Shown piece after piece: positions 1 to 64,000 of a stretch of DNA of 64,000 bases. Location: NCBI GenBank assembly GCA_037442085.1, contig JBBIQY010000002.1, positions 6,583 through 70,582 of the forward strand. The letters run 5' to 3'. Under the pieces are notes generated by a model that saw only the letters and a list, made by a program, of their open reading frames with translations, had not been told where the DNA came from and made no database searches. The position numbers were made by a program, and so were the translations under genes. How positions within the stretch are numbered: the stretch's first letter is position 1; each line of letters begins with the position of its first letter. This stretch comes from Anaerolineae bacterium. GTDB taxonomy: Bacteria > Chloroflexota > Anaerolineae > Anaerolineales > UBA6663.

Positions 1-986
1 AGCGCGACGGCCTGGGCGGGACGCCCATCGCCGAAAGCTACGCCGCGCTCACGCACGGCTTCCGCGACGCGGAAGAAGCGCTGGGCGAGATGATCCGGGC
101 CGTCACCCAGAATCCCAACGTGCAGGTCCGCCTCGGGTCGGAGGTCGTCGCCGCCGAAGGCAGCGCGGGCGATTTTAAGGTCACCCTCACCAAAGGCGGC
201 AATGGCGCGGCCGAGGTCGTCAACGTGGGAGCCGTCATCATCGCCACCGGTTTCCAGCACTTCGACCCGGGACGCGAGACGCAGATGTACGGCTATTACG
301 AGTATGACGACGTGATCACGCTCGCCGATGCCGAGGCGATGCTCAAGCAGCGCAAATTCGTCAAGCCGTCTAACGGACAGACCCCCGAGCGCGTGTGTTT
401 CATCCAGTGCGTCGGCTCGCGCGACCGACAGATTGGGAACGAGTTCTGTTCCAAGGTGTGCTGCGGCATCTCGTCCAAGCAGGCCATCGAGGTGCGTCAG
501 CAGTTGCCGAACTGCAAGGTCTTTATCTTCTACATTGATATGCGCATGTACGGCTACTGGGAGAACGAAATTTACTGGCCGGCGCAGGAGCAGTATCACG
601 TCCAATACGTCAAGGGCATCATCACCGAGATCATCCGCAAGGGCGACCGGCTGCTAGTGCGCGGCGAGGACACGACGATGGGCCGCCCGATGGAAGTGCC
701 GATGGATGTGGTGGTGCTGGCGGTGGGGATGGAACCGAGCCGCGGCACGAAGGACGTCGCCAAAATCTTTGGGCTCAGGCAGAACAAGTACAACTTCATT
801 GACGTGCCGCACGAGTCGCTTGACCCTACGGCGACCTCGGTCCCCGGCATCTTCGTCGCGGGCGCGGCCGCCGGGCCGAAAGACCTTGACGACTCGCTGG
901 GGATGGCCGGCGCGGCGGCGGCCAAAGCGGTGGCGCTGGTACATAAACTTCGAACTCCAAACTCCAAATTACCAAACGCCGTTTGA
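1..986 (+). CDS. hdrA: Heterodisulfide reductase subunit A-like flavoprotein (sHdrA-like), 5'-truncated at window edge
   Basis: Frame open from nt 3 with no stop. Carries HdrA-type motifs FIQCVGSRDR, CSKVCCG and PGIFVAGAAAGPKD. Followed by Hdr/ETF partner genes. Confidence 0.85.
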   Translation, partial: RDGLGGTPIAESYAALTHGFRDAEEALGEMIRAVTQNPNVQVRLGSEVVAAEGSAGDFKVTLTKGGNGAAEVVNVGAVIIATGFQHFDPGRETQMYGYYEYDDVITLADAEAMLKQRKFVKPSNGQTPERVCFIQCVGSRDRQIGNEFCSKVCCGISSKQAIEVRQQLPNCKVFIFYIDMRMYGYWENEIYWPAQEQYHVQYVKGIITEIIRKGDRLLVRGEDTTMGRPMEVPMDVVVLAVGMEPSRGTKDVAKIFGLRQNKYNFIDVPHESLDPTATSVPGIFVAGAAAGPKDLDDSLGMAGAAAAKAVALVHKLRTPNSKLPNAV

Positions 987-1028
987 ATGTTGGGAATTTG
1001 AGATTTGGAGTTTGAGATTTGGAGTTCG
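947..1028 (+). repeat. Heptamer-array hairpin, family A (CCAAACT array / loop / AGTTTGG array), copy 1
   Basis: acttcgaactccaaactccaaatt ... atttggagtttgagatttggagttcg. The left arm encodes the last codons of hdrA, and the stop codon at 984-986 lies between the arms. Confidence 0.8.
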
Positions 1029-1077
1029 CAGCTTGCTCACAGGCCAGGTCGTAGATACAGAAACCGCCCGAGAGTTC

Positions 1078-1833
1078 ATGGCTCGGACGCTCGAAAAGGC
1101 GAGCCAGACCGAACTGGGCGACATCGTCAAGGAACTTGAACAAAAGAGCGCACGCTTTCGAGCGCGGCTTGCCCCGGAAGCGCTGACCGGGCTCGACCGC
1201 CCGCAACTGCGCGGCCTCCTGCGCTCCATCTTCGCCACGCGCCGCAAGGCCGACGTCCTGCTCGACGTGATGGGCGTGGAGGGCTTGCGGGAGGCCATCC
1301 ACGAACTCCTCCATGGCACCCCCTCGACCCAGGATCGCTTCCAGGCCTTTGTGGACACGCTCGCCGGCTACTGGGGCGACTTGCGCCTGGCGCGCAAGCC
1401 GCTGCCCGGCCAAGAGGCGGCCGACCTCCCTGAAAACGTCCTGTGCGACCTGGCCGCTGAGCTGCTCCACTTCACCAGCCCGGACGATCGTTGGTTGTGG
1501 ACGCGCTGGATGTGGGATCCGCGCGTGGGCACAGGCGCGCTCCCGCTGGTGACGATGGAAGCGTACGACCTGCACGGGCGAAATGCCGGCGAGACGTACC
1601 TGAAGGTCGGCGTAGCGGTGGCCTTCGTGCGGGCCACGGGCGAGGCCGCCGGGTTCGCCCGCTTCGGCGTGAATCAGAGTCCCTTTGGAATTGACGTCTT
1701 CCTGGCGTGCGTCTACGCCGTCTATATGTACACCACGCTGAGAATCCGAATGACGCAGGAATTCAACCGGGTCGTGCCCCAACTGCCGGAGTTGACGAGG
1801 CGGCTGTTGGGGGTTTGGAAAATGGAGATTTGA
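1078..1833 (+). CDS. Conserved hypothetical protein in the position of the hyp/sHdrH gene of sHdr clusters
   Basis: ATG at 1078 after the hairpin, with GC3-biased codon usage. The track ORF 706-1833 extends upstream only through repeat sequence. No motif recognised. Confidence 0.6.
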   Translation: MARTLEKASQTELGDIVKELEQKSARFRARLAPEALTGLDRPQLRGLLRSIFATRRKADVLLDVMGVEGLREAIHELLHGTPSTQDRFQAFVDTLAGYWGDLRLARKPLPGQEAADLPENVLCDLAAELLHFTSPDDRWLWTRWMWDPRVGTGALPLVTMEAYDLHGRNAGETYLKVGVAVAFVRATGEAAGFARFGVNQSPFGIDVFLACVYAVYMYTTLRIRMTQEFNRVVPQLPELTRRLLGVWKMEI

Positions 1834-1841
1834 ATCGCTAA

Positions 1842-1912
1842 AACGCTGAGAAGGCCGAGGGCGCCGAGAGAACATCCTTCAGCCGTACCAGCACCTCAGC
1901 GAGGCAAAACCC
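1842..1912 (+). repeat. Family B element (AACGCTGAG ... CCTCAGCGAG inverted ends)
   Basis: CGCTGAG at 1844-1850 is complementary to CTCAGCG near 1903-1909. It shares the CCTCAGCGAG end with the copy at 7271-7310. Confidence 0.5.
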
Positions 1913-1922
1913 TGGAGGCACA

Positions 1923-3209
1923 ATGGCAGTCGGTTTAGATAAGGTTCAACCCGAAAAGATCACCGAAGAAAAACAGCTCGTCGTCGAGGGGATGGATATC
2001 TCTGGCCACTGGAACCGGATGTTCGAGCAGCGGGTCATCTGGGATTACGGCGTTGACGCGCTCGAAAAAGTCGCGGCGCTCCCCGGCGGCGAGTCGCTCA
2101 TGTGGTGCTACGGCTGCGCCAAGTGCACCGCCGTCTGCCCGGTGGACATCGTCGGCGATTACTCGCCGCGCAAAATCCACCGCAAGACTCAGATGGGCAT
2201 TGACCTGTTCACCTCGCCCGACCTGTGGCTGTGCACCACCTGCATGAACTGCCTGCGCGTCTGCCCCAAAGAAGTCAACATGATCAAGATCATGCCGGCC
2301 GTGCGCGAACAGGCCGTGCTCGAGGGGACGACCGTGCCGCCCGAATTGCAGAAGGCGTTCGAGGATACGGCCAAGCACGGCAACCCGCTCGGCCAGCCTC
2401 AACGCAAACGCGCCGACTGGGTGAAGAAAGCGGGCGTCCCCGTGCCGATCCTGAAAGACCTGAAGCGCCCGGTGGACATCCTGTGGTACGTCGGCTCGTA
2501 TCCTTCGTATCACCCGCGCGGCATTGACGCGGCCTGCGCCGCCGCCCGCCTCTTCAACGCGCTCGGCATTGATTTCGGCATCCTGGGCATCGAGGAAAAG
2601 GACGACGGCGACTCGCAGCGCCTGGCGGGCGAAAAAGGCCTGTTCGAGATGCTGGCCGAATACAACATCGCCACATTCAGCAAATATCAGTTCAACCGCA
2701 TGGTCGTCACCGGGCCGCACGAGTTCAACGCCTTTAAGAACGAGTATCCGAAATACGGCGCGGACTTCAAGGTGGTGCATTACACGCGCTTCCTCGTCGA
2801 GTATCTGGACAAACTCAGGCCGCTGCTGAAGCAGCCGCTCAATCTGAAGGTGACCTTTCACGATCCATGCTATCTCGGACGGCACAACGGCGAGTACGAC
2901 GCGCCGCGCGAGCTGCTGCGCGCCATCCCCGGCCTCGAACTGGTGGAGATGGGCCGCTGCCGCGAGAACGGCTATTGCTGCGGCGGCGGGGGCGGCGGCA
3001 TGTGGCTCGACTCGTTCTCGAAAGAACACACCAAGATGCGCCTCTCCGAGCGCCGCGTGCGCGAGGCCGTCGAGTACGGCGCAGATGTTCTCGCCGTCTG
3101 CTGTCCCTTTGAAGTCTCGCGCTTCGAGGATGCCGCCAAGAGCACCGGCAACGACCAGTTGAAGGTGCGGGACATTCTGGAATTGCTGGACGAGTCGATG
3201 CGCAGATAA
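1923..3209 (+). CDS. HdrD-like Fe-S protein: HdrC-type ferredoxin domain fused to an HdrB-type double CCG domain (sHdrB3-like)
   Basis: Two CxxCxxCxxxCP motifs (CYGCAKCTAVCP, CTTCMNCLRVCP). CCG-domain motifs DPCYLGR, YCCGGGGG and CCPFE. GGAGG lies 6 nt before the ATG. Confidence 0.85.
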   Translation: MAVGLDKVQPEKITEEKQLVVEGMDISGHWNRMFEQRVIWDYGVDALEKVAALPGGESLMWCYGCAKCTAVCPVDIVGDYSPRKIHRKTQMGIDLFTSPDLWLCTTCMNCLRVCPKEVNMIKIMPAVREQAVLEGTTVPPELQKAFEDTAKHGNPLGQPQRKRADWVKKAGVPVPILKDLKRPVDILWYVGSYPSYHPRGIDAACAAARLFNALGIDFGILGIEEKDDGDSQRLAGEKGLFEMLAEYNIATFSKYQFNRMVVTGPHEFNAFKNEYPKYGADFKVVHYTRFLVEYLDKLRPLLKQPLNLKVTFHDPCYLGRHNGEYDAPRELLRAIPGLELVEMGRCRENGYCCGGGGGGMWLDSFSKEHTKMRLSERRVREAVEYGADVLAVCCPFEVSRFEDAAKSTGNDQLKVRDILELLDESMRR

Positions 3210-3210
3210 A

Positions 3211-3272
3211 TTCAAACTCCAAACTTCAAACTCCAAATCTCAATTGGAAGTTTGAATTTTGAAGTTGGGAGT
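3211..3272 (+). repeat. Heptamer-array hairpin, family A, copy 2
   Basis: ttcaaactccaaacttcaaactccaaatctcaa / ttggaagtttgaattttgaagttgggagtt. It starts 2 nt after the upstream stop, and the GGGAG in the right arm is 6 nt before the etfB ATG. Confidence 0.85.
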
Positions 3273-3276
3273 TACG

Positions 3277-4047
3277 ATGAACATCGTTGTTCCTATCAAA
3301 CAAATCCCCAATCTCACCGACGAACTGGAAATCAACGCCGAGGGCACGGGCCTCGATCACGACGCGCTCCAGTACGTGCTCAATGAGTGGGACGAACAGG
3401 CTCTCGAAGAGGCGGTGCTGGTCAAAGAGACCGCCGGGGGAACCGTCACCGTCATCGGCGTGGATACGACCGGCGAACTGAACGAGGCACTATATACTGC
3501 CCTCGCCAAGGGCGCGGACAAGGCCGCGAAGATCACGGGCGACTTCCCGCGCGGCACGGACTCGCATACCCAGGCCCAACTCTTCGCCGAGGCGATCAAG
3601 AGCCTGTCGCCCGACCTGGTGCTGACGGGCGTGCAGGCCGCCGATGACCGCGACGGCCAGATCGGCCCGATGATTGCCGCGCACCTGGGTTTGCCGTACG
3701 TGGGCGTGGTCACGGGCGTGGCGATCAAGGACGGCAAGGCAATTGTCCACAAGGAATATGCCGGCGGCGTGCTGGCCGAATTTGAAGTGACGCTCCCGGC
3801 AGTCATCGGTGTGCAGGCCGCTCACCAGCCGCCGCGCTACGCCCCCGTGAGCAGAATCCGGCAGATGGCCAAGACGGCGAAGATTGACGAGATCGCCGGA
3901 GGTGAGACGACAAGGGCCGGCTCCACCGTCCGCCGTATGTTCAAGCCCGAATCTGCCGGCCACGCCGAGATGTGGGACGGAAGCCCTGAAGAAGTGGCGG
4001 AGAAGATTTTGGGGCTGATTCGAGAGAAGGGACTCTTGAAGGGCTAA
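3277..4047 (+). CDS. etfB: Electron transfer flavoprotein beta subunit
   Basis: N-terminus MNIVVPIKQIPN is typical of EtfB, and the DLVLTGVQAADD motif is present. It is adjacent to etfA. ATG 3277 is preferred over TTG 3259. Confidence 0.9.
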   Translation: MNIVVPIKQIPNLTDELEINAEGTGLDHDALQYVLNEWDEQALEEAVLVKETAGGTVTVIGVDTTGELNEALYTALAKGADKAAKITGDFPRGTDSHTQAQLFAEAIKSLSPDLVLTGVQAADDRDGQIGPMIAAHLGLPYVGVVTGVAIKDGKAIVHKEYAGGVLAEFEVTLPAVIGVQAAHQPPRYAPVSRIRQMAKTAKIDEIAGGETTRAGSTVRRMFKPESAGHAEMWDGSPEEVAEKILGLIREKGLLKG

Positions 4048-4140
4048 CTTCAAAGTTCAAACTCCAAACTTCAAACTCCAAACTTCAAACTCCAAACTCC
4101 AAAATGCTGCTTTGAAGTTTGAGATTTGAAGTTTGAGGTT
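4047..4140 (+). repeat. Heptamer-array hairpin, family A, copy 3 (longest)
   Basis: About 7 CCAAACT/TCAAACT units, loop atgctgc, then tttgaagtttgagatttgaagtttgaggtt. It ends 9 nt before the etfA ATG. Confidence 0.85.
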
Positions 4141-4148
4141 ACTGAATT

Positions 4149-5108
4149 ATGGCAAACGACATCCTTATCCTCGCCGAACACCTCAACGGTAAACTCGCCG
4201 ACATCGCCTTTGAAATGACGGGCAAGGCAAAGCAGCTCGCCGCCGCGTTCGGGGGCAAGGCCATCGCCGTGCTGCTGGGCAGCGGCGCGAGATCGCTCGC
4301 CGGGTCCATCGGTGCGGACGCCGTGGTGTACGTGGACGACCCCGCACTGGGCGAGTTCAACCCTGAAGCCTATAGCCGCGTCCTGGCCGCCCTGATCAAA
4401 GGGCACGGCCCACGGCTGGTGATGCTGGGCAACACCTCGGTCGGGATGGACCTGGGCGCGGGGCTGTCGGTGACCACCGGACTTCCGCTGATTGCGTACG
4501 TCAACGGCCTCGCTGCCGAGGATGGGACGCTGGTGGCAACCTCGCAGATCTACGGCGGCAAGATCCAGGCCGAGGCCGTGCCCGACGGCGAAGCCTGTAT
4601 CGTCTCGTGCCTGGCGGGGGCGTTCCCTGCCGAGGCGGGGCGCGGCTCCGCCCCGGTCGAGCAGATCGCCTCACCCGTCCCGCTCGACGATTTGAAGGTG
4701 AAGTTCGTCAAACTCATCCAGCCGGAGGGCGGCGACGTGGACATTACGCAGCAGCCGATCCTCGTTTCCATCGGGCGCGGCATCGGCGGGCAGGAGAACA
4801 TCGAACTCGCGCAGGAACTCGCGGAGGCGCTCGGCTGCGCGGTCTCGGCCTCGCGCCCCATCACGGATGCGGGCTGGCTGCCGAAGACGCGGCAGGTGGG
4901 CAAATCGGGCCTCACCGTCAAGCCGAAGATGTATCTCGCGCTCGGCATCTCCGGCGCGCCGGAGCACCTCGAAGGCATGCGCGGCGCGGAGACGATCATC
5001 GCCATCAACACCGACCCCAAAGCGCCCATCTTCGACGTGGCGCACTACGGGGCGACGTGCGACCTGCTGGATTTGCTTCCGGCGCTGACGGAAAAAATCA
5101 AGGGCTAG
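4149..5108 (+). CDS. etfA: Electron transfer flavoprotein alpha subunit
   Basis: C-terminal FAD-binding region matches EtfA: SASRPITDAGWLPKTRQVGKSGLTVKPKMYLALGISGAPEHLEGM. Confidence 0.9.
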   Translation: MANDILILAEHLNGKLADIAFEMTGKAKQLAAAFGGKAIAVLLGSGARSLAGSIGADAVVYVDDPALGEFNPEAYSRVLAALIKGHGPRLVMLGNTSVGMDLGAGLSVTTGLPLIAYVNGLAAEDGTLVATSQIYGGKIQAEAVPDGEACIVSCLAGAFPAEAGRGSAPVEQIASPVPLDDLKVKFVKLIQPEGGDVDITQQPILVSIGRGIGGQENIELAQELAEALGCAVSASRPITDAGWLPKTRQVGKSGLTVKPKMYLALGISGAPEHLEGMRGAETIIAINTDPKAPIFDVAHYGATCDLLDLLPALTEKIKG

Positions 5109-5180
5109 TTTCAAAATTCAAACTCCAAACCTCAAAACTCAAATTGAAGTTTGAAGTTTGGAGTTCGGAGTTTGGAGTTC
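5109..5180 (+). repeat. Heptamer-array hairpin, family A, copy 4
   Basis: tttcaaaattcaaactccaaacctcaaaactcaaa / ttgaagtttgaagtttggagttcggagtttggagttc. It ends 6 nt before the GTG at 5186. Confidence 0.85.
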
Positions 5181-5185
5181 ATCTC

Positions 5186-7312
<2,127 letters not shown>

Positions 7313-7321
7313 CTCAACGGC

Positions 7322-7771
7322 ATGGCTCAAGGTCTCAACAACCTTTCCTCCGCCCTGGCGCTGCGCCTGCGCGACATCGCCCGGATGCTGGACCGGATTG
7401 ACCGGCTGGAGTCCGGCACGGGCGAGTGGCTGGCCGCGCAAGGTGAAAGCGCGCTGCGAGACGCCGCCACCGACATGACCCTGCGCGCCCTGCGCGTCGC
7501 CGCCGACCCGACGAACTTCGCTCTCCTCAACTTCCTCGCGACGCACGCTGCCACGCCCATGGCCGAGCTCGAGAAAGCCACCGGCCTCGGGCGGCTGGCG
7601 CTCGCGGAGCGGGTGAACGACCTGGTGCAGGTCGGGCTCGCCGGACGGAACATTGACACCGATCACGTGCAGTGCACGGCCGGCGGCGCGGCGCTGGTGG
7701 AATTGATTGACAGCATTGGCGCGACGACGGCGAAACGACTGGCAGAAGCGTTGCAGCCGATCACCCGCTAA
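7322..7771 (+). CDS. Putative winged-helix transcriptional regulator
   Basis: 149 aa with an HTH-like stretch TPMAELEKATGLGRLALAERVNDLVQVGLAGR. GC3-biased. No strong SD. Confidence 0.5.
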   Translation: MAQGLNNLSSALALRLRDIARMLDRIDRLESGTGEWLAAQGESALRDAATDMTLRALRVAADPTNFALLNFLATHAATPMAELEKATGLGRLALAERVNDLVQVGLAGRNIDTDHVQCTAGGAALVELIDSIGATTAKRLAEALQPITR

Positions 7772-7810
7772 GACGGCTAAAATCAACCGAAACATCGTGA
7801 GGAGGCCATC

Positions 7811-8641
7811 ATGTGTGTCCCAGTATGTCGGGCAAAGATCGCACAAAACATGAGCCGCCGCAGTTTCCTGAAGCTGGCCGGAGCGGCGACGGCAGCGACG
7901 GCGGCGGCCGCTTGCGCCCCGTCAACGCCGGCCCCTGCCGCCGAAGGCCCGAAATACTCGTTCAGTCGCGTGGTGGACCTGACCCACACCATCACGCCCG
8001 AGTTCCCGACCTACGGCGGCGAGAAGCAACTGGAATTCGAAACGCTCGTCACCCTGGCCGCGGACGGCTACAACATGTACAAATGGCTGCTGGTGGAGCA
8101 CACCGGCACCCATATGGACGCGCCCTTTCATTTCTCCGATCGGGATAGCGCCGATCTGATCCCGCTGGAAAATCTGATCGGCCCGCTGGCGGTGGTGGAC
8201 ATTCGCGCTAAAGCCGAGAACAACCCCGACGCGCAACTGACGACGGACGATCTGAAAACCTGGGAAAGCCAATATGGGCCGATCCCCACAGGGGGCATCG
8301 TGGCCATGTACAGCGGCTGGGACGCCCATACCCGGACCGGCAAATTCCGCAACGCCGACGCTAACGGGGTGATGCACTTCCCCGGCTTTCACATCGAGGC
8401 CATCGAGTTTCTGCTGGCCGAACGGGATGTGAAGGGGATCTTCGTAGATACACTGAGCCTGGACTACGGGCCCTCGACCGATTTTGTGGTGCACTACAAA
8501 TGGCTGCCGGCCAACCGCTGGGGGATGGAATGCGTCGCTAACCTGGGGCAACTGCCGGCCAAAGGCGCTATGGCAATCGTGGGCGGCCCGAAGATCGCCG
8601 GAGCGACCGGCGGGCCAGGCCGCGTGATCGCCCTGCTATGA
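7811..8641 (+). CDS. Cyclase / arylformamidase (kynurenine formamidase) family protein with a Tat-type signal and possible lipobox
   Basis: SRRSFLKLAGAATAATAAAACAP signal and the HTGTHMDAPFHF cyclase motif. GAGGAGG lies 6 nt before ATG 7811. Confidence 0.8.
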   Translation: MCVPVCRAKIAQNMSRRSFLKLAGAATAATAAAACAPSTPAPAAEGPKYSFSRVVDLTHTITPEFPTYGGEKQLEFETLVTLAADGYNMYKWLLVEHTGTHMDAPFHFSDRDSADLIPLENLIGPLAVVDIRAKAENNPDAQLTTDDLKTWESQYGPIPTGGIVAMYSGWDAHTRTGKFRNADANGVMHFPGFHIEAIEFLLAERDVKGIFVDTLSLDYGPSTDFVVHYKWLPANRWGMECVANLGQLPAKGAMAIVGGPKIAGATGGPGRVIALL

Positions 8642-8964
8642 AATGCCCGTACTGCGACTTTGCCGGCTCGCGCATGAAACTTCACCGGCATCTCGGCGAG
8701 GCGCACCTCGACCAGGTAACGACCAAGCACGACGCGGCGACGGGCAAGATGCGCTACGTCATCGGCTGTCCGGTATGCGGCCTGAAATACCAGCACGCCG
8801 TCAAGCCGCGCTACAGGGACGCGCGCTTCCTCGAAGAATACAGGGCCGAGATTGCGCTGGTGGCTTTCGACCAACTGCTTTACCATCTCGAAGAGAAACA
8901 CCCGGAACAAACTTCAAACTCAAAACTACGCCATTCAAACACCCCGCCTGAAGCTGCGGTTTGA
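8638..8964 (+). CDS. Small protein with two CxxC...HxxxxH (C2H2-like) zinc-finger motifs
   Basis: CPYCDF..HRHLGEAH and CPVCGL...YHLEEKH. ATGA overlap with the upstream stop. The C-terminal 15 aa are encoded by the hairpin left arm. Confidence 0.55.
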   Translation: MKCPYCDFAGSRMKLHRHLGEAHLDQVTTKHDAATGKMRYVIGCPVCGLKYQHAVKPRYRDARFLEEYRAEIALVAFDQLLYHLEEKHPEQTSNSKLRHSNTPPEAAV

Positions 8965-8972
8965 AGTTGAAA
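8908..8972 (+). repeat. Heptamer-array hairpin, family A, copy 5
   Basis: caaacttcaaactcaaaactacgccattcaaac ... ggtttgaagttgaaattt, straddling the stop at 8962-8964. Confidence 0.7.
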
Positions 8973-8991
8973 TTTTTCGCCAGAGGTGAAC

Positions 8992-9429
8992 ATGGCGCTC
9001 TGCAACAACTGCAACATCCCCGAGAACCTCTACTACTGGGTAGAGAAACACACCTGGTGCCGGCGCGAGTCGGATGGAACCGTCGTCGTCGGCATCACCG
9101 ACGTGGCCCAGCACCTCGCCAAATCCATCATCTCGGCCACGCCGAAAGAGGCGGGCAAGCCGATTAAGAAGGGCAAAAGCGCAGGCACGGTCGAGAGCGG
9201 CAAATGGGTCGGGCCGGTGACCGCGCCCGTAAATGGCACCATCACCGAAGTCAACGCCGCGCTCAAGACCAGGCCCGGCCTGTTGAATGCCGATCCCTAT
9301 GGCGAGGGCTGGTTCATCAAAATCAAACCCGACAACTGGGAGACGGACTCGGCCGATCTCGTCACGGGCGACGCCGGGATTGCGGCGTATCAGAAGTTCC
9401 TGGACGAGCAGGGCATCAAATGCGAATAA
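8992..9429 (+). CDS. lbpA: GcvH-like lipoate-binding protein (LbpA-like) 1
   Basis: GcvH fold motifs: VGITDVAQ, lipoyl-lysine context VESGKWVG, NADPYGEGWF. AGAGG lies 5 nt before ATG 8992. Confidence 0.85.
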   Translation: MALCNNCNIPENLYYWVEKHTWCRRESDGTVVVGITDVAQHLAKSIISATPKEAGKPIKKGKSAGTVESGKWVGPVTAPVNGTITEVNAALKTRPGLLNADPYGEGWFIKIKPDNWETDSADLVTGDAGIAAYQKFLDEQGIKCE

Positions 9430-9500
9430 CCCCAAACTCCCAAACCCAAAACTCAAATCGCAAACGATGGCTTGGGGTTTGGGGCTTGAAGTTTGCAGTT
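9429..9500 (+). repeat. Heptamer-array hairpin, family A variant, copy 6
   Basis: ccccaaactcccaaacccaaaactcaaa / cttggggtttggggcttgaagtttg. CCCCAAAC pairs with GTTTGGGG as a perfect 8 bp stem. It ends 3 nt before ATG 9503. Confidence 0.8.
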
Positions 9501-9502
9501 CA

Positions 9503-9952
9503 ATGATCTACTACGGCTGCGACATCCCCGAAGACCTGTTCTTCGACTTCGAGCGCGATCTGTGGGTGCGCTTCGAGGCCGACGGCGTGGCCACGCTGGG
9601 GATGACGGACACGGCTCAGACGCGCGGCGGAAAACTGGTGAACATCCAGTTCAAACGGGTCGGCAAACTGCTCAAACAAGGCCAGAGCGCCGCCATCATC
9701 GAGTCGGCCAAGTGGGTCGGGCCGTTCCCCATGCCGTTCAGCGGCGTGATCACCGCGACCAACGAAGCGACATTTCGCCGCGACATACTGATCGCCAACC
9801 GCGATCCTTACGGGGAAGGCTGGCTGGTCAAAGTGCAGCCGACGGCCATCGAAACCGAACGGGAGCATTTGATCACGGGCGAGGCCGCCGTCGCCAAATA
9901 CAAACACCGCATCGTCGAGCTGGGCCTGAAATGCTTTCGCTGCCTGGATTGA
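9503..9952 (+). CDS. lbpA: GcvH-like lipoate-binding protein (LbpA-like) 2
   Basis: LGMTDTAQ, IESAKWVG, NRDPYGEGWL. Paralog of the previous gene. Confidence 0.85.
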   Translation: MIYYGCDIPEDLFFDFERDLWVRFEADGVATLGMTDTAQTRGGKLVNIQFKRVGKLLKQGQSAAIIESAKWVGPFPMPFSGVITATNEATFRRDILIANRDPYGEGWLVKVQPTAIETEREHLITGEAAVAKYKHRIVELGLKCFRCLD

Positions 9953-9969
9953 ACCTCGAGGAGTCTTGA

Positions 9970-10410
9970 ATGTCCACCAACGGTCACGACGCTTTTCCAC
10001 CCGAGCTTTACTACGACCGCGTGACGCACGTTTGGGCGCGGGACGATGGCGCGACCGTGACCATCGGCCTCGACGCGCTCGGCCTGGAGTCGCTCGGCGA
10101 CATGGCCTACCTCAGTTTGCAGGCCAGCGGCGTTCCGGTGCGACGCGGCGAGGCCATCGGCAGCTTGGAGGCCGCGAAGATGGTAGGGGATCTGATCGCG
10201 CCCGTCAGCGGCGTCATCGCCGCGCGCAACGAGGAGGTACTGCGCGACCCCGGCCTCATCAACCGCGACCCCTACCGCGCGGGCTGGCTCGTCCAGATTA
10301 CGCCTTCCGATTGGGCGCGTGAGTCCGCCGAACTGGTGCACGGCGCGGCTTTGACAGCCTGGGTGAAAGCGGAAGTCGAGCGGTATCGGATGCAGGGATG
10401 GATTAAGTGA
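9970..10410 (+). CDS. lbpA: GcvH-like lipoate-binding protein (LbpA-like) 3
   Basis: IGLDALG, LEAAKMVG, NRDPYRAGWL. Lacks the terminal cysteines of copies 1 and 2. Confidence 0.8.
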   Translation: MSTNGHDAFPPELYYDRVTHVWARDDGATVTIGLDALGLESLGDMAYLSLQASGVPVRRGEAIGSLEAAKMVGDLIAPVSGVIAARNEEVLRDPGLINRDPYRAGWLVQITPSDWARESAELVHGAALTAWVKAEVERYRMQGWIK

Positions 10411-10488
10411 ACTCCCAACTTCAAAACTCCCAACTTCAAAACTCAGACTTCAAAGCGGCAAACCTCTGCACTTTCGAGTTTGAAGTTA
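10410..10488 (+). repeat. Heptamer-array hairpin, family A, copy 7
   Basis: aactcccaacttcaaaactcccaacttcaaaactcagacttcaaa ... ctttcgagtttgaagttaactc. It ends 6 nt before ATG 10494. Confidence 0.75.
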
Positions 10489-10493
10489 ACTCA

Positions 10494-11702
10494 ATGACAA
10501 CTTGGCGACTCATTACAGACGACAATGTCACCGCCTCCTTCGGCCTCGCCGCCGACGAGTGCCTGGCCAGGCGCGTGGGCGCGGGCCAGAGCCAGCCGAC
10601 TCTGCGGCTGTACACGTATCGCTCGCACTGCGCGCTCGTCGGACGCTTCCAGAATCTCGACAACGAAATTCAACGCGACTACTGCGAGGCGCACGGCGTC
10701 GCCCTCAACCGCCGGCCCACCGGCGGCGGCGCGATCCTCATGGGCCAGGACCAACTCGGCGTGGCGCTGACCCTCCCCGCGAGCGGCGACGACGCCTACA
10801 GCCGCGCCCGTGAACTCATGGGGCAATTCTCAGCCGGCATCGTCCACGCCCTCGAGGCGCTCGGCATAAGGGCCAACTTTCGGCGCAAGAACGATATCGA
10901 AGTCGGCGGCAAAAAGATCGTGGGGTTGGGAATCTACCGGGCGCACGGCCTCCCGCGACCCGATTCAGCGCCCTCAGAACCGTCGGCGACTCAGCGATCC
11001 GGCCTGCTCTTCCATGCTTCCCTGCTCGTCGGCCTCGACATCCCGCTGATGCTGCGCGTGCTCAAAACGCCGTTCGAGAAAATTTCGGACAAAGCGATCG
11101 CCACCGTCGCCGAGCGCGTTACGACGGTGCGCCGTGAAATCGGACGCGAGATTGAACTAAACGAAGTCCGCGCGCGAGTCGTCGAGGGTTATGCGGCCGC
11201 TTTCGGAGCCTCGCTCACTCCCGGCACATTCACCGGCGATGAGAGTCTCGCCATCTCCGATCTCCAATCTCAGAAGTACGACTCCCACGAGTGGGTGCAC
11301 CAAATCACTGCCGTCCCCGACGCGCTCGGCTCGGCCACCGTCAAAACGCCCGGCGGCCTGCTCGACGTCCGCGTGACCTTGGCGGGCAACACCATTAAAG
11401 CGGTATTCGTCGGCGGAGACTTCTTTGCCGCCGAGGGCGCGATCGCCGACCTCGAGGCCAGTCTGCGCTGGCACGCCGCCGAGCCGCGCGCCGTGGCCGC
11501 GACCCTCGCTCAGGCATACGCGAAACGCGCCAGCGATCTCGCCATGCTGCCGCTCGACTCGCTCACCCAGGCGATTCAACAAGCGGTTCGCCGCGCCCAA
11601 GTAGCCGAGTCTGCCGCGCGCGCCGACCCGTACGGGTGCTTTGTGAATCCCGATCCCCAACCGCAAACCTCGAAGGAGTTACACCCGAGGGTCGCGCTTT
11701 GA
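10494..11702 (+). CDS. Lipoate-protein ligase, two-domain sLpl(AB)-like
   Basis: BPL/LplA/LipB core motifs NRRPTGGGAILMGQDQL and GGKKIVGLG, plus an LplA C-terminal-like domain. Adjacent to the LbpA and LipS genes. Confidence 0.8.
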   Translation: MTTWRLITDDNVTASFGLAADECLARRVGAGQSQPTLRLYTYRSHCALVGRFQNLDNEIQRDYCEAHGVALNRRPTGGGAILMGQDQLGVALTLPASGDDAYSRARELMGQFSAGIVHALEALGIRANFRRKNDIEVGGKKIVGLGIYRAHGLPRPDSAPSEPSATQRSGLLFHASLLVGLDIPLMLRVLKTPFEKISDKAIATVAERVTTVRREIGREIELNEVRARVVEGYAAAFGASLTPGTFTGDESLAISDLQSQKYDSHEWVHQITAVPDALGSATVKTPGGLLDVRVTLAGNTIKAVFVGGDFFAAEGAIADLEASLRWHAAEPRAVAATLAQAYAKRASDLAMLPLDSLTQAIQQAVRRAQVAESAARADPYGCFVNPDPQPQTSKELHPRVAL

Positions 11703-11718
11703 AGTTTGGAGTTCGAGC
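11655..11718 (+). repeat. Degenerate family A hairpin, copy 8 (clear right arm only)
   Basis: The right arm tttgaagtttggagttcgag (11697-11718) is clear. The left partner ccccaaccgcaaacctcgaa is weak. Confidence 0.4.
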
Positions 11719-11728
11719 TTGCTCTGAT

Positions 11729-12622
11729 ATGCCTGAAATCACGTTTCACGCGCCCGGCCTCAAACGCTTCAAGACGACCGAGTACGCCGAACAGGAGGCG
11801 ACCCGTTTCGTGTCCATCAGCGTGACGGGGACTGAGTGCGCCCTGGCGTGTGAGCATTGCAAGACACATGTTCTCGAGGGCATGACGGCCCTGCCCCGTT
11901 TCGATGGCACGCTGTTCGATTTATGCTGCGAGCTGGCGGAACGCGGCGCGCGCGGGGTGCTGGTCTCCGGCGGCTGCGACAGGCGCGGGCGTGTCCCGCT
12001 CCTCCGCCACCTCCCGGATTTGATCCGCGTCCGCCGCGAACTTGGCTTCCTCATCCGCGTCCACCCCGGCCTGCCCGACGAGGAAACCGTCGCGGGCCTG
12101 GCCGAGGTTGGGATTGACGGCGCGATGGTGGACATCATCGGCGACGACGCGACCATCCGTGAGGTTTATCATCTCGACGCGACCATCGCCGAATATGAGG
12201 CTGTGCTGGAGCGGCTGGAACGCTACCAGGTGCCTGCCGTGCCACACATCATTCTGGGGTTACACTTCGGGCAGATGCGCGGCGAGTGGACGGCGCTCGA
12301 CATGATCACGCGCCACGCCCGGAAATTCCTTGTGCTTGTGATCCTCATGCCGCTCACCGGGACGCCCATGGTCGGCGTGACGCCGCCGCCCGTCTCGGAG
12401 ATTGCCCGGTTCTTCGCCCTTGCGCGCCGTGCCTTGCCCGCTACGCCGGTCATGCTCGGCTGTGCGCGCCCGCTCGGCAAAATCAAAATCGAGATTGATC
12501 GCGCCGCCGTGGACGCCGGGCTGAACGGCATTGCGTATCCGGCGGAAGGCATTATCGCCTACGCCCGCACGCGCGGCCTGACGCCAAAATTTGTGGATGC
12601 GTGTTGTGGAGTGCAGTGGTAG
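11729..12622 (+). CDS. Radical SAM protein, LipS1/LipS2-type lipoyl synthase candidate (which of the two is not resolved)
   Basis: CALACEHC is a CxxxCxxC motif. ~297 aa. Sits between the ligase and the second radical SAM gene. Confidence 0.7.
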   Translation: MPEITFHAPGLKRFKTTEYAEQEATRFVSISVTGTECALACEHCKTHVLEGMTALPRFDGTLFDLCCELAERGARGVLVSGGCDRRGRVPLLRHLPDLIRVRRELGFLIRVHPGLPDEETVAGLAEVGIDGAMVDIIGDDATIREVYHLDATIAEYEAVLERLERYQVPAVPHIILGLHFGQMRGEWTALDMITRHARKFLVLVILMPLTGTPMVGVTPPPVSEIARFFALARRALPATPVMLGCARPLGKIKIEIDRAAVDAGLNGIAYPAEGIIAYARTRGLTPKFVDACCGVQW

Positions 12623-12683
12623 CGAACAGTAGAGAGCGAGTGGCGGGTAGCCGATAGCCATCCGTCATCAGCCGAAGGAGTCT

Positions 12684-13766
12684 ATGGCGAAAGTCACGCT
12701 TTCCTCCAAAGAACAGGCCGAGCAGTTGCAGATCAGCCCGGAGTATGTTCGCATTTCGATGGCCGCCGCGATCGAGCTGGGCCTCAAGCCGGGGCGTATG
12801 TTCCGCGATGTTCACTGTGGCTGCATCAATCTGCTGCAAAACTATCCCGAAGGATGCTACGCCAACTGCTCGTATTGCGGGCTGGCCCGCGAACGGCCCG
12901 GCGCGCCGGAAGACAACACCTTCATCCGCGTGGCGTGGCCTCTTTTCCCGACCGACCTCGTCGCGGAAAAGATCGCCGAGCGCGAGGCGTGCATCGGGCG
13001 GGTGTGCATCGCTCAGGTGCAGGACCATCGCGCCTACGAGGATTTGATTGACATGATCGGGCGCGTGCGCCGATTGAGCGCCGTGCCCATCTCGGCGCTG
13101 GTCTCGGCGACCACGCTGAACGAAGAGCGGTTGAGCTGCCTCAAGGACGCGGGCGCAGACATTATTGGCGTCGGGCTGGACGCGGCCTCCGAAGCCGTGT
13201 TCTACAACACCCGCGGGCGGGGCGTCAGAGGGCCGCACGACTGGGTTCATCACTGGCAGATTGTCCGAGCCGCACGCCGCTTGTTCGGGCCGCTGAAAGT
13301 CAATTGCCACATCATCGTCGGCCTCGGCGAGACCGACCGCGACCTGGTCAATCTCTTCTACCAGCTCAAGTCGGAACAGATTGCCGGCTACCTGTTCTCG
13401 TTCAACCCGGAACCCGGCACGGCCATGCAGGCCACGCCGCGCGCGCCCATTCACCGCTGGCGACGGATTCAACTCACGAAACATCTCATCGAGCATCACG
13501 ACCTGTCGCCCGAGGCGATTGAATTCGACGCCGAAGGGAACATCGTCCGTCTCAACGCGCCCCAGCTGATGGTGGAGGTCGCCGTGAACACCGGTCTGCC
13601 GTTTATGACCAACGGCTGCCCCGACCGCAACGGCGTGATGGCCTGCAACCGCCCCTACGGCTCATACCGCCCCGGCGAAGAATTCCGCGACTATCCATTT
13701 TTGCCAAACGCCGATGATTTGATCGTCATCCGCCAGCAGATGCGATTGGAAGAAATCTGGCAGTGA
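12684..13766 (+). CDS. Radical SAM protein, BioB/LipS-type, second lipoyl synthase candidate
   Basis: CYANCSYCGL is a CxxxCxxC motif. C-terminal Cys-rich NGCPDRNGVMACNRP. GAAGGAG precedes the ATG. Confidence 0.7.
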   Translation: MAKVTLSSKEQAEQLQISPEYVRISMAAAIELGLKPGRMFRDVHCGCINLLQNYPEGCYANCSYCGLARERPGAPEDNTFIRVAWPLFPTDLVAEKIAEREACIGRVCIAQVQDHRAYEDLIDMIGRVRRLSAVPISALVSATTLNEERLSCLKDAGADIIGVGLDAASEAVFYNTRGRGVRGPHDWVHHWQIVRAARRLFGPLKVNCHIIVGLGETDRDLVNLFYQLKSEQIAGYLFSFNPEPGTAMQATPRAPIHRWRRIQLTKHLIEHHDLSPEAIEFDAEGNIVRLNAPQLMVEVAVNTGLPFMTNGCPDRNGVMACNRPYGSYRPGEEFRDYPFLPNADDLIVIRQQMRLEEIWQ

Positions 13767-13815
13767 TGTATTGCGAATTCCATGCGGCGAATGCCGCGCA
13801 GACGGAACACGCGCG

Positions 13816-14826
13816 ATGCCCTCCCCGATTCGTCTCCTGAGCCTCGGCGCTATCCACTGGCTCCGCACCCAGTCGGTCTATCACGCCCTGGCCGAGACGA
13901 TGACGGCGGGGTCGCCCGACACGATTGTGCTGACGCGGCCGGCGCAGCCCTATCTGTGCCTCGGCTACCATCAGGAATTGGAGGCGGTGCTCGATCGCGC
14001 GGCGTGCGCGGCGCTGGGCCTGCCCATCGTGCGGCGCAGGGTAGGCGGCGGCGCGACGTATCTTGACTCGGATCAACTTTTTTATCAGTGCCTGTTTCAT
14101 CACACGCGCGTCCCGGCGACCGTTAGCGGCGTATATGCGCAACTGCTGGCCGCGCCGGTGGCGACGCTGCGGGCGCTGGGCCTGAGCGTCGAGTTGCGGG
14201 GCGAGAACGAGATCGAGGTGGGGGGCGATCGCGATGGTCATCGCGCCGGGAAACGAATTGCCGGGATCGGCGGCGGCAGGATTGGGGAGGCAGCGGTGGT
14301 CGTCGGCAATATCCTGTTCGATTTTGACTATGAAGCGATGGCGCGCGCCTGGCGCGTCCCCTCGGAGTCGTTCCGCCGGTTGGCCGCCGAGGCCCTGCGC
14401 GAGTGCGTCACGACTCTGAGGCGCGAATTGCCGCGCCCCGTCCCGCCCGATGACGTTCAGGCCGTCCTGATTTACGAATTCGCCCGCGCCCTCGGCCGTC
14501 CGGTGAAGCCCGGCGAGCTGACGCCGCAGGAGGCGCGCAAAATTGGCGAGCTCGACCGGCGCCTCGTCTCCACAAAATGGCTGAACCTGCAGGCCAACGG
14601 CGCGAAGCCGATGACGGCGCTCAAAATCTCGCGCGGCGTCTTCATCCACGCCGCCGAAGCGAAGATCGCAAACTACAAAGTGCGCGCGGCCTTTCGCGTT
14701 CGCGACGACGTGATCGAGCGGACGATGCTGGAAAGCGAACCGGAGCGCGACTGGCGAGAGGCAGCAGAAAACTTGAGGGGGACGAAAGTGAGAGAATGGG
14801 TGCGGGGGGTGGAGGCGCAAATATGA
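13816..14826 (+). CDS. LplA/LipB-superfamily paralog 2 (two-domain, motifs intact)
   Basis: VRRRVGGGATYLDSDQLFY and GKRIAGIGGG, plus a C-terminal domain resembling the LplA C-domain. Confidence 0.7.
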   Translation: MPSPIRLLSLGAIHWLRTQSVYHALAETMTAGSPDTIVLTRPAQPYLCLGYHQELEAVLDRAACAALGLPIVRRRVGGGATYLDSDQLFYQCLFHHTRVPATVSGVYAQLLAAPVATLRALGLSVELRGENEIEVGGDRDGHRAGKRIAGIGGGRIGEAAVVVGNILFDFDYEAMARAWRVPSESFRRLAAEALRECVTTLRRELPRPVPPDDVQAVLIYEFARALGRPVKPGELTPQEARKIGELDRRLVSTKWLNLQANGAKPMTALKISRGVFIHAAEAKIANYKVRAAFRVRDDVIERTMLESEPERDWREAAENLRGTKVREWVRGVEAQI

Positions 14827-15572
14827 TCGCCCCCGGCGCCCTGCGCCTGCTCAACCTCGGCCCCACCGCGTGGGCGCGGACGCAATCCGTGTACCGCGCC
14901 ACCGCCGAATTGTTTCCAGCCGACGGCCGGGGCGCAGTAATCTTCGCTCAATCGCTGCACCCCTATCTCACGCACGGCGTCCAGCAGTCTGCCTCGGAGA
15001 CGTTCGACCTGGCGGCGTGTGAGCGCCTGGGCCTGCCGGTGGTGCGCCGACCGTTCCCCGGCAGCGCCGAATACTGTGACGTGAACCAATTGCTGTTTCA
15101 GTGGATTCTGCCGCCCCCCGTCGGGGCGAGGCACGCGACGTTCCTGCGGGTGGCCACGGCAGTGCTGGCCGCGTTGCAGGCGTTCGGCCTCGCCGCCGAT
15201 TACGACGGGGCGGGACGGTTTGCGGTGAAAGGCGCGCGTCTGGGAACGCTTGCAGGTGGGCGATATGGGGCGGCGCTGGTGTGCCTTGGGGCGGTGTATC
15301 TGGGATATGACCCGCAGCGCCTGGCCCAGCTCGAGCGCGCGCCGCGCCTCGAGAGAACCACATCGTTGTGGGCCGAGGCCCCGCGCCCGCTCTCGCCCGA
15401 GATGGTGCAGGCGGCCCTCCTCGAGCACTTCGCGCGCACGCTGGGTCGGCCCATCGTGCGCGATACGCCGCGCGTGCCGGAGACGCAGGCGGCGAAACGC
15501 CTCGAAGCCGAGCTGCTTGGCGTAGAATTGGGAGACCTGCCGCCGGCAGAGGCCGGGCTGGACGGTGATTGA
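14823..15572 (+). CDS. LplA/LipB-superfamily paralog 3, N-domain only, glycine motif degenerate
   Basis: Aligns to paralog 2 (LRLLNLGP.., LGLPVVRRP..), but GGG is replaced by PGS in VRRPFPGSAEYCDVNQL. ATGA overlap with paralog 2. Confidence 0.6.
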   Translation: MIAPGALRLLNLGPTAWARTQSVYRATAELFPADGRGAVIFAQSLHPYLTHGVQQSASETFDLAACERLGLPVVRRPFPGSAEYCDVNQLLFQWILPPPVGARHATFLRVATAVLAALQAFGLAADYDGAGRFAVKGARLGTLAGGRYGAALVCLGAVYLGYDPQRLAQLERAPRLERTTSLWAEAPRPLSPEMVQAALLEHFARTLGRPIVRDTPRVPETQAAKRLEAELLGVELGDLPPAEAGLDGD

Positions 15573-15593
15573 AAACAACGGCCACAAAAAAGA

Positions 15594-15611
15594 GGTGCGC
15601 GAAAGCGCACC
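15594..15611 (-). terminator. GC stem with GAAA tetraloop; the T-tract is on the minus strand only
   Basis: ggtgcgc-gaaa-gcgcacc is preceded on the plus strand by aaaaaaga, so the minus strand reads stem + TCTTTTTT. Confidence 0.45.
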
Positions 15612-15685
15612 GCTTCCAAGTCGGCTGACGGCGACCTCCCGAGCGATTGCCGCATGATTAGATCGGCGACAGAAAGCGAAACCAC

Positions 15686-16777
15686 ATGCCCTCCCAAGAC
15701 GAAATCCTGAAAGCCCTCTCGCGGGTGCAAGAACCCGAGCTCCATCGTGACCTCGTCTCGCTCAACATGATCCGCGATCTGAAAATCACCGACGGGTCGG
15801 TGCAGTTCACGGTCATGCTCACTACGCCCGCCTGCCCGCTGCGAGGCCGCATCGAGCGTGAGTGCCGCGAGGCGGTGCTGGCCGTCCCCGGCGTGAAGGA
15901 AGTCGCGATCAGGTTCGACGCGAACGTGGTGCGCGACGCCCGAATCGGGAGGGGCGGCCCCGAAGGCCGGCCTCTGCCGTTTCGCAACACCATCGCCGTC
16001 GCCTCCGGCAAAGGCGGCGTGGGTAAGACCACGGTCGCAGTCAACCTCGCCATCGCCCTCGACCGCCTCGGCGCGCGCGTCGGCCTGCTCGATGCGGACA
16101 TCTACGGCCCCAACGCGCCGATAATGTTGGGAGCGCAAGGCAGCCCGCGCGTCGCCAACAACCGTCTCCTGCCGCTCAACGCCTACGGCTTGAAAGTCAT
16201 GAGCATGGGCTTTCTGGTCAAGCCGGAGCAGGCCGTGGTGTGGCGCGGGCCGATGTTGCACTCCGCGCTCAGCCAGTTCCTCGGCGACGTGGAATGGGGC
16301 GACCTTGACTATCTGGTGATTGACCTCCCGCCGGGCACGGGCGACGTGCCACTCTCGCTTGCCCAGCTCCTGCCGCTCACCGGGGCCGTCATCGTCACCA
16401 CCCCCCAGGACGTGGCGCTGGCCGACGTGCGCAAAGGGATGACGGCGTTCAACCAGCTCAACGTCCCGCTCCTCGGCGTGATCGAGAACATGAGTTATTT
16501 CGTCTGCCCGCACTGCGGCGAGCGCACCGACATCTTCTCGCATGGCGGCGGGCGGCATGCAGCGGAGGAACTCGGCCTGCCGTTCCTCGGCGAGGTGGCC
16601 CTTGACCCGGCCATCCGCTCCGGCGGCGATGACGGCCAGCCCATCGTTGCCGTCGCCCCCCACTCGCCGCAGGCCCAATCCATCACCGCCATCGCAGGCG
16701 CGCTCGCAGCCAGGATCAGCGTGCTCAACCTGCAGCGCGAACAGGAAGGGCTGATTCAAATCACGGAGATTGGGTGA
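15686..16777 (+). CDS. apbC: Mrp/ApbC/NBP35-family Fe-S cluster carrier ATPase with N-terminal DUF59-like domain
   Basis: Deviant Walker A VASGKGGVGKTT, CPHCG cluster-ligand motif, N-terminal VQEPELHRDLVSLNMI. Confidence 0.9.
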   Translation: MPSQDEILKALSRVQEPELHRDLVSLNMIRDLKITDGSVQFTVMLTTPACPLRGRIERECREAVLAVPGVKEVAIRFDANVVRDARIGRGGPEGRPLPFRNTIAVASGKGGVGKTTVAVNLAIALDRLGARVGLLDADIYGPNAPIMLGAQGSPRVANNRLLPLNAYGLKVMSMGFLVKPEQAVVWRGPMLHSALSQFLGDVEWGDLDYLVIDLPPGTGDVPLSLAQLLPLTGAVIVTTPQDVALADVRKGMTAFNQLNVPLLGVIENMSYFVCPHCGERTDIFSHGGGRHAAEELGLPFLGEVALDPAIRSGGDDGQPIVAVAPHSPQAQSITAIAGALAARISVLNLQREQEGLIQITEIG

Positions 16778-16804
16778 AGGAGAGTGGAGCTTGAGGAGCG
16801 CCCC

Positions 16805-18352
16805 ATGAACTACGGTTTCGTCATTGACAACCGCAAGTGCATCGGCTGTCATGCCTGCTCGACCGCCTGCAAATCCGAGAATGAAGTGCCGCTCGGCGTC
16901 AATCGCACGTGGGTGAAGTACACGGAGAAAGGCGTCTTCCCTAACACGCGCCGCTACTTCCAGGTGACGCGCTGCAATCATTGCGCCAACCCGCCGTGCG
17001 TGCACATCTGCCCGGTCACGGCCATGTACCAGCGCACGGACGGCATCGTCGAGTTCGACCCAGCGCGCTGCATCGGCTGCAAAGCCTGCATGCAGGCCTG
17101 CCCCTACGACGCCATCTACATTGACCCCGACTCGCACACGGCGGCGAAATGCCACTACTGCGCGCATCGAACCGACGTCGGCCTCGAGCCGGCCTGCGTG
17201 ATTGTGTGCCCGGAACATGCGATCATCGCCGGCGACATGGACGATCCCCAATCCGAAATTGCTCGCGTGCTGGCGACGCAACAGGTGCGCACGCGCAAGC
17301 CGGAGCAGGGCACACGCCCCAAACTCTTCTACATTGACGCCGAGGAATCCTCCATCGTCCCGACGCTCGCGACGCAGGAGGGCGGGATGTTGTGGGCCGC
17401 ATGGCCCGATCACAGCGCCGGCCACTGGCGCGGGCCGATCCACTTCAGCGAGGGCAACATGGCAAGCGCGCTCGTCAACGCCGCCGCCGCGCCGCGCGAG
17501 ACATACAACGTCCCGCACAAGATCCCGTGGCACTGGCAGGTGCCGGCGTATCTCGTCGCCAAATCCATCGGCGCCGGGGCGTTCATCGTCGCCGGCCTCG
17601 GCCTCGCGCTCGGTTTGCTTCCGGCCACGCTATTCTTCACCACCATCGCAACGTTTCTCTCGCTTCTTTTCATCGGCCTCAATACCGGCCTCCTGGTCTG
17701 GGACCTGGATCGCCCCGACCGCTTCTGGACGATCCTGATCCGCCCGCAATGGAAGTCGTGGCTGGCGCGCGGGGCATTCATCCTCGTCGGCTTCTCCGGC
17801 GTCGGCGGCCTGTTCTTCCTCGGTCAATTGCTCAATCTCCAATTCTCGAATCTGCTGTTGTGGCCCGGCGTCGTCCTCGCCGTCCTCTCGGCGACGTACA
17901 CGGCGTTTCTCTTCACACAGGCCGAGGGTCGCGACCTGTGGCAGAGCACGCTCCTGCCGTGGCACATGTTCGTGCAGGCGATGATGGCCGGAGCGGCAGC
18001 GTTGTTGATCGCCGGCCTGTTCTTCGATCTGGCGCCCGAAGCGACGCGTGTTCTGGCGTGGACGTTCGGCCTGAGCCTGCTCGTCAACCTTGCCCTCACG
18101 CTGGGGGGCGAGTTCGCCGTGCCACACGCGAGCGCCGTGGCGGCCGCCGCTGCGCATCTGATCACGCGCGGGCGTTACCGGAATCACTACCGGGGCAGCC
18201 TCGTCTTCGGATTGGGTCTGCCGCTGGCTCTCGTCGCCCTGGCGAGCGACTCGCCTGCCGCCTTAGCCATTGCCGGCGCCCTGTCGCTTGTTGGGCTGTT
18301 CGCTTACGAATGGGCGTTCGTGATGGCGCCGCAGGAAGTGCCGAACAATTGA
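16805..18352 (+). CDS. Fusion of a 4x[4Fe-4S] PsrB/DmsB/NrfC-like subunit with a NrfD/PsrC-like integral membrane subunit
   Basis: CIGCHACSTAC, CNHCANPPCVHICP, CIGCKACMQACP and CHYC...CVIVCP, followed by ~300 aa with about 8 hydrophobic helices. No signal peptide. GAGGAG lies 6 nt before ATG 16805. Confidence 0.8.
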   Translation: MNYGFVIDNRKCIGCHACSTACKSENEVPLGVNRTWVKYTEKGVFPNTRRYFQVTRCNHCANPPCVHICPVTAMYQRTDGIVEFDPARCIGCKACMQACPYDAIYIDPDSHTAAKCHYCAHRTDVGLEPACVIVCPEHAIIAGDMDDPQSEIARVLATQQVRTRKPEQGTRPKLFYIDAEESSIVPTLATQEGGMLWAAWPDHSAGHWRGPIHFSEGNMASALVNAAAAPRETYNVPHKIPWHWQVPAYLVAKSIGAGAFIVAGLGLALGLLPATLFFTTIATFLSLLFIGLNTGLLVWDLDRPDRFWTILIRPQWKSWLARGAFILVGFSGVGGLFFLGQLLNLQFSNLLLWPGVVLAVLSATYTAFLFTQAEGRDLWQSTLLPWHMFVQAMMAGAAALLIAGLFFDLAPEATRVLAWTFGLSLLVNLALTLGGEFAVPHASAVAAAAAHLITRGRYRNHYRGSLVFGLGLPLALVALASDSPAALAIAGALSLVGLFAYEWAFVMAPQEVPNN

Positions 18353-18402
18353 ATCGCTCAAACGCTGACGACGCTGATGACGCTGAAAACCAGTGCTTCA
18401 GT

Positions 18403-18780
18403 GTGCTCGGGTATCCGCACTCGGAACTCTCGGCCCGGATCATCGCCGTCGCGCAGGAAGTGCATCGCACGCTCGGCCCCGGTTTCAAGGAGGTCTTCTA
18501 CCAGCGGGCGAGGTCGAAGGAATTGCAGGCCGATGGATAGGGACACGCCCGCGAAGTCTGGATTGACGTCTACTACAAAGGCGAAAAGTTGGGCCGCAAG
18601 GGCGTGGATTTTGTGGTTGATGTCTGCCTGGTCGAAACGAAAGCCAAAGCCGCATTGGAAGACGCAGATTACATCCAGACACTCTCCTATCTCAAAGCTT
18701 CGGGCTTCGAGGTGGGGCTGCTCATCAACTTCGGCGGCCCCAAACTGGAAGTCAGGCGCTTGATTAACCAGAAACGCTGA
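18403..18780 (+). pseudogene. GxxExxY-family (PD-(D/E)XK-like) small protein gene interrupted by an in-frame TAG
   Basis: HRTLGPGFKEVFY (GxxExxY) ...LQADG-TAG(18538-18540)-GHAREVWIDVYYKGEKLG...VETKA...LLINFG all lie in one frame. No ATG; GTG at 18403. Confidence 0.65.
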
Positions 18781-18830
18781 TTGCCTCTCCACTCTCAGCG
18801 TCCTCAGCATAATCAGCGCCTCAACGATAT
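18773..18830 (+). repeat. Family B element (AACGCTGATT-loop-TCAGCGTCCTCAGC-ataaTCAGCG)
   Basis: aacgctgattgcctctccactctcagcgtcctcagcataatcagcgcc shares both ends with 7271-7310. Confidence 0.6.
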
Positions 18831-18843
18831 CAAAGGACCCGGC

Positions 18844-21732
18844 ATGACAGACACAATCACCCGCCTCCCCCTCCAACTCACCGACGCCGGCGAGCGCCTG
18901 CAACAATACCCGCCGCCTGAAAAATGGGATGACTGGGTAGAGTGGGATCACAAGCTGTGGCCGAAGAAGGTTCCGAAGCATTACATGCTCGTGCCGACGG
19001 TGTGCTTCAACTGCGAGTCGGCTTGCGGGTTGTTGGGCTGGGTGGACAAAGAGACGCTACAGGTGCGCAAGTTCGAGGGCAACCCGGTGCATGCCGGCAG
19101 CCGGGGCCGCAACTGCGCCAAGGGGCCGGCGACGATCAACCAGGTCAACGACCCCGACCGCATCCTGTATCCGCTCAAGCGCGCCGGCAAGCGCGGCGAG
19201 GGCAAATGGGTGCGGGTGACGTGGGCCGAGGCGCTGAAGGACATTGGCGGCCGAATCCGCACAGCGTTTCAGGAAGGACGACACAACGAGATCATGTATC
19301 ACGTTGGCCGGCCCGGCCACGACGGCGTGATGGAGTGGGTGCTTTTGGCATGGGGCATTGACGGCCACAACTCGCACACCAACATCTGCTCGTCGAGCGC
19401 GCGGACGGGCTACGCCTTCTGGATGGGCTTCGACCGCCCCAGCCCCGATCACGCAAACGCCAACGTCATCCTGCTCATCAGCAGCCACCTCGAGACCGGG
19501 CACTACTTCAACCCGCATGCCCAGCGCATCATCGAGGGCAAGATGCGCGGCGCGAAGTTGATCGTGATGGACACGCGCCTCTCCAACACCGCCTCGCTGG
19601 CCGATACGTGGATCGCGCCCTGGCCCGGCTCGGAGCCCGCCATCCTGCTTGCCATCGCCAACCACCTCATCACCACCGGCCGGTACAACCGCGAGTTCGT
19701 GAGGCGGTGGGTCAACTGGGAGGAATATCTCAACTTCAGAATTCAAACTTCAAGCCCCCAATCTCCCGTCTCCAACCTCCCGATTTCTTTCGAAGCCTTT
19801 GAGGCCGCGTTGAAAGAACGCTATGCCAAATATACGTTCGAATACGCAGCCAAAGAGTCGGGCGTGGAGGCAGACATTCTGCGCCGCATTGCGGAGGAGG
19901 TCGCCAATTGTGGCGGGAAGCTGGCCACGCATAACTGGCGCAGCGCCGCGGCGGGCAACCTGGGCGGGTGGCAGGTGGCGCGTTGCCTGTTCTTCCTGAA
20001 CGTGCTCACCGGCAGCATCGGCGTGGAGGGCGGCACCTCGGCCAACGCCTGGGACAAATGGGTGCCGCGCCCGCACAAGTTTCCGCCGCACAGCAAACGC
20101 TGGAACGAGCTGTCGTGGCCGCGTGAGTATCCGCTGTCGTACTTCGAGATGAGCTTCCTGCTGCCGCATTTCCTCAAGGAAGGGCGCGGCAAACTCGACG
20201 TGTACTTCACCCGCGTCTACAACCCACTGTGGACGAACCCCGACGGCTTCACCTGGCTCGAGGCGCTGCGCGACGAGTCGAAGATCGGCTGTCACGTGGC
20301 GCTCACGCCGACGTGGAGCGAGTCGGCCTGGTGGGCCGATTATGTGCTGCCGATGGGCCACGGCTCCGAGCGGCACGATCTGATGAGCCAGGAAACGCAC
20401 GCCGGGCAGTGGCTCGCCTTCCGCCAGCCGGTGAGGCGCGTGGCGCTGGAGCGCCTGGGCAGGAAAGTGAATCGCACCTACGAGGCCAACCCCGGGCAGG
20501 TGTGGGAAGAAACCGAGTTCTGGATTGATCTGAGTTGGGAGATTGACCCCGACGGCACGCTGGGCATCCGCCAATACTTCGAGTCGCCCTATCGCCCCGG
20601 CGAGCGCCTGACCGTGGACGAATACTACGGCTGGATGTTCGAGAACACCGTCCCCGGTCTGCCGGAGGCCGCGGCCAAAGAGGGGCTGACGCCCCTGGCA
20701 TACATGCGCAAGTACGGCGTGTTCGAGATTCGCAAAGGGGCGCTGGCCGAATACGAGCGCGCGTTGACCGCCGAAGAAATGGCCGGCGCGCAGGTGGACG
20801 CGGCGACCGGCATCATCTACACCCAGGCGCCCGCCGCGCCGCCTCAAAACATCGTGCCAACCCCCGCCCCCGTCTCGACGGACAGGGGGCGGCCCATCGG
20901 CGTGATGGTGGACGGCCAACCCCGGTTCGGCTTCCGCACCCCCTCGCGCAAACTCGAATTCTTCTCTTCGACTCTGCACCAGTGGGGCTGGCCCGAATAT
21001 GCCTTGCCCGATTACATCGAAAGCCATGTGCATCCCAGTCGGCTCAACCGCGAGGCCAACGAGTTCGTCCTGCTTTCGACCTATCGCCTCCCGACCCTGA
21101 TTCATACCCGCAGCGCGAACGCCAAGTGGCTCGTCGAAATCTCGCACTCCAACCCGACCTGGATTCACACTTCGGACGCGGAGCGGCTCGGCGTGCGCAC
21201 CGGCGACCTGGTGCGCGTTCAAACCGAGATCGGCTATTTCGTGGATAAAGTCTGGGTCACCGAGGGCATCCGCCCCGGCGTCGTCGCCTGCTCCCATCAC
21301 CTCGGGCGCTGGCGGCTGGCCGAGGGCGACGGCACCAACCGGATCGCGTCCGCGCTCGTCCAACTAAACGAGTCGGACGGCGAATGGAATCTGCAGCAGG
21401 TCCACGGCGTCCAGCCGTACAAGTCCAGCGACCCCGACACCGAACGCATCTGGTGGAGCGATGCGGGCGTGCACCAGAATCTCACCTTTCCCGTTCAGCC
21501 CGATCCAATCAGCGGGATGCACTGCTGGCATCAGAAGGTGACGGTGACACGCGCCCAGGCCGGCGACCGCTACGGCGACGTGCACGTGGACACGCACAAG
21601 GCGCACGCGGTCTACAAACGCTGGCTGGCCATGACCCGCCCGCCGACCGGCGAATGGCGGCGACCCCATTGGATGCTGAGGCCGTTCCGGCCGGATGCGA
21701 GCGCCTACCGAATTATGAATTATGAAGGCTGA
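18844..21732 (+). CDS. Molybdopterin (bis-MGD) oxidoreductase catalytic subunit without Tat signal, PsrA/SoeA-like
   Basis: N-terminal [4Fe-4S] motif CFNCESACGLL...C and the NCAKG motif. 962 aa, the size of a DMSO-reductase-family enzyme. No RRxF signal peptide. Confidence 0.8.
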   Translation: MTDTITRLPLQLTDAGERLQQYPPPEKWDDWVEWDHKLWPKKVPKHYMLVPTVCFNCESACGLLGWVDKETLQVRKFEGNPVHAGSRGRNCAKGPATINQVNDPDRILYPLKRAGKRGEGKWVRVTWAEALKDIGGRIRTAFQEGRHNEIMYHVGRPGHDGVMEWVLLAWGIDGHNSHTNICSSSARTGYAFWMGFDRPSPDHANANVILLISSHLETGHYFNPHAQRIIEGKMRGAKLIVMDTRLSNTASLADTWIAPWPGSEPAILLAIANHLITTGRYNREFVRRWVNWEEYLNFRIQTSSPQSPVSNLPISFEAFEAALKERYAKYTFEYAAKESGVEADILRRIAEEVANCGGKLATHNWRSAAAGNLGGWQVARCLFFLNVLTGSIGVEGGTSANAWDKWVPRPHKFPPHSKRWNELSWPREYPLSYFEMSFLLPHFLKEGRGKLDVYFTRVYNPLWTNPDGFTWLEALRDESKIGCHVALTPTWSESAWWADYVLPMGHGSERHDLMSQETHAGQWLAFRQPVRRVALERLGRKVNRTYEANPGQVWEETEFWIDLSWEIDPDGTLGIRQYFESPYRPGERLTVDEYYGWMFENTVPGLPEAAAKEGLTPLAYMRKYGVFEIRKGALAEYERALTAEEMAGAQVDAATGIIYTQAPAAPPQNIVPTPAPVSTDRGRPIGVMVDGQPRFGFRTPSRKLEFFSSTLHQWGWPEYALPDYIESHVHPSRLNREANEFVLLSTYRLPTLIHTRSANAKWLVEISHSNPTWIHTSDAERLGVRTGDLVRVQTEIGYFVDKVWVTEGIRPGVVACSHHLGRWRLAEGDGTNRIASALVQLNESDGEWNLQQVHGVQPYKSSDPDTERIWWSDAGVHQNLTFPVQPDPISGMHCWHQKVTVTRAQAGDRYGDVHVDTHKAHAVYKRWLAMTRPPTGEWRRPHWMLRPFRPDASAYRIMNYEG
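19731..19790 (+). repeat. In-CDS heptamer tract inside the molybdoenzyme gene
   Basis: caacttcagaattcaaacttcaagcccccaatctcccgtctccaacctcccgatttcttt encodes NFRIQTSSPQSPVSNLPISF. Confidence 0.6.
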
Positions 21733-21780
21733 AGGAAGAAGGAAGCAATGGAGATTCAGCCTTCATCCTTCAGCCTTCAT
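21722..21780 (+). repeat. Perfect 15-bp inverted repeat (ATGAAGGCTGAAGGA / TCCTTCAGCCTTCAT) bracketing a gene junction
   Basis: The left arm (21722-21736) contains the upstream TGA. The loop holds a purine-rich SD and ATG 21748. The right arm (21766-21780) lies in codons 7-11 of the next gene and is half-duplicated at 21755-21766. Confidence 0.85.
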
Positions 21781-22716
21781 CCTTTGCTTTCCTACCTCTG
21801 GCTTCACGAACCTGATGCCGAGACCATTGTCCGCGCTGTGAATGAGCTGGGCCTGCCCGCAGCCGCGCCCGCCGAGCTTGCCTCGGCCTACACCGATGTC
21901 TTTGTGCTCAACGTCCCGCCTTACGGCACGGTGTTCACGGGCCCCGATGGCGAGATGAACGGCCCGGAGGCGCAGCAACTGGCGGCGTTGTTCGAGTTGC
22001 ACGCCTATTCTCCACCCGAACTGAACGAGGTTGGTGCGCCCGACCATGTGGGTGTGTGCCTTGGCTTTCTGGCGCATTTGGAGGAAAGGGGATTGGAGAT
22101 GAGAGATTGGAGATTGGAGGTTGGAGATTGGGGCTTCGATTGGATCCCGCCAGCGTGTCTCGCTATAGAACGCGAACCAACCGCACATGCCTTCTACCGC
22201 GCCCTGGCGGCCACTACTCGACAACACCTGTTTGTGAGGCTGAACGAAGCCAGGCCCTCCGGGGCTGAGGCCCCTTCGGCAAGCTCATGGCAGGCGCCGC
22301 GCTTCGCTCAGGATAACGGCGATCATCCGCACTCTGAAATCTACAATCTGCAATCCGAGGACGAAGTCCGCCTGCACCACATCATCCGCTTCTTCCTCGC
22401 CCCCGCCCGGTGCGGCATGTTCCTTTCGCGCTCGCAGATGGGGCGGATGGCCGCAGAGTTGGGGCTGCGCCTCCCGTTCGGCTCGCGGTTCGAAGTGGCC
22501 GAGAGGCTGTTTGCGTCTGCGGGGGAGACGGATCAGGTTGAGCAGCTGATCGCGGCGCTGGAAGCCGAGATTAGTGATTGGAGAATGGCATATCGCGCCT
22601 GGGCGGAGAAGTGCGCGGCGTGGCGGCCATACGCCGAAGCCTGGCTGGCACGGACGGCGCAGGCGCAGCGTACGCTGGCCGAGATGCAGCAAATAGTGAC
22701 GACGACGCTCACCTGA
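21748..22716 (+). CDS. TorD/DmsD/NarJ-like redox-enzyme maturation chaperone with an extra C-terminal domain
   Basis: YTDVFVLNVPPYGTVF...PDHVGVCLGFLAHL matches the TorD-family pattern. Residues ~150-322 are unrecognised. Confidence 0.6.
   Translation: MEIQPSSFSLHPLLSYLWLHEPDAETIVRAVNELGLPAAAPAELASAYTDVFVLNVPPYGTVFTGPDGEMNGPEAQQLAALFELHAYSPPELNEVGAPDHVGVCLGFLAHLEERGLEMRDWRLEVGDWGFDWIPPACLAIEREPTAHAFYRALAATTRQHLFVRLNEARPSGAEAPSASSWQAPRFAQDNGDHPHSEIYNLQSEDEVRLHHIIRFFLAPARCGMFLSRSQMGRMAAELGLRLPFGSRFEVAERLFASAGETDQVEQLIAALEAEISDWRMAYRAWAEKCAAWRPYAEAWLARTAQAQRTLAEMQQIVTTTLT
22090..22143 (+). repeat. In-CDS heptamer tract (complement orientation, GATTGGA x ~6) inside the TorD-like gene
   Basis: ggattggagatgagagattggagattggaggttggagattggggcttcgattgg encodes GLEMRDWRLEVGDWGFDW. 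Confidence 0.65.
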
Positions 22717-22855
22717 CGCCGACCCTCGCCGAGCCTCGCACCCGCCGCAATAAGCACGGTGGGTCGCCGTGTTCCGGGCACCCAGGGCAAAGCTTAGAAA
22801 TAACTCTGCGCCGCCATACGTCCGGGTTAGCAGCCCGTGTCCCCCTGCGGGTACA

Positions 22856-24001
22856 ATGCCGCGCATGGCTTTCATCAAACGCGACTTCTCGCACCTCACG
22901 CGCTTCCCTGGCACGCACGGCAATGACTTCGACGTGGTCCTGCAATGGGCCGATAAGCTGGAGAAGCTGCCGGCCCTGCCGTTTGCTCTGCTGCTGCTGG
23001 CGCTGGCCGGCCTGGGCGCGCTGGGCAGCCCGACCTGGGCCGGCGCGCTGTGGCTGTTCCTGCTCGGCGATTGGGCGCTGCTGGAGGCGCTGCCACGCGC
23101 GGGCAAATCCTTCGGGCCGGCCAAGCCGCCGACGCTGGCCCTGGCGCTGGCGCGCCTGCCGTTCGCGCTGCTACCCCAGCCGCTGGCGCTGATCGCCCAA
23201 CTCATCGGCACCGCGCTCGTGGTGTACGGCTTCTGGATCGAGCCCCACCGCCTGACGGTCACCCGGCAGCGCCTGCGCTCGCCCAGGCTCAACCCGAACG
23301 CCCTACCCCTGCGCCTGCTCCATCTCGGCGATTTGCACATCGAACGCGTCACACAGCGCGAGCGCGACCTCAACCGCCTGATCACCGAGCTTCAGCCCGA
23401 CGTCATCGTCTTCAGCGGCGACTTCCTCAACCTCTCCAACATCCACGACCGGGAGGCCTGGGAGCACTGCCGCTCCATCCTCAGAGAGTGGCGCGCGCCG
23501 CTGGGCGTCTACGCCGTCACCGGCAGCCCGGCGGTGGACCAGGACGCCGTCGTGCCGCAGGTGTTGGAGGGGATGCCGCTGCGCTGGCTGCGCGAAGAAA
23601 AGGTGACGCTCACCCACCACGGGCAGACGGTGGACCTCGTCGGCCTGCCCTGCACGCACAAGCCCTTCGCGGATCGCCCGAGCCTCGACCGCCTCCTGAA
23701 CGGGCAGCCGCGGAACTTCACCGTGCTGCTGTACCACTCGCCGGACCTGGCGCCGGAGGCAGCCGAGGCCGGCGTGGATCTGCAACTCTCCGGCCACACG
23801 CACGGCGGCCAGGTACGCCTGCCGTTCTTCGGCGCACTTTATGCCGGGTCGTTATACGGCAAGCAGTTGGAGTGCGGGCGCTACGATGTAAACGGGCTGA
23901 CGCTGTATGTCACGCGCGGGCTGGGGCTGGAGGGCAAAGGCGCGCCGCGCGTGCGCTTCCTCTGCCCGCCGGAGATCATCCTGTGGGAGTTGAGCGGATA
24001 A
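22856..24001 (+). CDS. Membrane-anchored metallophosphoesterase (YaeI/YkuE-like)
   Basis: N-terminal TM helices, then LGDLHIE, SGDFLN and SGHTHGGQVRLP motifs. Confidence 0.8.
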   Translation: MPRMAFIKRDFSHLTRFPGTHGNDFDVVLQWADKLEKLPALPFALLLLALAGLGALGSPTWAGALWLFLLGDWALLEALPRAGKSFGPAKPPTLALALARLPFALLPQPLALIAQLIGTALVVYGFWIEPHRLTVTRQRLRSPRLNPNALPLRLLHLGDLHIERVTQRERDLNRLITELQPDVIVFSGDFLNLSNIHDREAWEHCRSILREWRAPLGVYAVTGSPAVDQDAVVPQVLEGMPLRWLREEKVTLTHHGQTVDLVGLPCTHKPFADRPSLDRLLNGQPRNFTVLLYHSPDLAPEAAEAGVDLQLSGHTHGGQVRLPFFGALYAGSLYGKQLECGRYDVNGLTLYVTRGLGLEGKGAPRVRFLCPPEIILWELSG

Positions 24002-24051
24002 AAGGGACGGCTGCTCCAGAGCGGCCCGGGGCGGGAGGGGCCTGGAACTGA

Positions 24052-24198
24052 TCAAATGCCGCTGACGATGTTGCTGTACATGTTGCCTACGCTGGGGCCA
24101 AGTAGCACGAGCACGACGATCACGACAATAGCAACGAACACTAAAATCAACGCATATTCCACCAACCCCTGTCCACGGTCCGTCTTCCATGTCAACAT
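24052..24198 (-). CDS. flp: Flp/Fap-family type IVb pilin
   Basis: 48 aa MLTWKTDRGQGLVEYALILVFVAIVVIVVLVLLG... with the G/xxEY processing motif. GGAGG is upstream. Confidence 0.75.
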   Translation of the reverse strand: MLTWKTDRGQGLVEYALILVFVAIVVIVVLVLLGPSVGNMYSNIVSGI

Positions 24199-24328
24199 AT
24201 GGGAAACTGCCTCCATCCAGTCACCCACTCCCGCCAGGTAAAGTTTAGCGAAAACCGCGCCGGCGAAGTTAGACTTGGTTGGCGCAAGTTTGTGCGCCGC
24301 ACTGAAAACGGCGCTCAAAGAGCGGCGC

Positions 24329-25039
24329 TCAAAGGGCGGGTTTGCGGGCCGAGTGGATCGCCATCGTGCCCAGCATCCACCACTCCACACGCACCGAGAC
24401 GAAACCGGCGGTTTGCAGGCGCTCAGCCAACGCTTCCGCCGAGAGGAAGCCCTCCGTCGACTCCGGCAGATAGGTGTAGGCCTCCGCCTGTCCGGCGATC
24501 AGCCGCCCCAGCGTGGGGATGACGGTGTGCAGGTGGAAGTCCACGAAGGGGCGCAGCCAGTTGTGCGGCGGCGGGGTCGTATCCAGGCAGACCAGGCGCC
24601 CGCCCGGCTTGAGCACACGCCATTGTTCCGCACAGGCGCGGTCCACGTCGCCCACGTTGCGCATCAGGTAGGCCGAGACCACCGCATCGAACGTGGCTTC
24701 AGGGAAGGGCAGGTTGAGGGCATCGGCGCCCGACCAGCGCGGTTGCCGCCCACCGGGCCGGCGCTGCCCGACGCGCATCATCGCCAGGGTGAAGTCGCCG
24801 CCCACCACACGCAGGCCGGGTGTGCGCGCCAGCGCAGCCAGCGCCAGGTCGCCGGTGCCGGTCCCGAGATCGAGCAGGGCCTGGCCGGGGCCAAGCGCGG
24901 CCAGCTCCAGGACGCGCGCCCGCCAGCGCCTGTCCTGGCCGAACGTCATCAGCCGGTTCATCAAGTCATAGCGCCCGGCGATGCGGGTAAAGACGCCGCG
25001 GACGTATTCGGCCCGGGCGCTGCCCCTCAAATGCGCCAT
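24329..25039 (-). CDS. ubiE: Demethylmenaquinone/ubiquinone C-methyltransferase
   Basis: VFTRIAGRYDLMNRLMTFG and the LDLGTGTGD SAM motif. Its ATG overlaps the menA-like stop (TAATG). Confidence 0.85.
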   Translation of the reverse strand: MAHLRGSARAEYVRGVFTRIAGRYDLMNRLMTFGQDRRWRARVLELAALGPGQALLDLGTGTGDLALAALARTPGLRVVGGDFTLAMMRVGQRRPGGRQPRWSGADALNLPFPEATFDAVVSAYLMRNVGDVDRACAEQWRVLKPGGRLVCLDTTPPPHNWLRPFVDFHLHTVIPTLGRLIAGQAEAYTYLPESTEGFLSAEALAERLQTAGFVSVRVEWWMLGTMAIHSARKPAL

Positions 25040-26052
25040 TAGAGAATGTGCCACGCGCGCAGTAGCAGATCGCCGATGAGGCCGAGCAGGAACAACAGGC
25101 CGAAGCGCCGGTTGTGCTGGAAGGCGAAGGCGACGAACCAGAGCGGCCAGATGCCTTTGGGGAAGAAGTCCGGCGGCGCTGCCGGCTTGGGCTGGCGATA
25201 GACGCGGCTGACGAGCAGGAAGGTGGACGTCGCCAGGAAGACGATCAGCAGCGCCGGCGTGAAGAAGCCGGTCAACACCTGATACACCACGACGACGTAC
25301 TGCAGCGCCATCATCCCGAGCACGGTATAGCGCGAGGTCTGTTCGCCCAGCAGCACCGGCAGCGTGCGGATGCCCTTCGATTTATCCACGGCATACTTGT
25401 CAATATGCTTGCCGAAGATCACGCCCGTGACGCCCAGGGCGTAGGGCAAGCCCGCCAGCACCACGTTCCAATCCCACCGACCGGTGACCATGAAGTAAGT
25501 GCCGCCGATCATCAACGGCCCCCAGACCACGATCACGGCGATCTCGCCCAGGCCGATGTACTTGAGCGGGAAGGTATAGAAGAGAACGAAGAACGCGCCC
25601 GCGCCAAGCAGGCTCCAGGCTAACACCGGCTCGGACGCGGTGAACATCAGGTACAAGCCAATGATGAGCGCTGCGCCGCCGGTGACGGCGACATAGGCCA
25701 GCACCTGGCGCAGAGTCATCAGGTTGTGCGCCAGTGGGTGCGGGCCGTACTGGACGCGGAAGTAGTTGTTCTTGTCCACACCCTTCCAGTAGTCGGTCAG
25801 GTCGTTGAGCAGGTTGTTGGTGGCGTGGGCCAGCATCAGGCCGAGCGTCACCAGCGTCCATTGCACGCCGTCGAAGAGGCCGGCCCGCAGAGCCAACAGC
25901 CCGCCGATGGCTGCCGAGATAAAGGTCATGATGAGCACCTGGGCGCGCGTGGCGATCAGCCACTTGGCGACGACGTCGAGGCCGTTCCATTCCTCGGGCT
26001 CCATGCGCGCCACTACGCCGCGCAACGCTTTGCTCCACATCGTTGGGTTCAT
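25039..26052 (-). CDS. menA: UbiA-family prenyltransferase, MenA-like (1,4-dihydroxy-2-naphthoate prenyltransferase)
   Basis: Polytopic protein with Asp-rich NNLLNDLTDYWKGVD and GKHIDKYAVD. The track N-terminal extension overlaps the kinase gene, so ATG 26052 is used. Confidence 0.75.
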   Translation of the reverse strand: MNPTMWSKALRGVVARMEPEEWNGLDVVAKWLIATRAQVLIMTFISAAIGGLLALRAGLFDGVQWTLVTLGLMLAHATNNLLNDLTDYWKGVDKNNYFRVQYGPHPLAHNLMTLRQVLAYVAVTGGAALIIGLYLMFTASEPVLAWSLLGAGAFFVLFYTFPLKYIGLGEIAVIVVWGPLMIGGTYFMVTGRWDWNVVLAGLPYALGVTGVIFGKHIDKYAVDKSKGIRTLPVLLGEQTSRYTVLGMMALQYVVVVYQVLTGFFTPALLIVFLATSTFLLVSRVYRQPKPAAPPDFFPKGIWPLWFVAFAFQHNRRFGLLFLLGLIGDLLLRAWHIL

Positions 26053-26089
26053 GGTGTTTTCTCCCGGTTGCGAACGCCCGAAGATTCTA

Positions 26090-29000
26090 TCATTCAGTGG
26101 GCGAGCCGCCGCCTGCCGTCGGGTTGCCCGTCGCCGGCGGTTCACCCGCCGCCGTGAGCGGCAACCAGACGGTAAAGGTGGTGCCCGTCTCCGGCGTGCT
26201 CTCGACACGGATCAGGCCGGCATGTCGCTCGACGATCTCCTGGACGATGGCCAGCCCCAGGCCGGTGCCCGGCTCGCCGGACTCCTGTGCATTCCGACCG
26301 CGGAAGAACCGGGTGAATAGGTGCGGCAAATCTTCGGGCGGGATGGGCGGGCCGTCGTTGTGCACGAAGATGGCCAGGCCTTCCTGCTCATTCTGGAACT
26401 CGCGCCGGGCGCCAACAGACACACGTCCGCCGCGCGTCGTGTAGGCGACGGCATTGCCGATCAGGTTGTTGAACAACTGCATCATTTGGGACACATCCAC
26501 CGATACGAGCGGCAGGTCGGCCCTGGCTTCGTGGTGGAGTACGACCTGGCGCTCTTCGGCGCGCGAGCTTTGCAGGGCCAACACGTCGGCCAGCAACAGT
26601 TCGATCGAATGCGGCTCGCGGTTGAGCGGCCGGGCCTGGCTGTGCAACCGCGATAGATCGAGCAGGTCTTCGATCAGACGGTGCAGGCGCTGGGTCTCGC
26701 GCTGCAGAATGGGCAGGTAACGCGGCAGCAAGTCCGCGCCGCGCCGCTCCAGCAGGCCCAGGTGCAGTTTGATGGCGGTGAGCGGGGTGCGCAGCTCGTG
26801 TGAGACGTTGGACACGAAGCGGTCCTTGAGCCGGTCCAGTTCCTTGAGGCGTTCGTTGGCCTCGGCCAGTTCACGGGTGCGCGCCGCCACGCGCTGCTCC
26901 AGCGTCTCCAGGAGGCGCGCCCGCTGGAGGGCATTGCCGCCGACCTCGGCAATGGTGGTCAGCAGGCGCAGGTTGGCTTCGGTGAAGACGCGGGGCGCGG
27001 GCGCATACACGGCCAGCACCCCCGTCAGCGCATCGCCCAGACGCAGCGGCGCATACATGGCGCAGCGCGCGCGCGGATCGGGCCAGGGCCAGGCCGCGGC
27101 GTCCGTCGAGGTAATTTCGGCCAGGCGGGATGTTCCGGAAGCGATCACTTGATCGAGGAGAGTCTCGTCGAGGGCCTGGCCACCCGGTTCATGACCGTCC
27201 ATCAGGCCGATCTGGCTGACGACGACGAGCCGGCCGGCCCCTTCCGCAGGCGCGATGACGCACACGGCCTCCGCGCCGATGACGCGCTGGCTGCGCTCCA
27301 ACAGAAAGTGGAGCACATCGGACGTACTTTCCGCCGAGCGCAGGGCGGCGGAGACATCGGTCAGCGCCTCCAGCTCGGCGGTACGCCGGAGCGTCTCGTC
27401 CAGCAGGCGTTCTTTTTGCACCGCCAGGGCCAGGGCGTCTGCAATCTGACCGAGCAGGTTCGTGTTCAGGCGCGCGTAGCCGTTTGGCGCCGGCCAGAAC
27501 AGGCAGAGCAGGCCGGTCACCTGCGCGCTGTCGCGCAACGGCCAGATCAGGCAGGAGGTGTAGGTATTCTGCCACAGGGTTGAGTCCAACAAAGGTGGCG
27601 ACGCGCTCAGATCGGGCACGAACAGAGGCTGGCCGGATAACACCGAGGCCGGCACCCGATCTTCACTGAGGGGCAGGTGCAATACGCTCTCGCCGTTCAG
27701 CGGAGTCTGATCCATGCCCACCAGGTCGAGACGCCGACGGTCCGCGCTCAGCGAGAACATGCAGACGCAGACGCATTGCGTCAGTTGTTTGAGATCGGCA
27801 GCGATGGCAGGGAAATCCTGCAAGACGCGCGGCGTGACGCTCAGCGTGCGGAGCAAATCGCTGGCCACGGCTAGTTCGTCGGCATTGCGGCGGGTCTGAT
27901 GGAACAGGCGCGTGCGCGCGATGGCCAGCGCGACCTGACGGGCGGCCTGTTCATTGTGCTGACGCTCGTGCGGCTGAAAGGGATGAGGGAAGGGGTAGAC
28001 GATGAGCGCTGCGCCCAGCTTCTGATCGCCGGCCAGCAACGGCAGGGCCAACACGGTGGAGCGCGGCAAATCCGAGGTCGCGGGCGACTCAAAGTAGGAC
28101 GAGGCCCACGTATCTTCGACGATGAGTGTGTAGCCGGTGCGCAACACCGCCTGGCTCAGCGCCAGGAAGCCGGCGGCCTCTGCCCGACGCGCGGCGCCGT
28201 ACGCAGCTGCCGGCACAGGTTGTTGGCGCTGTTCATCCCACAGGTCGAGGTAACAACCGGCGGCGCCGGCCAATTCGCCCAACCGCTCCGCGAGAGTTTG
28301 CACCAGGTCCGGCAAGCTCTCGATGGTGACGGCGGCCTGCGTGATTTCGTTGAGCAGGGTGAGGTGATAGACCTGGCTGGCCTCGGTTTCGAACAGGCGC
28401 GCGTTCTGCAGGGCGAGCGCCACCGACACACTGGCCGCGCGCAGCAGGGGGATTTGCTCCTCCGGCAGGAAGTGGGGCCGGTCACTCATCAGGCTTAACA
28501 CGCCGACCAGCTCGTCACCGGCCAAAAGCGGCAGCGCCAGGCCGGCGCAGATGCCATCATCCAGGATGGGCAGGTGAACCCAGTGAGGATCCTGGGTGAC
28601 GTCTCCGGCCAGCACGGGCTGACGGATCTGCGCCGCGTAGCCACAGATGCCCTGACCACGCAGGAGGCGGATGCCGGCTAATTGCTCCGGCGGGATGTCG
28701 GCGTAGCCGTACAGGCGCACGGGTCGCAGGTCGCCGCTTTCCAAATCAGCGGTGAAGACGGCGGCCCTGATCGCGCCGGTGGTAGCGCACATGAGGGCCA
28801 TGGCCCGGTACGCCACTTCCTGTGGGTTGAGGGTGGAGGCCAGGCTTTGGCTGAGGTTCAAGAGCAGTTCAAGCCGGCTTTTCTCCTTGCCCACGGCACC
28901 CAGCAGGCGCACATTCTCAATTGCAATCGCTGCCCGGTCGGCAAACAGGTGAAGGATATCCACGTCCGCTTCGCTGAAGCGCTGCGGCCGCTCATCCAGC

Positions 29001-32000
29001 AGGACGAGCACGCTCAACAACTGGGCGTGCCACTTGATGGGCAGGCCCAGGGCCGAACGCGGCGCCGGCGTCAGCCTGCCTTCCGGGCCGTCGCGCAGGC
29101 GGACATCGTCGTGCCAGACCAGGGTCTGACGGGTAGCCACAACTTCGCCGGCCAGCCCGGCCCCCCTCCCTCCTTCGGCGGATAGGGGGTAGGTTCGCCC
29201 CAGCTCCCAGGCCGGCAGGCCATACGTGGCCGACAGGACCAGGTAAGAGGTTTCTGCCTGATAGGTGTACAACGCGCCCGAATGAATATCGAGCAGACGG
29301 GCCGCGCTCGAGAGCAACAACGGCAGCAGCTCCGGCAATGTTAGCTGCGCGCTCAACTCCAGGCTGAGAGCGTGCAATTCGGTCAGGGCAGCCACGCGGC
29401 GGCGCTCGGTCTGATAGAGCTGGGCGTTCTGCAGCGCCAGCGCGGCCTGCCCCGCGAAGGCGGCCAGGCGCTCGGCGTGTTTGGGCTGATAGAAATTCGG
29501 CTCGGCCTTGTCGAGCTGGAAAAAGGCGACGACGCGGCCCTGCGCGATGACCGGCGCGCCGGCGAACGATCGCACATGAGCCAGCGGCTCGATGAGGATC
29601 CAGCCGGGATAATCCTGCGTATTCGAGATGACGAGGGGCTGCCCGCTCTCGGCCATGTGGTGAAGCGTTGGCGTCGTGTTCAGGTCGAAGCTAAGATTGC
29701 GCATCGCTTCCACCGCCGCAACGCCGAGCTTCTCGTAACCGCGCTGTCGCGCCGGCCAGGCGCGCCCCTGCGCCGCATCCACCAGGAACACGCTGGCCGA
29801 GTCGAACGGCAACACGCCGGCGATCTGATCGAGAAAACGGTCGAGGACGGCGTCGAAATCGAGGTTGGCGCTGAGGGTGAGGGCGGCTTGGCGCAGGGCC
29901 TCGGCCAGTTCGCGCTGTTCGCGTTCGGCCTGAAACAGTCGGCCATTTTCGATGGCAACGGCAGCCTGGTCGGCGATGGCGCGCAACAGGCGCAGATCGC
30001 TGTCCGAAAACTGGCGCTGCGATGCATTGAGATACACTTCGAGCAAGCCCACCGTGCGTCCGCCCACCCGCGCCGCCAGCATCAGGAGCGAGGCGTAGTT
30101 CAGGCGCCGCAACAGGGCGATTTCAGCCGCGTCGGCGGTCGCCTCCGCCACGTTGACGCGCACGATCTCGTCACCTTCGACGACCCGAGCAGTCAGCGGG
30201 TAGTCGGCTAGCGGAAAGGTGGTCTCCGGGTGGTACGCACCTTTTGGCCGGCCCGCAGCGTAATTACCCAGGGTGGTGACGGTGTGCTCCACCGGATCGT
30301 AGCTTGAGAGCGCACAGGCCTCGACCTCGAAGGCCTGGGTGACGGCGAGCGCGACTTCGTCCATGACAGATCGTAATTCGAGGCTCGATGACACCATCCG
30401 GGCGACGTTGAGCAGGATGGTCAGCTCGCGTTCGCGCTGACGCGTCTCCTCCAAGAGACGCAAACGCTCCAGCGTAGCCGCCGCCTGATTGGCGAACGCC
30501 ATTATCGAGGCAGCGTCGGCAGACGAAAACTGGCCGGCCAGCTCGCCATCCACATTCAGAATGCCGGCGACCTGGTCGCGGATCATGATCGGAGCGCCGA
30601 TCCAGCAGCGGATATACTCGGTGCCCGCCACCGGCCGCCAGAGCGGATGCTCCGAGGCCCGATCCAGGATAAGCGGCCGGCGGTTGCGCAGCACCGTGGC
30701 GATGGTGGGCCAATCGTCCGGCTGTAAAGGGGAAAACTGTTGCGCCGCCGTGCGGAAGCCGCGCTGCGCGACCAGGTGCAATCGGCCGCCCTGTAGCAGC
30801 ATGACGGAGGCGCTGGCAAACGGCATCAGGTCGTGCAGTAGTTCGAGCAGGCGCTCTAACAGCGTGTCACGATCCAGCGTGACGTTAGCCAGGTTGGCGA
30901 CTTCACGCAGAGTCTCGGCTTGCCGGCGTGCGGCGCGTTCGGCCTCCAGCAGTCGCGCCTTCTCAAAGGCCAGCGCCAACTGGCCGGCCACCGTGGTCAG
31001 CAGCCGCTCATCGCGCTCGCTGAAGGCGTTCAACCGGTCGCTTGCCACATCCAGCACGCCGATCAAGCGATCGCCGCTTCTCAGCGGCACGCACAACTCG
31101 GAACGGATAGAGGGATGCCCCAGCCGATAGTCGGGGTCGTGGCTGACGTCCCCAACGCGCGCCGCCAGGCCGGTGCTCGCGACCCGGCCCGCGATCCCCG
31201 CACCGACCGGCACGCTGTAATTCATGTCTGTCTTCAGTCCACGGTAGGAGGGGTGTGGGTTCAATCGCACGCCGGCTGCATCGAGCAGCATCACACCATA
31301 GAGGCGAGCCGGGATAGCCTGACCGATGAGTCCGGTAGTGCGGGCAATCAATTCGTCGGAGGTCAGGCTTTCGGTCCCGGCCACGGCCACCGAATGCAGC
31401 AGGGTCAATTCTTCCAGTTGCGAGCGCACGGCATCGAACAGGCTGGCGTTTTCGATGGCGGCGGCCGCCTGTTCGCCCAACAGGCGGAGAATGCGCAACT
31501 CGGCCTCGGTCGCCTGGCGCGGCTCGGCGTACAAGATAACCATCACGCCCACAACGCGCTTTCCATACTTGAGCGGCAGGCCGATCACCGCCCCGCTCCA
31601 GGCCGGCTGAACATCGGCAAACAAGGGGTGTGAGCGGGTATCGGAGACGATCAACGCTTCGCCCGAACGGGCGACGGTGTACGTGACCCCACGGGGCCGC
31701 GGCGGCGGCAACTCAATGGCCCGGCCGGCGCTATCCAGGGCCGCGCCGAAGTCCAGGCGTCCGTGGTCGTACAGATAAATGCTCGTTCGCTGCAGACCAG
31801 GCAGCAGGCGGAGGGTCCCTTCGAGAATGGCGTTGAGGACGACCGGGAGGTCGAGGCTGGAAGTCAGGCTAAGGCTGGCGGCGCGAACGGCCTCCAGCTC
31901 GGCGGCGCGGCGCTCGGCGGCTTGGAACAGACCGACGTTGCGCAGAGCCAGCGCCATATGGCCGGCAAAGGCCGCCAGCCAGCGCGCATGCTGCGGTTGA

Positions 32001-33958
32001 TAAAAGCCCGGCTGCCCATGCTCCACGGAGAGGAATGCCACACACGCGCCCTGCACCATTACCGGCGCGCCGGCCCAGGCGCGCAGATAGGCGCTGGCGG
32101 CGGTAGGCTGCCAGTCAGGATCGGCGGCCACATCGCCGATGACCAGCGGCTGGCCGGTCTCTGCCATCCGCCGCAGATTCGCGGTGCGTTCGACCTCCAG
32201 TCGCACCGCACGCACCTGCTCCGCCACCCCCGGGCCGAGCTGCTCATAGCCGCGCAGTCCGGCCAGGCGCGCGACGCCACTTTCCACCAACAGCGCGCAG
32301 GCGGCGTGGTAGGGCACGACGCGCGCTACATGGCTCAGCAGCCGATCCAGCACGACCTCGATGTCGGCATCCACGGCTAGCGCCAGGCCCACATCGCGCA
32401 GCGCCTCGGCCAGCGCACGCTGCTCACGCTCGATTTCGAGGGCGCGCTGCTTTTCGATGGCCATGGCCAACTGGGCCGCCACCGTCGTCAGCAGACGTTC
32501 GTCAGCGGGGCTGAAGGCGTTCAGCCGCGGGCTTTCCATGTTGAGCACGCCGATGACTCGCTCGCCGATCTTCATCGGCACCGCCAGCTCCGAGCGCGTG
32601 GTGGGGCTCAGTTCGAAGTAGTCCGGGGATTTGGAAACGTCGCCTAAGCGGCGCGGCTGTCCGGTGGCGGCCACATTGCCCACAAGGCCCTTGCCGAGCG
32701 GCAGGATGAAATTGCCCTGTTCTGACACGCTTTGCTTCGGGTACAGGTTCAGGGTTTGCGTCTCCGCGTCCAGCAACATGATACCCAGCCCCTGCGTCTC
32801 GAACATCGGGTTGATGATCTCCATCACCCTCTCGGTCAGCTCGTCAATCGAGGCAGACTGGGTGGCAACCAGCGAGACGGCGTTGAGCAGCATCAGCTCG
32901 CGCAACTGGCGTTGAGAAGTTTCGAAAAGCTGCTGCCGTTGAATGGCGGTGGCCAGCTGATCAGCGAGCGCTTCAGCGAGCTGTAGGGTGAGCGGCGCGA
33001 AGGGCCTCCCGGAGCGCGCGTTATCCAGCGCGAGCACGCCGATCAGCGTCGTCTCCGACCAGATCGGCACGAGCAGCGTTTCGCTGGGCGCGAGGGCGGT
33101 CAGCCAGTGCTCGGGCAGCGCTTCTAGGATTTGGGTGACCGTGAGGCGGAGCGGCTGGCGGTGATGACGGATTTGTTGGGCGAACGGCGCGGTTGCCGCA
33201 TCGAGAGGGCCGAGAGACTCAAAAAACACCCGGTCGGCGGCCTGTGAAAACGCCACGGGACGAAAGGCGTCGAGATCCGGATCGTGGAGGAAGAGCGCGC
33301 AGCGGTCGCATTGCATCCACCCTGGCAACTGGCTGACCAGCGTCTGCGCCAGATCGGCCACACGGTTGGTGGACTGCGCCACGCGGGCCACCTCCAGTAA
33401 TATGCGTCGCGCCTCGGCGTCGCGCTTCTGCGCTTCATACAGTTGAGCGTTGATGAGCGCGGTCGCCGCCTGGTCGGCAAACGTGCTCAACAGCTCCAGA
33501 TCGCTCTGCCCGAACTGTACATGACGGGTCTTGCTATCTACATACAAGACGCCCAGCGGCCGGCCCTGGCGGTGCAGCGGCACGGCCATGATCGAGCGGA
33601 GCAGATAGTTGATCACCGACGCTTTGCTGGTGAAGCGCGGGTCCTTCTGGGCGTCGAAGGTGACCACGGGCTGGCCGGTGCGGATCACCTCCTGCACCAC
33701 CGAGCGGCTGATTTCAGAGGCCTCCTCGGTCAGCGTCTCGCCCTGAACACTGCGCGCCACGCGGAAATGGAACTCGCCCGACGGCTCATCGAGCAGCATG
33801 AGGAAACCGCGCTCCGCCCTGCTCAGGCGAATCGCCGAGTCAATGACGATGATCAGCGCCTCTTCCAACTCCAGCGAGGAGTTGAGCACGCGGGAGACTT
33901 CGTATAAAGCGGCTAGCCGATCACGGGCCGCGGGTTGGGCCGCCTCGCGCAACGACAT
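26090..33958 (-). CDS. Giant cytoplasmic sensor histidine kinase with ~14 tandem GAF-like modules + HisKA + HATPase_c
   Basis: 14 recurrences of the GAF-terminal helix pattern F(S/T)xxDxxLLxxxAxQxAxAIENAxL. FVSNVSHELRTPL (H-box). N/G boxes NLIGNAV and GTGLGLAIV. ATG 33958 has GAGG upstream, and the TTG 33997 alternative would overlap the tRNA promoter. Confidence 0.85.
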   Translation of the reverse strand: MSLREAAQPAARDRLAALYEVSRVLNSSLELEEALIIVIDSAIRLSRAERGFLMLLDEPSGEFHFRVARSVQGETLTEEASEISRSVVQEVIRTGQPVVTFDAQKDPRFTSKASVINYLLRSIMAVPLHRQGRPLGVLYVDSKTRHVQFGQSDLELLSTFADQAATALINAQLYEAQKRDAEARRILLEVARVAQSTNRVADLAQTLVSQLPGWMQCDRCALFLHDPDLDAFRPVAFSQAADRVFFESLGPLDAATAPFAQQIRHHRQPLRLTVTQILEALPEHWLTALAPSETLLVPIWSETTLIGVLALDNARSGRPFAPLTLQLAEALADQLATAIQRQQLFETSQRQLRELMLLNAVSLVATQSASIDELTERVMEIINPMFETQGLGIMLLDAETQTLNLYPKQSVSEQGNFILPLGKGLVGNVAATGQPRRLGDVSKSPDYFELSPTTRSELAVPMKIGERVIGVLNMESPRLNAFSPADERLLTTVAAQLAMAIEKQRALEIEREQRALAEALRDVGLALAVDADIEVVLDRLLSHVARVVPYHAACALLVESGVARLAGLRGYEQLGPGVAEQVRAVRLEVERTANLRRMAETGQPLVIGDVAADPDWQPTAASAYLRAWAGAPVMVQGACVAFLSVEHGQPGFYQPQHARWLAAFAGHMALALRNVGLFQAAERRAAELEAVRAASLSLTSSLDLPVVLNAILEGTLRLLPGLQRTSIYLYDHGRLDFGAALDSAGRAIELPPPRPRGVTYTVARSGEALIVSDTRSHPLFADVQPAWSGAVIGLPLKYGKRVVGVMVILYAEPRQATEAELRILRLLGEQAAAAIENASLFDAVRSQLEELTLLHSVAVAGTESLTSDELIARTTGLIGQAIPARLYGVMLLDAAGVRLNPHPSYRGLKTDMNYSVPVGAGIAGRVASTGLAARVGDVSHDPDYRLGHPSIRSELCVPLRSGDRLIGVLDVASDRLNAFSERDERLLTTVAGQLALAFEKARLLEAERAARRQAETLREVANLANVTLDRDTLLERLLELLHDLMPFASASVMLLQGGRLHLVAQRGFRTAAQQFSPLQPDDWPTIATVLRNRRPLILDRASEHPLWRPVAGTEYIRCWIGAPIMIRDQVAGILNVDGELAGQFSSADAASIMAFANQAAATLERLRLLEETRQRERELTILLNVARMVSSSLELRSVMDEVALAVTQAFEVEACALSSYDPVEHTVTTLGNYAAGRPKGAYHPETTFPLADYPLTARVVEGDEIVRVNVAEATADAAEIALLRRLNYASLLMLAARVGGRTVGLLEVYLNASQRQFSDSDLRLLRAIADQAAVAIENGRLFQAEREQRELAEALRQAALTLSANLDFDAVLDRFLDQIAGVLPFDSASVFLVDAAQGRAWPARQRGYEKLGVAAVEAMRNLSFDLNTTPTLHHMAESGQPLVISNTQDYPGWILIEPLAHVRSFAGAPVIAQGRVVAFFQLDKAEPNFYQPKHAERLAAFAGQAALALQNAQLYQTERRRVAALTELHALSLELSAQLTLPELLPLLLSSAARLLDIHSGALYTYQAETSYLVLSATYGLPAWELGRTYPLSAEGGRGAGLAGEVVATRQTLVWHDDVRLRDGPEGRLTPAPRSALGLPIKWHAQLLSVLVLLDERPQRFSEADVDILHLFADRAAIAIENVRLLGAVGKEKSRLELLLNLSQSLASTLNPQEVAYRAMALMCATTGAIRAAVFTADLESGDLRPVRLYGYADIPPEQLAGIRLLRGQGICGYAAQIRQPVLAGDVTQDPHWVHLPILDDGICAGLALPLLAGDELVGVLSLMSDRPHFLPEEQIPLLRAASVSVALALQNARLFETEASQVYHLTLLNEITQAAVTIESLPDLVQTLAERLGELAGAAGCYLDLWDEQRQQPVPAAAYGAARRAEAAGFLALSQAVLRTGYTLIVEDTWASSYFESPATSDLPRSTVLALPLLAGDQKLGAALIVYPFPHPFQPHERQHNEQAARQVALAIARTRLFHQTRRNADELAVASDLLRTLSVTPRVLQDFPAIAADLKQLTQCVCVCMFSLSADRRRLDLVGMDQTPLNGESVLHLPLSEDRVPASVLSGQPLFVPDLSASPPLLDSTLWQNTYTSCLIWPLRDSAQVTGLLCLFWPAPNGYARLNTNLLGQIADALALAVQKERLLDETLRRTAELEALTDVSAALRSAESTSDVLHFLLERSQRVIGAEAVCVIAPAEGAGRLVVVSQIGLMDGHEPGGQALDETLLDQVIASGTSRLAEITSTDAAAWPWPDPRARCAMYAPLRLGDALTGVLAVYAPAPRVFTEANLRLLTTIAEVGGNALQRARLLETLEQRVAARTRELAEANERLKELDRLKDRFVSNVSHELRTPLTAIKLHLGLLERRGADLLPRYLPILQRETQRLHRLIEDLLDLSRLHSQARPLNREPHSIELLLADVLALQSSRAEERQVVLHHEARADLPLVSVDVSQMMQLFNNLIGNAVAYTTRGGRVSVGARREFQNEQEGLAIFVHNDGPPIPPEDLPHLFTRFFRGRNAQESGEPGTGLGLAIVQEIVERHAGLIRVESTPETGTTFTVWLPLTAAGEPPATGNPTAGGGSPTE

Positions 33959-33984
33959 AGAGACCTCTACGCCCAATAGATTTC

Positions 33985-34013
33985 TTGACCGAGCCAAGCG
34001 TATACGCTAGAAT
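33985..34013 (+). promoter_or_regulatory. Near-consensus sigma-70 promoter for tRNA-Gly
   Basis: TTGACC (33985-33990), 17 nt spacer, TAGAAT (34008-34013). The mature tRNA 5' end is 13 nt downstream. Confidence 0.7.
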
Positions 34014-34025
34014 GCCTGCCGCACC

Positions 34026-34097
34026 GCGGGTGTAGTTCAGTGGTAGAACGCTTGCTTCCCAAGCAAGATATCGTGGGTTCGAATCCCATCACCCGCT
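34026..34097 (+). tRNA. tRNA-Gly (anticodon CCC)
   Basis: Manual cloverleaf: acceptor gcgggtg/cacccgc, D stem gttc/gaac, anticodon stem cttgc/gcaag with loop ttCCCaa, T arm gtggg-ttcgaat-cccat. 72 nt, CCA not encoded. Confidence 0.9.
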
Positions 34098-34140
34098 TAT
34101 TGTATCAGCCGGGCGGGTTCGCCAGTACCCGCTGGACGGA

Positions 34141-34174
34141 CGCCCTCGTAACCCCTCGAGGGCGATTACATTTT
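34141..34174 (+). terminator. Putative intrinsic terminator after the tRNA
   Basis: CGCCCTCG-taacccct-CGAGGGCG (8 bp GC stem) followed by attacatttt. Confidence 0.5.
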
Positions 34175-34239
34175 CGGCAAGTTCCAACCGTTTTCACACA
34201 CTGGTGCCGGCCCATAACCTGCCGCCGGACGGGGGTTCT

Positions 34240-34248
34240 TGTTAGAAT
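34240..34248 (+). promoter_or_regulatory. Possible extended -10 promoter (TGtTAGAAT) for the receiver/GAF operon
   Basis: tgttagaat lies ~85 nt upstream of ATG 34332. No good -35. Confidence 0.3.
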
Positions 34249-34331
34249 CGTCTCGCTCCCAACCAGGCGCGCAAGCTGCGCCGTTGGGCCTGACCGCCCC
34301 GCTCCATGGGCGTGCAACGGTTGATTGCAAT

Positions 34332-34718
34332 ATGCCGGAGACCCATATCTTGTACATTGAAGACAATGCCGACAACCGCACCCTGGTCAAGCGCGTGCTG
34401 GAAGCTGCCGGCTACCGGGTCAGCCTGGCTGCGGAAGCACAATCCGGGCTGGCCGAGGCGGTGCGCAGCCGGCCGCAGATCATCCTGCTGGACATCAACC
34501 TGCCGGAAGTGGATGGCTATACGTTGACCACACGCCTGCGCGCCACGGCCGGGCTGGAGAACACGTGCATTATTGCCCTGACCGCGAATGTCATGAAAGG
34601 CGACCGTGAGCGTACGCTAACCGCCGGGTGTAACGGTTACATTCAGAAGCCGATTGACGTGGATGCGCTGCCCGATCAGGTCGCGCGTTATCTGGCCCAG
34701 CACCGCAAAGCAACCTGA
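34332..34718 (+). CDS. Single-domain response regulator (CheY-like receiver)
   Basis: ILYIEDN...IILLDINLPEVDG...ALTANVMKGD...GYIQKPI. Confidence 0.85.
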   Translation: MPETHILYIEDNADNRTLVKRVLEAAGYRVSLAAEAQSGLAEAVRSRPQIILLDINLPEVDGYTLTTRLRATAGLENTCIIALTANVMKGDRERTLTAGCNGYIQKPIDVDALPDQVARYLAQHRKAT

Positions 34719-34739
34719 GGGCGCGCCAACCTCACCACA

Positions 34740-35180
34740 ATGAAACTCATGCCAACTCCGCCTCACACTCGCGAACCCGTCAACCCCAAAGACGCGACCG
34801 TGCTGATCGTCGAAGACAACGTCTCCAACTTTGTGCTGATGGCCCGCATGTTGGCGTATATGGGCGTGCCGCGCTGTGAATGGAAGACCTCGGGCTGGCA
34901 GGTGGTGGAATTCGCCGACACCCTGCCGCGCATTGACCTGATCATCATGGACATCCGGCTGCCCTACGAAGACGGCTACGCGGCACTCTCTAAAGTGCGC
35001 GCCACCCCCAAGCTCAAGGAGACGATCGTCGTGGCCGTGACCGCCGAAGCCACTCTGGAGCAGTTGAACCGGGCGCGCGCTGCCGGCTTCGACGGCTTCC
35101 TGGGCAAACCCCTTGACCCAGATCGCTTCCCCGACCAGATCCGGCGTTTGCTGCGCGGCGAGCCGGTCTGGGAACAGTGA
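34740..35180 (+). CDS. Single-domain response regulator (receiver), second copy
   Basis: VLIVEDN...LIIMDIRLPYEDG...AVTAEA...GFLGKPL. Confidence 0.8.
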   Translation: MKLMPTPPHTREPVNPKDATVLIVEDNVSNFVLMARMLAYMGVPRCEWKTSGWQVVEFADTLPRIDLIIMDIRLPYEDGYAALSKVRATPKLKETIVVAVTAEATLEQLNRARAAGFDGFLGKPLDPDRFPDQIRRLLRGEPVWEQ

Positions 35181-35198
35181 GCATGGGAGGAGGCGCGC

Positions 35199-37025
35199 AT
35201 GACCAGTCAGCCGCCCCTGTCCCCCCGGCCTACAGCCAGCGGCGGGTTGGCGCGCAGTCTGCTCTGGCTGGTGCTGCCGCTCACTCTCGCGCCGCTTCTG
35301 GTCGCAGCCTATGGCTTCTATCGTCAGGCGGAAGCCGAGCTTGACCGCCGCCTCACCACACAACTCGATACGCTGGTCAACGCCAAACTAGCGCAAATTC
35401 GACAATGGACGGACCAGCAGGTCACGGTCCTTGACGTGCTGGCGCGCGACATCGCGCGGGAGACAATCACCCCGGAAACAGCCGCCGCTCTGCGCCCGCA
35501 ACTGGCCGCGTTCCTCGATGCAAACCCGGCTTATAAGTGCCTCCTCATCGTTGGCGTCACCGATGGCGCCGTCTGGCTCAATGAGGGCGCTGCGCCAGCA
35601 GCGGCGATGTCCTTCTCCGAGAGCTTTCTCCAGCAAGTAAAGTATGAACCGCAGTTCCTGACGCCGCGCTTCTGGCCGGAGCTGGACGCGCAGGTCGTCA
35701 GCCTGGTCGCCACTACGCCCATCGCACCAGCCGAGCAGAGTGCGGTGGCGATCCTGGTCGGCGTGCTACGCCATGAGCCGCTGCTGCGAATCGTCGCGCC
35801 GGCGCCCGGCCTGGGAGCGACCGGCCAGGCCTACCTGGTCAGTGAAGACGGTTACCGCGTCGGCGTCCAGATCATGTCGCCGCGCGCCCGTCCGCGAAGC
35901 GAGACGATACGCCGCGTGCTCGATCAGGCCAGCAGCGGCGGAGGCTTCTACGCCAACCCGGAAGGGGCGACCGTCGTCGGGCGTTACGCCTGGCTGAACG
36001 AACAGCGGCTGGCGCTGTTCGTGGAGCAAGAGTGGGCCGAAGCTGCAGCGCCGCTCGAAAACACGCTGTGGATACTGGGGGCGGTGACCCTGAGCAGTAG
36101 TGTGCTGGTGGTTGTGGTGAGTACGTTCTTCACCCGGCGTCTGACCCGACCCATCCGCGCCTTGACTAACAGCGCCGCGCGCATCGCCGCCGGCGATCTG
36201 ACAGCTCAAGTGGAGATCGAACGCAGCGACGAACTGGGCCTGCTGGCGCAAGCCTTCAACCGCATGAGCGAAGACCTGCGGATTTCCTACCGGACGCTTC
36301 AAACCACCGCTGAGTGGCGCGCCCGACAATTGACGATCACAGCGGAGATGAGCCGCGTCGCCGCTGCCCATCGCAGCCTGGCCCAATTGCTGCCAGAAGT
36401 GACGGCCCTCATCCAGCATCATTTTGGTTACCATGGCGTGCTGGTTTTCCTGACCGATGAGACAGGTCAGTCGTTGCGGCTGCACACCGAACACTATGCG
36501 TCGGTGGCCAGCGGCCGTCCAGCAGGACCAAAGGCCCATCCCCTCACCATCGAGATCGAGTCTGGCTCATTGCCGGGCCACGTTGCGCGCAGCCGTTCGG
36601 CGCGCACAGCCGCTCAGGTGGAAGCCCCGCCCCTGCACCGGCTAGACCCGCGCCTGGCCGAATTCCAATCGGAGGCAGCCCTGCCCTTGACCGTCGGCGA
36701 GCGCCTCATCGGCGTCCTGGTCTGCCTCAGCCGCGAGCCCGACGCCTTCTCAGGCGCAGACTTCGACATCCTGCAAACGCTGACCGATCAGGCCGCCGTG
36801 GCGATCGAGAACTGCCAGCTCTTCGAGCGCCAGCAGAGCCTCTTACGCCTGGAGGAACTGGTACTCACGCTCTCGACGAAAGCGCACCGCTCCCTGAAAG
36901 CCGAGACCATCCTCGAAAGCACCGCTGTGGAGCTGGGCCGAGCGTTGGGCGCGCGCCGGGCCATCGTGCGCCTACAGGGCGGCAGCCCAGGTAACGGCCA
37001 GACGCTGGAGACGGACCCGAAATGA
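35199..37025 (+). CDS. Membrane sensor protein: TM - extracytoplasmic (Cache-like) domain - TM - HAMP - GAF, no output domain
   Basis: HAMP motif RPIRALTNSAARIAAGDLTAQVEIERSDELGLLAQAFNRM. GAF end FSGADFDILQTLTDQAAVAIENCQLF. GGAGGAGG SD. Confidence 0.8.
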   Translation: MTSQPPLSPRPTASGGLARSLLWLVLPLTLAPLLVAAYGFYRQAEAELDRRLTTQLDTLVNAKLAQIRQWTDQQVTVLDVLARDIARETITPETAAALRPQLAAFLDANPAYKCLLIVGVTDGAVWLNEGAAPAAAMSFSESFLQQVKYEPQFLTPRFWPELDAQVVSLVATTPIAPAEQSAVAILVGVLRHEPLLRIVAPAPGLGATGQAYLVSEDGYRVGVQIMSPRARPRSETIRRVLDQASSGGGFYANPEGATVVGRYAWLNEQRLALFVEQEWAEAAAPLENTLWILGAVTLSSSVLVVVVSTFFTRRLTRPIRALTNSAARIAAGDLTAQVEIERSDELGLLAQAFNRMSEDLRISYRTLQTTAEWRARQLTITAEMSRVAAAHRSLAQLLPEVTALIQHHFGYHGVLVFLTDETGQSLRLHTEHYASVASGRPAGPKAHPLTIEIESGSLPGHVARSRSARTAAQVEAPPLHRLDPRLAEFQSEAALPLTVGERLIGVLVCLSREPDAFSGADFDILQTLTDQAAVAIENCQLFERQQSLLRLEELVLTLSTKAHRSLKAETILESTAVELGRALGARRAIVRLQGGSPGNGQTLETDPK

Positions 37026-39901
37026 CACCGCCGTCCGAATCGCGCCCCCATGCGCAGCGCAATGTGCGCCGGATCGGGCGTCTGTTGCTGGTCATCGCCG
37101 CCCTGATTGCCGGAGTGGCCCTCGTCCTGTATCTGGGCGAGGGCGGGCCAGCCGCAGCGCTCCCCGTGCTAGCTGCAGCCGGCGTCGCGATCATGACGGC
37201 GCTGATCAGTCTGAGTCTCAACGCCGCCAGTCGAACCCGCAGCGCCGCCTGGTTGCTGGCCATCTTCGTGATGCTGGCAGCGCCGGGCGCAGTCGCTCTG
37301 TTTGCCAACATCGGCGTGCCCAGCAGCATCCTGCTCCTGATCGCCGTCGGCGCGATCGCCAGCCTGAGCCTGGCCGGGTCCGAGGCGCGCACCATGATCC
37401 TGGCCGGCGTGGCCGTCAGCGTGACGACCCTGAGCCTGGATCTGCTCCTCGAGTCGAATGCGCTCTGGCCACGCCTGACGCTGCCCGACTGGTTTCAGAA
37501 CGGCGCCCTGCCCGTCTTCACGACCGGCGTAATCGCGTTGTTTGGGGTTTTGCTCTGGCGCCAGTTTCCGCGCTACCGCCTGAGCAGCAAACTGTTGTTG
37601 GGCTTCCTCTTTGTGGCGCTGGCGCCGCTCATCCTCACGAGTTGGCGCACCGACCAGGCCCTGCGCGCCAGCCTGACCCGTACCGTCAACCAATCGCTGG
37701 TGGTCGCTGCCTCGCGCACCGCCGCCGACCTCGACAGTTTCCTCACCGCCAACCGTCTCGCCATCTCCGGGCAGGCGCGCCTGCCGCTGTTGAGCGAGTA
37801 CCTGCGCCTGCCCGCCTCCGAGCGTTCGGCCAGCCCCCTGACGCAGCAAACGCGTGACCTGCTCCTCTCCCTGCTGACCGCGCCCGGCCAAGGCGCCCTG
37901 GCCACGGGCCAGACGCGCAACACCTCAGCCTACTTCCTGTTCGATGCCAGCGGCGACCTGGTGTTGAGCACGACCTCCGGCGCGGCCCTTGAGCCGGCCC
38001 AGGCGGAGGCCATCTTCCGAACGCCGTTGGAGACCGGAGAGGCTTACCTCTCGCCCGTCTACTATCGCGGCTCGACCGGCGCTTTTTACCTGGCTGTGCC
38101 TGTTGCCGAACCGGGGGGTACGCCCCTCGGCGTGCTGGCGGCCGAGGTCAACTCGGCCTGGCTCCAGCGCCTCATCCAACTCAACCGGGAGCCGCTCGGG
38201 CCGGGCAGCGAATCGGTGGCAGCCCTGTTCAACGAGGACGGCCTGCGGCTGGCCGACAGCGCCGCCGCCGGCACCAATGCATTGCGGTTCGCCGCGCTGC
38301 CGGCAGCGCCGGACTTGAACAACTTACTGACCCTGGGACGCGCGCCGGCGCGCACGCCGGCCGAGCTGGACGCGCAATTACCGGCGCTGGCGGCGCGGCT
38401 GGCGGACGCCCGGCAGACCGACCAACCGACTTTCTTCGAAGGCCTCATCCACTATGCCGACGACCCTGCCGAGCCGGAGCCGCGCCACTTTGCCGTATTA
38501 CTACCGCTACGCAATGCGCCGTGGATCGTCCTGACATCGCAACCGGAACCGGTGGCCCTGGCTCCGGTGCGCGCTCAGACCCGTACAACGATCCTGCTGG
38601 CGCTGGTCGCCGCCCTGGCTGTGACAGGCCTGTCGGCGATCGCTTCGCGCAACCTGACCCAGCCCATCGTCAGCCTGACCCGGGCGGCAGAGCAGGTGCG
38701 CAGCGGCGACCTTTCCGCGCGCGCGACGCCCGCCGGCGACGATGAGATCACCCAACTCATCAAGACGTTCAACGCCATGACGAGCCAACTGCAAGACACC
38801 CTGAACCGGTCGGAGCAGTTGGTGGCGGAACGCACGGCGCAGCTCCAGGCCACCGCCGACATCAGCCGCGCCACCGCCGGCATCCGCAACCTGAACGACC
38901 TGCTTGAGCTGGCGCTGGAGATGATCCGGGGCCGGTTCGGGTTTTATCACGCTTCGGTCTTTTTACTGGACGACGCCGGCGAATATGCCGTGCTGCGCGA
39001 ATCCACCGGCGAAGTGGGCGCACAGCTAAAAGCGCAAGGGCACCGGCTGGCGATCGGCTCGCGCTCGCTGGTAGGCTGGGTGACGCAGAACCGGCGGCCG
39101 CGCATCGCCCGCGACGTGGCCGACGACCCGTTCCACTTCAAGAACCCGCTGCTGCCCGAGACACGCTCCGAATGCTGCCTGCCGTTGCTGGTCGGCGACC
39201 GCCTGCTGGGGGCGCTCGACGTGCAGAGCCGCGAGCGCGACGACTTCAACGAGAACGACCTGCAGGCGCTGCAGGTGCTGGCCGACCAGTTGAGCATCGC
39301 CATCGAAAACGCCTCCCTCTTCCAGCGCACGCAGGCCGCGCTCGCGGAAGCCCAATCGCTCTACCAGCAGACCCTCAACACCAGTTGGCGCAACACGGCC
39401 ATCGAGCAGAACCTGCTCCCGCGCACCCTGGTCTACGATCTGGAGCCGGGCGGCGCCGAGAGCGACAACCCGATTCAGGTGCCGCTACGCCTGCGCGGCC
39501 AGCTCATCGGCGTGATCGAACTGCATGGGCGGCCCGAGGAGCGGCCGCTCAATGCGCAGGAGCAGGCCGTGCTCGAAACCATCGCCGCGCAAATCGCCTC
39601 GGCGCTGGAGAGCGCGGCGCTCTTGCAGGAAAGCCAGGCCCGCAGCCGGCGCGACCAGCTCATCACCGCCATCACCGACGAGATGCGCTCGTCCCTGAAC
39701 CCGGCCTTCATCGTGCAAAGCGGCATCCGCCAGCTGGGCCGTGCGCTCGGCGCAACCGAGGTCACCCTGCGGCTGCAACCCAAGCCCATCGCCAAAGACT
39801 CGCCCGACATCACACTGCCCAGCGGCGATGGAGAAGCGGGTAGCGCTCCTTCGCAGCCAGCTCCGCTGGCGCCGCCAGCTTCGCTTGCGCATGGGTCATG
39901 A
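37022..39901 (+). CDS. Polytopic membrane sensor: multi-TM - extracytoplasmic domain - HAMP - 2 GAF, no output domain
   Basis: ATGA overlap with the upstream gene. HAMP motif QPIVSLTRAAEQVRSGDLSARA..DEITQLIKTFNAM. GAF ends FNENDLQALQVLADQLSIAIENASLF and LNAQEQAVLETIAAQIASALESAALL. Confidence 0.8.
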   Translation: MTPPSESRPHAQRNVRRIGRLLLVIAALIAGVALVLYLGEGGPAAALPVLAAAGVAIMTALISLSLNAASRTRSAAWLLAIFVMLAAPGAVALFANIGVPSSILLLIAVGAIASLSLAGSEARTMILAGVAVSVTTLSLDLLLESNALWPRLTLPDWFQNGALPVFTTGVIALFGVLLWRQFPRYRLSSKLLLGFLFVALAPLILTSWRTDQALRASLTRTVNQSLVVAASRTAADLDSFLTANRLAISGQARLPLLSEYLRLPASERSASPLTQQTRDLLLSLLTAPGQGALATGQTRNTSAYFLFDASGDLVLSTTSGAALEPAQAEAIFRTPLETGEAYLSPVYYRGSTGAFYLAVPVAEPGGTPLGVLAAEVNSAWLQRLIQLNREPLGPGSESVAALFNEDGLRLADSAAAGTNALRFAALPAAPDLNNLLTLGRAPARTPAELDAQLPALAARLADARQTDQPTFFEGLIHYADDPAEPEPRHFAVLLPLRNAPWIVLTSQPEPVALAPVRAQTRTTILLALVAALAVTGLSAIASRNLTQPIVSLTRAAEQVRSGDLSARATPAGDDEITQLIKTFNAMTSQLQDTLNRSEQLVAERTAQLQATADISRATAGIRNLNDLLELALEMIRGRFGFYHASVFLLDDAGEYAVLRESTGEVGAQLKAQGHRLAIGSRSLVGWVTQNRRPRIARDVADDPFHFKNPLLPETRSECCLPLLVGDRLLGALDVQSRERDDFNENDLQALQVLADQLSIAIENASLFQRTQAALAEAQSLYQQTLNTSWRNTAIEQNLLPRTLVYDLEPGGAESDNPIQVPLRLRGQLIGVIELHGRPEERPLNAQEQAVLETIAAQIASALESAALLQESQARSRRDQLITAITDEMRSSLNPAFIVQSGIRQLGRALGATEVTLRLQPKPIAKDSPDITLPSGDGEAGSAPSQPAPLAPPASLAHGS

Positions 39902-42900
39902 ACTTGAAGGAACGCGACAGCGGCATCTTCCCGCGTGAGCATTTGACGCCCGAGCTGCGCCTCGCCCTGCGCAACGCCCGCGCCGAGGTGCTCGATCAAT
40001 TGCTGCGCGGCGTGCGCTGGGTAGCGCTGCTGGCGCTGGCCACCTCGGCGCTGAGTGCGGCCTTCACCGGCATGTGGGCGCCGACCCTCATCTATGCCGT
40101 CATCTTCCTGGCCGTTCTAGCGTTATCACTGGCGCGCACCTGGCCGCTGACCAGGCGCGGCGGCCTCTTCCTCGGATTGGTGTACGTGCTGGGGGTGGTC
40201 AGCCTATTCAGCTCCGGCCTGGAAGGCTCCGGCCGGGTGATCCTGCTGGGCTTCGCCGTGTTAACCACAGTCCTGTTCGGCGCGCGGGCCGGGCTGAGCG
40301 CCTTGCTGGCTGTCCTGCTGACGTGGGCGCTCCTGGGCTTCGTGGTCACGACGGGCCTGTGGCAACCCCTGGACCCGGCCAGTTCTCTGGTCTGGCAGGA
40401 TTGGCTGGTTGCCGGGGCGACCCTGGCGCTGTTTATCGTGGCGCTCATCATCCCGCAACGCCAGTTCCTGGAGACACAGGCCTTTGCGCTGGCGACTTCC
40501 GAACAAAAACGCGAGCTGGAAAAAACGCGCGAGGCTCTGCTGCAGCGGACAGCCGAGCTCGAGGCGGCTACACAGGCGCTCAGCCTGACCAATGAGGAAT
40601 TGCTGGCGCAGTCGCGGGTGCTGGAGCGTCGCGCCTCACAGTTGGCCGTCAGCGCCGAGGTGGCGCGCGCCGCCGCCACCCTGCATGATTTACCCACGCT
40701 GCTCGATGGCGCTGTCCGCCTCATCAGCGAGAAGTTCGGGTTTTATCACGCTGGGATTTTCCTGCTGGACGAAGACGGGGAGTGGGCGGTGCTGCGAGCG
40801 GCCAGCAGCGCCGGCGGGCAGCGGATGCTCGCTCGCCGCCACCGCTTGCGCGCAGCGAAGGTCGCCGGTGGGCAGCAGGGCATCGTCGGTTTCGTCGCCG
40901 CCTCCGGTCAGCCGCGCATCGCCCTCAATGTCGGCGAGGACGCCGTGCACTTCCGCAACCCCGATCTGCCGGACACACAGTCCGAGATGGCGCTGCCGCT
41001 GCGCGGCAGCGCCGGTGTGATCGGCGCGCTCGACGTGCAATCCACGCAGCTCAACGCCTTCAGCGACGACGACATCGTCGCCCTGCAATCGCTGGCCGAC
41101 CAATTGGCGGTCGCCATCGAAAACGCGCGGCTGCTGGCCGAACAGGAACGCAACCTGGAGGCGCTGCGGCAGTTGCAAAGACAGGCGCGCGAACAGGGCG
41201 GCGGCATGCCGGTCTCGGCGCTGCCACAAGCGTATCGCTATGACGGCGTGGACACGGCGCCGCTGCCCATCGAGGACGCCGCCACCGAGCCGGGCGCGCT
41301 GGAGATCCCCATTCGCGCCGGCGACCTGACGCTGGGCACCATTGCCATCAAGCGGGAGCAGCAGGTCTGGTCCGACAACGAGCTCCAACTGATCGAAGCC
41401 ATCGCCGAGCGCATGGGGCTGGCGCTGGAAAACGCCCACCTGTACTTCGATGCCCGCACCAATGCCCAGCGCATGGCGGCACTGTCGGAAGCGGCGCTGG
41501 AGCTGACCGGCCCGCAATTCAGCCGCGCCGAGCTGCTGCAGCTCATTGCGCGCCGCGCCCGCGCCCTGCTGCGCGCCGATAGCGCCGACCTGTGGCTGCC
41601 CGTGCCGGATTCCGACGAAATCGAACTGGCCGTGACCCATCCCACCGTCTCCTATTCGCTACTGGGCCGCCGCCTGAAAATCGGCGAAGGGTTGGCAGGC
41701 AGGGCGCTGGCCACCGGCGGGCCGGTGACGTTGGACGATTACCAGACTCAGCCCGGCCAGATGAGCGCCCTGGCCGTGCCCATGATCTGGCAGACGGAGA
41801 CGCTGGGCGTGCTGGCCGTCAACCGGCTGCAGCCGGACTGGCGCTACTCCGCCGAGGATGAGACCGTAGCCCGGCTGTTCGCTGCCGCCGCCGCCTCGGC
41901 CCTCTCCAATGCCCGCCTGCTGGAGGAGACGCGTCGCCGCCTGGTCGAACTGCAAACCATCAACAGTATCAGCGCCATCCTCAGCTCGCAGGCTAACCTG
42001 GAGGTGATGCTGCGCCAGGTGGGCGACAAGATCATGGAGATCTTCGGCGTCCAGACCGGCTACATCGCCCTGTTCGACCCGGCCCGCCGGCAACTGGGGT
42101 TTCCATACAGCCTGGAAAAGGGCCAGCCGGTATCCACGCCGCCCATCCCGCTTGGGCACGGCCCAACGTCGCTCGTCTTTCAGACGCGCCAGCCGTTGCT
42201 GATCAACCAGGATGCCCCGCTCCGCCTGCAGGAATTGGGCGCCTACCTCGGGAGCGAGCCGGCGCTCTCGTACCTGAGCGTGCCCATCATCGTCGGCGAC
42301 GAAGTCACCGGCATCCTCAACGTGCAGAGCACGACTCAGGCCGGGTTGTTCTCCGAGAACGACATCCAGCTGCTGAGCACTATTGCCGCCAATATCGGCG
42401 TCGCCATCGAAAACGTGCGCTTGTTCAAACAAACGCAGAGCGCACTGGCCGAGACGGAGGCCCTCTACCGTGCCAGCGCCGAGCTGAACACGGCCCAGGG
42501 CTTCAATGAGGTGCTCGCCGTGCTACGCCGCCAGACGGTGCTGCGGCGTGCCCATACGCTGCAACTGCACTACTTCGAGCGCCCCTGGACGGCGCGCGAG
42601 GTGCCGGGCCGCAGCGAAATCATCGCGCACTGGAGCATCGTCCAGCCCGAGGCCCTCGACCAACTCTTCCCTGTCGCGGCCTGGATGGCGCGCAATCTGC
42701 GGCCGGATGAGGCGCTGCTCATCGAGAATCTGCAGCACGATCCGCGTCTGGATGAGATCAGCCGCAACACGTACCGGCTACGCTACAGCGCGCAGGCTGC
42801 GCTGTTCACGCCGTTGGTGGTCGGCGGCGAGTGGGTGGGCTACCTGGCCGGCTTCATCGGGGAGGCCACGACGTTCAGCGAGGCGGAACGGCTGCGGCTG

Positions 42901-45687
42901 GTGAACCTGGGCCAGCAGGCAGCGGCGTTGATCGAGAACCTGCGCAGCATCGCCGTCATCGAGCGCCGCGCCGAGCAGTTGGGCGCGCTCAACCGCCTGG
43001 CCGAGGCCGCCGTCTCCAATCTCGACCTGGACGTCATGCTGACCTCCGTCTGCCGCGAAATCGCTCAGGCATTCCAGGCGCACAGCGTCAACATCGCGCT
43101 GCTCAACGCCGAGCGCGATGCGCTGGTTGTGGCCGCGGATTACAGCGTGGCTGCTGATCACAGCATGGCCGCCGAGCAGGCGCAAGAGAACAGCACGGCC
43201 GGGGTCGTCATCCCAATCGCCAGTAATCCTTCCCTCCGGCGCGTGGTCGAAACCCATCGTTCGCTGGTCCTCACCGATGTGCAGACCCGTTCGTTGGGCG
43301 CGTTCAGCGCGCCGAGCGAGACGCGGCACGATCGGATGCACGAGCGCCAAGCCGAAAGCCTGCTGCTCACGCCGCTGGTTGCGCGCGGCGAGGTCATCGG
43401 CGTCATCGGCATTGATAGCGACCAGCCGCGGCGCACCTTCACCGACGCCGAAGTCTCGCTGGCCGAGACCATGGCGGGCCAGATTTCCAACGCGATCGAG
43501 AACAGCCGCCTGTACCAGCAGGCGCAGCGGCGAGCGCAGCAACTCATCACCGCCGCCGAGGTCAGCCGCGCCGCCACCACGCTGCTCGACGAGCGCGAAC
43601 TATTACAGCGCGCGGTCGAGCTGATCCATGAGCGCTTCAATCTGTACTACGTCGGCTTGTTCCTGCTGGACGAACACGGTCACTGGGCCGTGTTGCGCCA
43701 CGCCGTCGGCGGCGCTCCGGAAGGCGCGGCGTTGCTGCTGCGCCAGGGCCACCAACTGGAGGTCGGCGGACAATCCATGGTGGGCTGGGCCATCGCCCAC
43801 CGCGCTGCGCGAATCTCGTCGGACGTGGCCGAAGAGACGGTGCGCTACCCCAACCCGCTGACGCCGGACACGCGCTCGGAGATGGCGCTGCCGCTGATCG
43901 TTGGGCCAAGCGTGCTCGGCGCCATCAGCGTGCAATCCACCCAGCGTAACGCCTTCACCGAGGCCGACGTCGCCGTGCTACAAACGATGGCCGATCAGAT
44001 CGCGGCTTCCCTGCAAAATGCCCGCCTCTTCCGCCGCGTCAAGGCGCAAGAGCGTTCGGCCAGCGCCCTGGCCCGCATCGCACAATCCGTCTCCGGCAAA
44101 CTGGAAGAGCAGGAGGTGTGGGCCACCCTCGCCGCCGAGCTGTTGGACACCTTCCAGGCCGACGGCGTCGTCATCTATGGTTGGAACGCGGCGGACGAGA
44201 CGGTGCTGCCGCGGGTGGTGCTGTGCGAGCCGGAGGCCGCCGACGCGCTGCGCTGGCCGACGCCCGGCCAGCCCACGCCGGTGAGCGCGCATCCGGAACT
44301 GGCGCAGGCCATCACGGCGGAGACACGCCAGGTGCAGCGACTTGCCTCGAGCATGTTCGGCGAGCCGCGTGAGAGCGTCATCGTCCCGCTACACATCATG
44401 GGCCAGCTCGACAGCCTGGTGGCGCTGGTGCATTCCACCGGCTCTGCCGGCGCCGATCACCTGACGACGGACGACTTCAACCTGCTGGAGGCTGCCGTCC
44501 GCAGCGCCGAGGCCGCGGTGCAGATTGCGCGCCTGTACGCCCTGCAACGCGAGACCGCCGAGCGTCTGCAGGAAGTTGACCGGCTCAAGACCCAGTTCCT
44601 GGCCAACATGAGCCACGAGCTGCGCACACCGCTCAACTCCATCATCGGCTTCTCACGCGTCATCCTCAAGGGCATTGACGGCCCGCTCACCGAAATGCAG
44701 CAGCAGGACCTGACCTCGATCTACAACTCCGGCCAGCATCTGCTCGGCCTGATCAACGATATCCTCGACCTGTCGCGCATTGAGGCCGGCAAGATCGAGC
44801 TATCTTTCGACCGGGTATACCTGGGCGACATCTTCGAAGGCGTGCTGGCCACCACGCGCGGCCTGGTGCGCGACAAATCCATCGAACTGCACAAGAACGT
44901 GCCGGCAGATCTGCCGCCGGTGCGGGCCGACGCCACGCGCGTGCGGCAGGTGCTGCTCAACCTGTGCTCCAACGCTGCCAAGTTCACCGAACGTGGCGCG
45001 ATCACCCTCAGCGCCAGTGTCCTCCCCACCGAGTCGGTCGTGCAGATTAGCGTCACGGACACCGGGCAGGGCATCCCGGCCCATGAAATGGACAAGCTGT
45101 TCGAGCGCTTCTCGCAGTTGGATGGATCGCCAACGCGGCGCGCGGGCGGCACCGGCCTGGGCTTGAACATCAGCCGCCATCTGGTCGAACTGCACGGCGG
45201 GCGCATCTGGGCCGAGAGCGCCGGCGTGCCGGGCCGAGGCTCCACCTTCAGCTTCACGCTGCCGATCTGGGTTCCCGAGCCGGAACCTGAGCCGGGCGGC
45301 CCGCCGCTCATCCTCGTCATCGAGGATGACCGCGGCGTCTCCATGCTTTATCGCCGCTACCTGGAGCCGAACGGCTACCAGTTGCTGACCGTCTCGCGAA
45401 GCGAGGAAGCGGTGACGCGCGCCATAGCGGCGCGGCCGGCGGCCATCCTGCTCGATGTGCTTATGCCCAACAAGGACGGCTGGCAGGTGCTGACCGAGTT
45501 GAAGCGCAATCCGGCCACGAGCGCCATCCCTGTCATCGTCTGCACCGTCACCGACGAGCGGGAGCGCGCGCTGCAACTGGGGGCCGATGAACACCTGCTC
45601 AAGCCGATTCTCGAAAGCGACCTGACGCGCGCGCTCAATCGGCTGCCCGGCCTGAGCCGTAACAACGGCGCGACGCAGCACCGCTGA
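39898..45687 (+). CDS. Hybrid sensor histidine kinase: N-terminal TM block, ~8 GAF modules, HisKA, HATPase_c, C-terminal receiver
   Basis: ATGA overlap with the upstream gene. 8 GAF-terminal helices. FLANMSHELRTPL, GTGLGLNISR, and receiver ILVIEDD...ILLDVLMPNKDG. Confidence 0.85.
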   Translation: MNLKERDSGIFPREHLTPELRLALRNARAEVLDQLLRGVRWVALLALATSALSAAFTGMWAPTLIYAVIFLAVLALSLARTWPLTRRGGLFLGLVYVLGVVSLFSSGLEGSGRVILLGFAVLTTVLFGARAGLSALLAVLLTWALLGFVVTTGLWQPLDPASSLVWQDWLVAGATLALFIVALIIPQRQFLETQAFALATSEQKRELEKTREALLQRTAELEAATQALSLTNEELLAQSRVLERRASQLAVSAEVARAAATLHDLPTLLDGAVRLISEKFGFYHAGIFLLDEDGEWAVLRAASSAGGQRMLARRHRLRAAKVAGGQQGIVGFVAASGQPRIALNVGEDAVHFRNPDLPDTQSEMALPLRGSAGVIGALDVQSTQLNAFSDDDIVALQSLADQLAVAIENARLLAEQERNLEALRQLQRQAREQGGGMPVSALPQAYRYDGVDTAPLPIEDAATEPGALEIPIRAGDLTLGTIAIKREQQVWSDNELQLIEAIAERMGLALENAHLYFDARTNAQRMAALSEAALELTGPQFSRAELLQLIARRARALLRADSADLWLPVPDSDEIELAVTHPTVSYSLLGRRLKIGEGLAGRALATGGPVTLDDYQTQPGQMSALAVPMIWQTETLGVLAVNRLQPDWRYSAEDETVARLFAAAAASALSNARLLEETRRRLVELQTINSISAILSSQANLEVMLRQVGDKIMEIFGVQTGYIALFDPARRQLGFPYSLEKGQPVSTPPIPLGHGPTSLVFQTRQPLLINQDAPLRLQELGAYLGSEPALSYLSVPIIVGDEVTGILNVQSTTQAGLFSENDIQLLSTIAANIGVAIENVRLFKQTQSALAETEALYRASAELNTAQGFNEVLAVLRRQTVLRRAHTLQLHYFERPWTAREVPGRSEIIAHWSIVQPEALDQLFPVAAWMARNLRPDEALLIENLQHDPRLDEISRNTYRLRYSAQAALFTPLVVGGEWVGYLAGFIGEATTFSEAERLRLVNLGQQAAALIENLRSIAVIERRAEQLGALNRLAEAAVSNLDLDVMLTSVCREIAQAFQAHSVNIALLNAERDALVVAADYSVAADHSMAAEQAQENSTAGVVIPIASNPSLRRVVETHRSLVLTDVQTRSLGAFSAPSETRHDRMHERQAESLLLTPLVARGEVIGVIGIDSDQPRRTFTDAEVSLAETMAGQISNAIENSRLYQQAQRRAQQLITAAEVSRAATTLLDERELLQRAVELIHERFNLYYVGLFLLDEHGHWAVLRHAVGGAPEGAALLLRQGHQLEVGGQSMVGWAIAHRAARISSDVAEETVRYPNPLTPDTRSEMALPLIVGPSVLGAISVQSTQRNAFTEADVAVLQTMADQIAASLQNARLFRRVKAQERSASALARIAQSVSGKLEEQEVWATLAAELLDTFQADGVVIYGWNAADETVLPRVVLCEPEAADALRWPTPGQPTPVSAHPELAQAITAETRQVQRLASSMFGEPRESVIVPLHIMGQLDSLVALVHSTGSAGADHLTTDDFNLLEAAVRSAEAAVQIARLYALQRETAERLQEVDRLKTQFLANMSHELRTPLNSIIGFSRVILKGIDGPLTEMQQQDLTSIYNSGQHLLGLINDILDLSRIEAGKIELSFDRVYLGDIFEGVLATTRGLVRDKSIELHKNVPADLPPVRADATRVRQVLLNLCSNAAKFTERGAITLSASVLPTESVVQISVTDTGQGIPAHEMDKLFERFSQLDGSPTRRAGGTGLGLNISRHLVELHGGRIWAESAGVPGRGSTFSFTLPIWVPEPEPEPGGPPLILVIEDDRGVSMLYRRYLEPNGYQLLTVSRSEEAVTRAIAARPAAILLDVLMPNKDGWQVLTELKRNPATSAIPVIVCTVTDERERALQLGADEHLLKPILESDLTRALNRLPGLSRNNGATQHR

Positions 45688-45717
45688 GCGCTGCTGTCAT
45701 CAGCGGCCTCCGCCAGC

Positions 45718-47385
45718 ATGCCCACTACGGTCGAGATGGTTTGCATGGATTGTGGCGCACGTGCGCCGTTTGCGCCGATGCCGATGGCATGCGTGCGCTG
45801 CGGCAGCGACTGGTTCGAAGCCCGCTACGACTACGCCGCCGTCGCGGCCAGCTTTGCCGCGCCCACCTCCGGCGCCCACATGCGCCGTAACCCCGGCTTA
45901 TGGCGCTATCACGAGCTGCTGCCGCTGCGTGACCCGGCGCACGCCATCACGCTGGGCGAGGGCAACACGCCCCTCGTGCCGGCCACCAACCTGGGGCTGA
46001 TGCTCGGCTGCTCCAACCTCTTCATCAAGGATGAGCGGCAGAACCCGAGCGGCTCGTTCAAGGATCGGCAGGCCGCGCTGGCCGTCTCGGTGATGAAGGA
46101 AGCCGGCATCCGCGACGCGGTGGTGGCCTCCACCGGCAATGTTGCCATCTCCTACGCCGCCTACGGCGCGCGCGCCGGCATCAAAGTCTATGCCTTCCTC
46201 ACCTCGCTCGTGCCTCCCGAGAAGATGCGCGAGTGTGCGCTCTATGGCGCCCAGGTCATCAAAGTCACCGCCACCTATGATCAGTCGAAGGAGCTGGCGC
46301 AGGCCTTCGCCCGCCAGCGCGGCATGTATTACGACCGGGGCCTGCGCAGCATCGCCTCCGTCGAGAGCATGAAGACGCTGGCGTATGAGGTCGCCGAGCA
46401 GCTTGCATGGCAGGGGCCGGAGCCGGCCACGCCCTGGCGTGCCCCCGACTGGTATCTCCAATCCATCAGCGGCGGGCTGGGGCCGGTCGGCGCGATGAAG
46501 GGCTTCCGCGAATTGCAGGCCATGGGCCTGATTGACCGGATGCCGCGCCTGGCCTGCTTCCAGGTGGAGGGCTGCGCGCCGATGGTGACCGCCTACAAAC
46601 GCGGCAGCGCAACGCCGGATGTGGTCGCCTCGCCGCGCACCCGCATCGGCACGCTGGCGACGGGCAACCCGGGCCGCGCCTACAATTTTCTGCGTGACTA
46701 CCTGCTCCAGCACGGCGGCGTTCTGGAGTCCGTCAGCGACGACGAGACCTTCCGCGCCATGCACGTGATGGCAAAGATCGAGGGCTTCAGCATGGAGCCG
46801 GGCGCAGCGGCGGCCTTTGCCGGTCTGTTCAAGCTGGTGCAGCGCGGCCTCATCCAGCCGGACGAAACGGTGGTGGTGAACTGCACCGGCCACACCTTCC
46901 CGGTGGAGAGCGAAGTGTTGGGCGACGGCTGGGCGCAGGAGTTAGGCGAAGCACCGGCGACCACACCGGAGCCGGAGGGCGTGCTGGCCGCTTTGCAACG
47001 GTTGGACGCGCGCGTACGCTCGATTGCCATCATTGATGATACGCCGGACGCGGTGCGGCTGCTGCGCCGCATCCTACAGGCCCACGGCGATTACGCTATC
47101 CACGAGGCCGATAACGGGCGCGCCGGCCTGGCCCTGATCCGCGAGCGCCGGCCCGACCTCGTCATCCTGGACTTGATGATGCCCGAGGTGGACGGCTTCG
47201 CCGTGTTGGACGCCCTGCGAGCCGACGAGGCCACGCGCGATATCCCCGTCATCGTCGTCACCGCCAAAACCCTGACCCCGGAGGAGCGTGAGCGACTAGA
47301 CGGCCAGGCCAGCTCACTGTTTCAGAAAGGCGAGTTCATGGACGACGCGCTATTCGATGATGTGCGCAAGGCATTGCCGGAGTGA
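45718..47385 (+). CDS. Threonine-synthase-like fold-type II PLP enzyme fused to a C-terminal receiver domain
   Basis: N-terminal Zn ribbon CMDCG...CVRCG, GEGNTPLV, PLP-lysine motif NPSGSFKDRQA. C-terminal IAIIDDT...VILDLMMPEVDG...VVTAKT. Confidence 0.8.
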   Translation: MPTTVEMVCMDCGARAPFAPMPMACVRCGSDWFEARYDYAAVAASFAAPTSGAHMRRNPGLWRYHELLPLRDPAHAITLGEGNTPLVPATNLGLMLGCSNLFIKDERQNPSGSFKDRQAALAVSVMKEAGIRDAVVASTGNVAISYAAYGARAGIKVYAFLTSLVPPEKMRECALYGAQVIKVTATYDQSKELAQAFARQRGMYYDRGLRSIASVESMKTLAYEVAEQLAWQGPEPATPWRAPDWYLQSISGGLGPVGAMKGFRELQAMGLIDRMPRLACFQVEGCAPMVTAYKRGSATPDVVASPRTRIGTLATGNPGRAYNFLRDYLLQHGGVLESVSDDETFRAMHVMAKIEGFSMEPGAAAAFAGLFKLVQRGLIQPDETVVVNCTGHTFPVESEVLGDGWAQELGEAPATTPEPEGVLAALQRLDARVRSIAIIDDTPDAVRLLRRILQAHGDYAIHEADNGRAGLALIRERRPDLVILDLMMPEVDGFAVLDALRADEATRDIPVIVVTAKTLTPEERERLDGQASSLFQKGEFMDDALFDDVRKALPE

Positions 47386-47393
47386 AGTGATCG

Positions 47394-48410
47394 GTGGCAG
47401 CGCGCTGGAACTCAACCCAGGTCACCGGCGTGGCGGCGGCGTTGCTCTCGGCGCTGGCCTCGGGCTTCGTGCCCATCTTCGGCAAACAGGCCTATGAGGC
47501 GGGGCTGGAGCCGTTTACGGTGGTGATGCTGCGGACGGTGGGCGCGGCCGGCCTGCTCTGGTTCTTCTACCTGGTCTTCGCACGCAAGAGCATCTTCATC
47601 TACCCCTTCGCCTTCTGGGCCTGCGTAATCGCAGGCGCGGTCAACGGCCTGGGGTCGCTGCTGTTCTATACCAGCCTGAAGGATTTGAATGCCTCCCTCA
47701 GCCAGCTGCTCTTCACCCTCTACCCGCTCTTCCTCACGTTATTCTCGTGGCTCGACGGCTATCGCCTGTCGCGGCTGACGCTGGTGCGGCTCGGGCTGGC
47801 GCTGCTGGCCGTCTTTCTGCTCAAGTGGTCGGACCCTGCCGGCGCGAACTGGAGCGCAGCGCTGTTGATGATCGCCTCAGGCGCGCTGTATGCGTTGCAC
47901 ATCGCCCTCAACCAGCACACACTTTACGACGTCCCCTCGCCAACGGTGACGCTGTACACACTGAGCGGCATGGCCGGCACGGTCTTCATCGCCTACCTCA
48001 TCGGCGGGAGGCCGGCCCTGCCGGCCAGCGCAACGGCCTGGCAGCCGGTGCTGTTGCTCACGCTCGTCACGGTCACTGCGCGGTTGACGCTGTTTGTCGG
48101 CGTCAAGCACCTGGGCGGGATGCAGACGATCCTGCTCAACCTGAGCGAAGCTCTCGTCACCATCGTGGCGGCCAGCCTGCTGTTGAACGAGATGCTTACG
48201 CCGTTGCAGTGGTTGGGCGCGGGCCTGTTGGCCGTCTCGCTGCTGCTGGTGACGCGTGAGCAAGCGCTGGGCGCGATCCCGCAACCCAAGCCCTGGTTGC
48301 TGATCTTCACCGCATGGTTTGAAGCGGTGCGGCCTCAGTTGCCGCATCCGCGCCGCTCTCCTGCCCTCCGGAAACCCATTGCCCCGCCGCCAGCCGCCGA
48401 TGACGAGTAA
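47394..48410 (+). CDS. EamA/DMT-family transporter
   Basis: ~10 hydrophobic helices in two repeated halves, typical of EamA. GTG start 8 nt after the upstream stop. Confidence 0.7.
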   Translation: MAARWNSTQVTGVAAALLSALASGFVPIFGKQAYEAGLEPFTVVMLRTVGAAGLLWFFYLVFARKSIFIYPFAFWACVIAGAVNGLGSLLFYTSLKDLNASLSQLLFTLYPLFLTLFSWLDGYRLSRLTLVRLGLALLAVFLLKWSDPAGANWSAALLMIASGALYALHIALNQHTLYDVPSPTVTLYTLSGMAGTVFIAYLIGGRPALPASATAWQPVLLLTLVTVTARLTLFVGVKHLGGMQTILLNLSEALVTIVAASLLLNEMLTPLQWLGAGLLAVSLLLVTREQALGAIPQPKPWLLIFTAWFEAVRPQLPHPRRSPALRKPIAPPPAADDE

Positions 48411-48517
48411 GCACGACCGCGGTCGGAAATCCATGCCGCGGTCAATCGCCTCACAGCTTTGCCCAAATTCATCTCAAGGAAAATTGAACACGCCGCACGA
48501 CTTCAACGCAAGCCGGA

Positions 48518-48526
48518 TGTTATAAT
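48518..48526 (+). promoter_or_regulatory. Extended -10 promoter (TGtTATAAT) upstream of pyk
   Basis: tgttataat lies 60 nt before ATG 48587. No clear -35. Confidence 0.4.
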
Positions 48527-48586
48527 CGCCGCGGTCAGCCGCTCTCCTTTCACTTGGCCAACGCACCCAGCGGCACAGGAAACCGT

Positions 48587-50020
48587 ATGCGGTTCACGAA
48601 GATCGTTTGCACCATCGGGCCGGCGTGTAATACCGAGGACAAAATCGCCCAGCTCATCGAAGCGGGCATGAACGTCGCCCGGCTTAATTTTTCTCACGGG
48701 ACACACGCCGAGCACGCGGCCACCATCGGTAAACTCCGCCGCGTCGCCAATCGCCTCAACCGGCCCCTGGCGATCCTGCAAGATTTACAAGGCCCGAAGA
48801 TCCGCACCGGTTGGCTCCAGGACCACAAACCGGTGGAGTTGAAAGACGGCGCGGAGTTCATCATCACCACCCGCAACGTCCCCGGCGACGCACGCCAGGT
48901 CTCCACCACTTATGACGGGCTGCCCGGCGATGTGAAGGCCGGCGACCGCATCCTGCTGGACGACGGGATGATGAAACTCAAGGTCGAACGCATAGCCGGA
49001 GGCACGGATGTACACACTCGCGTCATCCATGGCGGCCTGCTCAAGGAGCATAAGGGCATTAATTTGCCGGGTGTGCTGGTCAACGCTCCCTCGCTCACCG
49101 AGAAGGACCGCGAAGACCTGGCCTTTGGCCTGGAGCAGCAGGTGGATTATGTGGCGCTCAGCTTCGTGCGTCGCGCCGAGGATGTGGCCCTCATCAAGCG
49201 CGCACTGGTGGAGCTGAATCCCAAAGCCGCTAAGACCCCCATCATCGCCAAGCTGGAAAAGCCCTCGGCGCTGGACAACCTCGAGTCCATCGTGGACATC
49301 GCCGACGGCGTGATGGTGGCCCGCGGCGACCTGGGCGTGGAGTTGTCGCCGCAGCAGGTTCCCACCGCCCAGAAGCGCATCATCGAAGCCGCCAACCGCC
49401 ACCGCAAAATCGTCATCACCGCCACGCAAATGCTCGAGTCCATGATCCACAACCCGCTGCCCACGCGGGCCGAGGTCTCCGACGTGGCTAACGCCATCTT
49501 CGACGGCACCGACGCCGTGATGCTCTCCGGCGAGACGGCGACCGGCCAGTATCCCATCGAGGCCGTGAAAATGATGGCCGCGATTGCCGAGGAAGCCGAG
49601 TCCAACGGCGCCAAGTACAGCCGCTGGCAGGTGCCGAACGAAGTGACGACCGAGGATGCCATTGCGCTGGCGCGCGCCGCCCGCGAGCTGGCCCACGACC
49701 GCGCCGTGCAGGCCATCGCCGTGTTCTCGCTCACCGGCCGCAACGCCCGCCTCCTCTCCAAGGCCCGCCCGGACGTGCCCATCCTTGGCTTCACGCCCGA
49801 CCCCAAGACTTACGCCCGCATGAGCCTGCTGTGGGGCGTGATGCCCTACCTGGTGCCCCACGCCGACAGTGTGGAGACGATGCTGGCGCACGTCGAGGCC
49901 GCTATGCTGCTCAACTCGCCGGTGCGCCCCGGCCAGCAAGTCATTCTAATGGCCGGCATCCCGCCCACCAAGCTCGCCCCGGCCAACTTCATCTTCCTGC
50001 ACACCGTGGGCCGCAATTAG
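48587..50020 (+). CDS. pyk: Pyruvate kinase
   Basis: MRFTKIVCTIGPA, NVARLNFSHG, MVARGDLGVE, and a C-terminal regulatory domain. Confidence 0.95.
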   Translation: MRFTKIVCTIGPACNTEDKIAQLIEAGMNVARLNFSHGTHAEHAATIGKLRRVANRLNRPLAILQDLQGPKIRTGWLQDHKPVELKDGAEFIITTRNVPGDARQVSTTYDGLPGDVKAGDRILLDDGMMKLKVERIAGGTDVHTRVIHGGLLKEHKGINLPGVLVNAPSLTEKDREDLAFGLEQQVDYVALSFVRRAEDVALIKRALVELNPKAAKTPIIAKLEKPSALDNLESIVDIADGVMVARGDLGVELSPQQVPTAQKRIIEAANRHRKIVITATQMLESMIHNPLPTRAEVSDVANAIFDGTDAVMLSGETATGQYPIEAVKMMAAIAEEAESNGAKYSRWQVPNEVTTEDAIALARAARELAHDRAVQAIAVFSLTGRNARLLSKARPDVPILGFTPDPKTYARMSLLWGVMPYLVPHADSVETMLAHVEAAMLLNSPVRPGQQVILMAGIPPTKLAPANFIFLHTVGRN

Positions 50021-50025
50021 CTAGC

Positions 50026-51255
50026 GTGATCCACCTGCTTGGAGATCGGCGGCGCGCGCGCCTCGGGCCGACGGCGCTGGCGAGCGCTTACTATTTCTTC
50101 TATTTCGGCGCGGTCGGCGCGTACTTTCCCTTCATCGGGCTGTTTTATCAAGGGCTTGGACTGAGCGGCCTACAGATCGGCCTGCTTGCCAGCATCGGGC
50201 CGCTCTGCAATCTGACGACGGGCACGCTCTGGAGCAGCCTGGCCGACCGCTTTCGCCTGCATCGTCCGCTACTCGTGGCGCTCTCCTTCGCGCCGCTTCT
50301 GCCCGCGCTCCTTACGCCGCTCCTAGCCGCACACGTACCGGCAGCGTATGAGTCGTGGAAGTTCGGCGCAATGGTCGTGCTGGCGGTGATGGCAAACATC
50401 TTCGCCTCCGGCCTCGGCCCGTTGATTGACAGCGCCACGCTCGAACTGGTCGAGGGCACGGCGCGGTCCTACGGCGACATCCGGCTGTGGGGTACGCTCG
50501 GTTACATTTCCCATGTCCTGCTGGTCGGCTGGGCGGTGCAAAACCTCGGGCTGGAGTGGCTGTTCTATTCGTATGCCGCCAGCCTGGCTCTGGCCGGTTT
50601 GGTCGCGTTGGGCCTGCCCGATCGGCAACGCCTCCTGCGTACTACATTCAGCGCCGGGTTTCGCCAGTTGCTGGTTCAGCCCTCATTCAGCCTGTTTCTG
50701 GTCGGCAGCCTGGTGAGCGGCGCGGCAGTATATGGGGCCTTTTCGTTTTACTCCCTCCACTTGCAGATGCTGGGGGGAACGGCCACCCTGGTTGGCTATG
50801 CCAATGCCCTGTCGGCCCTGAGCGAATTGCCCGTGCTGCGTTACTCGCGGAAGCTTTTGCGCTGGCTCGGCGCGTGGGGGAGTATGATGCTGGGTGGGGT
50901 GACCTATGCCGGGCGCTGGGCGCTGGTCGCCGTAGCCGGACAACCGTTGGCCGTGCTCTGGACTCAAGCCCTGCATGGCCCCTCGTTCGGTGCCTTCCTG
51001 GTGGGCAGCGTGGCCTACGCCGACGAGCGCGCACCGGTCGGCCTGAATGCGACCGCGCAGGCGCTGCTCACCGCGGCCTCCTTCGGGCTGGGCGCAGCCC
51101 TCGGCGCCGGCGTGGGCGGCTGGGTGTTCGATGCCCTGGGCGCGAGCGGTTTCTTCCTCGCCGTCGCCGCCACCAACCTGGCCGGTCTGCTGTTCCTCGT
51201 TGCCGCGCGCCGCAGCGAAAGTCATCTATCATCAATCATGACCGATGACCGATGA
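50026..51255 (+). CDS. MFS transporter
   Basis: ~12 TM segments with N-terminus YYFFYFGAVGAYFPFIGLFY. GTG 50026 lies just after the pyk stop. Confidence 0.65.
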   Translation: MIHLLGDRRRARLGPTALASAYYFFYFGAVGAYFPFIGLFYQGLGLSGLQIGLLASIGPLCNLTTGTLWSSLADRFRLHRPLLVALSFAPLLPALLTPLLAAHVPAAYESWKFGAMVVLAVMANIFASGLGPLIDSATLELVEGTARSYGDIRLWGTLGYISHVLLVGWAVQNLGLEWLFYSYAASLALAGLVALGLPDRQRLLRTTFSAGFRQLLVQPSFSLFLVGSLVSGAAVYGAFSFYSLHLQMLGGTATLVGYANALSALSELPVLRYSRKLLRWLGAWGSMMLGGVTYAGRWALVAVAGQPLAVLWTQALHGPSFGAFLVGSVAYADERAPVGLNATAQALLTAASFGLGAALGAGVGGWVFDALGASGFFLAVAATNLAGLLFLVAARRSESHLSSIMTDDR

Positions 51256-51262
51256 CTGACGT

Positions 51263-51268
51263 TATAAT
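51263..51268 (+). promoter_or_regulatory. TATAAT box 8 nt upstream of ATG 51277 (possible leaderless transcript)
   Basis: gttataatcgcccctgATG. Shares the gttataatcgcc motif with the pyk promoter. No SD is possible in the 8-nt gap. Confidence 0.4.
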
Positions 51269-51276
51269 CGCCCCTG

Positions 51277-52104
51277 ATGAATGCGCCTGCTCAAGCCTCT
51301 GCCCCGCTGCCCGCCGTCCACCTGCGCTGCACGCAATGCGGCACGGAGCTGCATCCCGAAGAAAGCCAACGCTTCATCACCTGCCCCAACTGCAACAGCA
51401 CCATCTACCTCGACAAGTCGCGCGTGGTCTTGCACTACGCCCTGGCGCCGACCGTAGATGACCGGAAGGCGCGCGGCCTGTTGGCGCAGTGGATGGCCGG
51501 CAATGAGACCGTGAAAGACCTGGACCGGAAGGCGCAGGTCGTCGCGCAGACCTTCGAGTATTTTCCGCTCTGGTATTTCAAATGGCGCGTCCAGGGCAAG
51601 GAAGAGATCATGTTGGAGCCGGCCGCCGCAACTTCGGTCAGCGAACTGCGGCGGCTGAACCTGCCTGCCGGCGACCTTCGGCGGTACGATCCGAGCCTGG
51701 ACGGCCAGGCCCACCCCCCAACCGTCCCCCTGCAGACAGCGCTCGGCTGGTTACAGGGGCGCGGCCTCAATGTCGCCAATATCGCCGAAACGGCGCTGGT
51801 GCACGTGCCGCTGTACACCTTCAAGTACACCTTCAACAACAAGACCTACACGGCGCTGGTGGAGGCCGCTACGGGCAAGGTCTTCGCCAACGTCTTCCCA
51901 CCCAAAGCCGAGGCCCCGTACCTGTTGGCCGGCTGCGCGTCCGCGCTGGTCTTCTTCGTCCTGGCATGGATTCCGCTCATCGGCGCGGCGACCGTCGGCG
52001 ATGAGAGCGGCTACTTCGGCGGGCTGGCGGTTTGCGCAGGCCTGGGCTGTCTGACGGCGCCGGTGTTGTTTGCCATCGCAGCCTGGGTAGCGGCGAAGGT
52101 GTGA
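51277..52104 (+). CDS. Zinc-ribbon membrane protein, triad member A (unknown function)
   Basis: CTQCG...CPNC ribbon, YFPLWYF and VPLYTFKY..ATGKVF motifs, 2 C-terminal TM helices. Paralogous to the next gene. Confidence 0.7.
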   Translation: MNAPAQASAPLPAVHLRCTQCGTELHPEESQRFITCPNCNSTIYLDKSRVVLHYALAPTVDDRKARGLLAQWMAGNETVKDLDRKAQVVAQTFEYFPLWYFKWRVQGKEEIMLEPAAATSVSELRRLNLPAGDLRRYDPSLDGQAHPPTVPLQTALGWLQGRGLNVANIAETALVHVPLYTFKYTFNNKTYTALVEAATGKVFANVFPPKAEAPYLLAGCASALVFFVLAWIPLIGAATVGDESGYFGGLAVCAGLGCLTAPVLFAIAAWVAAKV

Positions 52105-52163
52105 CTCCCCGAACGCACCCCGGCATGCGGCGTTACTGAAAGTCGCTTCGCTTTCTCACGAAC

Positions 52164-53222
52164 ATGTCGGTCGAGAAAACACTTTACGGTCTGAACTGCC
52201 CACGCTGCGGCGGCATGGTTCCCATCCCGGAGGGACAAGCGATCGTCATCTGTCCGTACTGCGATTTGCGCGCCCTGGTGCAAGCGCCGCAGACTGACGG
52301 CGAGCGCGGCGTGCGGCGCTATCAGGCCCCATGCCGCATCAATCAGGCCGCCGCCGGCCAGAAGCTCAAGGATTTTCTCGACAGTCATTGGGCCATCGCC
52401 CGGAACGCAAAGCGTCAGGCGCAACTCAGCGAGCTGTTCCTGGCCTACATCCCGTTCTGGACGATGTGGGCGCGCGTGCTGGCCTGGGTGTTCGGGCAGG
52501 AGCGCGTCGGCAGCGGCAAGAGCAAGCGCTGGGTGGCGCGCGAGCGCAAGATCACCGAGGACATGAGCTGGAACGGCGCGGCCTGCGATGTGGCGGAGTT
52601 CGGCGTGAACCGGGTGCCGTTGAGGCTGACGACAGGCGAGCTGGAAGCCTTCGACCCCGACCGGCTGCACGCGCAGGGCCTGGTCTTCGAGCCGATCACT
52701 TCGATGAGCGAGGCCCGGAATGCAGCCGAGGCCGAGTTCACCCGCCGCGTGCAGAGGCAATCCAACCTGGGCCGAATCTCACAGGCGTTTACGCGCTTCA
52801 TCAACCAGCGTTTCGGGCTGGTCTATTATCCACTCTGGGTGCTGCGCTATCTCCATCGCGGGCGGGCGTACCAGGTGGTGGTGGACGGCCACTCCGGCGA
52901 GATTTTGTACGGGCGCGCGCCGGGCAACACCTGGTATCGCGCCGGAATGCTGATCGCCGGCATGGCCGCCGGCGCATTCGTAGCCGTCAACGGCCCGCTG
53001 CTCTCGCTATGGTTCATGGGTAACGCCAGCGGCGACGACGGCGAGGGCCTGCTCGCCGCTGCCCTGGTCACCTTTCTCATCGGCGTCGGGCTGATGCTGA
53101 CAGGTTACAACGCTTTCCGCTACGGCGAGATCTATGAGTTTCAGAAGTACGCGGCCGAACAGCCCAATGCCTTCACCGCCGCAATGGCGCGGGTGAAACA
53201 ATGGACTCGGTCGTCCGACTGA
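52164..53222 (+). CDS. Zinc-ribbon membrane protein, triad member B (unknown function)
   Basis: CPRCG...CPYC, YIPFWTMW, YYPLWVLRY..HSGEILYG, C-terminal TM helices. Confidence 0.7.
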   Translation: MSVEKTLYGLNCPRCGGMVPIPEGQAIVICPYCDLRALVQAPQTDGERGVRRYQAPCRINQAAAGQKLKDFLDSHWAIARNAKRQAQLSELFLAYIPFWTMWARVLAWVFGQERVGSGKSKRWVARERKITEDMSWNGAACDVAEFGVNRVPLRLTTGELEAFDPDRLHAQGLVFEPITSMSEARNAAEAEFTRRVQRQSNLGRISQAFTRFINQRFGLVYYPLWVLRYLHRGRAYQVVVDGHSGEILYGRAPGNTWYRAGMLIAGMAAGAFVAVNGPLLSLWFMGNASGDDGEGLLAAALVTFLIGVGLMLTGYNAFRYGEIYEFQKYAAEQPNAFTAAMARVKQWTRSSD

Positions 53223-53740
53223 CCCCCCTGCTCTGCGCTCACTGCCAGACGCAACTGCCGGCCCAGCCGGACGAGACGGCATGGCGCTGCGCACAGTGCG
53301 GCGCCGGCTGGGCGCTGGACACGGTCAACGACGTGCTTCAGCCCATCGCCCTGCACTTCAGCCGCCGGCTCGACCCGCGCACGCCGGGCCGCCCGTTCTG
53401 GGTGGCGATCGGCACGGTCACGCTGCAGCGCGGCACGTACAGCGGCGACCAGACGCACGCCGCCGAGGCCTTTTGGAGCCAGCCGCGCCGCTTCTTCCTA
53501 CCGGCCTTCACCTGTTCGCTGGATCTGCTGCTGGAGTTGAGCCGCGAGCTATTGCTCAAGCCTCCGGATTTGCAGGACGGCGCCCCGGCGCCGTTCATCG
53601 CCGTCACCGTCTCCGCCTATGACCTGCAGCCGCTGGCCGAGTTCGTCGTCTTCAGCTTCGAGGCCGAGCGCAAGGATCAGCTCAGGGAGTTGCAGGTGCG
53701 CGTCCAGCTGCAACGACCGGAAATTTGGGTGTTGCCCTGA
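53201..53740 (+). CDS. Zinc-ribbon protein, triad member C (soluble, unknown function)
   Basis: CAHCQ...CAQCG ribbon and the GRPFWVAIG motif. 22-nt overlap with member B. Confidence 0.6.
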   Translation: MDSVVRLTPLLCAHCQTQLPAQPDETAWRCAQCGAGWALDTVNDVLQPIALHFSRRLDPRTPGRPFWVAIGTVTLQRGTYSGDQTHAAEAFWSQPRRFFLPAFTCSLDLLLELSRELLLKPPDLQDGAPAPFIAVTVSAYDLQPLAEFVVFSFEAERKDQLRELQVRVQLQRPEIWVLP

Positions 53741-53776
53741 AGGAGGAACCCTCTGCAGGAGATGGGGGTCGGGTCA

Positions 53777-55237
53777 CTACACGCGCAGCGTCTGCCACTT
53801 GCCGCCCCGGAAGCGCAGGTAAAACATCGTCGAACGAAAAACGAAGTCGCACCAGATGGCGAGCCAGGCGCCGAACAGCCCCCAGCCCAGGACGACGCCG
53901 AACACGTAAGCCAACGCCAGCCGCAGCCCCCAGATGGAAGTGATGGTGATGAGCATGGTGGTGCGCGTGTCGCCCGCGCCGCGCAGCGCGCCCGAGAACA
54001 CGAAGGAGGCGGCCAGCACCGGTTGTTGCAGCGCGGACATGCGGATGACGATCGCGCCCGCTTCCAGCACCGCCGAATCGCTGGTGAAGACACGCAGGAT
54101 GGGTGCTTCAAAGGTGAACAACACGGCGCCCATCGCGAACATCACGGCAAACGCCATCCAGAATGCAGCGTAAGCCGACTGCCGTGCGCGCTCCGGGCGG
54201 CGCGCGCCCAACTCCTGCCCGACCAGCGTCGTCGCCGCGATGCTGAAACCCCAGCCCGGCAGAAACGAGAGCGCCGAAATCCGCAGGCCCACGCTATGTG
54301 CAGCGTAGGCCGCCGTGCCGAACGTCGAGATAATTCCTGCTAGGTTGAGCAGGGCCAGCTGCAACATCACCTGCTCTGCGCCTGCCGGCAGGCCGATGTT
54401 GAGGATACGGCGCAGCCGAGCAAAGTCCGGCGCGGCCAGCTTCAGGCCAAGTTGGAGCGGCCCGCGCCCGCGCGCCAGCAGCGCCAACACCATCAGCCCG
54501 CCAAAGATCTGCCCGGAGGCTGCGCCCAGGCCGGAGCCAACCACCCCCAGCGCCGGCAGGCCGAACGCGCCGCGCGTCAGCGGCCAGGCGACCGCGACGT
54601 TGATGACGTTGACCACCAGCATCACCAGCAGCGGCGAACGCGTATCGCCCGCGCCGCGCAGGGCCGCATTGCCCACCAGCAAAACGCCAATGAGGGCGAA
54701 GGAGGACGCCACGGTTTGCAACCAGGCCGTGCCCGTCACGACGACCTCGGGCGCCGCGCCCAACAGGCGGATGATAGGCTCGGCCAGCAGCCAGCCGGCC
54801 AGCGCAACGGCTGCGCCTAACACCAACGCCAGCAACAGCGCCTGTCGCAACAGCCGGTTCGCTTCGCCCGGCTCCTGCGCGCCAATGCTGCGCGCCACCA
54901 GCGCCGTCGTCCCTACGCCAATTGCGCCGAACAGCGCCGCCACCAGGTTGAGCACCTGCCCACCCAGGCCTACGCCGGCCAGCGCTGCCGCGCCCAGATG
55001 ACCGACGATGTAAATGTCCACCAGGCCGATCAACGTCAGCAGCGATTGCTCGATGACCGACGGCCAGGCCAGAGTCCATACGCCCCGTCCGACCGAACCG
55101 GCGGCCAGGCGGGCCTTGAGCCGATAGGGTATAAAGTGCAGCAGGGTCTGCGGAAAGGTCGCCAGCGACAGGCCGGGGTGGCGGATATGCAGTTCGGGTT
55201 CAAGGGTCTCTTCGTCAATCGTTTCGTTGGTTTTCAT
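53777..55237 (-). CDS. MATE-family efflux transporter
   Basis: 486 aa, ~12 TM in two homologous halves, with recurring LRGAGDTR motifs typical of NorM/DinF. Confidence 0.75.
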   Translation of the reverse strand: MKTNETIDEETLEPELHIRHPGLSLATFPQTLLHFIPYRLKARLAAGSVGRGVWTLAWPSVIEQSLLTLIGLVDIYIVGHLGAAALAGVGLGGQVLNLVAALFGAIGVGTTALVARSIGAQEPGEANRLLRQALLLALVLGAAVALAGWLLAEPIIRLLGAAPEVVVTGTAWLQTVASSFALIGVLLVGNAALRGAGDTRSPLLVMLVVNVINVAVAWPLTRGAFGLPALGVVGSGLGAASGQIFGGLMVLALLARGRGPLQLGLKLAAPDFARLRRILNIGLPAGAEQVMLQLALLNLAGIISTFGTAAYAAHSVGLRISALSFLPGWGFSIAATTLVGQELGARRPERARQSAYAAFWMAFAVMFAMGAVLFTFEAPILRVFTSDSAVLEAGAIVIRMSALQQPVLAASFVFSGALRGAGDTRTTMLITITSIWGLRLALAYVFGVVLGWGLFGAWLAIWCDFVFRSTMFYLRFRGGKWQTLRV

Positions 55238-55255
55238 CGAGTCAGGGTCAACCGT

Positions 55256-55864
55256 TCATCGGCTGTGTTCTGCCAGATGGATCTGCGCCAGGCCCCACGC
55301 CGCCGCGCAGCCGATGCCGGACATCTGTCCGCTGTACAGGAGCGGCAGCACCTCGCGGCGGTGGACGAGGTGATGAGTCAACATCTCCGAGTCATCCAGA
55401 CGTTGAGCCGCGACCTGCGTCAGACCTTGCGCCAGGTACAAATGCGCGGCGGTCGCCGAGCGATTGGTGTCAAGATGATAGGCCCCGAGGCGCGTCCAAT
55501 GACAAGCCGCATAGCCGGTCTCCTCAAGCAGCTCGCGCTGCGCGGCAGCCAGCGGGTCTTCATCCGGCGTTTCCAGGTAGCCGGCGGGGAAATCGTAAAC
55601 GATGCGCCTCGGGCCGTGCTTGTACTGTCTCACCAGCAGCACTTGCTCGTCGTCCGTCAGGGCGACCACCAGGCTATAGTCTCGTCCGGGCGTCAACACG
55701 TAATCATGAATATGTGGCCGTTGGGCAACTGCACCGTCTGCCGCAGAACGCGCAGCCAGGGGGAATAGTCCAGCAGTTGCTCGGAGGCCAGCACTTGCCA
55801 GGGGTGAAGGCCGGTCATCTCGGCGTTGATTGGCTACTCTGAGACACGCCAGGGCATAGGGCAA
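55256..55864 (-). CDS. NUDIX hydrolase (ADP-ribose pyrophosphatase-like)
   Basis: Nudix box GYLETPDEDPLAAAQRELLEETGY. Start uncertain. Confidence 0.8.
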   Translation of the reverse strand: MPYALACLRVANQRRDDRPSPLASAGLRATAGLFPLAARSAADGAVAQRPHIHDYVLTPGRDYSLVVALTDDEQVLLVRQYKHGPRRIVYDFPAGYLETPDEDPLAAAQRELLEETGYAACHWTRLGAYHLDTNRSATAAHLYLAQGLTQVAAQRLDDSEMLTHHLVHRREVLPLLYSGQMSGIGCAAAWGLAQIHLAEHSR

Positions 55865-55921
55865 ACTTCACGCTTGCCGTGGCGAACGCAGCCGCGTCTT
55901 GTATGGTGGCGATGCAACCTT

Positions 55922-56305
55922 TCAGTAAGGCGGCTGGAGGGTAAACGGGACGACGCGTTCGTCCACCAGCTGCTTTTCGTCGGGACGATCGTCGTCGGCA
56001 GGATAGTAGAGCGCCACATGCAACGTGTGGTCGCCCTGAGGCTCCGGTCCGCGCAGATGCAGCGTGAACTCGAAATCCTGCTCTATCGCCTCGATCAGGC
56101 TCAAGCTGGCCACAACATGACCGGTGGCATTGGTGACCCAGGCGTCCACACTGGGGCGCTCTACAAACGGCAGAAACCTGAGCAGCAGTCTGACGCGCCG
56201 CCCATCGGCGTAGGGTAACACCCGCACCTCGGCAAAGCGCATCTCGCTGCGCGTCAGGGGAACGGGGATGTCTTCCGGACTCTCGTAGAGGGGGAGGTTA
56301 GCCAT
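55922..56305 (-). CDS. Hypothetical protein (127 aa)
   Basis: ATG 56305 (MANLPLYESPEDIP...). GC3-biased. No motif recognised. Confidence 0.5.
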   Translation of the reverse strand: MANLPLYESPEDIPVPLTRSEMRFAEVRVLPYADGRRVRLLLRFLPFVERPSVDAWVTNATGHVVASLSLIEAIEQDFEFTLHLRGPEPQGDHTLHVALYYPADDDRPDEKQLVDERVVPFTLQPPY

Positions 56306-56344
56306 GCACAAGATTATACCTTTCGATCGTTGTCGTTGATTGCT

Positions 56345-56369
56345 GATTTTCGATTTCTGGTCGAAAATC
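56345..56369. promoter_or_regulatory. Perfect 9-bp palindrome GATTTTCGA-n7-TCGAAAATC in a divergent promoter region
   Basis: Lies 37 nt upstream of ATG 56406, in an AT-richer patch between divergent genes. Confidence 0.4.
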
Positions 56370-56405
56370 AGGGACCCTTGTTTCACAAACATCAAGCCTC
56401 AATCC

Positions 56406-57560
56406 ATGACCACCAACCCTCATCGCTTTGAGACCCTCGCCATCCACGCCGGGCAAACGCCGGACCCGACGACCGGCGCCGTGATGACGCCGATTTATCA
56501 GACCTCGACTTACGCGCAGGCCGGGGTCGGCGAGCATAAAGGGTATGAATACGCACGCACCGGCAACCCGACGCGCAGCGCGCTGGAGGCCTGCCTGGCC
56601 GCGCTCGAGGGCGCGCCGTTCGGGCTGGCATTTGCCTCGGGCATGGCGGCCATTGATACGCTCTGTAAACTGCTCAACCCCGGCGACCATGTGCTGGCGA
56701 GCAATGACGTCTACGGCGGCACGTTTCGTCTGTTCGATAGGCAGTACAGAAAATACGGGATCGAGTTCTCGTACGCCGAGCTGACCGATCTTCAAGCCGT
56801 CAGGGAGGCCTTGCGGCCCAACACCCGCTGGGTGTGGATCGAGACACCGACCAACCCACGCCTGAAGGTGGTGGACATCCGCGCCGTCGCCGAGATCGCG
56901 CACGCCCATGACCCACAAATCAAAGTCGTGGTGGACAACACCTTTGCCACGCCCTACCTGCAACAGCCGCTGGCGCTGGGCGCGGAGGTGGTGATCCACA
57001 GCACGACGAAGTACCTGGGTGGTCACTCGGACGTGGTGGGCGGCGCGCTGTTGACTCGCGATGAGGCCCTCTACGAGCAGATGAAGTTTTTGCAGAACGC
57101 GGCGGGCGCGGTGCCGGGGCCGATGGACTGCTTCCTGGTGCTGCGCGGCCTCAAGACTCTGCCCGTGCGCATGGAGCGGCACGGCGAAAATGCGCTGGCC
57201 ATCGCACAATTTCTGGCCGATCACCCTAAAGTGGCCGAGGTCATCTACCCCGGCCTGGACACGCACCCACAGCACGCTGTGGCGCGGCGACAGATGCGCA
57301 ACGCCGGCGGCATGGTCTCGTTTTTTATCAGAGGCGATGCCGAAGCGACGCGGGCGCTGGTGGCGCGCACCAACCTGTTCGCGCTGGCCGAATCGTTGGG
57401 CGGGGTCGAGTCGCTCATCGAGCTGCCGGCGGCGATGACGCACGGCTCGACTCGCGGCTCGCCGCTGGAGGTGGGGCCGGGCCTGATCCGGCTCTCGGTG
57501 GGGCTGGAGCACAAGCAGGACTTGATTGACGACCTGGCGCAGGCGCTGGCGCAAGTGTAG
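56406..57560 (+). CDS. Cys/Met-metabolism PLP enzyme (cystathionine gamma-synthase / beta-lyase / gamma-lyase family)
   Basis: FETLAIHAGQ, YARTGNPT, and PLP-lysine motif STTKYLGGHSDVVGG. Confidence 0.9.
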   Translation: MTTNPHRFETLAIHAGQTPDPTTGAVMTPIYQTSTYAQAGVGEHKGYEYARTGNPTRSALEACLAALEGAPFGLAFASGMAAIDTLCKLLNPGDHVLASNDVYGGTFRLFDRQYRKYGIEFSYAELTDLQAVREALRPNTRWVWIETPTNPRLKVVDIRAVAEIAHAHDPQIKVVVDNTFATPYLQQPLALGAEVVIHSTTKYLGGHSDVVGGALLTRDEALYEQMKFLQNAAGAVPGPMDCFLVLRGLKTLPVRMERHGENALAIAQFLADHPKVAEVIYPGLDTHPQHAVARRQMRNAGGMVSFFIRGDAEATRALVARTNLFALAESLGGVESLIELPAAMTHGSTRGSPLEVGPGLIRLSVGLEHKQDLIDDLAQALAQV

Positions 57561-57563
57561 ACC

Positions 57564-57821
57564 ATGCCCCTCTCCCTCAACTGTCCCACCTGCGGCGCGC
57601 CGCTCCAAGGGCCGCGCGGCGCCGGCGAGATCTGGATGCGCTCCAACACGTTGAACGACAACCGGTTCTTCGGCCTGGTTGAGGGCACCGGGATACTCGA
57701 CGCGGTGTTGACGACGCCCGATGAGGCCGTATGCCGAAAATTGTGTAATTCGGCCTGTAGGCGCGGGTCTGAGAGCCGCGCCTACGAAATTACACACAAA
57801 TCGGCAAACCGCCCCCGATGA
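57564..57821 (+). CDS. Doubtful small ORF (N-terminal CPTCG half-ribbon); its 3' half is the long hairpin
   Basis: ATG lies 4 nt after the upstream stop. No full motif. Codons 57-81 are the palindromic element. Confidence 0.25.
   Translation: MPLSLNCPTCGAPLQGPRGAGEIWMRSNTLNDNRFFGLVEGTGILDAVLTTPDEAVCRKLCNSACRRGSESRAYEITHKSANRPR
57733..57805. repeat. Long two-segment imperfect palindrome
   Basis: Inner perfect 10-bp stem GTAGGCGCGG (57757-57766) / CCGCGCCTAC (57776-57785). Outer 9-bp stem TGTGTAATT / AATTACACA. Flanks GCCGA / TCGGC. Confidence 0.7.
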
Positions 57822-57886
57822 CGAGAAGATCGTGCTTGGGCCGAAGAGTGACGATTGATACTCGATGATTCACCCATCAGTTTTCC

Positions 57887-59068
57887 GTGCTCCGCCTGAT
57901 CCCTTTCCTCCTCGCGCTCTTCCTCATCGCCGCACTGTTGCGGGTAGATTTCTTCTTCACGCTGGCCTATCTGTTCTTCGGGGTGTACGTGCTCTCGCGG
58001 TTAGGGGGCCAGCGCGCTCTGCCGCAGCTTGCCATCAGGCGTGAGTTTGTGCGCCGCGCCTTCCACGGCGACGAGGTATCCGTGACCGTGACGGTGCACA
58101 ACAACGGCCGCCTGCCGCTGACCTGGGTGCATGTGCGCGAGTCGCTGCCGGTGGAGCTGGGCGTGCCCGCTCGCCAGAACCACGTTCTCAGCCTCAACCC
58201 GCGCGAGGCGCGCCATCTGAGCTACACCCTGCACTGCCGCAAGCGCGGCGTGTATGCGCTCGGCCCGCTCCAGGTGCGCACCGGCGACCTGTTCGGCCTG
58301 ACGCCGCCGGCCAGCGCCGAAGCGCCGCCTGACCGCCTCATCGTCTACCCGCGCGTCGTGCCGCTGGAGAAGTTGGGCCTGCCCACCCGCTCGCCGCTGG
58401 CCGCCATCCCGGCGCGAACGCCGCTATTCGAAGACCCGGCCCGCGTCACCGGCGTGCGTGATTACGTCCCCGGCGACTCGCTGCGCCGCATCCACTGGAC
58501 GGCCACCGCCAGCGCCGGGCGACTGCTCGTGAAGAACTACCGGCCCGCCATCGCGCGCGAGACCGTCATCTGCCTGGACCTGAACGCGGAGAGTTACGAC
58601 ATCCGCGGACGCTACGACGCGATCGAACTCGCCATCACGGCGGCGGCCTCGGTGGCCAACCACGTGATTGTGCGCGAGCGCCAGCCAGCCGGCCTGGTAA
58701 CCGAAGCGCGCGACAAGCTGACCGACGTCACTGCACGCTTCGTGCTGCCGGCGCAGGCCGGGCGCGCGCACCTGATGAACGTGCTGGAGGCGTTGGCCCG
58801 CGCGCAGTTCACACAGGGCTGCTGGTTCCCGCAATTGGTGCGGAAGGAAAGCATGCATCTGGCCTGGGGCACGACCCTCGTCATCATCACCGGCCACGAA
58901 GCCTCGCTCCTCGAGACGCTGGCCCAATTGCGGCAGGCGGGCTTCCCGGTGGCGCTGATCCTCGTCCAATCGGCCCGCCCCTCCGCTGCTACCCGTCAGC
59001 GCGCCGCGTTGCTCCATATTCCCGTCTACCTGCTCTGGCGCGAGCGCGACCTGGAGAGTCTGGCGTGA
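57887..59068 (+). CDS. DUF58-family protein (vWA-like, usually MoxR-associated)
   Basis: N-terminal TM, signature VRDYVPGDSLRRIHW. GTG start. Confidence 0.8.
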   Translation: MLRLIPFLLALFLIAALLRVDFFFTLAYLFFGVYVLSRLGGQRALPQLAIRREFVRRAFHGDEVSVTVTVHNNGRLPLTWVHVRESLPVELGVPARQNHVLSLNPREARHLSYTLHCRKRGVYALGPLQVRTGDLFGLTPPASAEAPPDRLIVYPRVVPLEKLGLPTRSPLAAIPARTPLFEDPARVTGVRDYVPGDSLRRIHWTATASAGRLLVKNYRPAIARETVICLDLNAESYDIRGRYDAIELAITAAASVANHVIVRERQPAGLVTEARDKLTDVTARFVLPAQAGRAHLMNVLEALARAQFTQGCWFPQLVRKESMHLAWGTTLVIITGHEASLLETLAQLRQAGFPVALILVQSARPSAATRQRAALLHIPVYLLWRERDLESLA

Positions 59069-60630
59069 AGGACGGCCGGCTTAACGATCTCGCTCACCCC
59101 CTGTTGCTCGCCCTTATGGCGGGCTGTGTGGCGTGGTCCGTGACCGAGCTGTTGCAGCTTTTCTTCCCGTTCTGGAACCAGTCGTGGACGGTGGCCGCCT
59201 GCGTCATCGCCGCGCTGGAGGCCAGCCTCTCCTACCAGATACTGCGCAGCCGGCAGATTTTTCTCAACGACCGCTGGAAGTTACGCGCGGTGGAATTAGC
59301 CTTCCTGTTTGTCATTATCAAGCTAGGCCGTTACTTGGGCCAGCCGCTCGACGTTTTTCTGGCCGAGCTGCAACAGTGGCCGCGCGATTGGTGGCGCATC
59401 CTCGACCCCGAGACGGTCGTCAACTTCTTGCTGGCGCTGGGCGCGCTCTTCCTCGTCAACGACACGCTGGCCGACCTCGACGAGCTGCGCGACCCAGAGC
59501 GCGTCTTCTCACCCATCTCGCCGCGTGACTCCATCATCAGCCGCTTTTTCTACGGCGGCTTGATTCTGTTGATCGCTTCCGGCGTCGCGCGGCTCGGGAT
59601 CATGGAGCTGCTGGATTTTGGACGGCCGGCTGTGTCGGGCCTCATTCTGAACGCTCTCCTCTATTTCCTGCTGGGCCTGGCGCTGCTGGCACAGGCCAAT
59701 TACGCGCACTGGTCGGCGGTTTGGCAGAGCGAGGGCGCAGCGGTCAGCAGCCAATTGGCCGGGCGCTGGCTGCGGCATTCCCTCCTCTTCGTCCTGCTCG
59801 TCGCCGCCATTGCGTTTTCCCTACCCACGTTCTACGGCGAAGGCGTGCTAGGCATCATCGCCGCACTAATCTCGGGCCTGGTCTTTGGCCTGTACATTGT
59901 GTCCGTTCTGATTGCGAGCCTGATCGCCGCGCTGCTCACCTGGCTCGCGCCGCCCGCTCCGGACCTGCCGCCGCCAACCGCTCCGCTCCCGACCCCGGCT
60001 CCCACCGCCGCGCCGACGCCCCCGCCCGGCCCCATCCCGCCGCCGCTGACCATTCCCGGCATTGACCTGGAATTGCTGCGTTCTCTAGCCTTCTGGCTCG
60101 TCGTCGCGGCGATGGTGGGCTACATCGTCTTCGCCTATTTGCGCGAGCGGCCCGAACTGGTGCAGGCCATCAAGAACGCGCGGTTGTTCCGCGCCCTGCG
60201 CCGGCTGGTGGATCTCCTGCTGCGGCAAACAGGCCACTGGGCTGAGGCCGTGCGCGCGCTGCACCCCCTCGAACGGCTGCGCGAATTGTTCACGCGCCTG
60301 CCCGTGCCCGCGCCCCGCTTCTTCCGGCTGGGCGGTGCGACGCCGCGCGAGCAGGTGTTGTACTTTTACCTGAGCACGTTACGCCGCGCCGGGCAACTGG
60401 GCTTTCCGCGTCAGCCACCGCAGACGCCGGATGAGTACGACCCGGTGCTCGAACGCAAGCTGGAGGAAGCGCAGGCCGAGGTGCGCGCACTGACCGAGGC
60501 CTTCGACCAGGCGCGTTACAGCGCTGCGCCGGTGGAGAAAGAAAAGGCTAGGGAAACGAAAGCCGCCTGGGAAAGGGTGCGCGCGGCGCTGCAGCGGTTG
60601 AAGAACACGAGACGTCAGGACACGCCGTAA
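59065..60630 (+). CDS. Polytopic membrane protein with Pro-rich linker and C-terminal DUF4129-like domain
   Basis: GTGA overlap with the DUF58 gene. C-terminus QTPDEYDPVLE...AFDQARYSAAP matches the DUF4129 pattern. Confidence 0.7.
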   Translation: MKDGRLNDLAHPLLLALMAGCVAWSVTELLQLFFPFWNQSWTVAACVIAALEASLSYQILRSRQIFLNDRWKLRAVELAFLFVIIKLGRYLGQPLDVFLAELQQWPRDWWRILDPETVVNFLLALGALFLVNDTLADLDELRDPERVFSPISPRDSIISRFFYGGLILLIASGVARLGIMELLDFGRPAVSGLILNALLYFLLGLALLAQANYAHWSAVWQSEGAAVSSQLAGRWLRHSLLFVLLVAAIAFSLPTFYGEGVLGIIAALISGLVFGLYIVSVLIASLIAALLTWLAPPAPDLPPPTAPLPTPAPTAAPTPPPGPIPPPLTIPGIDLELLRSLAFWLVVAAMVGYIVFAYLRERPELVQAIKNARLFRALRRLVDLLLRQTGHWAEAVRALHPLERLRELFTRLPVPAPRFFRLGGATPREQVLYFYLSTLRRAGQLGFPRQPPQTPDEYDPVLERKLEEAQAEVRALTEAFDQARYSAAPVEKEKARETKAAWERVRAALQRLKNTRRQDTP

Positions 60631-60676
60631 ACGGTGAAACCGCCCCCGGCAGCCGGGAGCACCTCAACTGTGCCCT

Positions 60677-60985
60677 TCAGGATGGTCGTAGCATGACCCC
60701 TCGCCAGCCTTTCGAGCTTCGCTCACGGCACACATTTGCCCGGCAGGAATATGCTGGCGCTACGCGCTTCGACCGGCCGCGACCGTAGGAGAGCAACATT
60801 TCATCGCGCCCAGCAAACACGTTCAGCTTGCCAGCCGACAATTGCAACACACCGGCGAAGTCTGCCAGATCATCATCAGTGAACTTGATGCCGCGCAGAT
60901 TAGGGATCTGCTCGCAAGCCAGCGGGAGGAACGCGGCCATTTGCAGATGGACGCCCGTCAATATAGGGATGTGATAATAATTCAT
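60677..60985 (-). pseudogene. Remnant of a DHDPS/N-acetylneuraminate lyase-family gene
   Basis: YYHIPILTGVHL....IPNLRGIKFTDDDL....VFAGRDEMLL matches the middle of the family. The N-terminal ~100 aa are missing, the frame is lost after DEMLLS, and GC is visibly lower. Confidence 0.5.
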
Positions 60986-61022
60986 AAACTACTCTCACTC
61001 AATTCTCGATCTTCGGAGTTCG

Positions 61023-61874
61023 ATGCAAACGAAAACCTCATTTCTCTTCGGCACCGTCGGCGCTCCGCTCTCCACCGCCAAAAAACCGGGCGGCACGGTC
61101 GGCGGGATTGCGCGCACCGCCGAGCTGGGCCTGAGCGCGCTGGAGCTGGCCTGGGTTCAGAGCGTGCGCGTCACCGAGGCCAAATGCGCGGAGATCAAAG
61201 CCGCCGGCACGGAGCACCAAGTCGCTCTCTCCGTTCACGCGCCCTACTTCATCAACCTCAACGCCACCCGCGACGAATGGCCCAAGAGCCGCAAACGCCT
61301 GATGGACGCCGCGCACTATGGTCACCTGGCCGGCGCGACGGACGTGATCTTCCACCCCGGCTCGTACTTTGGCCGCGATCCCAAAGAAGTGCTGCAAGTG
61401 GCCGTGCCGCGCCTGCGCGAGTGTGTCAGGGAGTTGCGCGACGCAGGCAATCCCATCACGTTACGCCCGGAGACGATGGGCAAGAGCGCCATGCTCGGCT
61501 CGCTGGAGGATACGGTCGTCATGGCGGAAGAGATCGAGGGCGTGTTGCCGTGTATTGACTTCGCCCACCTGCACGCGCGCACCGGCGATGGCGCGGCCAA
61601 CAGCTACCCGGAATGGGCGGCGATGTTGACGCTGATGAAAAAGCGCCTGGGCGCGAGCGCGCTCAAGCACCTGCACATCCACCTCTCCGGCATCGCCTAC
61701 GGCCCCAAAGGTGAGAAACACCACCTGATGCTGGCCGAAGCCGATTTGAAGTACAAAGACCTGTTCAAGGCTTTACACGATTTCAAGTGCGCGGGCCGCA
61801 TCTTGTGTGAAAGCCCGATCATGGAGGACGACGCGCTGGTGATGCAGCGGGCATGGTCGAGGGTTGCCGGTTGA
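61023..61874 (+). CDS. Endonuclease IV / xylose-isomerase-like TIM-barrel protein
   Basis: VHAPYFINL, IFHPGS, LRPETMG, CIDFAHLHA and HIHLSG resemble the Nfo metal-ligand motifs. Confidence 0.65.
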   Translation: MQTKTSFLFGTVGAPLSTAKKPGGTVGGIARTAELGLSALELAWVQSVRVTEAKCAEIKAAGTEHQVALSVHAPYFINLNATRDEWPKSRKRLMDAAHYGHLAGATDVIFHPGSYFGRDPKEVLQVAVPRLRECVRELRDAGNPITLRPETMGKSAMLGSLEDTVVMAEEIEGVLPCIDFAHLHARTGDGAANSYPEWAAMLTLMKKRLGASALKHLHIHLSGIAYGPKGEKHHLMLAEADLKYKDLFKALHDFKCAGRILCESPIMEDDALVMQRAWSRVAG

Positions 61875-61961
61875 AAGTTACAGGCACATCATTCAACCTT
61901 CAACTCTTAACCCAGCCTTCATTTCCATACCAACACATACCAACCTACTCAACGGACTTGC

Positions 61962-62741
61962 TTGAATGATATCGAATGGAACGTGATTACGCCACTGTTG
62001 CCCCAGCCGACGGAAGGCCGTCCCCGGGCCTGGCCGCTGCGGGAAATCTTGAACGCCCTCTTTTATGTGGTGCAGGCGGGCTGTGCCTGGTGGCTGTTGC
62101 CGCACGAATTTCCGCCGTGGAAGACGGTGTATTCGCACTTCTGGCGCTGGCGCAAAGCGGGGATCTGGGAACAACTCAATGCCGCCCTGGTGGAAATCGT
62201 TCGCCAGCGGGCCGGGCGTGACCCGCACCCCAGTGCGGCCGTGATTGACAGCCAGAGCGTGAAAAGCGCCGCAGGCGGCACAGAGTTGGGCGTGGATGTG
62301 GATAAGCAAAGGCATGGGCGCAAGCGCCATATTGTGGTGGATCCCTTGGGCTTGCTCTTACTCGTTGTCGTGCATAGCGCCGGAACCCCGGACGGGAACG
62401 GCGGCAAACAGACCTTGCAAGCGTTGTTTGACCGGATCAAGCGCAGCGTCCACAACCGCTGGTGCCGCTTGAAGAAAATCTGGGCCGACGGCGCCTACGC
62501 AGACATCGTCGCCTTCGTCCGGAAAACCTTTGGGTGGACGCTCGAAATCGTGCGCCGCCCGGATGGAGCCAAAGGCTTTGTCGTCCTCGCCCGCCGTCGG
62601 GTCGTGGAACGCACTTTCGCTTGGCTCACGCGCTCCCGCCGACTCGCCCGCGATTATGAACGCCGCCCGGCCACCCACGAAGCGATGGTGTACATCGCCA
62701 GCATTCGCCGGAGGCTCAGACTTTGTAAGGCATCCGCCTAG
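61962..62741 (+). mobile_element. IS5-family (IS4/IS5 DDE) transposase ORF; element ends not identified
   Basis: N-terminus WNVITPLLP..GRPRAWPLREILNALFYVVQAGCAWWLLP..FPPWKTVYSHFWRW. DDE residues in AVIDSQSVKS, IWADGAY and VVERTFAWL. Only a TTG start. No convincing terminal inverted repeats. Confidence 0.8.
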
Positions 62742-62984
62742 TTTGAGGACGCTCTCTTAGGTAGAGGCAGCCGTGGGGAGCACGACGACGAGCGTAGCAA
62801 CAGGCGCTGCGACCGTAGGCGGTGTTGCCGACAGGCTCGGCCGGAAGACAAACACAGCTAGCAACAAGCCGAGGTTGAGTGAGAGCAAGGCCCAGAGTGC
62901 GGTTTCGAAGCGGCGGCGCATGGCGAATGTGACTATAACATCGGCAGAGCCGCCCTCCAAATTCGATTACAATTCTGCCCCAGC

Positions 62985-64000
62985 ATGCCTTTCCAAATCG
63001 CGCAGCGCGTCGCCTCGTTCGGCGTCACCATTTTCAGCGAGATGTCACGCCTGGCCGGCGAGCACGGGGCCGTCAACCTCGGCCAGGGCTTCCCCGATTT
63101 CGACGGGCCGGAGGCGGCCAAGGAGGCCGCAATCGCCGCACTGCGCGCCGGCGAGAACCAGTACGCGCCCACCACCGGCACGCCGCCGCTGCGCCGCGCC
63201 ATCGCCGCCCACGCCCGGCGCTTTTACGGGCAGGCCGTTGACCCCGACACGGAGGTGACGGTGACCAGCGGCGCGACCGAGGCCATGTTCGCCGCCCTGC
63301 TCGGTCTGCTCAATCCCGGCGATGAGGTCGTCTTCTTCGAGCCTTACTTCGACACGTACATGCCGCACTGCGCTATGCTGGGCCTCGTCCCGCGCTGCAT
63401 CCCCCTGCGCGCAAACGCTCTGCGTTCGACCACCGCGCCCGGCGCGACCTGGTCGTTCAACCCCGCCGAACTGGCCGCGGCTTTCAACCCGCGCACGCGC
63501 CTGCTGCTGCTCAACACGCCGCACAACCCCACCGGCAAAGTCTTCACCGCTGATGAGCTGGCCCTGATCGCCGAACTGTGTGTGAGGTGGAACGTCATCG
63601 CGCTCAGCGACGAAGTCTACGAGCATCTCGTCTACGACGGCGCGCGGCACATCCGCCTGGCAACATTGCCCGGCATGGCCGAGCGCACCATCACCGTCGA
63701 GAGTAGCGGCAAGATGTTCAACTTCACCGGCTGGAAGATCGGCTGGGCGATTGCGCCGCCGGCGCTCACTGCCGGCCTACGGCGCGTGCACCAGTACATC
63801 ACGTTCTGCTCGGCGACGCCGCTCCAGGCCGCCGTCGCCGCGGCGCTCGAATCCGACGACGACTACTTTCGGACGCTGGCCGCGGACTATCAGGATAAGC
63901 GCGACTATCTCACGCGCGCCCTGACGGAGGTCGGCTTTCGCGTCAGCGGGTCGCAGGGCACCTACTTTCTCATGGCCGACTACTCGACGCTCGATCCGGC
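62985..64000 (+). CDS. Class I/II aminotransferase (methionine/kynurenine aminotransferase-like), 3'-truncated at window edge
   Basis: Read by hand and not in the track because there is no stop: NLGQGFPDF, NQYAPTTG, NTPHNPTGKVF, PLP-lysine motif SSGKMFNFTGWKIGW. Confidence 0.85.
   Translation, partial: MPFQIAQRVASFGVTIFSEMSRLAGEHGAVNLGQGFPDFDGPEAAKEAAIAALRAGENQYAPTTGTPPLRRAIAAHARRFYGQAVDPDTEVTVTSGATEAMFAALLGLLNPGDEVVFFEPYFDTYMPHCAMLGLVPRCIPLRANALRSTTAPGATWSFNPAELAAAFNPRTRLLLLNTPHNPTGKVFTADELALIAELCVRWNVIALSDEVYEHLVYDGARHIRLATLPGMAERTITVESSGKMFNFTGWKIGWAIAPPALTAGLRRVHQYITFCSATPLQAAVAAALESDDDYFRTLAADYQDKRDYLTRALTEVGFRVSGSQGTYFLMADYSTLDP

Follow-up and report, generated by a model that had tools for sequence, protein, structure and literature searches.

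Palindromic heptanucleotide repeats as putative cistron-end stem-loops in a sulfur oxidation operon of an uncultured Chloroflexota bacterium

The window analyzed here (64,000 nt; positions 6,583-70,582 of the forward strand of contig JBBIQY010000002.1, assembly GCA_037442085.1, Anaerolineae bacterium) contains a sulfur oxidation operon of an uncultured member of the Chloroflexota, with gene identities backed by Pfam and an assumed transcript of ~20 kb, in which inverted heptamer arrays, (CAAACTY)n-loop-(RAGTTTG)n, lie at the gene junctions. These hairpins are real. They fall within an established class, the heptameric long simple-sequence repeats (SSRs), alongside the STRR of cyanobacteria, TAACTGA repeats and the inverted GGGAATC pairs of Xanthomonas, and are a fast-evolving relative of these; CAAACTY/RAGTTTG is just one among at least ten interchangeable units. 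The best explanation, which may well be right, is that the elements are palindromic, STRR-like heptanucleotide SSRs with a REP-like placement, forming putative cistron-end stem-loops.

An earlier note on this DNA had described inverted heptamer arrays at the junctions, and these are borne out: the 14-mer CAAACTYCAAACTY, with at most 2 mismatches, has 41 occurrences in the window, where 0.45 are expected and none of 100 shuffles gives as many; 34 of the 41 lie within 944-11715. The elements are as follows, in window coordinates, with z scores from RNA folding compared with dinucleotide shuffles.

945-1034: CAAACTY-type hairpin between hdrA and a hypothetical gene; the hdrA ORF runs through the left arm to its stop, TGA 984-986; fold of 940-1035, -30.8 kcal/mol, z -4.4.
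1834-1905: decayed remnant of another heptamer family (ACGCTGA/TCAGCG type); z -0.8.
3207-3274: CAAACTY-type hairpin between hdrC2B2 and etfB; stop TAA at the stem base, right-arm GGGAG 5 nt before ATG 3277; fold of 3200-3285, -21.8 kcal/mol, z -3.4.
4045-4141: CAAACTY-type hairpin between etfB and etfA, with 8 left and 4 right units; fold of 4040-4155, -33.5 kcal/mol, z -4.3.
5109-5181: CAAACTY-type hairpin between etfA and the EMO gene; GGAG straddling the stem end, 8 nt before GTG 5186; fold of 5100-5192, -28.6 kcal/mol, z -3.5.
7263-7304: hairpin of another family (CGCTGAT/ATCAGCG) within the final 50 nt of the EMO CDS, just before the start at 7322; z -3.3.
8905-8972: weak CAAACT-type element; a 108-aa ORF extends across left arm and loop and ends at TGA 8962-8964; fold of 8900-9000, z -0.3.
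9427-9500: CAAACTY-type hairpin between lbpA1 and lbpA2; ATG 9503 without a preceding SD-like motif; fold of 9422-9510, -28.4 kcal/mol, z -3.5.
10407-10489: marginal CAAACT-type element between lbpA3 and lplA; left array long, right arm short; fold of 10405-10500, z -1.7.
11655-11718: decayed remnant; a left-arm-like part in the lplA coding end, then two right units; fold of 11645-11735, z +0.2.
18349-18386: ACGCTGA array, left arm of a long-range inverted repeat, 30/38 complementary to 18795-18833.
18795-18833: TCAGCGT array, right arm of the pair with 18349-18386; the pair flanks a frameshifted GxxExxY gene.
21716-21784: hairpin of a third family (GAAGGCT/AGCCTTC), purine arm first, between a Mo-oxidoreductase gene and a TorD-like gene; stop TGA 21730 in the left arm, ATG 21748 in the loop; z -4.2.

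Five junctions (945-1034, 3207-3274, 4045-4141, 5109-5181 and 9427-9500) fold far below shuffles (z -3.4 to -4.4), one is marginal, and the short or decayed remnants at 8905 and 11655 are not better than shuffles, so that the predicted stability holds for part of the set. A gapless hairpin scan of the whole window gave eight matches at a score of at least 24, five of them of period 7 (four CAAACT-type junction elements and 21722-21780) and a sixth being the CGCTGAT-type stem 7263-7304; all six lie before 22 kb, in agreement with the reported absence of the element beyond ~22.8 kb. An independent assembly (L001) is 100% identical across 4084 nt; thus, the elements are not assembly artefacts. 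It adds four upstream elements, at the dsrE-dsrE, dsrE-hdrC1, hdrC1-hdrB1 and hdrB1-hdrA junctions. Assemblies break at the etfB-etfA element. Tested as terminators, the hairpins are not terminators and have no U-tract, and comparison with Rfam matched no family.

The CAAACTY type does not fill every cistron junction, or eight consecutive ones, as had been proposed. Of the 13 junctions from hdrA to the first radical-SAM gene, 5 are without it: 1833-1923 (a decayed CGCTGAG-type element), 7312-7322 (the CGCTGAT-type hairpin 7263-7304 instead), 7771-7811, the overlap 8641/8638 and 9952-9970. The operon is a clear hot spot for the elements, with 14 of 120 metagenome matches within it; the remaining 41 kb of the window contains none.

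Orthologous operons of nine related Anaerolineae carry tandem-heptamer hairpins at most junctions. The heptamer varies from junction to junction, also among orthologous ones (CAAACTY, TAGCAGA, ACAATGA, ACGTGAA, CTGACGA, TTGGGTG and others), though the nucleotide identity of etfA is 79-93%; at the junction orthologous to 1834-1905, L126 has the ACGCTGA/TCAGCG family and the CAAACT type is present in L122, L124 and L127. Replacement always involves both arms at once, and whole hairpins, stop and start codons included, are swapped between close relatives. At etfB-etfA, L122 and L130 have a common left arm and loop and right arms that differ by 5 units; the left arm and loop of the lbpA1-lbpA2 element are conserved between the window and L122. 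Some genomes have compact, element-free orthologous junctions, in which the corresponding genes are joined by 0-17 nt. Together with decayed remnants and single-armed arrays, these junctions show that individual hairpins are dispensable. Despite this turnover, each of the ten operon copies has a high proportion of its intercistronic spacers occupied. Strong period-7 hairpins are present in 52 of 115 intercistronic spacers of at least 40 nt, but in none of the 11 spacers on the promoter side of these loci (Fisher p = 0.003), and 74 of 113 intercistronic spacers (40-200 nt, 8 operon copies) fold at z < -2, with a median z of -3.1.

Under the favored explanation, replication slippage in 7-nt steps would let each arm grow independently, from arrays that often begin in register with the stop codon (54 of 115 junctions, versus 10-23% at control offsets within CDS). 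Inverted duplication or whole-hairpin replacement would keep both arms in one family, and expansion would halt at the CDS on one side and at the Shine-Dalgarno sequence (SD) or start codon on the other. Each spacer of the polycistronic mRNA would fold into a 20-35 bp stem-loop without a U-tract, a REP-like cistron-end structure whose putative effect would most likely be a 3'-exonuclease block or decay punctuation of the ~20 kb transcript. No copy-number polymorphism was found among three samples of one strain; thus, slippage would not be fast. Slippage by itself does not account for the inverted arm or for a single family turning up at many junctions, and the favored explanation does not predict the strong concentration in one operon.

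It is possible, if rather improbable, that the hairpins are a purely mutational or selfish by-product without an RNA-level role, in which arrays and inverted copies accumulate where they are harmless, between the stop codon and the next SD, and decay by point mutation. Their dispensability, their gain and loss at orthologous junctions and the decayed remnants are consistent with this, as are the unequal arms, with expansions in one arm only, and the arrays that sit inside coding sequences. Nor is there strand asymmetry: when a sense-strand G-U signature was sought, G-U-type mismatches numbered 45 and A-C-type 66, and the MFE does not differ between the sense and antisense strands (-33.0 vs -32.7 kcal/mol, p = 0.61), so selection on RNA is not demonstrated. 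The spread over junction classes points the same way. Among 60 metagenome CAAACT hairpins classified by flanking-gene orientation, 47 are co-directional, 10 convergent and 3 divergent, near the spacer baseline of the same contigs (140:23:29); they are thus not enriched at same-strand junctions. Of these 60, 57 lie downstream of a stop codon, almost always abutting it, which speaks for the favored explanation, as do occurrences in core operons (sucC-sucD, rpsL-rpsG, cytochrome c-b and livG-livF). Transcribed spacers immediately after stop codons are where such repeats reside in this Anaerolineae clade as well as in Vicinamibacterales and Chthoniobacterales. Against a by-product without function stand the high occupancy of ten operon copies, the lack of elements in long promoter-side spacers, the joint replacement of arms, by which complementarity is maintained or regenerated, and the operon hot spot, which is unexpected under uniform neutral accumulation.

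The earlier note favored purpose-built SD-sequestering modules, in which a CUCC-rich 5' arm would mask the next gene's GGAG until the upstream ribosome, on terminating, melts the stem, providing coupling and stoichiometry; this we consider unlikely. The geometry is suggestive. Stems mostly start -4 to +7 nt from the last base of the stop codon and reach a median of ~14 nt before the next start, which lies 2-20 nt past the 3' base, so that a terminating ribosome would melt the stem base; the C-rich arm is 5' in 30 of 30 CAAACT-type hairpins of the operons. Moreover, the claim of a sole SD candidate inside or straddling the right arm stands for etfB (GGGAG, 5-nt spacer), etfA (GAGGT, 9 nt) and the EMO gene (GGAG, 8 nt), and fails for the gene at 11729, whose GGAG, 18 nt from the start, is too far. 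As a general rule, that the right arm carries the next gene's SD also fails at 8992, where the lbpA1 SD (AGAGGTG) is outside the arm, and at 9503 and 10494, where no SD-like motif was found upstream. Among 63 strong hairpins of the orthologous operons, the SD lies 3' of the stem in 31, as a free GGAGG usually directly after it, is absent in 24, and is inside or straddling an arm in 8. In several of the SD-less junctions the start codon touches the stem, and it is plausible that initiation there relies on the ribosome arriving from upstream.

The remaining evidence runs counter to SD sequestration as an organizing principle. Orthologous junctions carry heptamers free of CTCC/GGAG (CGTATTC/GAATACG, ACAATGA/TCATTGT, CTGACGA), and other genomes manage with 0-17 nt between the same genes. 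Left arms are C-richer and right arms A-richer than mirror symmetry predicts; consequently, C-A mismatches (43) outnumber U-G (29). Identical hairpins are found in convergent spacers, which have no start codon downstream. The element layout is its own reverse complement, and every metagenome match was found on both strands; thus, the order of CTCC arm first and GGAG arm second, described in the earlier note, is identical on both strands and uninformative about orientation. SD-sequestering intercistronic hairpins with translational coupling are known, for example, at the MS2 coat-replicase junction, and the likeness extends to the upstream stop at the stem and to a paired downstream SD in three window junctions; here, however, the SD is mostly outside the stem or absent, and elements also occur without a downstream gene. 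SD pairing of the hairpins is therefore mostly incidental and SD masking holds only locally, the CTCC:GGAG (anti-SD:SD) pairing being probably a by-product of one unit sequence. Generic translational coupling via any stem abutting a start codon may operate, and folding that holds the stop near the next start would still permit termination-linked initiation.

A mobile origin is less likely again: the elements would be non-autonomous palindromes of the REPIN or MITE kind, or would be left over from small gene cassettes. A transposase, or insertion targeted to hairpins, would have copied them from junction to junction, with the arms as terminal inverted repeats. One family recurs at many junctions per genome (TAGCAGA, after TAG stops, in L126 and L127; ACGTGAA in L128; CAAACT in the window), whole hairpins are swapped between close relatives, and small ORFs lie between arms (a PF05635 four-helix-bundle gene in L122, L124 and L214; the GxxExxY gene in the window). 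However, loops and lengths vary between copies with no conserved core, no target-site duplication was seen, more than ten families per clade would require many cognate enzymes, and no transposase occurs in the loci examined, a small part of any genome. The near-identical lbpA1-lbpA2 and lbpA3-lplA elements of L122 are explained by tandem duplication of lbpA. Integron attC sites are likewise palindromes of variable sequence and conserved structure (57-141 bp) that follow each ORF of an array, but they lack heptamer periodicity, no RYYYAAC/GTTRRRY core sites exist here, and the gene order, conserved as an operon across ten genomes, is not that of a cassette array.

Least probable of all is RNase III punctuation, as in phage T7 early mRNA and 23S rRNA intervening sequences, in which the long stems would be double-strand-specific sites for cutting the ~20-kb transcript into cistron units: the stems (20-35 bp, few mismatches) are within the substrate size range of RNase III, and PF05635 genes, known elsewhere from 23S rRNA intervening sequences that RNase III excises, lie in some loops, but stem length and perfection vary widely and hairpins lie between convergent genes too.

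Heptamer repeats of the STRR type are reportedly found in cyanobacteria, and the earlier comparison with them was apt. The period-7 arrays and the inverted pairing of the present elements are established. Both form 7-nt tandem arrays, mostly intergenic, often within operons and sometimes in genes, with several unrelated families per genome and copy numbers that differ between relatives. The present elements differ in their hosts (Chloroflexota, also Acidobacteriota and Verrucomicrobiota), in their unit sequences, and in being mainly paired with an inverted array and nearly saturating the junctions of one operon. Among long SSRs, units of 7 nt are the most frequent, according to a summary of Mrazek et al. 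2007 (PMC4679880). In Xanthomonas, ~70 GGGAATC loci per genome have two convergent heptamer arrays, potential stem-loops as here (Rehm et al. 2015, PMC4692102); their type (single or inverted pair) is kept between species, length is variable, and most are transcribed (PMC4692102). The G-rich GGGAATC unit forms G-quadruplexes, which CAAACTY cannot; one unit dominates each Xanthomonas genome, whereas there are many here, and unit replacement at orthologous sites, seen here, is not reported there. TAACTGA direct repeats are common to Beggiatoaceae, Cyanobacteria and Bacteroidetes (MacGregor 2015, PMC4679880); they lie a few nucleotides from start codons, often without a canonical RBS, also in ribosomal-protein operons, and a putative translational role has been proposed (PMC4679880). 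The elements share with them one heptamer across distant phyla, arrays near start codons and ribosomal-protein operons, but TAACTGA repeats are direct (one indirect is reported), contain stop codons and have no complementary arm.

REP sequences are said to stabilize mRNA and, when close to stop codons, reportedly affect translation. REP/BIME/REPIN are extragenic palindromes of Proteobacteria (PMC3116915). Like the present elements, they are imperfect palindromes in transcribed post-stop spacers of co-directional or convergent genes, rare at divergent ones, without a U-tract, often within 15 nt of the stop, and plausible barriers to 3'-exonucleases. REPs have one conserved sequence family per RAYT transposase, a conserved GTAG end and no internal tandem periodicity, whereas the elements described here are free in sequence and have arms built of 7-nt arrays.

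The first 15.6 kb of the window (1-15.6 kb, + strand) carry a type-II sulfur-oxidising heterodisulfide-reductase-like (sHdr) operon, whose products were identified with Pfam: hdrA, a hypothetical gene, an hdrC2/B2 fusion, etfB, etfA, an EMO-like Fe-S/CCG protein, three GcvH-like LbpA proteins, LplA-like ligases and two radical-SAM proteins. An independent Logan contig, 100% identical to the window over 4084 nt, carries the operon further upstream (tusA-dsrE-dsrE-hdrC1-hdrB1) and has four additional elements there. The heptamer hairpins claimed in the earlier note are real: CAAACTY arrays followed by RAGTTTG arrays lie at the positions listed below, and the 14-mer CAAACTYCAAACTY (at most two mismatches) has 41 matches in the window against 0.45 expected, 34 of them within 944-11715. 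Tandem Repeats Finder reports arrays of period 7 or 14, and the window contains 12 arrays of period 7 and none of period 8-10. Five junction elements fold better than dinucleotide shuffles (z -3.4 to -4.4, -22 to -34 kcal/mol); of the other junctions for which the same had been proposed, one is marginal and two do no better than the shuffles. That such elements fill every junction was an overstatement, as 5 of the 13 junctions in the span lack an element of the CAAACTY type, two of these having hairpins or remnants of other heptamers.

Heptamer elements and arrays of the window (operon on the + strand; folding compared with dinucleotide shuffles)
945-1034, junction element, folds better than shuffles
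3207-3274, junction element, folds better than shuffles
4045-4141, junction element between etfB and etfA, folds better than shuffles
5109-5181, junction element, folds better than shuffles
9427-9500, junction element, folds better than shuffles
10407-10489, marginal junction element, z -1.7
8905-8972, junction element, folds no better than shuffles
11655-11718, decayed remnant, folds no better than shuffles
12622-12684, decayed remnant
1834-1905, decayed remnant of another heptamer, at a junction without a CAAACTY-type element
7263-7304, hairpin of another heptamer, z -3.3, at a junction without a CAAACTY-type element
21716-21784, hairpin of a third heptamer (GAAGGCT/AGCCTTC), z -4.2, next start codon in the loop
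5299-5330, array inside a gene
11251-11271, array inside a gene
17825-17853, array inside a gene
19732-19790, array inside a gene
22096-22131, array inside a gene
22325-22355, array inside a gene

A gapless-stem scan of the whole window gave only 8 matches; five are period-7 hairpins and a sixth is the 7263-7304 stem, and all six are located before 22 kb. Overall, 12 elements occur in 16 kb, against none in the other 41 kb of the window. Beyond 23 kb, the only array of this period-7 kind besides an intragenic GC-rich one (50908-50932) is a threefold ATGACCG repeat at the end of a membrane-transporter-like ORF (51236-51261).

Homologues of EtfA that are 81-93% identical are labelled Chloroflexi or Anaerolineae in their source records. 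The orthologous operon was retrieved from eight further assemblies (L122, L124-L128, L130 and L214), in which etfA has 79-93% nucleotide identity to that of the window. In all eight, most intercistronic spacers are hairpins of tandem heptamers. Spacers of 40-200 nt were folded for eight operon copies, and 74 of these 113 reach z < -2 (median z -3.1). The heptamer itself differs from junction to junction and among orthologous junctions (A>B denotes the spacer between genes A and B). The common denominator across operons is the hairpin and its period of 7, not the CTCC/GGAG content.

Heptamer units at orthologous junctions
hdrC2B2>etfB: CAAACTC in the window; CTGACGA in L122 and L130; TTGGGTG/CACCCAA in L124 and L125; TTGGTAA/TTACCAA in L127
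etfB>etfA: CGTATTC/GAATACG in L125; ACGTGAA/TTCACGT in L128; GCGCTGA/TCAGCGT in L126
lbpA1>lbpA2: ACAATGA/TCATTGT in L125 and L128; TGGCAGA/TCTGCCA in L127

Turnover takes several forms. Whole hairpins are replaced, stop and start codons included: etfA>EMO is of the CAAACT type in L122 and of the GGCAAGT type in L130, and hyp>hdrC2B2 is of the CGCTGAG type in the window and the distant L126 and of the CAAACT type in L122, L124 and L127. Among close relatives, one arm alone changes by whole units; at etfB>etfA, L122 and L130 have the left arm and loop in common and the right arm of L122 is longer by five units; in the window, the left arm at this junction has 8 units and the right arm 4. The elements are also dispensable, the same gene pairs being joined by 0-17 nt, without an element, in some genomes (in L125, 0 nt at rSAM1>rSAM2 and 3 nt at lbpA3>lplA), and decay is visible in the three remnants of the window. 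Junctions are identical in three contigs of one strain from three samples; thus, the arrays are not hypermutable on that timescale and do not qualify as phase-variable repeats.

The hairpins are placed precisely with respect to the reading frames. Counted from the final base of the stop codon, the stem starts at -4 to +7 nt in most of 69 hairpins; the distance from stem end to start codon has a median of about 14 nt, so that the hairpins fill exactly the space from the stop codon to the Shine-Dalgarno sequence (SD) or start. The array and the stop codon share a register, with 2 or all 3 bases of the codon recurring 7 nt downstream, at 54 of 115 junctions, compared with 10-23% at control offsets inside genes; in the window, the codon's position is the AAA slot of the first AAACTYC unit. 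A three-frame stop array was considered and rejected: the arms contain no excess of stop trinucleotides (0.043 and 0.059 per nt), and all three frames are closed in only 29 of the 63 spacers.

Of the 115 intercistronic spacers in the operon loci that measure 40 nt or more, 52 have a strong period-7 hairpin (score of at least 20, period-7 identity of at least 0.55), as against none of the 11 promoter-side spacers (RR>tusA, RR>HTH and HTH>tusA; Fisher p = 0.003). The classifier misses visibly periodic hairpins, such as L125 dsrE2>hdrC1, and 52 is therefore a lower bound. HTH>tusA has ordinary GC-rich, U-tailed terminators in place of hairpins.

Three tandem CAAACTY units were found at 120 or more loci in a scan of 185,579 species genomes; the matches listed include Bacteroidota, Nostoc, Vicinamibacterales, Anaerolineae, Planctomycetota, Verrucomicrobiota and others, as well as Nitrospirota and candidate phyla. 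Among these listed matches, the arrays often adjoin arrays of other heptamers (CTTCACC, GATTGGA, GCTAAGA), single arrays form the majority, and two-armed hairpins belong mainly to Vicinamibacterales, other Acidobacteriota and Chthoniobacterales, adjoining stop codons in spacers whose flanking genes are co-directional or convergent. When metagenomes were scanned for the two-armed pattern, 120 loci were returned, of which 60 could be classified by the orientation of flanking genes (for example, sucC>sucD, rpsL>rpsG, cytochrome c>cytochrome b, livG>livF): 47 are co-directional, 10 convergent and 3 divergent, with 2 further hairpins inside ORFs. The same-strand enrichment that the earlier note led one to look for is absent in these metagenomes, the baseline for spacers of 40-300 nt on the same contigs being 140:23:29; divergent spacers are mildly depleted (p = 0.045). 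Fourteen of the 120 loci are sHdr operons, as is the contig richest in hairpins (L214, with eight in 7 kb). Together with the density in the window, these counts make the sHdr operon a genuine hot spot.

By anatomy, the elements belong among heptameric long simple-sequence repeats (SSRs): the unit is 7 nt, in at least 3 tandem copies and in excess over chance. Among the long SSRs of prokaryotes, units of 7 nt are the most frequent (Mrazek 2007, as related in PMC4679880). As in STRR-type repeats, the arrays are mainly intergenic, vary in copy number between relatives and fall into several unit families per genome. The consensus units of cyanobacterial STRRs are CCCCAGT, TTGGTCA and CAACAGT, whereas those found here, in Chloroflexota, are CAAACTY, TAGCAGA, ACAATGA and others, so that the elements are not STRRs proper. 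Among published repeats, the closest are the inverted GGGAATC pairs of Xanthomonas, present at about 70 per genome, with the type preserved and the length variable between species (PMC4692102). Here too, convergent arrays of the same unit lie close together and keep their type while length varies, but CAAACTY/RAGTTTG lacks the serial GGG runs that provide Xanthomonas with G3+ tracts for G-quadruplexes. A second relative is the TAACTGA array, which adjoins start codons in Beggiatoaceae, Cyanobacteria and Bacteroidetes (PMC4679880). No hairpin in the whole window matched Rfam 15 at the gathering threshold; the sole Rfam match is a tRNA gene (34026-34097). A literature search found no paper on heptanucleotide repeats in Chloroflexi within the library searched. 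Jackman and Mulligan reportedly described structured, variable nif spacers in Anabaena in 1995, and Liang et al. are said to have dealt in 2015 with the effect of stop-proximal REPs on translation.

Several other classes do not apply. No junction hairpin is among the terminator-like sites, the stems being A+T-rich and without a T-run, which excludes intrinsic (Rho-independent) terminators. Integron attC sites, with their RYYYAAC/GTTRRRY cores, are excluded by right-arm ends (GTTACGA or GTTACTG, not GTTRRRY) and by a gene order conserved in ten genomes, and CRISPR by anatomy. At 15590-15615, where the lipoate-gene block ends and an Mrp-like gene follows, a GC-rich stem GGTGCGCGAAAGCGCACC preceded by an A-run scores as a minus-strand intrinsic terminator between two plus-strand neighbours.

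The account that we prefer, with about an even chance of being right, is that the elements are palindromic heptamer SSRs. What the analysis demonstrates is anatomy, stability, class, turnover, placement and dispensability; the mutational route and any role in RNA are inferred. Each arm would grow independently by 7-nt slippage, often from a seed at the stop codon, and the two-armed form would be kept through inverted duplication or replacement, while selection would confine the elements to the space that separates the stop codon from the SD. Transcribed into mRNA, they would be long cistron-end stem-loops, whose likeliest effect is to protect or punctuate a very long transcript in the manner of REPs; because the spacer folds away, stop and start would remain close together.

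That the elements are a purely neutral or selfish repeat is rather doubtful. In favour of this, a strand-asymmetry test for RNA selection was negative (sense -33.0 vs antisense -32.7 kcal/mol, p = 0.61), and stem mismatches show no sense-strand preference for G-U (G-U 45 vs A-C 66); the empty promoter-side spacers speak against it.

In a bolder, speculative reading that we consider unlikely, long operons are punctuated by the hairpins as a system that is under selection yet free in sequence, the geometry being maintained and the heptamer able to turn over. A stem of 20-35 bp would be kept, with the stop codon at its 5' base and the SD or start at the 3' one; the fold would set the stop beside the next start and might hand ribosomes over to SD-less starts, by termination-reinitiation or shunt-like transfer. 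Hairpins would also delimit units of processing and stability. Their flagship target would be the sHdr-etf-lbpA-lipS operon, and hairpins of this class would also be at work in uncultured soil bacteria of several phyla, for example in the rpsL-rpsG and sucCD operons. Selection on geometry rather than sequence would, if true, be of high interest.

The earlier note had proposed instead that the left arm masks the SD of the next gene until the upstream ribosome terminates, a coupling device that now seems distinctly unlikely. The proposal fits etfB, etfA and EMO of the window, and the stop codon is within reach of the stem, as in coupling hairpins that sequester the SD. Among 63 strong junction hairpins, however, the SD is in or at the arm in only 8, these three included (7 within the right arm, 1 straddling the stem end); in 31 the best SD-like motif follows the 3' end of the stem, typically as stem-CCCGGAGGGAC-ATG, and 24 have none. 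The order of the arms, CTCC first and GGAG beside the next gene, is no evidence of orientation, since an array with its own reverse complement reads the same on both strands; every metagenome match to the two-armed pattern was reported on both strands. In the CAAACT family, C-A mismatches (35) exceed U-G (21), which makes left arms richer in CTCC than right arms are in GGAG. We conclude that pairing of SD with anti-SD is a by-product of one heptamer sequence, not a design principle, and the SD-less starts may possibly depend on the upstream ribosome in a generic way. Seeding by SD-like heptamers was also rejected as a general origin: across the 120 genome loci listed, an ORF start follows G-rich arrays in 18 and C-rich arrays in 23 of about 148 cases, so that this origin is not supported outside this clade.

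A mobile REPIN- or MITE-like element is very unlikely. The elements are REP-like by placement, being imperfect palindromes after stop codons in transcribed spacers, between co-directional or convergent genes and without a U-tract; they fail the REP definition for want of a conserved sequence family, since units differ by junction and genome, loops are unrelated and there is no single family with a conserved GTAG end. MITEs are rejected on lengths of 44-127 nt, unequal unit numbers of the arms and the lack of visible duplication at the ends. RNase III punctuation, to which the long stems might lend themselves, is highly improbable.

To our knowledge, no function or origin has gained acceptance for heptamer repeats (STRR and relatives) in the 35 years since they became known. 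New here are the phylum, the prevalence of two-armed over single arrays, the near saturation of one conserved operon, the stop-codon register and the persistence of hairpins at orthologous junctions where the heptamer has been replaced. The clade is a natural experiment, with ten copies of one conserved 20-gene operon in which a given spacer may contain a hairpin of an unrelated heptamer, one with another number of units or a decayed remnant, or may be missing altogether. This material makes it testable whether pairing is selected or regenerated mutationally, and whether the stems take part in cistron-level mRNA stability or coupling.

Arrays also extend into genes. In the window, hdrA and a 108-aa ORF read through the left arms (941-986 and 8905-8964) to a TGA in the loop or right arm, acquiring the repeat-encoded tails KLRTPNSKLPNAV and QTSNSKLRHSNTPPEAAV; HdrA has 361 aa in the window and L124 compared with 355 aa in L122 and L125-L127. 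In-frame arrays occur inside five other genes (the EMO N-terminus, LplA, an NrfD part, a Mo-oxidoreductase and a TorD-like gene), with CCAATCT/GATTGGA, AACTTCA and related units encoding low-complexity inserts such as NFRIQTSSPQSPVSNLPIS.

Whole genes are found between arms. In three operon copies (L122 6497-6862, L124 6526-6888, L214 8586-8966), a small four-helix-bundle gene of PF05635/TIGR02436 ('23S rRNA intervening-sequence protein') lies in the hairpin loop at hdrA>hypothetical, flanked by a CAAA-type left arm and a TTTG-type right arm; a fourth copy has a degraded remnant (L128 ~6790-6958), and the window has no such insert at this junction. A homologue in Thiohalocapsa (L110 2774-3130) lies between TTTG and CAAA arrays. 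Between the NrfCD-like and Mo-oxidoreductase genes of the window, a frameshifted GxxExxY gene (TIGR04256, 18392-18777) is bracketed by ACGCTGA (18349-18386) and TCAGCGT (18795-18833) arrays, complementary at 30 of 38 positions; 18349-18833 is thus a long-range heptamer hairpin with a gene in its loop. L122 has a DUF433-PIN toxin-antitoxin pair inserted in the operon between EMO and a 149-aa gene (13389-13988), next to a right-arm array and a second copy of the start of that 149-aa gene.

In practice, the arrays mislead the annotation of MAGs, where they produce false C-terminal extensions and make the choice of start codon doubtful, and they break short-read assemblies exactly at gene boundaries. 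The Logan contig L001 ends, and another contig (L129) starts, within the etfB>etfA element (window 4045-4141), and many contigs with EtfA homologues are only 1-4 kb long, corresponding to one gene between two arrays.

Follow-up and report, generated by a model that had tools for sequence, protein, structure and literature searches.

Two conserved lipoate ligase look-alikes lacking the catalytic lysine in the lipoate assembly module of a type II sHdr locus

The window, the whole 64,000-nucleotide stretch of DNA analyzed here, carries a type II sHdr (shdrC1B1AHB3-etfAB-emo) locus for sulfur oxidation from an Anaerolineae-like Chloroflexota genome. Positions 10494-15572 are the carrier-maturation part of this locus, an sHdr-associated lipoate assembly module in which sLpl(AB), LipS1 and LipS2 are followed by two more LplA-superfamily genes joined by an ATGA overlap. 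The three LplA-superfamily proteins are referred to below as paralogs 1, 2 and 3. The features of the locus are as follows:

3..986, + strand: sHdrA, C-terminal part (Pfam Pyr_redox_2); the gene begins upstream, outside the window
1078..1833, + strand: sHdrH-like protein, 251 aa, flanked by sHdrA and sHdrB3; also a called gene in locus record L001
1923..3209, + strand: sHdrB3, an HdrC/HdrB fusion with 4Fe-4S dicluster and CCG domains (Pfam Fer4_8/9 + CCG)
3259-4047, + strand: EtfB (Pfam ETF/ETF_alpha)
4149-5108, + strand: EtfA (Pfam ETF/ETF_alpha)
5219..7312, + strand: EMO-like membrane Fe-S/CCG protein (ETF:menaquinone oxidoreductase), Fer4 + CCG after a hydrophobic N-terminus
8986..9429, + strand: LbpA1, GcvH-like lipoate-binding protein (PF01597, E 9e-38; LbpA1 orthogroup)
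9500..9952, + strand: LbpA2, GcvH-like (PF01597, E 3e-30; LbpA2 orthogroup)
9970..10410, + strand: LbpA3, GcvH-like (PF01597, E 2.5e-27)
10494..11702, + strand: paralog 1, canonical sLpl(AB) lipoate:protein ligase (LplA-B_cat + Lip_prot_lig_C)
11729..12622, + strand: LipS1, radical-SAM lipoyl synthase subunit (NF053742)
12684..13766, + strand: LipS2, radical-SAM lipoyl synthase subunit (NF053743)
13816..14826, + strand: paralog 2, R-clade protein with a two-domain Lpl(AB) fold (PF21948, E 1.5e-31)
14254..14256, + strand: CGA codon for R147 of paralog 2, the site of the catalytic lysine
14823..15572, + strand: paralog 3, degenerate LplA-like protein with the N-domain only (PF21948, E 1.3e-12)
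15686..16777, + strand: Mrp/ApbC-type Fe-S cluster carrier ATPase (Pfam ParA (NUBPL) + FeS_assembly_P)
16784-18352, + strand: PsrB-NrfD fusion, conserved downstream module
18781-21732, + strand: molybdopterin oxidoreductase with no obvious twin-arginine signal, conserved downstream module
21748-22716, + strand: NarJ-like chaperone, conserved downstream module

The sHdrA fragment is identical to a 361-aa gene in L001, where TusA, DsrE, DsrE, sHdrC1 and sHdrB1 stand before sHdrA. A Pfam scan assigned the sHdrH-like protein to no family. By the published definition of type II sHdr, sHdrB3 is the marker of the type and emo is placed after etfAB, as is the case for the gene at 5219..7312 (PMC11094781).

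Paralog 1 is a regular member of the sLpl(AB)/archaeal-type Lpl(AB) ligases that serve the LipS1/LipS2 pathway (Cao et al. 2018; Tanabe et al. 2023). It matches PF21948 (LplA-B_cat) at E 3e-37 as well as Lip_prot_lig_C, keeps RRPTGGGA, N133, D134 and the catalytic K141, and forms with the sLpl(AB) of other loci a clade of their own in a neighbor-joining tree without support values. LipS1 scores 235.4 bits against NF053742 (cut-off 230); the best match of LipS2, over its full length, is NF053743 at 203.9 bits, below the cut-off of 270. The original prediction of an sHdr-associated sLpl(AB)-LipS1-LipS2 module with two extra LplA-like genes, the last two coupled by an ATGA, is borne out by these matches, by those of all three paralogs to PF21948 and by the overlap at 14823-14826. 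It had also singled out the lack of a LipT-like flavoprotein. Pfam scans of all sizeable ORFs revealed no LipT-like FAD oxidoreductase in the window, and no LipT-like gene is found in the 6.4 kb upstream of it (L001). This absence is unremarkable, however, because only ~53% of LipS1/S2-containing bacteria encode LipT (PMC10332631).

Paralog 2 had been described as carrying intact RRxxGGG and lysine motifs. The first part of this description stands, as the R-clade, named for its arginine at the K133 position, retains RRxxGGG (RRRVGGGA in the window), N121, G136 and G150, as well as the glycine-rich strand and an LplB-like domain at the C-terminus. The second does not. HMMER alignment to T. acidophilum LplA places R147 of paralog 2 at the site of E. 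coli LplA K133 and T. acidophilum K145, and K146, the lysine earlier taken as catalytic, falls at a variable K/R/Q position. The R147 position is Arg in 120/120 close homologues in the multiple sequence alignment, where the adjacent K146 position varies between R and K, in 38/38 clade representatives and in all 24 locus copies of paralog 2; among 133 representatives obtained by 50% clustering, the R147 position is R in 29 and K in 104. The homologous codon across the 24 locus records is CGC, CGA, CGG, CGT or AGG, mostly two mutational steps from Lys. In addition, E132 replaces the catalytic Asp (D122 to E in 37/38 of the R-clade), and two lysines of the adenylate-binding loop have been lost. 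The AF2 model of paralog 2 (pLDDT 96) adopts a two-domain LplA fold, and a Foldseek search with it returned LplA ligases. To our knowledge, the catalytic lysine is universal throughout the BPL/LplA/LipB superfamily. The standard catalytically dead LplA is N121A/D122A/K133A, changes that abolish LplA activity (PMC12674116). With K133 to R and D122 to E, assignment of paralog 2 as a canonical ligase is not supported.

The R-clade is monophyletic in the neighbor-joining tree (without support values) and has members in several phyla. In 21 of 22 distinct loci, paralog 2 lies directly 3' of lipS2; this placement of the R-type gene is seen in Chloroflexota, Rokubacteria, Deltaproteobacteria and Calditrichaeota. 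Paralog 2 resembles sLpl(AB) in fold, in its two domains and in its neighborhood (lbpA, lipS1, lipS2, shdr), and shares the RRxxGGG loop, the N121 equivalent and the glycine-rich strand, but its identity to the sLpl(AB) encoded in the same operon is only ~26%, and it belongs to another clade and has Arg for Lys, Glu for Asp and neither of the two adenylate-loop lysines. Its nearest sequence relatives, at 33-45% identity, are instead the Lys-type LbpA ligases encoded in other type II sHdr loci (for example, P0168, P0170 and the 361-aa gene of L024/L025; ~350-370 aa; GGGAxYLD). These share its domain architecture and, like it, are associated with LbpA and type II shdr genes, and in one set of loci paralog 3 follows them, as it follows paralog 2 in the window. 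They differ from the R-clade in keeping K133 (105/105) and D122 (103/105), and in that their type II sHdr loci lack lipS genes, whereas the R-clade occurs together with lipS1 and lipS2. The LipL and LipM models of NCBIfam gave no match to paralogs 2 or 3, and in the tree (again without support values) the two proteins group with Lpl(AB)-type ligases, which places them outside the known LipL/LipM clades.

Paralog 3 starts on the stop codon of paralog 2 (ATGA, 14823-14826) with a GGAGG Shine-Dalgarno-like sequence upstream. As predicted from the replacement of GGG by PGS in an N-domain-only protein, paralog 3 is very probably non-catalytic, a truncated derivative without any catalytic determinant: it has RRPFPGSAEY in place of the ligase RRxxGGGA (PG[GS] for GGG in the family), the equivalents of N121, D122, K133 and G136 are all altered, a 12-residue stretch of the adenylate-binding loop is missing, and the C-terminal domain is absent. 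Relative to sLpl(AB), it has thus gone further than paralog 2, which keeps the GGG loop and both domains. The family comprises ~31 clusters, with members of the paralog 2 family as closest relatives (35-42% identity). Its dN/dS of 0.12-0.21 indicates purifying selection, similar to sLpl(AB) (0.15-0.20). The AF2 model (pLDDT 91) has single-domain LplA of T. acidophilum as its best structural match in Foldseek (TM 0.80-0.83). Paralog 3 is always encoded directly 3' of a two-domain paralog or with no more than an insertion between the two, with a 4-bp overlap in the window, L022 and L026. Gene order and this overlap suggest that paralog 3 is most likely a non-catalytic, translationally coupled subunit of the two-domain paralog just upstream. 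We compare the pair to T. acidophilum LplA-LplB, a heteromeric lipoate ligase from two adjacent genes; there, however, LplA is intact and the small partner is a C-terminal-domain protein, whereas here it is a degenerate N-domain copy.

The reading that we favor, though tentatively, is that sLpl(AB) is the working ligase, paralog 2 a non-canonical acyl/lipoyl handler acting with LipS1/S2, and paralog 3 its non-catalytic partner. Paralog 1 would load octanoate or lipoate onto LbpA in an ATP-dependent reaction, and LipS1 and LipS2 would then insert two sulfurs on the loaded carrier. The R-clade would have arisen from the ligases that serve LbpA in type II sHdr systems. Because the lipoyl/nucleotide-binding loop is kept while Lys, Asp and the loop lysines are exchanged, we infer that paralog 2 still binds the octanoyl/lipoyl ligand, is no longer a canonical adenylating ligase, and works with LipS1/LipS2 on acylated LbpA. 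It is most likely a LIPT1- or LipL2-type acyl/lipoyl transferase, which would use acyl-AMP from sLpl(AB) or take the finished cofactor from LbpA3 and relay it to further carriers; alternatively, it may be a substrate-presenting partner for the lipoyl synthases. We found no description of paralogs 2 or 3 in the literature searched; two conserved ligase look-alikes without the catalytic lysine point to undescribed helper proteins in a recently discovered lipoate pathway.

A ligase paired with a transferase paralog is known from P. falciparum, where LipL1 is the ligase and LipL2 a lipoyl-AMP:N-lysine lipoyltransferase (PMC8600131). LipL2 and LIPT1 resemble the proposed paralog 2 in having the LplA fold, in making no acyl-AMP of their own and in transferring the acyl group to particular carriers after an activating enzyme; mammalian LIPT1, a two-domain LplA-like transferase/amidotransferase that cannot adenylate, also retains the C-terminal domain. 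The likeness to bovine LIPT1 (2e5a) is at the level of fold, with 15% identity and no close sequence relationship, and LIPT1 and LipL2 have no linkage to radical-SAM lipoyl synthase genes. The B. subtilis octanoyltransferase LipM and GcvH:E2 amidotransferase LipL belong to the same superfamily and move octanoyl or lipoyl groups without ATP; the cofactor is built first on a dedicated GcvH-type carrier, for which LbpA3 could be a counterpart. LipM and LipL are, however, single-domain proteins of ~280 aa with a Cys-Lys dyad, whereas paralog 2 has two domains, no extra cysteine conserved across its clade and no lysine. Counting against a transferase role, the transferases of the superfamily that we know of (LIPT1, LipL2, LipL, LipM and LipB) all retain the lysine.

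Less probable, but the nearest competitor, is that paralog 2 is still an ATP-dependent ligase in which Arg and Glu stand in for Lys and Asp, a second lipoate/octanoate:LbpA ligase of other specificity (for instance, octanoate from de novo synthesis versus salvaged lipoate, or LbpA3 versus LbpA1/2). Class II aminoacyl-tRNA synthetases, which have the same fold, use Arg to stabilize the adenylation transition state. The Lys to Arg exchange is conservative, and Arg could still do so here, which weighs against our favored reading. All ligand-binding motifs and the C-terminal domain needed for LplA-type adenylation are strictly conserved, and the closest relatives of paralog 2 are evident LbpA ligases. 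In Rokubacteria locus L014 (lbpA-lbpA-lipS1-lipS2-paralog 2), no sLpl(AB) lies between lbpA and lipS1, so the R-type protein may be the sole attaching enzyme there, a further point against the favored reading. Against a second ligase stand the lysine found in all 105 Lys-type relatives, all seven sLpl(AB) and the aligned solved LplA ligases, and the loss of LplA activity upon mutation of N121, D122 and K133 (PMC12674116), two of which, with both adenylate-loop lysines, have changed in lockstep in the R-clade. A second ordinary ligase would also be redundant, since a canonical sLpl(AB) shares the operon in 14/15 loci.

We consider it somewhat less likely still that paralog 2 is non-catalytic and, in effect a third synthase subunit, binds the octanoyl- or mercapto-octanoyl-lysine arm of LbpA so as to pass it to LipS1 and LipS2 or from one of them to the other. 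Its tight synteny with lipS2 rather than sLpl(AB), the restriction of R-type genes to places where LipS1/S2 occur (loci with Lys-type ligases have neither lipS nor R-type genes), and the replacement of catalytic residues in a protein that keeps the binding loop are consistent with such a role. The invariance of Arg and Glu, however, suggests a chemical rather than merely structural function, the R-type gene of L018 (Arenicellales) lies away from any lipS gene, and LipS1/S2 of Proteobacteria and archaea function without a paralog 2-like protein (PMC10332631).

The three LbpAs and three LplA-like genes of the window had raised the possibility of one-to-one carrier:ligase pairs, which gene counts across loci refute and which we regard as very improbable. 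L005, L006, L008, L010 and L013 have three LbpAs but just two LplA-like genes, L002, L004, L012 and L016 have one LbpA with two LplA-like genes, and a second architecture combines two LbpAs with one ligase and paralog 3, itself devoid of catalytic determinants. A weaker matching exists at the level of cassettes. The LbpA3 orthogroup and the LipS1-LipS2-paralog 2 set co-occur perfectly (together in 15 loci, both missing in 6-7), with sLpl(AB) also in all of these loci except L014, and paralog 3 is found only in loci having LbpA1 and LbpA2. The relay from LbpA3 is made less attractive by the single-LbpA loci (L016; L002, L004, L012), which still carry paralog 2.

That both extra paralogs are functionless duplicates, in decay or not expressed, as the lost catalytic residues and truncated paralog 3 might suggest, can be dismissed almost entirely, given dN/dS of 0.12-0.26 for the two families, like that of neighboring functional genes, reading frames that are unbroken in dozens of contigs across several phyla, an Arg at R147 maintained through synonymous codon turnover, confident AF2 models, and the Shine-Dalgarno-like sequence and overlapping start of paralog 3.

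Downstream, the Mrp/ApbC-type ATPase follows paralog 3 in ~8/14 loci and is found in none of the loci without paralog 3. The PsrB-NrfD/molybdopterin oxidoreductase/NarJ-like module (16784..22716) is kept 3' of the lipoate genes in almost every related locus.

The lipoate-assembly genes are encoded on the plus strand of the window together with genes of the sulfur-oxidation system sHdr. The closest database proteins carry names that assign the organism to Chloroflexota, Anaerolineae/Anaerolineales.

Genes of the sHdr and lipoate-assembly locus (window positions, strand, product)
3-986, +, sHdrA, 3' part
1078-1833, +, sHdrH-like protein
1923-3209, +, sHdrB3, HdrC/HdrB fusion
3259-5108, +, EtfB and EtfA
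~5219-7312, +, EMO-type membrane Fe-S/CCG protein
7322-7771, +, 149-aa protein, no Pfam/NCBIfam family
7811-8641, +, TAT-signal 'putative cyclase', kynurenine-formamidase-like (PF04199)
8638-8964, +, small zinc-finger-like protein, ~100 aa (weak zf-Di19 match)
8986-9429, 9500-9952, 9970-10410, +, three GcvH-like LbpA genes (lipoate-binding carriers)
10494-11702, +, paralog 1, sLpl(AB) ligase (LplA-B_cat and Lip_prot_lig_C)
11729-12622, +, LipS1 (NF053742)
12684-13766, +, LipS2 (NF053743 best match, Radical_SAM domain)
13816-14826, +, paralog 2 (LplA-B_cat)
14823-15572, +, paralog 3 (LplA-B_cat), start overlapping the paralog 2 stop as ATGA
15686-16777, +, Mrp/ApbC Fe-S carrier
16784-18352, +, PsrB-NrfD fusion
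18781-21732, +, molybdopterin oxidoreductase
21748-22716, +, NarJ-like chaperone

Type II sHdr is defined by shdrC1B1AHB3 and etfAB in a single syntenic cluster (PMC11094781). The upstream gene order was read from L001, a second contig with an identical sHdrB3, and is histidine kinase, LuxR-type regulator, TusA, two DsrE, sHdrC1, sHdrB1, sHdrA and sHdrH. L001 and the window together thus hold TusA, DsrE, DsrE, sHdrC1, sHdrB1, sHdrA, sHdrH, sHdrB3, EtfB, EtfA and the EMO-like protein in order, which is the type II arrangement. In every type II locus examined, the genes for the 149-aa and zinc-finger proteins occur as a conserved pair located between emo and lbpA1, with 59-88% identity among Chloroflexota loci. 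The cyclase gene (7811-8641) separates this pair and is not at that spot in loci L005, L006, L008, L010, L013 and L021-L026; it looks like a lineage-specific insertion. Nearly all related type II sHdr loci have, downstream of the lipoate genes, the module of PsrB-NrfD, molybdopterin oxidoreductase and NarJ-like genes (16784-22716 in the window; also L004-L011, L021-L035 and L040). The N-terminus of the molybdopterin oxidoreductase has no evident twin-arginine signal, and its best NCBIfam match, PhsA, scores far below the cut-off. In its arrangement, the module resembles a SoeABC-type sulfite dehydrogenase that faces the cytoplasm; if it is one, it would use up the sulfite produced by sHdr.

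Of the two proteins of the radical-SAM lipoyl synthase, LipS1 passes the NF053742 cut-off of 230 with 235.4 bits; LipS2, at 203.9 bits, lies below the NF053743 cut-off of 270, yet this model is its full-length best match and the protein contains a Radical_SAM domain. Insertion of the second sulfur was inefficient in the heterologous system used by Tanabe et al. 2023. The original prediction that the window encodes no LipT-like FAD oxidoreductase was borne out by Pfam scans of every sizeable open reading frame, which found no FAD/NAD(P)H oxidoreductase besides sHdrA and EtfAB. No LipT-like gene was found in the 6.4 kb upstream of the window, as read from L001, or within 10 kb on either side of the homologous genes in related loci. 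This absence is not unusual, because LipT is encoded by only ~53% of LipS1/S2-containing bacteria (PMC10332631, Tanabe et al.).

Paralogs 2 and 3 belong to the LplA superfamily and are not a new kind of system. The PF21948 catalytic domain, of the BPL/LplA/LipB fold, was detected in all three paralogs (E-values of 3e-37, 1.5e-31 and 1.3e-12 for paralogs 1, 2 and 3, respectively), and the top Foldseek matches of paralogs 2 and 3 are LplA structures. The TIGR00545 scores of 144.5, 68.9 and 19.4 bits all lie under the equivalog cut-off of 280, and the 550-bit cut-off of the NCBIfam LplAB equivalog NF053751 is not reached either; these failures say little, because even the canonical sLpl(AB) falls under the cut-off. 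Neither paralog 2 nor paralog 3 matched the LipL/LipM models NF047857 and NF053589 at E ≤ 0.01, and paralog 1 did so weakly, with 21 and 16 bits. LipL and LipM are single-domain proteins of ~280 aa, whereas paralog 2 has two domains. The Cys-Lys dyad of LipL/LipM is not present in paralog 2: the lysine is gone, and no cysteine is conserved specifically across its Arg-bearing clade (the R-clade, below), C92 being Cys in only 20 of 133 representatives and C64 occurring family-wide. A Cys/His metal or thioester site was considered and dropped, as conservation of C92, H95 and H96 is limited to the close Chloroflexota family and does not extend to the whole R-clade. No Pfam or NCBIfam model is specific for the paralog 2 or the paralog 3 family, and members of both carry the generic database names 'lipoate-protein ligase A' or 'hypothetical protein'.

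The three paralogs differ in their active-site motifs. Paralog 1 has the lipoate-binding loop RRPTGGGA and, at the positions of the E. coli LplA trio N121/D122/K133, residues N133, D134 and K141. K141 lies in the universal [RK]-K-[ILV]-x-G context and opposite the catalytic lysine of solved ligases. The protein also carries the C-terminal, LplB-like accessory domain that adenylation requires (PF10437, E 7e-5), and in a neighbor-joining tree it clusters with ligases encoded between lbpA and lipS1 elsewhere. Judged from these features, paralog 1 is a regular sLpl(AB). Paralog 2 retains the family-invariant loop RRRVGGG and has N131/E132/R147 in place of the trio, while paralog 3 has RRPFPGS (family consensus RRPFPGG) and G131/R132/R139. 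The catalytically dead standard for LplA is the N121A/D122A/K133A mutant (PMC12674116).

The lysine motif of paralog 2 had originally been described as intact, with the lysine of GKRIAG taken as catalytic. Four alignments instead place the catalytic position at the next residue, R147. HMMER aligned K145 of T. acidophilum LplA with R147; profile alignments to S. pneumoniae LplA gave the same register; the second lysine of GGKKIVG in the operon's own sLpl(AB) aligns with R147; and among 120 close homologues R147 is invariant while K146 is mixed (R in 49, K in 43, another residue in the remainder). For residue numbering we used what we take to be the E. coli LplA sequence; the K133 mapping is independent of it, because HMMER alignments to the PDB sequences 2ars and 1vqz give it. 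This lysine is conserved in the characterized ligases and the close relatives that were compared and, to our knowledge, throughout the LplA superfamily.

Among 1.84 billion cluster representatives searched, 187 relatives of paralog 2 were recovered at E ≤ 1e-30. Among 133 aligned full-length relatives, the catalytic position is Arg in 29 and Lys in 104. In a neighbor-joining tree (BLOSUM62 distances, no bootstraps or support values) the Arg-bearing sequences form one clade, hereafter the R-clade. The position of E. coli D122 is Glu in 37/38 R-clade members versus Asp in 103/105 of the nearest relatives that keep the lysine (Lys-type), and the two groups further differ by V77 to T, S135 to A and A139 to G. 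Two adenylate-binding-loop lysines, kept in E. coli LplA, all sLpl(AB) and about half of the Lys-type relatives, are replaced in the R-clade by Ser/Gly/Asp and Leu. N121, the RRxxGGG loop, G136 and G150 are invariant in the R-clade. Across 24 locus records the R147 codon is CGC, CGA, CGG, CGT or AGG, and the use of five codons indicates that the arginine is old and selectively maintained. The AlphaFold model of paralog 2 is very confident (pLDDT 96.2) and aligns along its entire length with two-domain LplA ligases; the C-terminal 100 residues, which have no Pfam match, thus form an LplB-like domain. Judged by its active-site residues, paralog 2 does not qualify as a canonical ligase.

The genomic context of the R-clade is highly consistent. 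In a sample skewed to Chloroflexota metagenomes, the R-type gene lies directly 3' of lipS2 in 21 of 22 distinct loci, a count made without L007, whose R-type gene touches the end of its contig, and without the duplicate records L003, L023 and L029. These loci include many contigs from Anaerolineae and other Chloroflexota, the Ardenticatenaceae genome L002, and MAGs of Rokubacteria (L014), Deltaproteobacteria (L015) and Calditrichaeota (L016), the last with a complete type II shdr cluster. The sole exception is the Arenicellales chromosome L018, in which the R-type gene adjoins a short-chain dehydrogenase gene and no lipS gene is nearby. A FabG-like adh_short dehydrogenase gene is directly beside the R-type gene in two unrelated loci (L004 11051-11872 and L018 9079-9858); this adjacency may be accidental or may point to acyl-chain metabolism.

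In a tree, the LbpA proteins of all these loci separated into three orthogroups. LbpA3 is encoded in 15/15 distinct loci with lipS1-lipS2-paralog 2 and in none of the 6-7 loci without them; the recurrent unit is therefore lbpA3-slpl(AB)-lipS1-lipS2-paralog 2. In the Rokubacteria locus L014 the sLpl(AB) gene is not at its usual place in the unit. Lys-type relatives are also found next to carrier genes: the gene for P0170 is flanked by dsrE genes and sits shortly upstream of lbpA-shdrC1B1A, that for P0168 lies 3' of emo-orf-Znf-lbpA-lbpA, and a 361-aa Lys-type protein is encoded 3' of lbpA1-lbpA2 in L024, L025 and related contigs. No lipS genes were found in the clusters of these three relatives. 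Their association with LbpA indicates that the R-clade is a derived branch of the type II sHdr LbpA ligases that occurs alongside LipS1/LipS2 and a separate sLpl(AB). More distant Lys-type relatives (34-42% identity to paralog 2) adjoin genes for a GcvH-like protein and an HdrB/C-like CCG protein in loci L017, L019 and L020. This CCG protein is only ~30% identical to sHdrB3, and these loci may represent a different Hdr-like/lipoate-carrier system.

Paralog 3 belongs to a small family of ~31 clusters with 55-96% identity, whose next best matches are the paralog 2 family at 35-42%. The original description of paralog 3 as a degenerate, N-domain-only protein with PGS in place of GGG holds: the protein is 249 aa long and lacks the C-terminal domain, GGG is changed to PG[GS], N121 to G, D122 to Q or R and G136 to T, and 12 adenylate-binding-loop residues are deleted. 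The lysine position is Arg in 8 of 11 sampled sequences. The model remains confident (pLDDT 91) and best matches the single-domain T. acidophilum LplA, with a TM-score of 0.80-0.83. Two architectures were observed. In the first, the order is lbpA1-2-3, slpl(AB), lipS1, lipS2, paralog 2, paralog 3 (window, L021, L022, L026, L027, L034); in the second, lbpA1-2 is followed by a Lys-type ligase gene and paralog 3, with no lipS (L024, L025, L030, L032, L035-L038). Paralog 3 is always downstream of a two-domain protein, whether Arg- or Lys-type, and directly so except in L021 and L032, which have a ~3-kb insertion. A 4-bp overlap with the upstream gene is found in the window, L022 and L026. The best reading of paralog 3 is that of a non-catalytic subunit.

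Several features border paralog 3. The insertion between paralogs 2 and 3 in L021 (6958-9869) consists of two AAA+/VWA genes (Mg-chelatase/MoxR-like, 351 and 597 aa), and that in L032, at the same junction upstream of paralog 3, measures ~2.9 kb. An Mrp/ApbC gene lies 3' of paralog 3 in ~8/14 loci and is absent where paralog 3 is absent. Strict coupling of the two, perfect in the first four loci, was rejected on the larger set; the link is frequent rather than strict. A Rieske [2Fe-2S] protein is encoded between mrp (or paralog 3) and the PsrB-NrfD gene in L022 (8989-9663), L025, L028, L031, L034 and L037, and is absent from the window. In L005, a 290-aa open reading frame that overlaps the paralog 2 terminus was considered as a diverged paralog 3 and proved unrelated. 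It is a member of another conserved family, ~275-294 aa in length, without a Pfam match and with 42-71% identity between loci, encoded immediately after paralog 2/3 or after the NarJ-like gene (L005 10978-11850, L021 18036-18863, L024 14742-15626, L026 8645-9466). The 113-bp gap between paralog 3 and mrp contains a perfect 7-bp GC-rich hairpin, GGTGCGC-GAAA-GCGCACC (window 15594-15611). On the minus strand a T-run follows it and it scores as an intrinsic terminator, with no credible minus-strand gene there; on the plus strand an A-run precedes it.

Together, the data show a conserved and selected remodeling of an LplA active site, in tight linkage with the LipS1/LipS2 synthase and a single carrier orthogroup. 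Paralog 2 probably binds the octanoyl/lipoyl ligand, because the binding loop, glycine-rich strand and C-terminal domain are strictly conserved. It is probably not the operon's adenylating ligase, because sLpl(AB) fills that role. Its most probable job would be to transfer or present acylated LbpA together with LipS1/LipS2. Mammalian LIPT1 offers one precedent for such transfer. Another is the P. falciparum LipL1/LipL2 pair (PMC8600131). We tentatively suggest that the R-clade may constitute a new LipS1/LipS2-linked lipoate-assembly class, either a relay transferase or an obligatory third synthase component, with paralog 3 as its pseudoenzyme regulatory subunit; we consider this possible rather than probable. 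As a relay, paralog 2 would move lipoyl or octanoyl groups without ATP from LbpA3, a dedicated assembly carrier, to the working sHdr carriers. It would then parallel, in bacterial sulfur oxidizers, the relay of GcvH-LipL or GCSH-LIPT1, with Arg/Glu chemistry in place of Lys. As a synthase component, it would be the obligatory third member of the two-protein lipoyl synthase.

The main rival to a role in transfer or presentation is that Arg and Glu still allow ligase chemistry, making paralog 2 a second ligase of different specificity. The Rokubacteria locus L014, without sLpl(AB), speaks for this reading. A purely non-catalytic chaperone is a further possibility. One-to-one matching of carriers and ligases, as suggested in the original prediction, is contradicted by the data. 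Decay of paralogs 2 and 3 is contradicted by pairwise dN/dS against the L021 and L022 orthologues, which is 0.20-0.26 for paralog 2 and 0.12-0.21 for paralog 3, near the 0.15-0.20 of sLpl(AB) (LipS2, 0.10-0.12). Paralog 3 is not decaying and is under purifying selection.

The sLpl(AB)-LipS1/LipS2 route dates only from work of 2018-2023; current descriptions give it three proteins and, optionally, LipT. In the pathway-defining papers and in full-text searches, no further LplA-like gene, whether second or third, was found described for shdr/lbpA loci, nor was a Lys-to-Arg (K133R-type) ligase homologue. The present comparison adds a fourth protein in strict synteny, of LplA fold with Lys replaced by Arg, that travels with LipS1/LipS2 and one LbpA orthogroup in Chloroflexota and at least four other lineages. 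If paralog 2 is a transferase or synthase partner, it would change the model of sulfur-oxidation carrier maturation and provide a natural experiment on the role of the conserved lysine in the superfamily. Paralog 3 offers a clear pseudoenzyme, fully degenerate, selectively constrained and paired with an Arg-type or Lys-type protein. For annotation, ligase copy number in type II sHdr organisms is inflated when pipelines and HMM-based surveys score these genes as 'lipoate-protein ligase A'.

Elsewhere, the window encodes two giant sensor histidine kinases. The first (26090-34006, minus strand; 2638 aa) has ~14 GAF domains, and the second (39844-45687, plus strand; 1947 aa) combines MASE11 and five GAF domains with a kinase core and a receiver; further HAMP/GAF proteins are encoded between them at 35181-39901. 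A PLP-dependent enzyme of the PALP family with a fused C-terminal response-regulator receiver domain is encoded at 45688-47385, and an IS4/IS5-family transposase (DUF4096 and DDE_Tnp_1) at 61911-62741.

Follow-up and report, generated by a model that had tools for sequence, protein, structure and literature searches.

The locus studied here raises the question of how sulfite formed in the cytoplasm of an Anaerolineae bacterium is oxidised to sulfate, and whether a membrane-bound molybdoenzyme encoded beside a sulfur-oxidation cluster could be the catalyst. Sulfite is toxic, and its conversion to sulfate is probably the role of this enzyme. Known sulfite dehydrogenases are often rare or absent in environmental surveys, and SoeABC was undetected in Bohai Sea sediments (PMC12345210). 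The family described below occurs in operon-like arrangements with sulfite-producing pathways, which makes it a specific candidate for the sulfite-to-sulfate step that is missing; if this is true, gene surveys limited to SoeABC, SorAB, SUOX and AprAB-Sat overlook a major sulfite-oxidation route. The sequence analysed was a 64,000-nt stretch of contig JBBIQY010000002.1 (the window), and all coordinates are relative to it.

Gene content of the locus

All genes of the window described here lie on the forward strand. A type II sHdr-LbpA sulfur-oxidation cluster (positions 90–15572) was recognised by Pfam matches to an HdrA-like fragment, an sHdrB3-like CCG/Fer4 protein, ETF, a 901-aa EMO-like CCG protein, two LbpA (GcvH-like) proteins, LplA-like ligases and two radical-SAM LipS-like proteins, an architecture that agrees with the type II shdr clusters of PMC11094781. 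This cluster presumably supplies cytoplasmic sulfite to the enzyme encoded downstream by BC (16784–18352) and A (18844–21732), which are followed by the gene for a two-domain TorD-like chaperone (21748–22716). A preliminary description of this DNA had named these three genes and placed them in an sHdr context. The genes are present with strong statistics, and the context is borne out by the sHdr-etf-emo-lbpA-lpl-lipS cluster itself and by a second Anaerolineae contig (L099), where the same gene order, with sHdr-LbpA upstream of BC-A-TorD, is repeated.

The gene directly upstream of BC encodes an Mrp/ApbC (NBP35-type) Fe-S cluster carrier ATPase (15686–16777; PF10609, E 6e-102; ApbC NF008669, 314 bits) and ends 7 bp before it. 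Mrp/ApbC is a probable maturation factor for the five-cluster enzyme. On Rhodococcus jostii pRHL3 and in Natrinema, the A gene overlaps at its 3' end with an Mrp/NBP35 gene, and an Mrp/ApbC neighbour was found at none of the 80 genome loci of the neighbourhood survey. The gap of ~490 bp between BC and A is occupied by a PDDEXK_3 (GxxExxY) pseudogene (18397–18780), whose translation matches PF13366 (E 1.7e-28) and which has an in-frame stop at 18538–18540. This remnant is an insertion between BC and A and no part of the enzyme; in other genomes BC directly adjoins A. No terminator-like site was found on the forward strand at the insertion.

Subunit architecture and chaperone

Subunit A, for which the database gene call gives 962 aa from ATG 18844 (P0001, 100% identical), has the Pfam domains Molybdop_Fe4S4 (PF04879), Molybdopterin (PF00384) and Molydop_binding (PF01568). 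Its N-terminus holds a [4Fe-4S] motif (CFNCESAC...C), and its metal-ligand motif, HNSHTN(I/V)CS, is conserved, with the ligand Cys retained throughout the alignment of this region. The best solved match is Thermus PsrA (2vpw_A, E 6e-32) and the best NCBIfam match is PhsA, with 188 bits where the cut-off is 694. These nearest characterised relatives are reductases, which counts against a role in sulfite oxidation.

BC has 522 aa from GTG 16784, although ATG 16805 is its probable start, and was characterised by Pfam, NCBIfam and PDB matches together with an analysis of transmembrane segments and charge. It joins a 4×[4Fe-4S] ferredoxin domain (aa ~9–205) through a linker (aa ~206–250) to an NrfD domain (aa 251–514), with Pfam matches to Fer4_11 (PF13247, E 3.6e-24) and NrfD (PF03916, E 5e-18 over aa 244–517). 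The sequence of the B domain shows 16 Cys, arranged as four CxxCxxCxxxC-type groups; its best solved relative is Thermus PsrB (2vpw_B, E 1.6e-56) and its best NCBIfam match is TtrB (195 bits). The membrane part is predicted to be an eight-helix NrfD-type quinone-interacting domain; besides the NrfD profile match, it has the eight hydrophobic segments of an NrfD/PsrC-type anchor, kept in 57 sequences. The cofactor sites (Cys motifs and ligand region) are intact, and the domains of A, the four-cluster partner and the anchor together identify a complex iron-sulfur molybdoenzyme (Mo/W-bisPGD, DMSO reductase superfamily). Fusion of B and C, at first described as unusual, is the rule within the window family (70 of the 80 loci examined).

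In the TorD-like protein, the match to PF02613 is limited to aa 35–117, and the AF2 model (mean pLDDT 86) consists of an N-domain (aa ~10–170), a disordered linker (181–205) and a helical C-domain (aa ~209–321). Foldseek matched the N-domain to DmsD (3cw0/3efp), 1s9u, NarJ (8jzd) and TtrD (2xol), with a probability of 1.00 to DmsD 3cw0/3efp and 1s9u over ~176–186 columns, and returned no fold match for the C-domain of the model. The 235 homologues are two-domain proteins without exception and the C-domain is conserved; at 30 of the 80 loci the gene follows A directly. Fold and gene adjacency assign the protein to the TorD/DmsD/NarJ family, with the C-terminal domain outside the family, and confirm the earlier view of a TorD-like chaperone with an uncharacterised extra domain. 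The protein is a dedicated chaperone of the window enzyme.

Predicted membrane orientation

Neither Tat nor Sec signals were found on the window proteins. The N-terminus of BC passes directly into the first cluster motif, as it does in 56 homologues. The reading frame of A is preceded by a stop codon at 18778–18780, so that TTG 18781 is its earliest possible start, and a cryptic Tat signal is excluded because the 21 extra residues gained from that start show neither a twin-arginine motif nor a hydrophobic segment. A Tat-exported A subunit, with A and B in the periplasm, is a trait of PsrABC/PhsABC, and proteins of the sister clade carry RRxFLK; window A has no twin-arginine. The loops of BC on the B side carry 9.9 K+R against 1.2 on the opposite loops, with the same bias in 57/57 aligned fusions, and this bias is reversed in a Tat-dependent relative. 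The catalytic subunit and the iron-sulfur domain are thus predicted to lie on the cytoplasmic face, a trait shared with SoeABC. On both points, the missing Tat signal of A (at the annotated start and in the longest possible frame) and the cytoplasmic orientation, the preliminary description was correct as far as prediction goes.

Phylogenetic analysis

A neighbour-joining tree of A subunits (746 columns, 100 bootstraps, NapA as outgroup) placed the window family in a separate clade with 97% bootstrap. Its sister group consists of Tat-exported PsrA-like proteins: the window clade and its Tat-bearing relatives group at 100% and are then joined by PsrA-like proteins at 80%. Salmonella PhsA falls outside both the window and sister clades, and placement relative to Thermus and Wolinella PsrA, absent from the tree, comes from E-values only. 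SoeA forms its own clade (100%) outside the grouping of the window family and Psr-like proteins; the SoeA references are betaproteobacterial proteins so named by IMG, not the A. vinosum protein. Window A shares 26% identity with SoeA, no higher than with PhsA, TtrA or DmsA, and in phmmer it scored 88.7 bits with SoeA, 141 with PhsA and 415 with a Tat-dependent Azoarcus protein.

The reference SoeABC locus was that of Burkholderia arboris (L094), close homologues of which carry the IMG name SoeA; this name is never given to the window family. The reference comprises three separate genes in the order A-B-C (978, 248 and 315 aa), whereas a fused BC lies upstream of A in the window. The reference SoeC is a DmsC protein (PF04976, E 2.7e-15), whereas the window anchor matches NrfD (PF03916) only, and a BLAST comparison of the window NrfD domain with the reference SoeC gave no match at E<10.

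The preliminary description had proposed a SoeABC-like enzyme, to be checked by asking whether A groups with SoeA or elsewhere, and A falls in another clade. SoeA-family membership fails because of this clustering, and anchor and gene order also speak against it; what stands is the idea of an enzyme that works like SoeABC. Descent from a common SoeABC ancestor is not supported, given the 26% identity, the separate clade, the NrfD anchor and the BC-A order. The window enzyme appears to have arisen independently of SoeABC, within the Psr-like radiation.

Comparison with known systems

SoeABC of A. vinosum and A. aeolicus and the window enzyme are both predicted to be cytoplasm-facing Mo-bisPGD enzymes without signal peptides. 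In each, the Mo-ligand position is a Cys, the ferredoxin partner has four clusters and the quinone-interacting anchor carries no cofactor. Both are linked to cytoplasmic sulfite-producing pathways and probably catalyse the same reaction. Unlike SoeABC, the window module has a dedicated two-domain TorD-like gene, and SoeC is found mostly in Proteobacteria and Aquificae (PMC8076601), as opposed to Chloroflexota, Acidobacteriota, Bacteroidota, Gemmatimonadota, Myxococcota, Actinomycetota and haloarchaea for the window family. PsrABC/PhsABC (Thermus 2VPZ; Salmonella PhsABC) give the best solved matches to A and B and have an NrfD-type eight-helix anchor in common with the window enzyme, which differs from them in having no Tat signal, an inverted membrane orientation, fused B and C, an A subunit ~200 residues longer and largely aerobic hosts, and which misses all equivalog cut-offs widely.

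TtrABC resembles the window module in its B-C-A order, an A subunit of ~1,000 aa and an NrfD-type anchor, but TtrA and TtrB carry Tat signals and the subunits are unfused; TtrC matches the window anchor weakly (E 7e-6), and TtrA has 25% identity to window A (72 bits). NarGHI/NarJ is likewise a cytoplasm-facing complex iron-sulfur molybdoenzyme that lost Tat export and kept a TorD/NarJ-family chaperone. It differs in its dihaem cytochrome b anchor (NarI) and the Asp ligand of Mo in NarG, which matches window A very distantly (E 5e-4).

Distribution and gene neighbourhoods

The window clade (55–80% identity) has more than 600 matches in species genomes of about a dozen phyla and also occurs on haloarchaeal plasmids. 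The hosts include strict aerobes, for example R. jostii, Thermomicrobium roseum, Enhygromyxa and Natrinema. We surveyed the neighbourhoods of loci in 80 species genomes and found Rhodanese+MBL at 21, SulP-STAS at 16, YeeE halves at 8, SQR-like at 6, TusA at 5 and DsrE at 4. At least one sulfur gene of these types is present at 32 of the 80 loci (40%), which span Bacteroidota, Chloroflexota, Acidobacteriota, Gemmatimonadota, Actinomycetota and Myxococcota; the genes are mostly co-directional with the module and at most 5 kb away. The recurrent neighbours (rhodanese-persulfide dioxygenase, SulP, TauE, YeeE, SQR, TusA/DsrE and sHdr-LbpA) have roles in forming or transporting cytoplasmic sulfite or sulfate, and no other functional theme recurred among the neighbour clusters of the 80 loci.

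Individual loci illustrate this linkage. One (L100) has the order Rhodanese, PDO-rhodanese, TauE, Rhodanese, BC, A, TorD, with a PDO of the 3tp9/3r2u/BpPRF/ETHE1-like type (E 6e-137). On R. jostii pRHL3 the order is DsrE, TusA, BC, A, Mrp, with three MBL-fold genes and ArsR regulators on the flanks, and in L099 TorD is followed by SulP-STAS-rhodanese. In T. roseum a CsoR-family regulator lies immediately 5' of the module. Two observations count against a role in sulfite oxidation. No sulfur gene was found within 8–10 kb at 48 of the 80 loci or at the Chloroflexus aurantiacus locus. In T. roseum, expression of the A gene (trd_A0628, assigned through gene order) stays constitutive (1.0×) while the sHdr cluster rises 45-fold.

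Proposed function

From gene context, we consider it somewhat probable that the window module is a non-orthologous, SoeABC-like sulfite:quinone oxidoreductase; the earlier guess of sulfite oxidation gains from neighbourhoods in six or seven phyla. Architecture, predicted orientation, clade and gene neighbourhoods come directly from the sequences, whereas substrate, reaction direction and quinone coupling are what we infer here. BC and A would form a two-polypeptide membrane-bound Mo-bisPGD enzyme, and sHdr-LbpA, or elsewhere rhodanese/persulfide-dioxygenase fusions, would release sulfite in the cytoplasm. The Cys-ligated Mo centre of A would oxidise it to sulfate, and two electrons would travel via the [4Fe-4S] cluster in A and then the four B-domain clusters, reach a (mena)quinone site within the inverted NrfD domain and enter the respiratory chain. 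Sulfate could leave through SulP- or TauE-type carriers, which are often co-encoded. Maturation would be served by the TorD-like protein (cf. NarJ for cytoplasmic NarG) and, in some lineages, by Mrp/ApbC. The aerobic hosts favour a quinone-feeding dehydrogenase over an anaerobic reductase.

The wider proposal is that cytoplasm-facing, BC-fused, inverted-NrfD sulfite:quinone oxidoreductases form a hitherto unrecognised family that evolved independently and performs the missing sulfite-to-sulfate step, downstream of type II sHdr-LbpA and SQR/persulfide-dioxygenase pathways, in the seven groups listed above for the window family; it has in our judgement about an even chance of being right. The enzyme would add a second, independent example of an NrfD-type anchor that works inverted, here covalently fused to its ferredoxin, and this bears on how quinone chemistry is coupled to membrane potential. 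The family is directly testable because it is present in cultured, partly genetically tractable organisms, such as R. jostii RHA1, T. roseum, C. aurantiacus, Enhygromyxa salina, Flavilitoribacter nigricans and Natrinema.

Alternative explanations

A true SoeABC orthologue with fused SoeB and SoeC would account for the same predicted orientation, Cys-Ser at the ligand position, an A of ~960–980 aa without signal peptide and the sHdr context, but it is highly improbable given the position of SoeA in the tree, the phmmer ranking, the DmsC-family SoeC and the different gene order; that A lies outside the SoeA clade also counts against the sulfite reading itself. An unlikely rival is that the enzyme, facing the cytoplasm and using quinol, reduces sulfane sulfur/polysulfide, thiosulfate or tetrathionate (Psr/Phs/Ttr chemistry turned inward) and could, for example, control intracellular sulfane sulfur. 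It agrees with PsrA, PhsA and TtrB as closest characterised relatives, with the B-C-A order common to ttr operons and with TusA, DsrE and rhodanese neighbours that carry sulfane sulfur. In-vitro promiscuity is also known in the SoeABC/Psr group, since the Aquifex enzyme now named SoeABC was originally described as a sulfur/tetrathionate reductase (PMC4378227). However, paired with the co-encoded SQR and PDO, an inward-facing reductase would set up a futile cycle, and the presence of SulP and TauE nearby agrees with a product that is an oxyanion needing export. Many hosts are obligate aerobes, and quinol-driven reduction of polysulfide, thiosulfate and tetrathionate couples is thermodynamically uphill. 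Rather unlikely, too, is a different substrate (a further oxyanion or a small molecule, e.g. arsenite, selenite or nitrate), with the sulfur linkage reflecting shared regulation or a stress response. The 60% of loci without sulfur neighbours, the constitutive expression in T. roseum and the very strong conservation among aerobes from many phyla, which hints at a general function, are in its favour, as is the breadth of the Psr/Arr/Ttr radiation with its many substrates (PMC10100899). Yet no ars, sel or nitrogen genes are among the recurrent neighbour clusters, and the sulfur linkage recurs independently in six or seven phyla in operon-like co-directional arrangements.

A formate:quinone oxidoreductase is suggested by public names and by the tentative label 'FqoABC' of Calisto & Pereira 2021. 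Relatives of window A are named 'formate dehydrogenase' or, generically, 'molybdopterin-dependent oxidoreductase', names that count against sulfite oxidation; the former is the UniRef/NCBI name of the Chloroflexus and Ardenticatena homologues and of trd_A0628. The 'FqoABC'/PSRLC3-type complex, an uncharacterised Mo enzyme with NrfD, is reported in 48% of Chloroflexi species and also in Actinobacteria, Chlorobi and Crenarchaeota and was assigned to 'Fqo' by FdnGH homology (PMC8076601); compared by description only, it may be an earlier sighting of the window family. In that work formate oxidation was inferred from annotation, with no mention of fusion, orientation or sulfur-gene linkage. We regard a formate enzyme as scarcely credible, and formate-related genes are absent from the recurrent neighbour clusters. 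A Sec/Cys-His dyad at the metal ligand is a formate dehydrogenase trait (FdhH/FdnG), whereas the ligand Cys of window A is followed by Ser (C-S, not C/U-H). Formate dehydrogenase models give 105–134 bits against cut-offs of 666–814 (Fdh-alpha 134 against 666); these weak scores and the tree with its NapA outgroup set the window family apart from all FDH clades, and formate dehydrogenases in the PDB score below PsrA and ArrA against A.

Gene content of the module

Between 15.6 and 22.8 kb of the window (G+C content 62–68%) lie four genes, all co-directional on the forward strand. An Mrp/ApbC Fe-S carrier ATPase (15686–16777; PF10609, E = 6e-102; ApbC model, 314 bits) precedes a 522-residue protein, here called BC (16784–18352), that joins a four-cluster ferredoxin part (Fer4_11, E = 3.6e-24, N-terminal 205 residues) to an NrfD domain (PF03916, E = 5e-18, residues 244–517). 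The top NCBIfam model for the ferredoxin part is TtrB (195 bits vs a cut-off of 416) and its closest solved relative is Thermus PsrB (E = 1.6e-56). A sequence search with the NrfD domain returned no match to the solved PsrC. The Mo-bisPGD catalytic subunit A (18844–21732, 962 residues) carries all three signature domains in Pfam, and an identical 962-residue protein is present in a public collection. The last gene encodes a 322-residue TorD-like chaperone (21748–22716), on which the TorD/NarJ profile covers residues 35–117 only. All genes named in the preliminary description are thus present. Among the curated NCBIfam equivalog models, none came near its cut-off for any subunit, the best for A being PhsA (188 bits vs 694).

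The preliminary description did not mention that the roughly 490 bp between BC and A hold the remnant of a PDDEXK_3 (GxxExxY) gene (18397–18780, forward strand), which shares the reading frame of A and is broken by an internal in-frame stop (18538–18540). Because the BC–A spacing is only 10–70 bp in every other genome examined, the remnant represents a recent insertion into the operon. A terminator introduced between BC and A by this insertion was considered and dropped, as no terminator-like site was found 3' of BC on the forward strand.

Predicted orientation

A cryptic Tat signal on A is excluded by the stop at 18778–18780, which bounds the reading frame and allows an extension of at most 21 residues, and by the content of those residues, which include neither a twin-arginine motif nor a hydrophobic core. 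BC and 56 genome-derived homologues begin right at the first cluster motif or past a short polar extension. We aligned these 57 fusions, defined eight conserved hydrophobic segments and counted Lys and Arg in the loops on each side: ferredoxin-side loops carry a mean of 9.9 such residues vs 1.2 opposite, with the same bias in all 57. The bias is reversed (2 vs 7) in a Tat-dependent relative on Azoarcus plasmid pAZKH, whose A subunit bears the motif TRRTFLK. Because the missing Tat signal, the BC N-termini, the uniform charge bias and its reversal in Azoarcus all agree, the predicted placement of the soluble parts of A and B in the cytoplasm, with an inverted NrfD domain, is well supported, and the topology claimed in the preliminary description is borne out.

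Relationship to SoeABC

No SoeABC reference exists in the PDB and no Soe model was among the NCBIfam matches; plasmid tblastn matches from Thioclava, Caballeronia, Ruegeria and Variovorax were rejected as SoeA references, being other molybdoenzymes. The reference used is the A-B-C locus on a chromid of Burkholderia arboris, verified through IMG names, which encodes A (978 residues, no signal), B (248 residues) and C (315 residues, a Pfam DmsC member) in that order. Proteins 81–85% identical to this A carry the IMG name "sulfite dehydrogenase (quinone) subunit SoeA", a name never found among the 120 best homologues of window A.

In a neighbour-joining tree of A subunits (37 sequences, 746 columns, 100 bootstraps, NapA outgroup), window A falls within a tight clade (97% bootstrap) with sequences from Chloroflexus, Ardenticatena, Thermomicrobium, Rhodococcus, Natrinema, Enhygromyxa, Flavilitoribacter, Gemmatimonadota, Acidobacteriota and Planctomycetota. 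This clade and a few relatives, of which three have Tat signals, are united at 100% and then joined at 80% by a Tat-dependent PsrA-like group; SoeA forms a clade of its own outside this grouping. Placement among the reductase families is approximate, because the deep nodes are weak (34–50%) and the 37 sequences do not include Thermus or Wolinella PsrA or ArrA. Window A is 26% identical to SoeA, 26% to PhsA, 25% to TtrA and 25% to DmsA, and phmmer scores it at 415 bits with the Azoarcus protein, 141 with PhsA, 102 with DmsA, 89 with SoeA and 72 with TtrA. BLASTP scores of the B domain are 171 for TtrB, 133 for PhsB and 130 for SoeB, and the NrfD domain gave no BLASTP match to SoeC.

Judged by sequence, the window enzyme clearly falls outside the SoeA family on all three subunits. 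The architecture differs as well: SoeABC has separate subunits in the order A-B-C and a DmsC-type anchor, whereas in the window a fused BC with an NrfD-type anchor lies upstream of A. The family assignment in the preliminary description is not sustained by the tree, the 26% identity, the 89 bits or the unmatched SoeC, and the enzyme is a convergent, SoeABC-like variant inside a Psr-like radiation. SoeA itself has been described as cytoplasmic, Cys-ligated and of common lineage with an Aquifex "sulfur reductase" (Wells et al., 2023; PMC10100899).

Distribution of the family and of the B-C fusion

A plasmid search recovered full-length A homologues on the Thermomicrobium roseum megaplasmid (65% identity), on pRHL3 of Rhodococcus jostii RHA1 (59%) and on five haloarchaeal plasmids (50–54%). 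A one-genome-per-species scan gave over 600 matching stretches; the top 80 are full length, 55–80% identical and spread over about a dozen phyla. With BC and A genes located by tblastn and ORF-bound logic, a single frame was seen to encode both B and C at 70 of the 80 loci, and the others are mostly truncated contigs. The fusion, previously called unusual, is therefore a hallmark of the family and not an oddity of the window genome. In more distant relatives from Sulfurovum (39%) and Azoarcus (32%), B and NrfD are encoded by separate genes, arranged as B-C-A-TorD, and B-C-A is also the order of the ttr operon.

Two database relatives, P0124 (48% identity) and P0125 (43%), have lost the Mo-ligand cysteine, P0124 also lacking the cysteines for FeS0, the [4Fe-4S] cluster of A, and containing long Pro/Ala-rich insertions; both are probably cofactor-less paralogues. 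The loci of the Tat-dependent sister clade (L005, Azoarcus sp. KH32C pAZKH, and L008) adjoin genes for PhnD/SsuA-type substrate-binding proteins, together with either a sigma-54 two-component system or an ArsR-rhodanese regulator; L008 is without an NrfD gene.

An uncharacterised NrfD complex, tentatively named "FqoABC", was reported from 48% of Chloroflexi species and from Actinobacteria, Chlorobi (model CT0494, i.e. PSRLC3) and Crenarchaeota, with SoeC confined to Proteobacteria, a few Clostridia and Aquificae (Calisto & Pereira, 2021; PMC8076601); "FqoABC" may represent an earlier record of the window family. Our search of the open-access literature turned up neither a fused SoeBC nor an NrfD molybdoenzyme linked to persulfide dioxygenase (PDO), and no paper reporting the fusion, inverted orientation or PDO/sHdr linkage of the window clade. 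The window-type enzyme is uncharacterised, very widespread and readily testable.

Gene neighbourhoods

Predicted genes within 8 kb of the module in the 80 loci were clustered, and recurrent clusters were annotated and recounted by tblastn. A TorD-like gene lies directly downstream in 30 loci. Sulfur genes comprise rhodanese–metallo-beta-lactamase fusions (21 loci), SulP-STAS transporters (16), YeeE/YedE sulfur-transport halves (8), SQR-like flavoproteins (6), TusA (5), DsrE (4) and LbpA (2), mostly in the direction of the module and at most 5 kb away. At least one occurs in 32 of the 80 loci, including 14/17 from Bacteroidota, 7/12 from Chloroflexota and 4/6 from Myxococcota, with others in Acidobacteriota, Gemmatimonadota and Actinomycetota; no other recurrent functional theme emerged within 8 kb.

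A 584-kb contig (L100), whose A is 75% identical to that of the window, has the order LysR, rhodanese, PDO-rhodanese, TauE, rhodanese, BC, A, TorD; the PDO encoded there closely resembles 3tp9 and 3r2u, structures of the CstB type (E = 6e-137), and is more remotely related to BpPRF and ETHE1. On R. jostii pRHL3 the order is DsrE, TusA, BC, A, Mrp, amid three MBL-fold genes, ArsR-type regulators and thioredoxin. A second Anaerolineae contig (L099) mirrors the window 3' of the EMO-like gene, with LbpA, lipoate ligases, radical-SAM genes, BC, A and TorD followed by a SulP-STAS-rhodanese gene. The sHdr context noted previously also holds, the region upstream of the module being an sHdr cluster of type II in the sense of Tanabe et al. 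(2024; PMC11094781).

Within the otherwise cytoplasmic sHdr-LbpA cluster, a Tat-signal "putative cyclase" (PF04199; 7811–8641, forward strand) adjoins a gene for a 149-residue protein without a Pfam match (7322–7771). A CsoR-family ("metal-sensitive") regulator, which recalls the persulfide sensor CstR, lies directly upstream of BC-A in T. roseum (L004, 7084–7362) and in a Thermoanaerobaculia MAG (L039). Two genes downstream of the window module is a UbiE/MenG-type (demethyl)menaquinone methyltransferase (24329–25054, reverse strand), which may be incidental or tied to the quinone used.

Maturation factors

Only 235 homologues of the TorD-like chaperone were found, all with the same two-domain layout. 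The AF2 model is all-helical (mean pLDDT 86, pTM 0.86) with a disordered linker at residues 181–205, and Foldseek matched only the N-domain, to DmsD, 1s9u (putative anaerobic dehydrogenase component), NarJ bound to the NarG N-terminus, and TtrD. The C-domain (residues ~209–321) has no match in Pfam or by fold. From the parallel with NarJ and cytoplasmic NarG, we infer that the chaperone would keep apo-A for cofactor insertion without export.

The Mrp/NBP35 Fe-S carrier gene abuts the module upstream of BC in the window (15686–16777), and downstream, overlapping the A stop, on R. jostii pRHL3 (L003, 11865–13034) and in Natrinema (L007, 10924–12084). A role as universal partner was dropped, with 0 of the 80 genome loci having it; because it nevertheless stands beside the module in these three lineages, Mrp/ApbC is an optional helper whose recruitment is recurrent and lineage-specific.

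Proposed function

Since sHdr and PDO would release sulfite in the cytoplasm, and SulP and TauE carriers suit oxyanion export, the parsimonious reading is that the module is a cytoplasmic sulfite:quinone oxidoreductase, which we favour, if with reserve. Of the earlier interpretation, the orientation stands on charge bias and the lack of a Tat signal, and the function probably does on gene neighbourhoods; the family, on tree and scores, does not. Descent as a true SoeABC orthologue is most improbable, given the separate clade and the sequence comparisons of all three subunits. Equally improbable is a formate dehydrogenase, as public annotation has it, since the Cys-Ser ligand motif and low FDH scores speak against it.

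Against the sulfite reading, the closest characterised relatives are reductases, which would fit an enzyme that faces inward and reduces sulfane sulfur, thiosulfate or tetrathionate; we consider this quite unlikely. No sulfur gene lies nearby in 60% of loci, Chloroflexus aurantiacus included, and some other substrate altogether is unlikely, if a shade less so. In a published T. roseum transcriptome, with genes assigned by order and product name, nutrient-limited stationary phase raised the CsoR-family regulator (trd_A0630) 2.3-fold, BC (trd_A0629) 1.6-fold and the sHdr cluster (trd_0160–0142) 45-fold, with A (trd_A0628) at 1.0-fold; the enzyme is expressed, yet without co-induction with sHdr under starvation.

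Other features of the window

Beyond the module lie several sensory genes: a 2635-residue histidine kinase with about 14 tandem GAF domains (26090–33997, reverse strand), two receiver-domain genes (34239–35180) and, downstream of these, two more large Cache/HAMP/GAF sensor kinases of 959 and 1929 residues (37022–45687, forward strand). Another gene (45718–47385, forward strand) fuses a PALP PLP-dependent enzyme domain, of the cysteine-synthase-like fold family, to a response-regulator receiver domain, and an EamA transporter gene is next.
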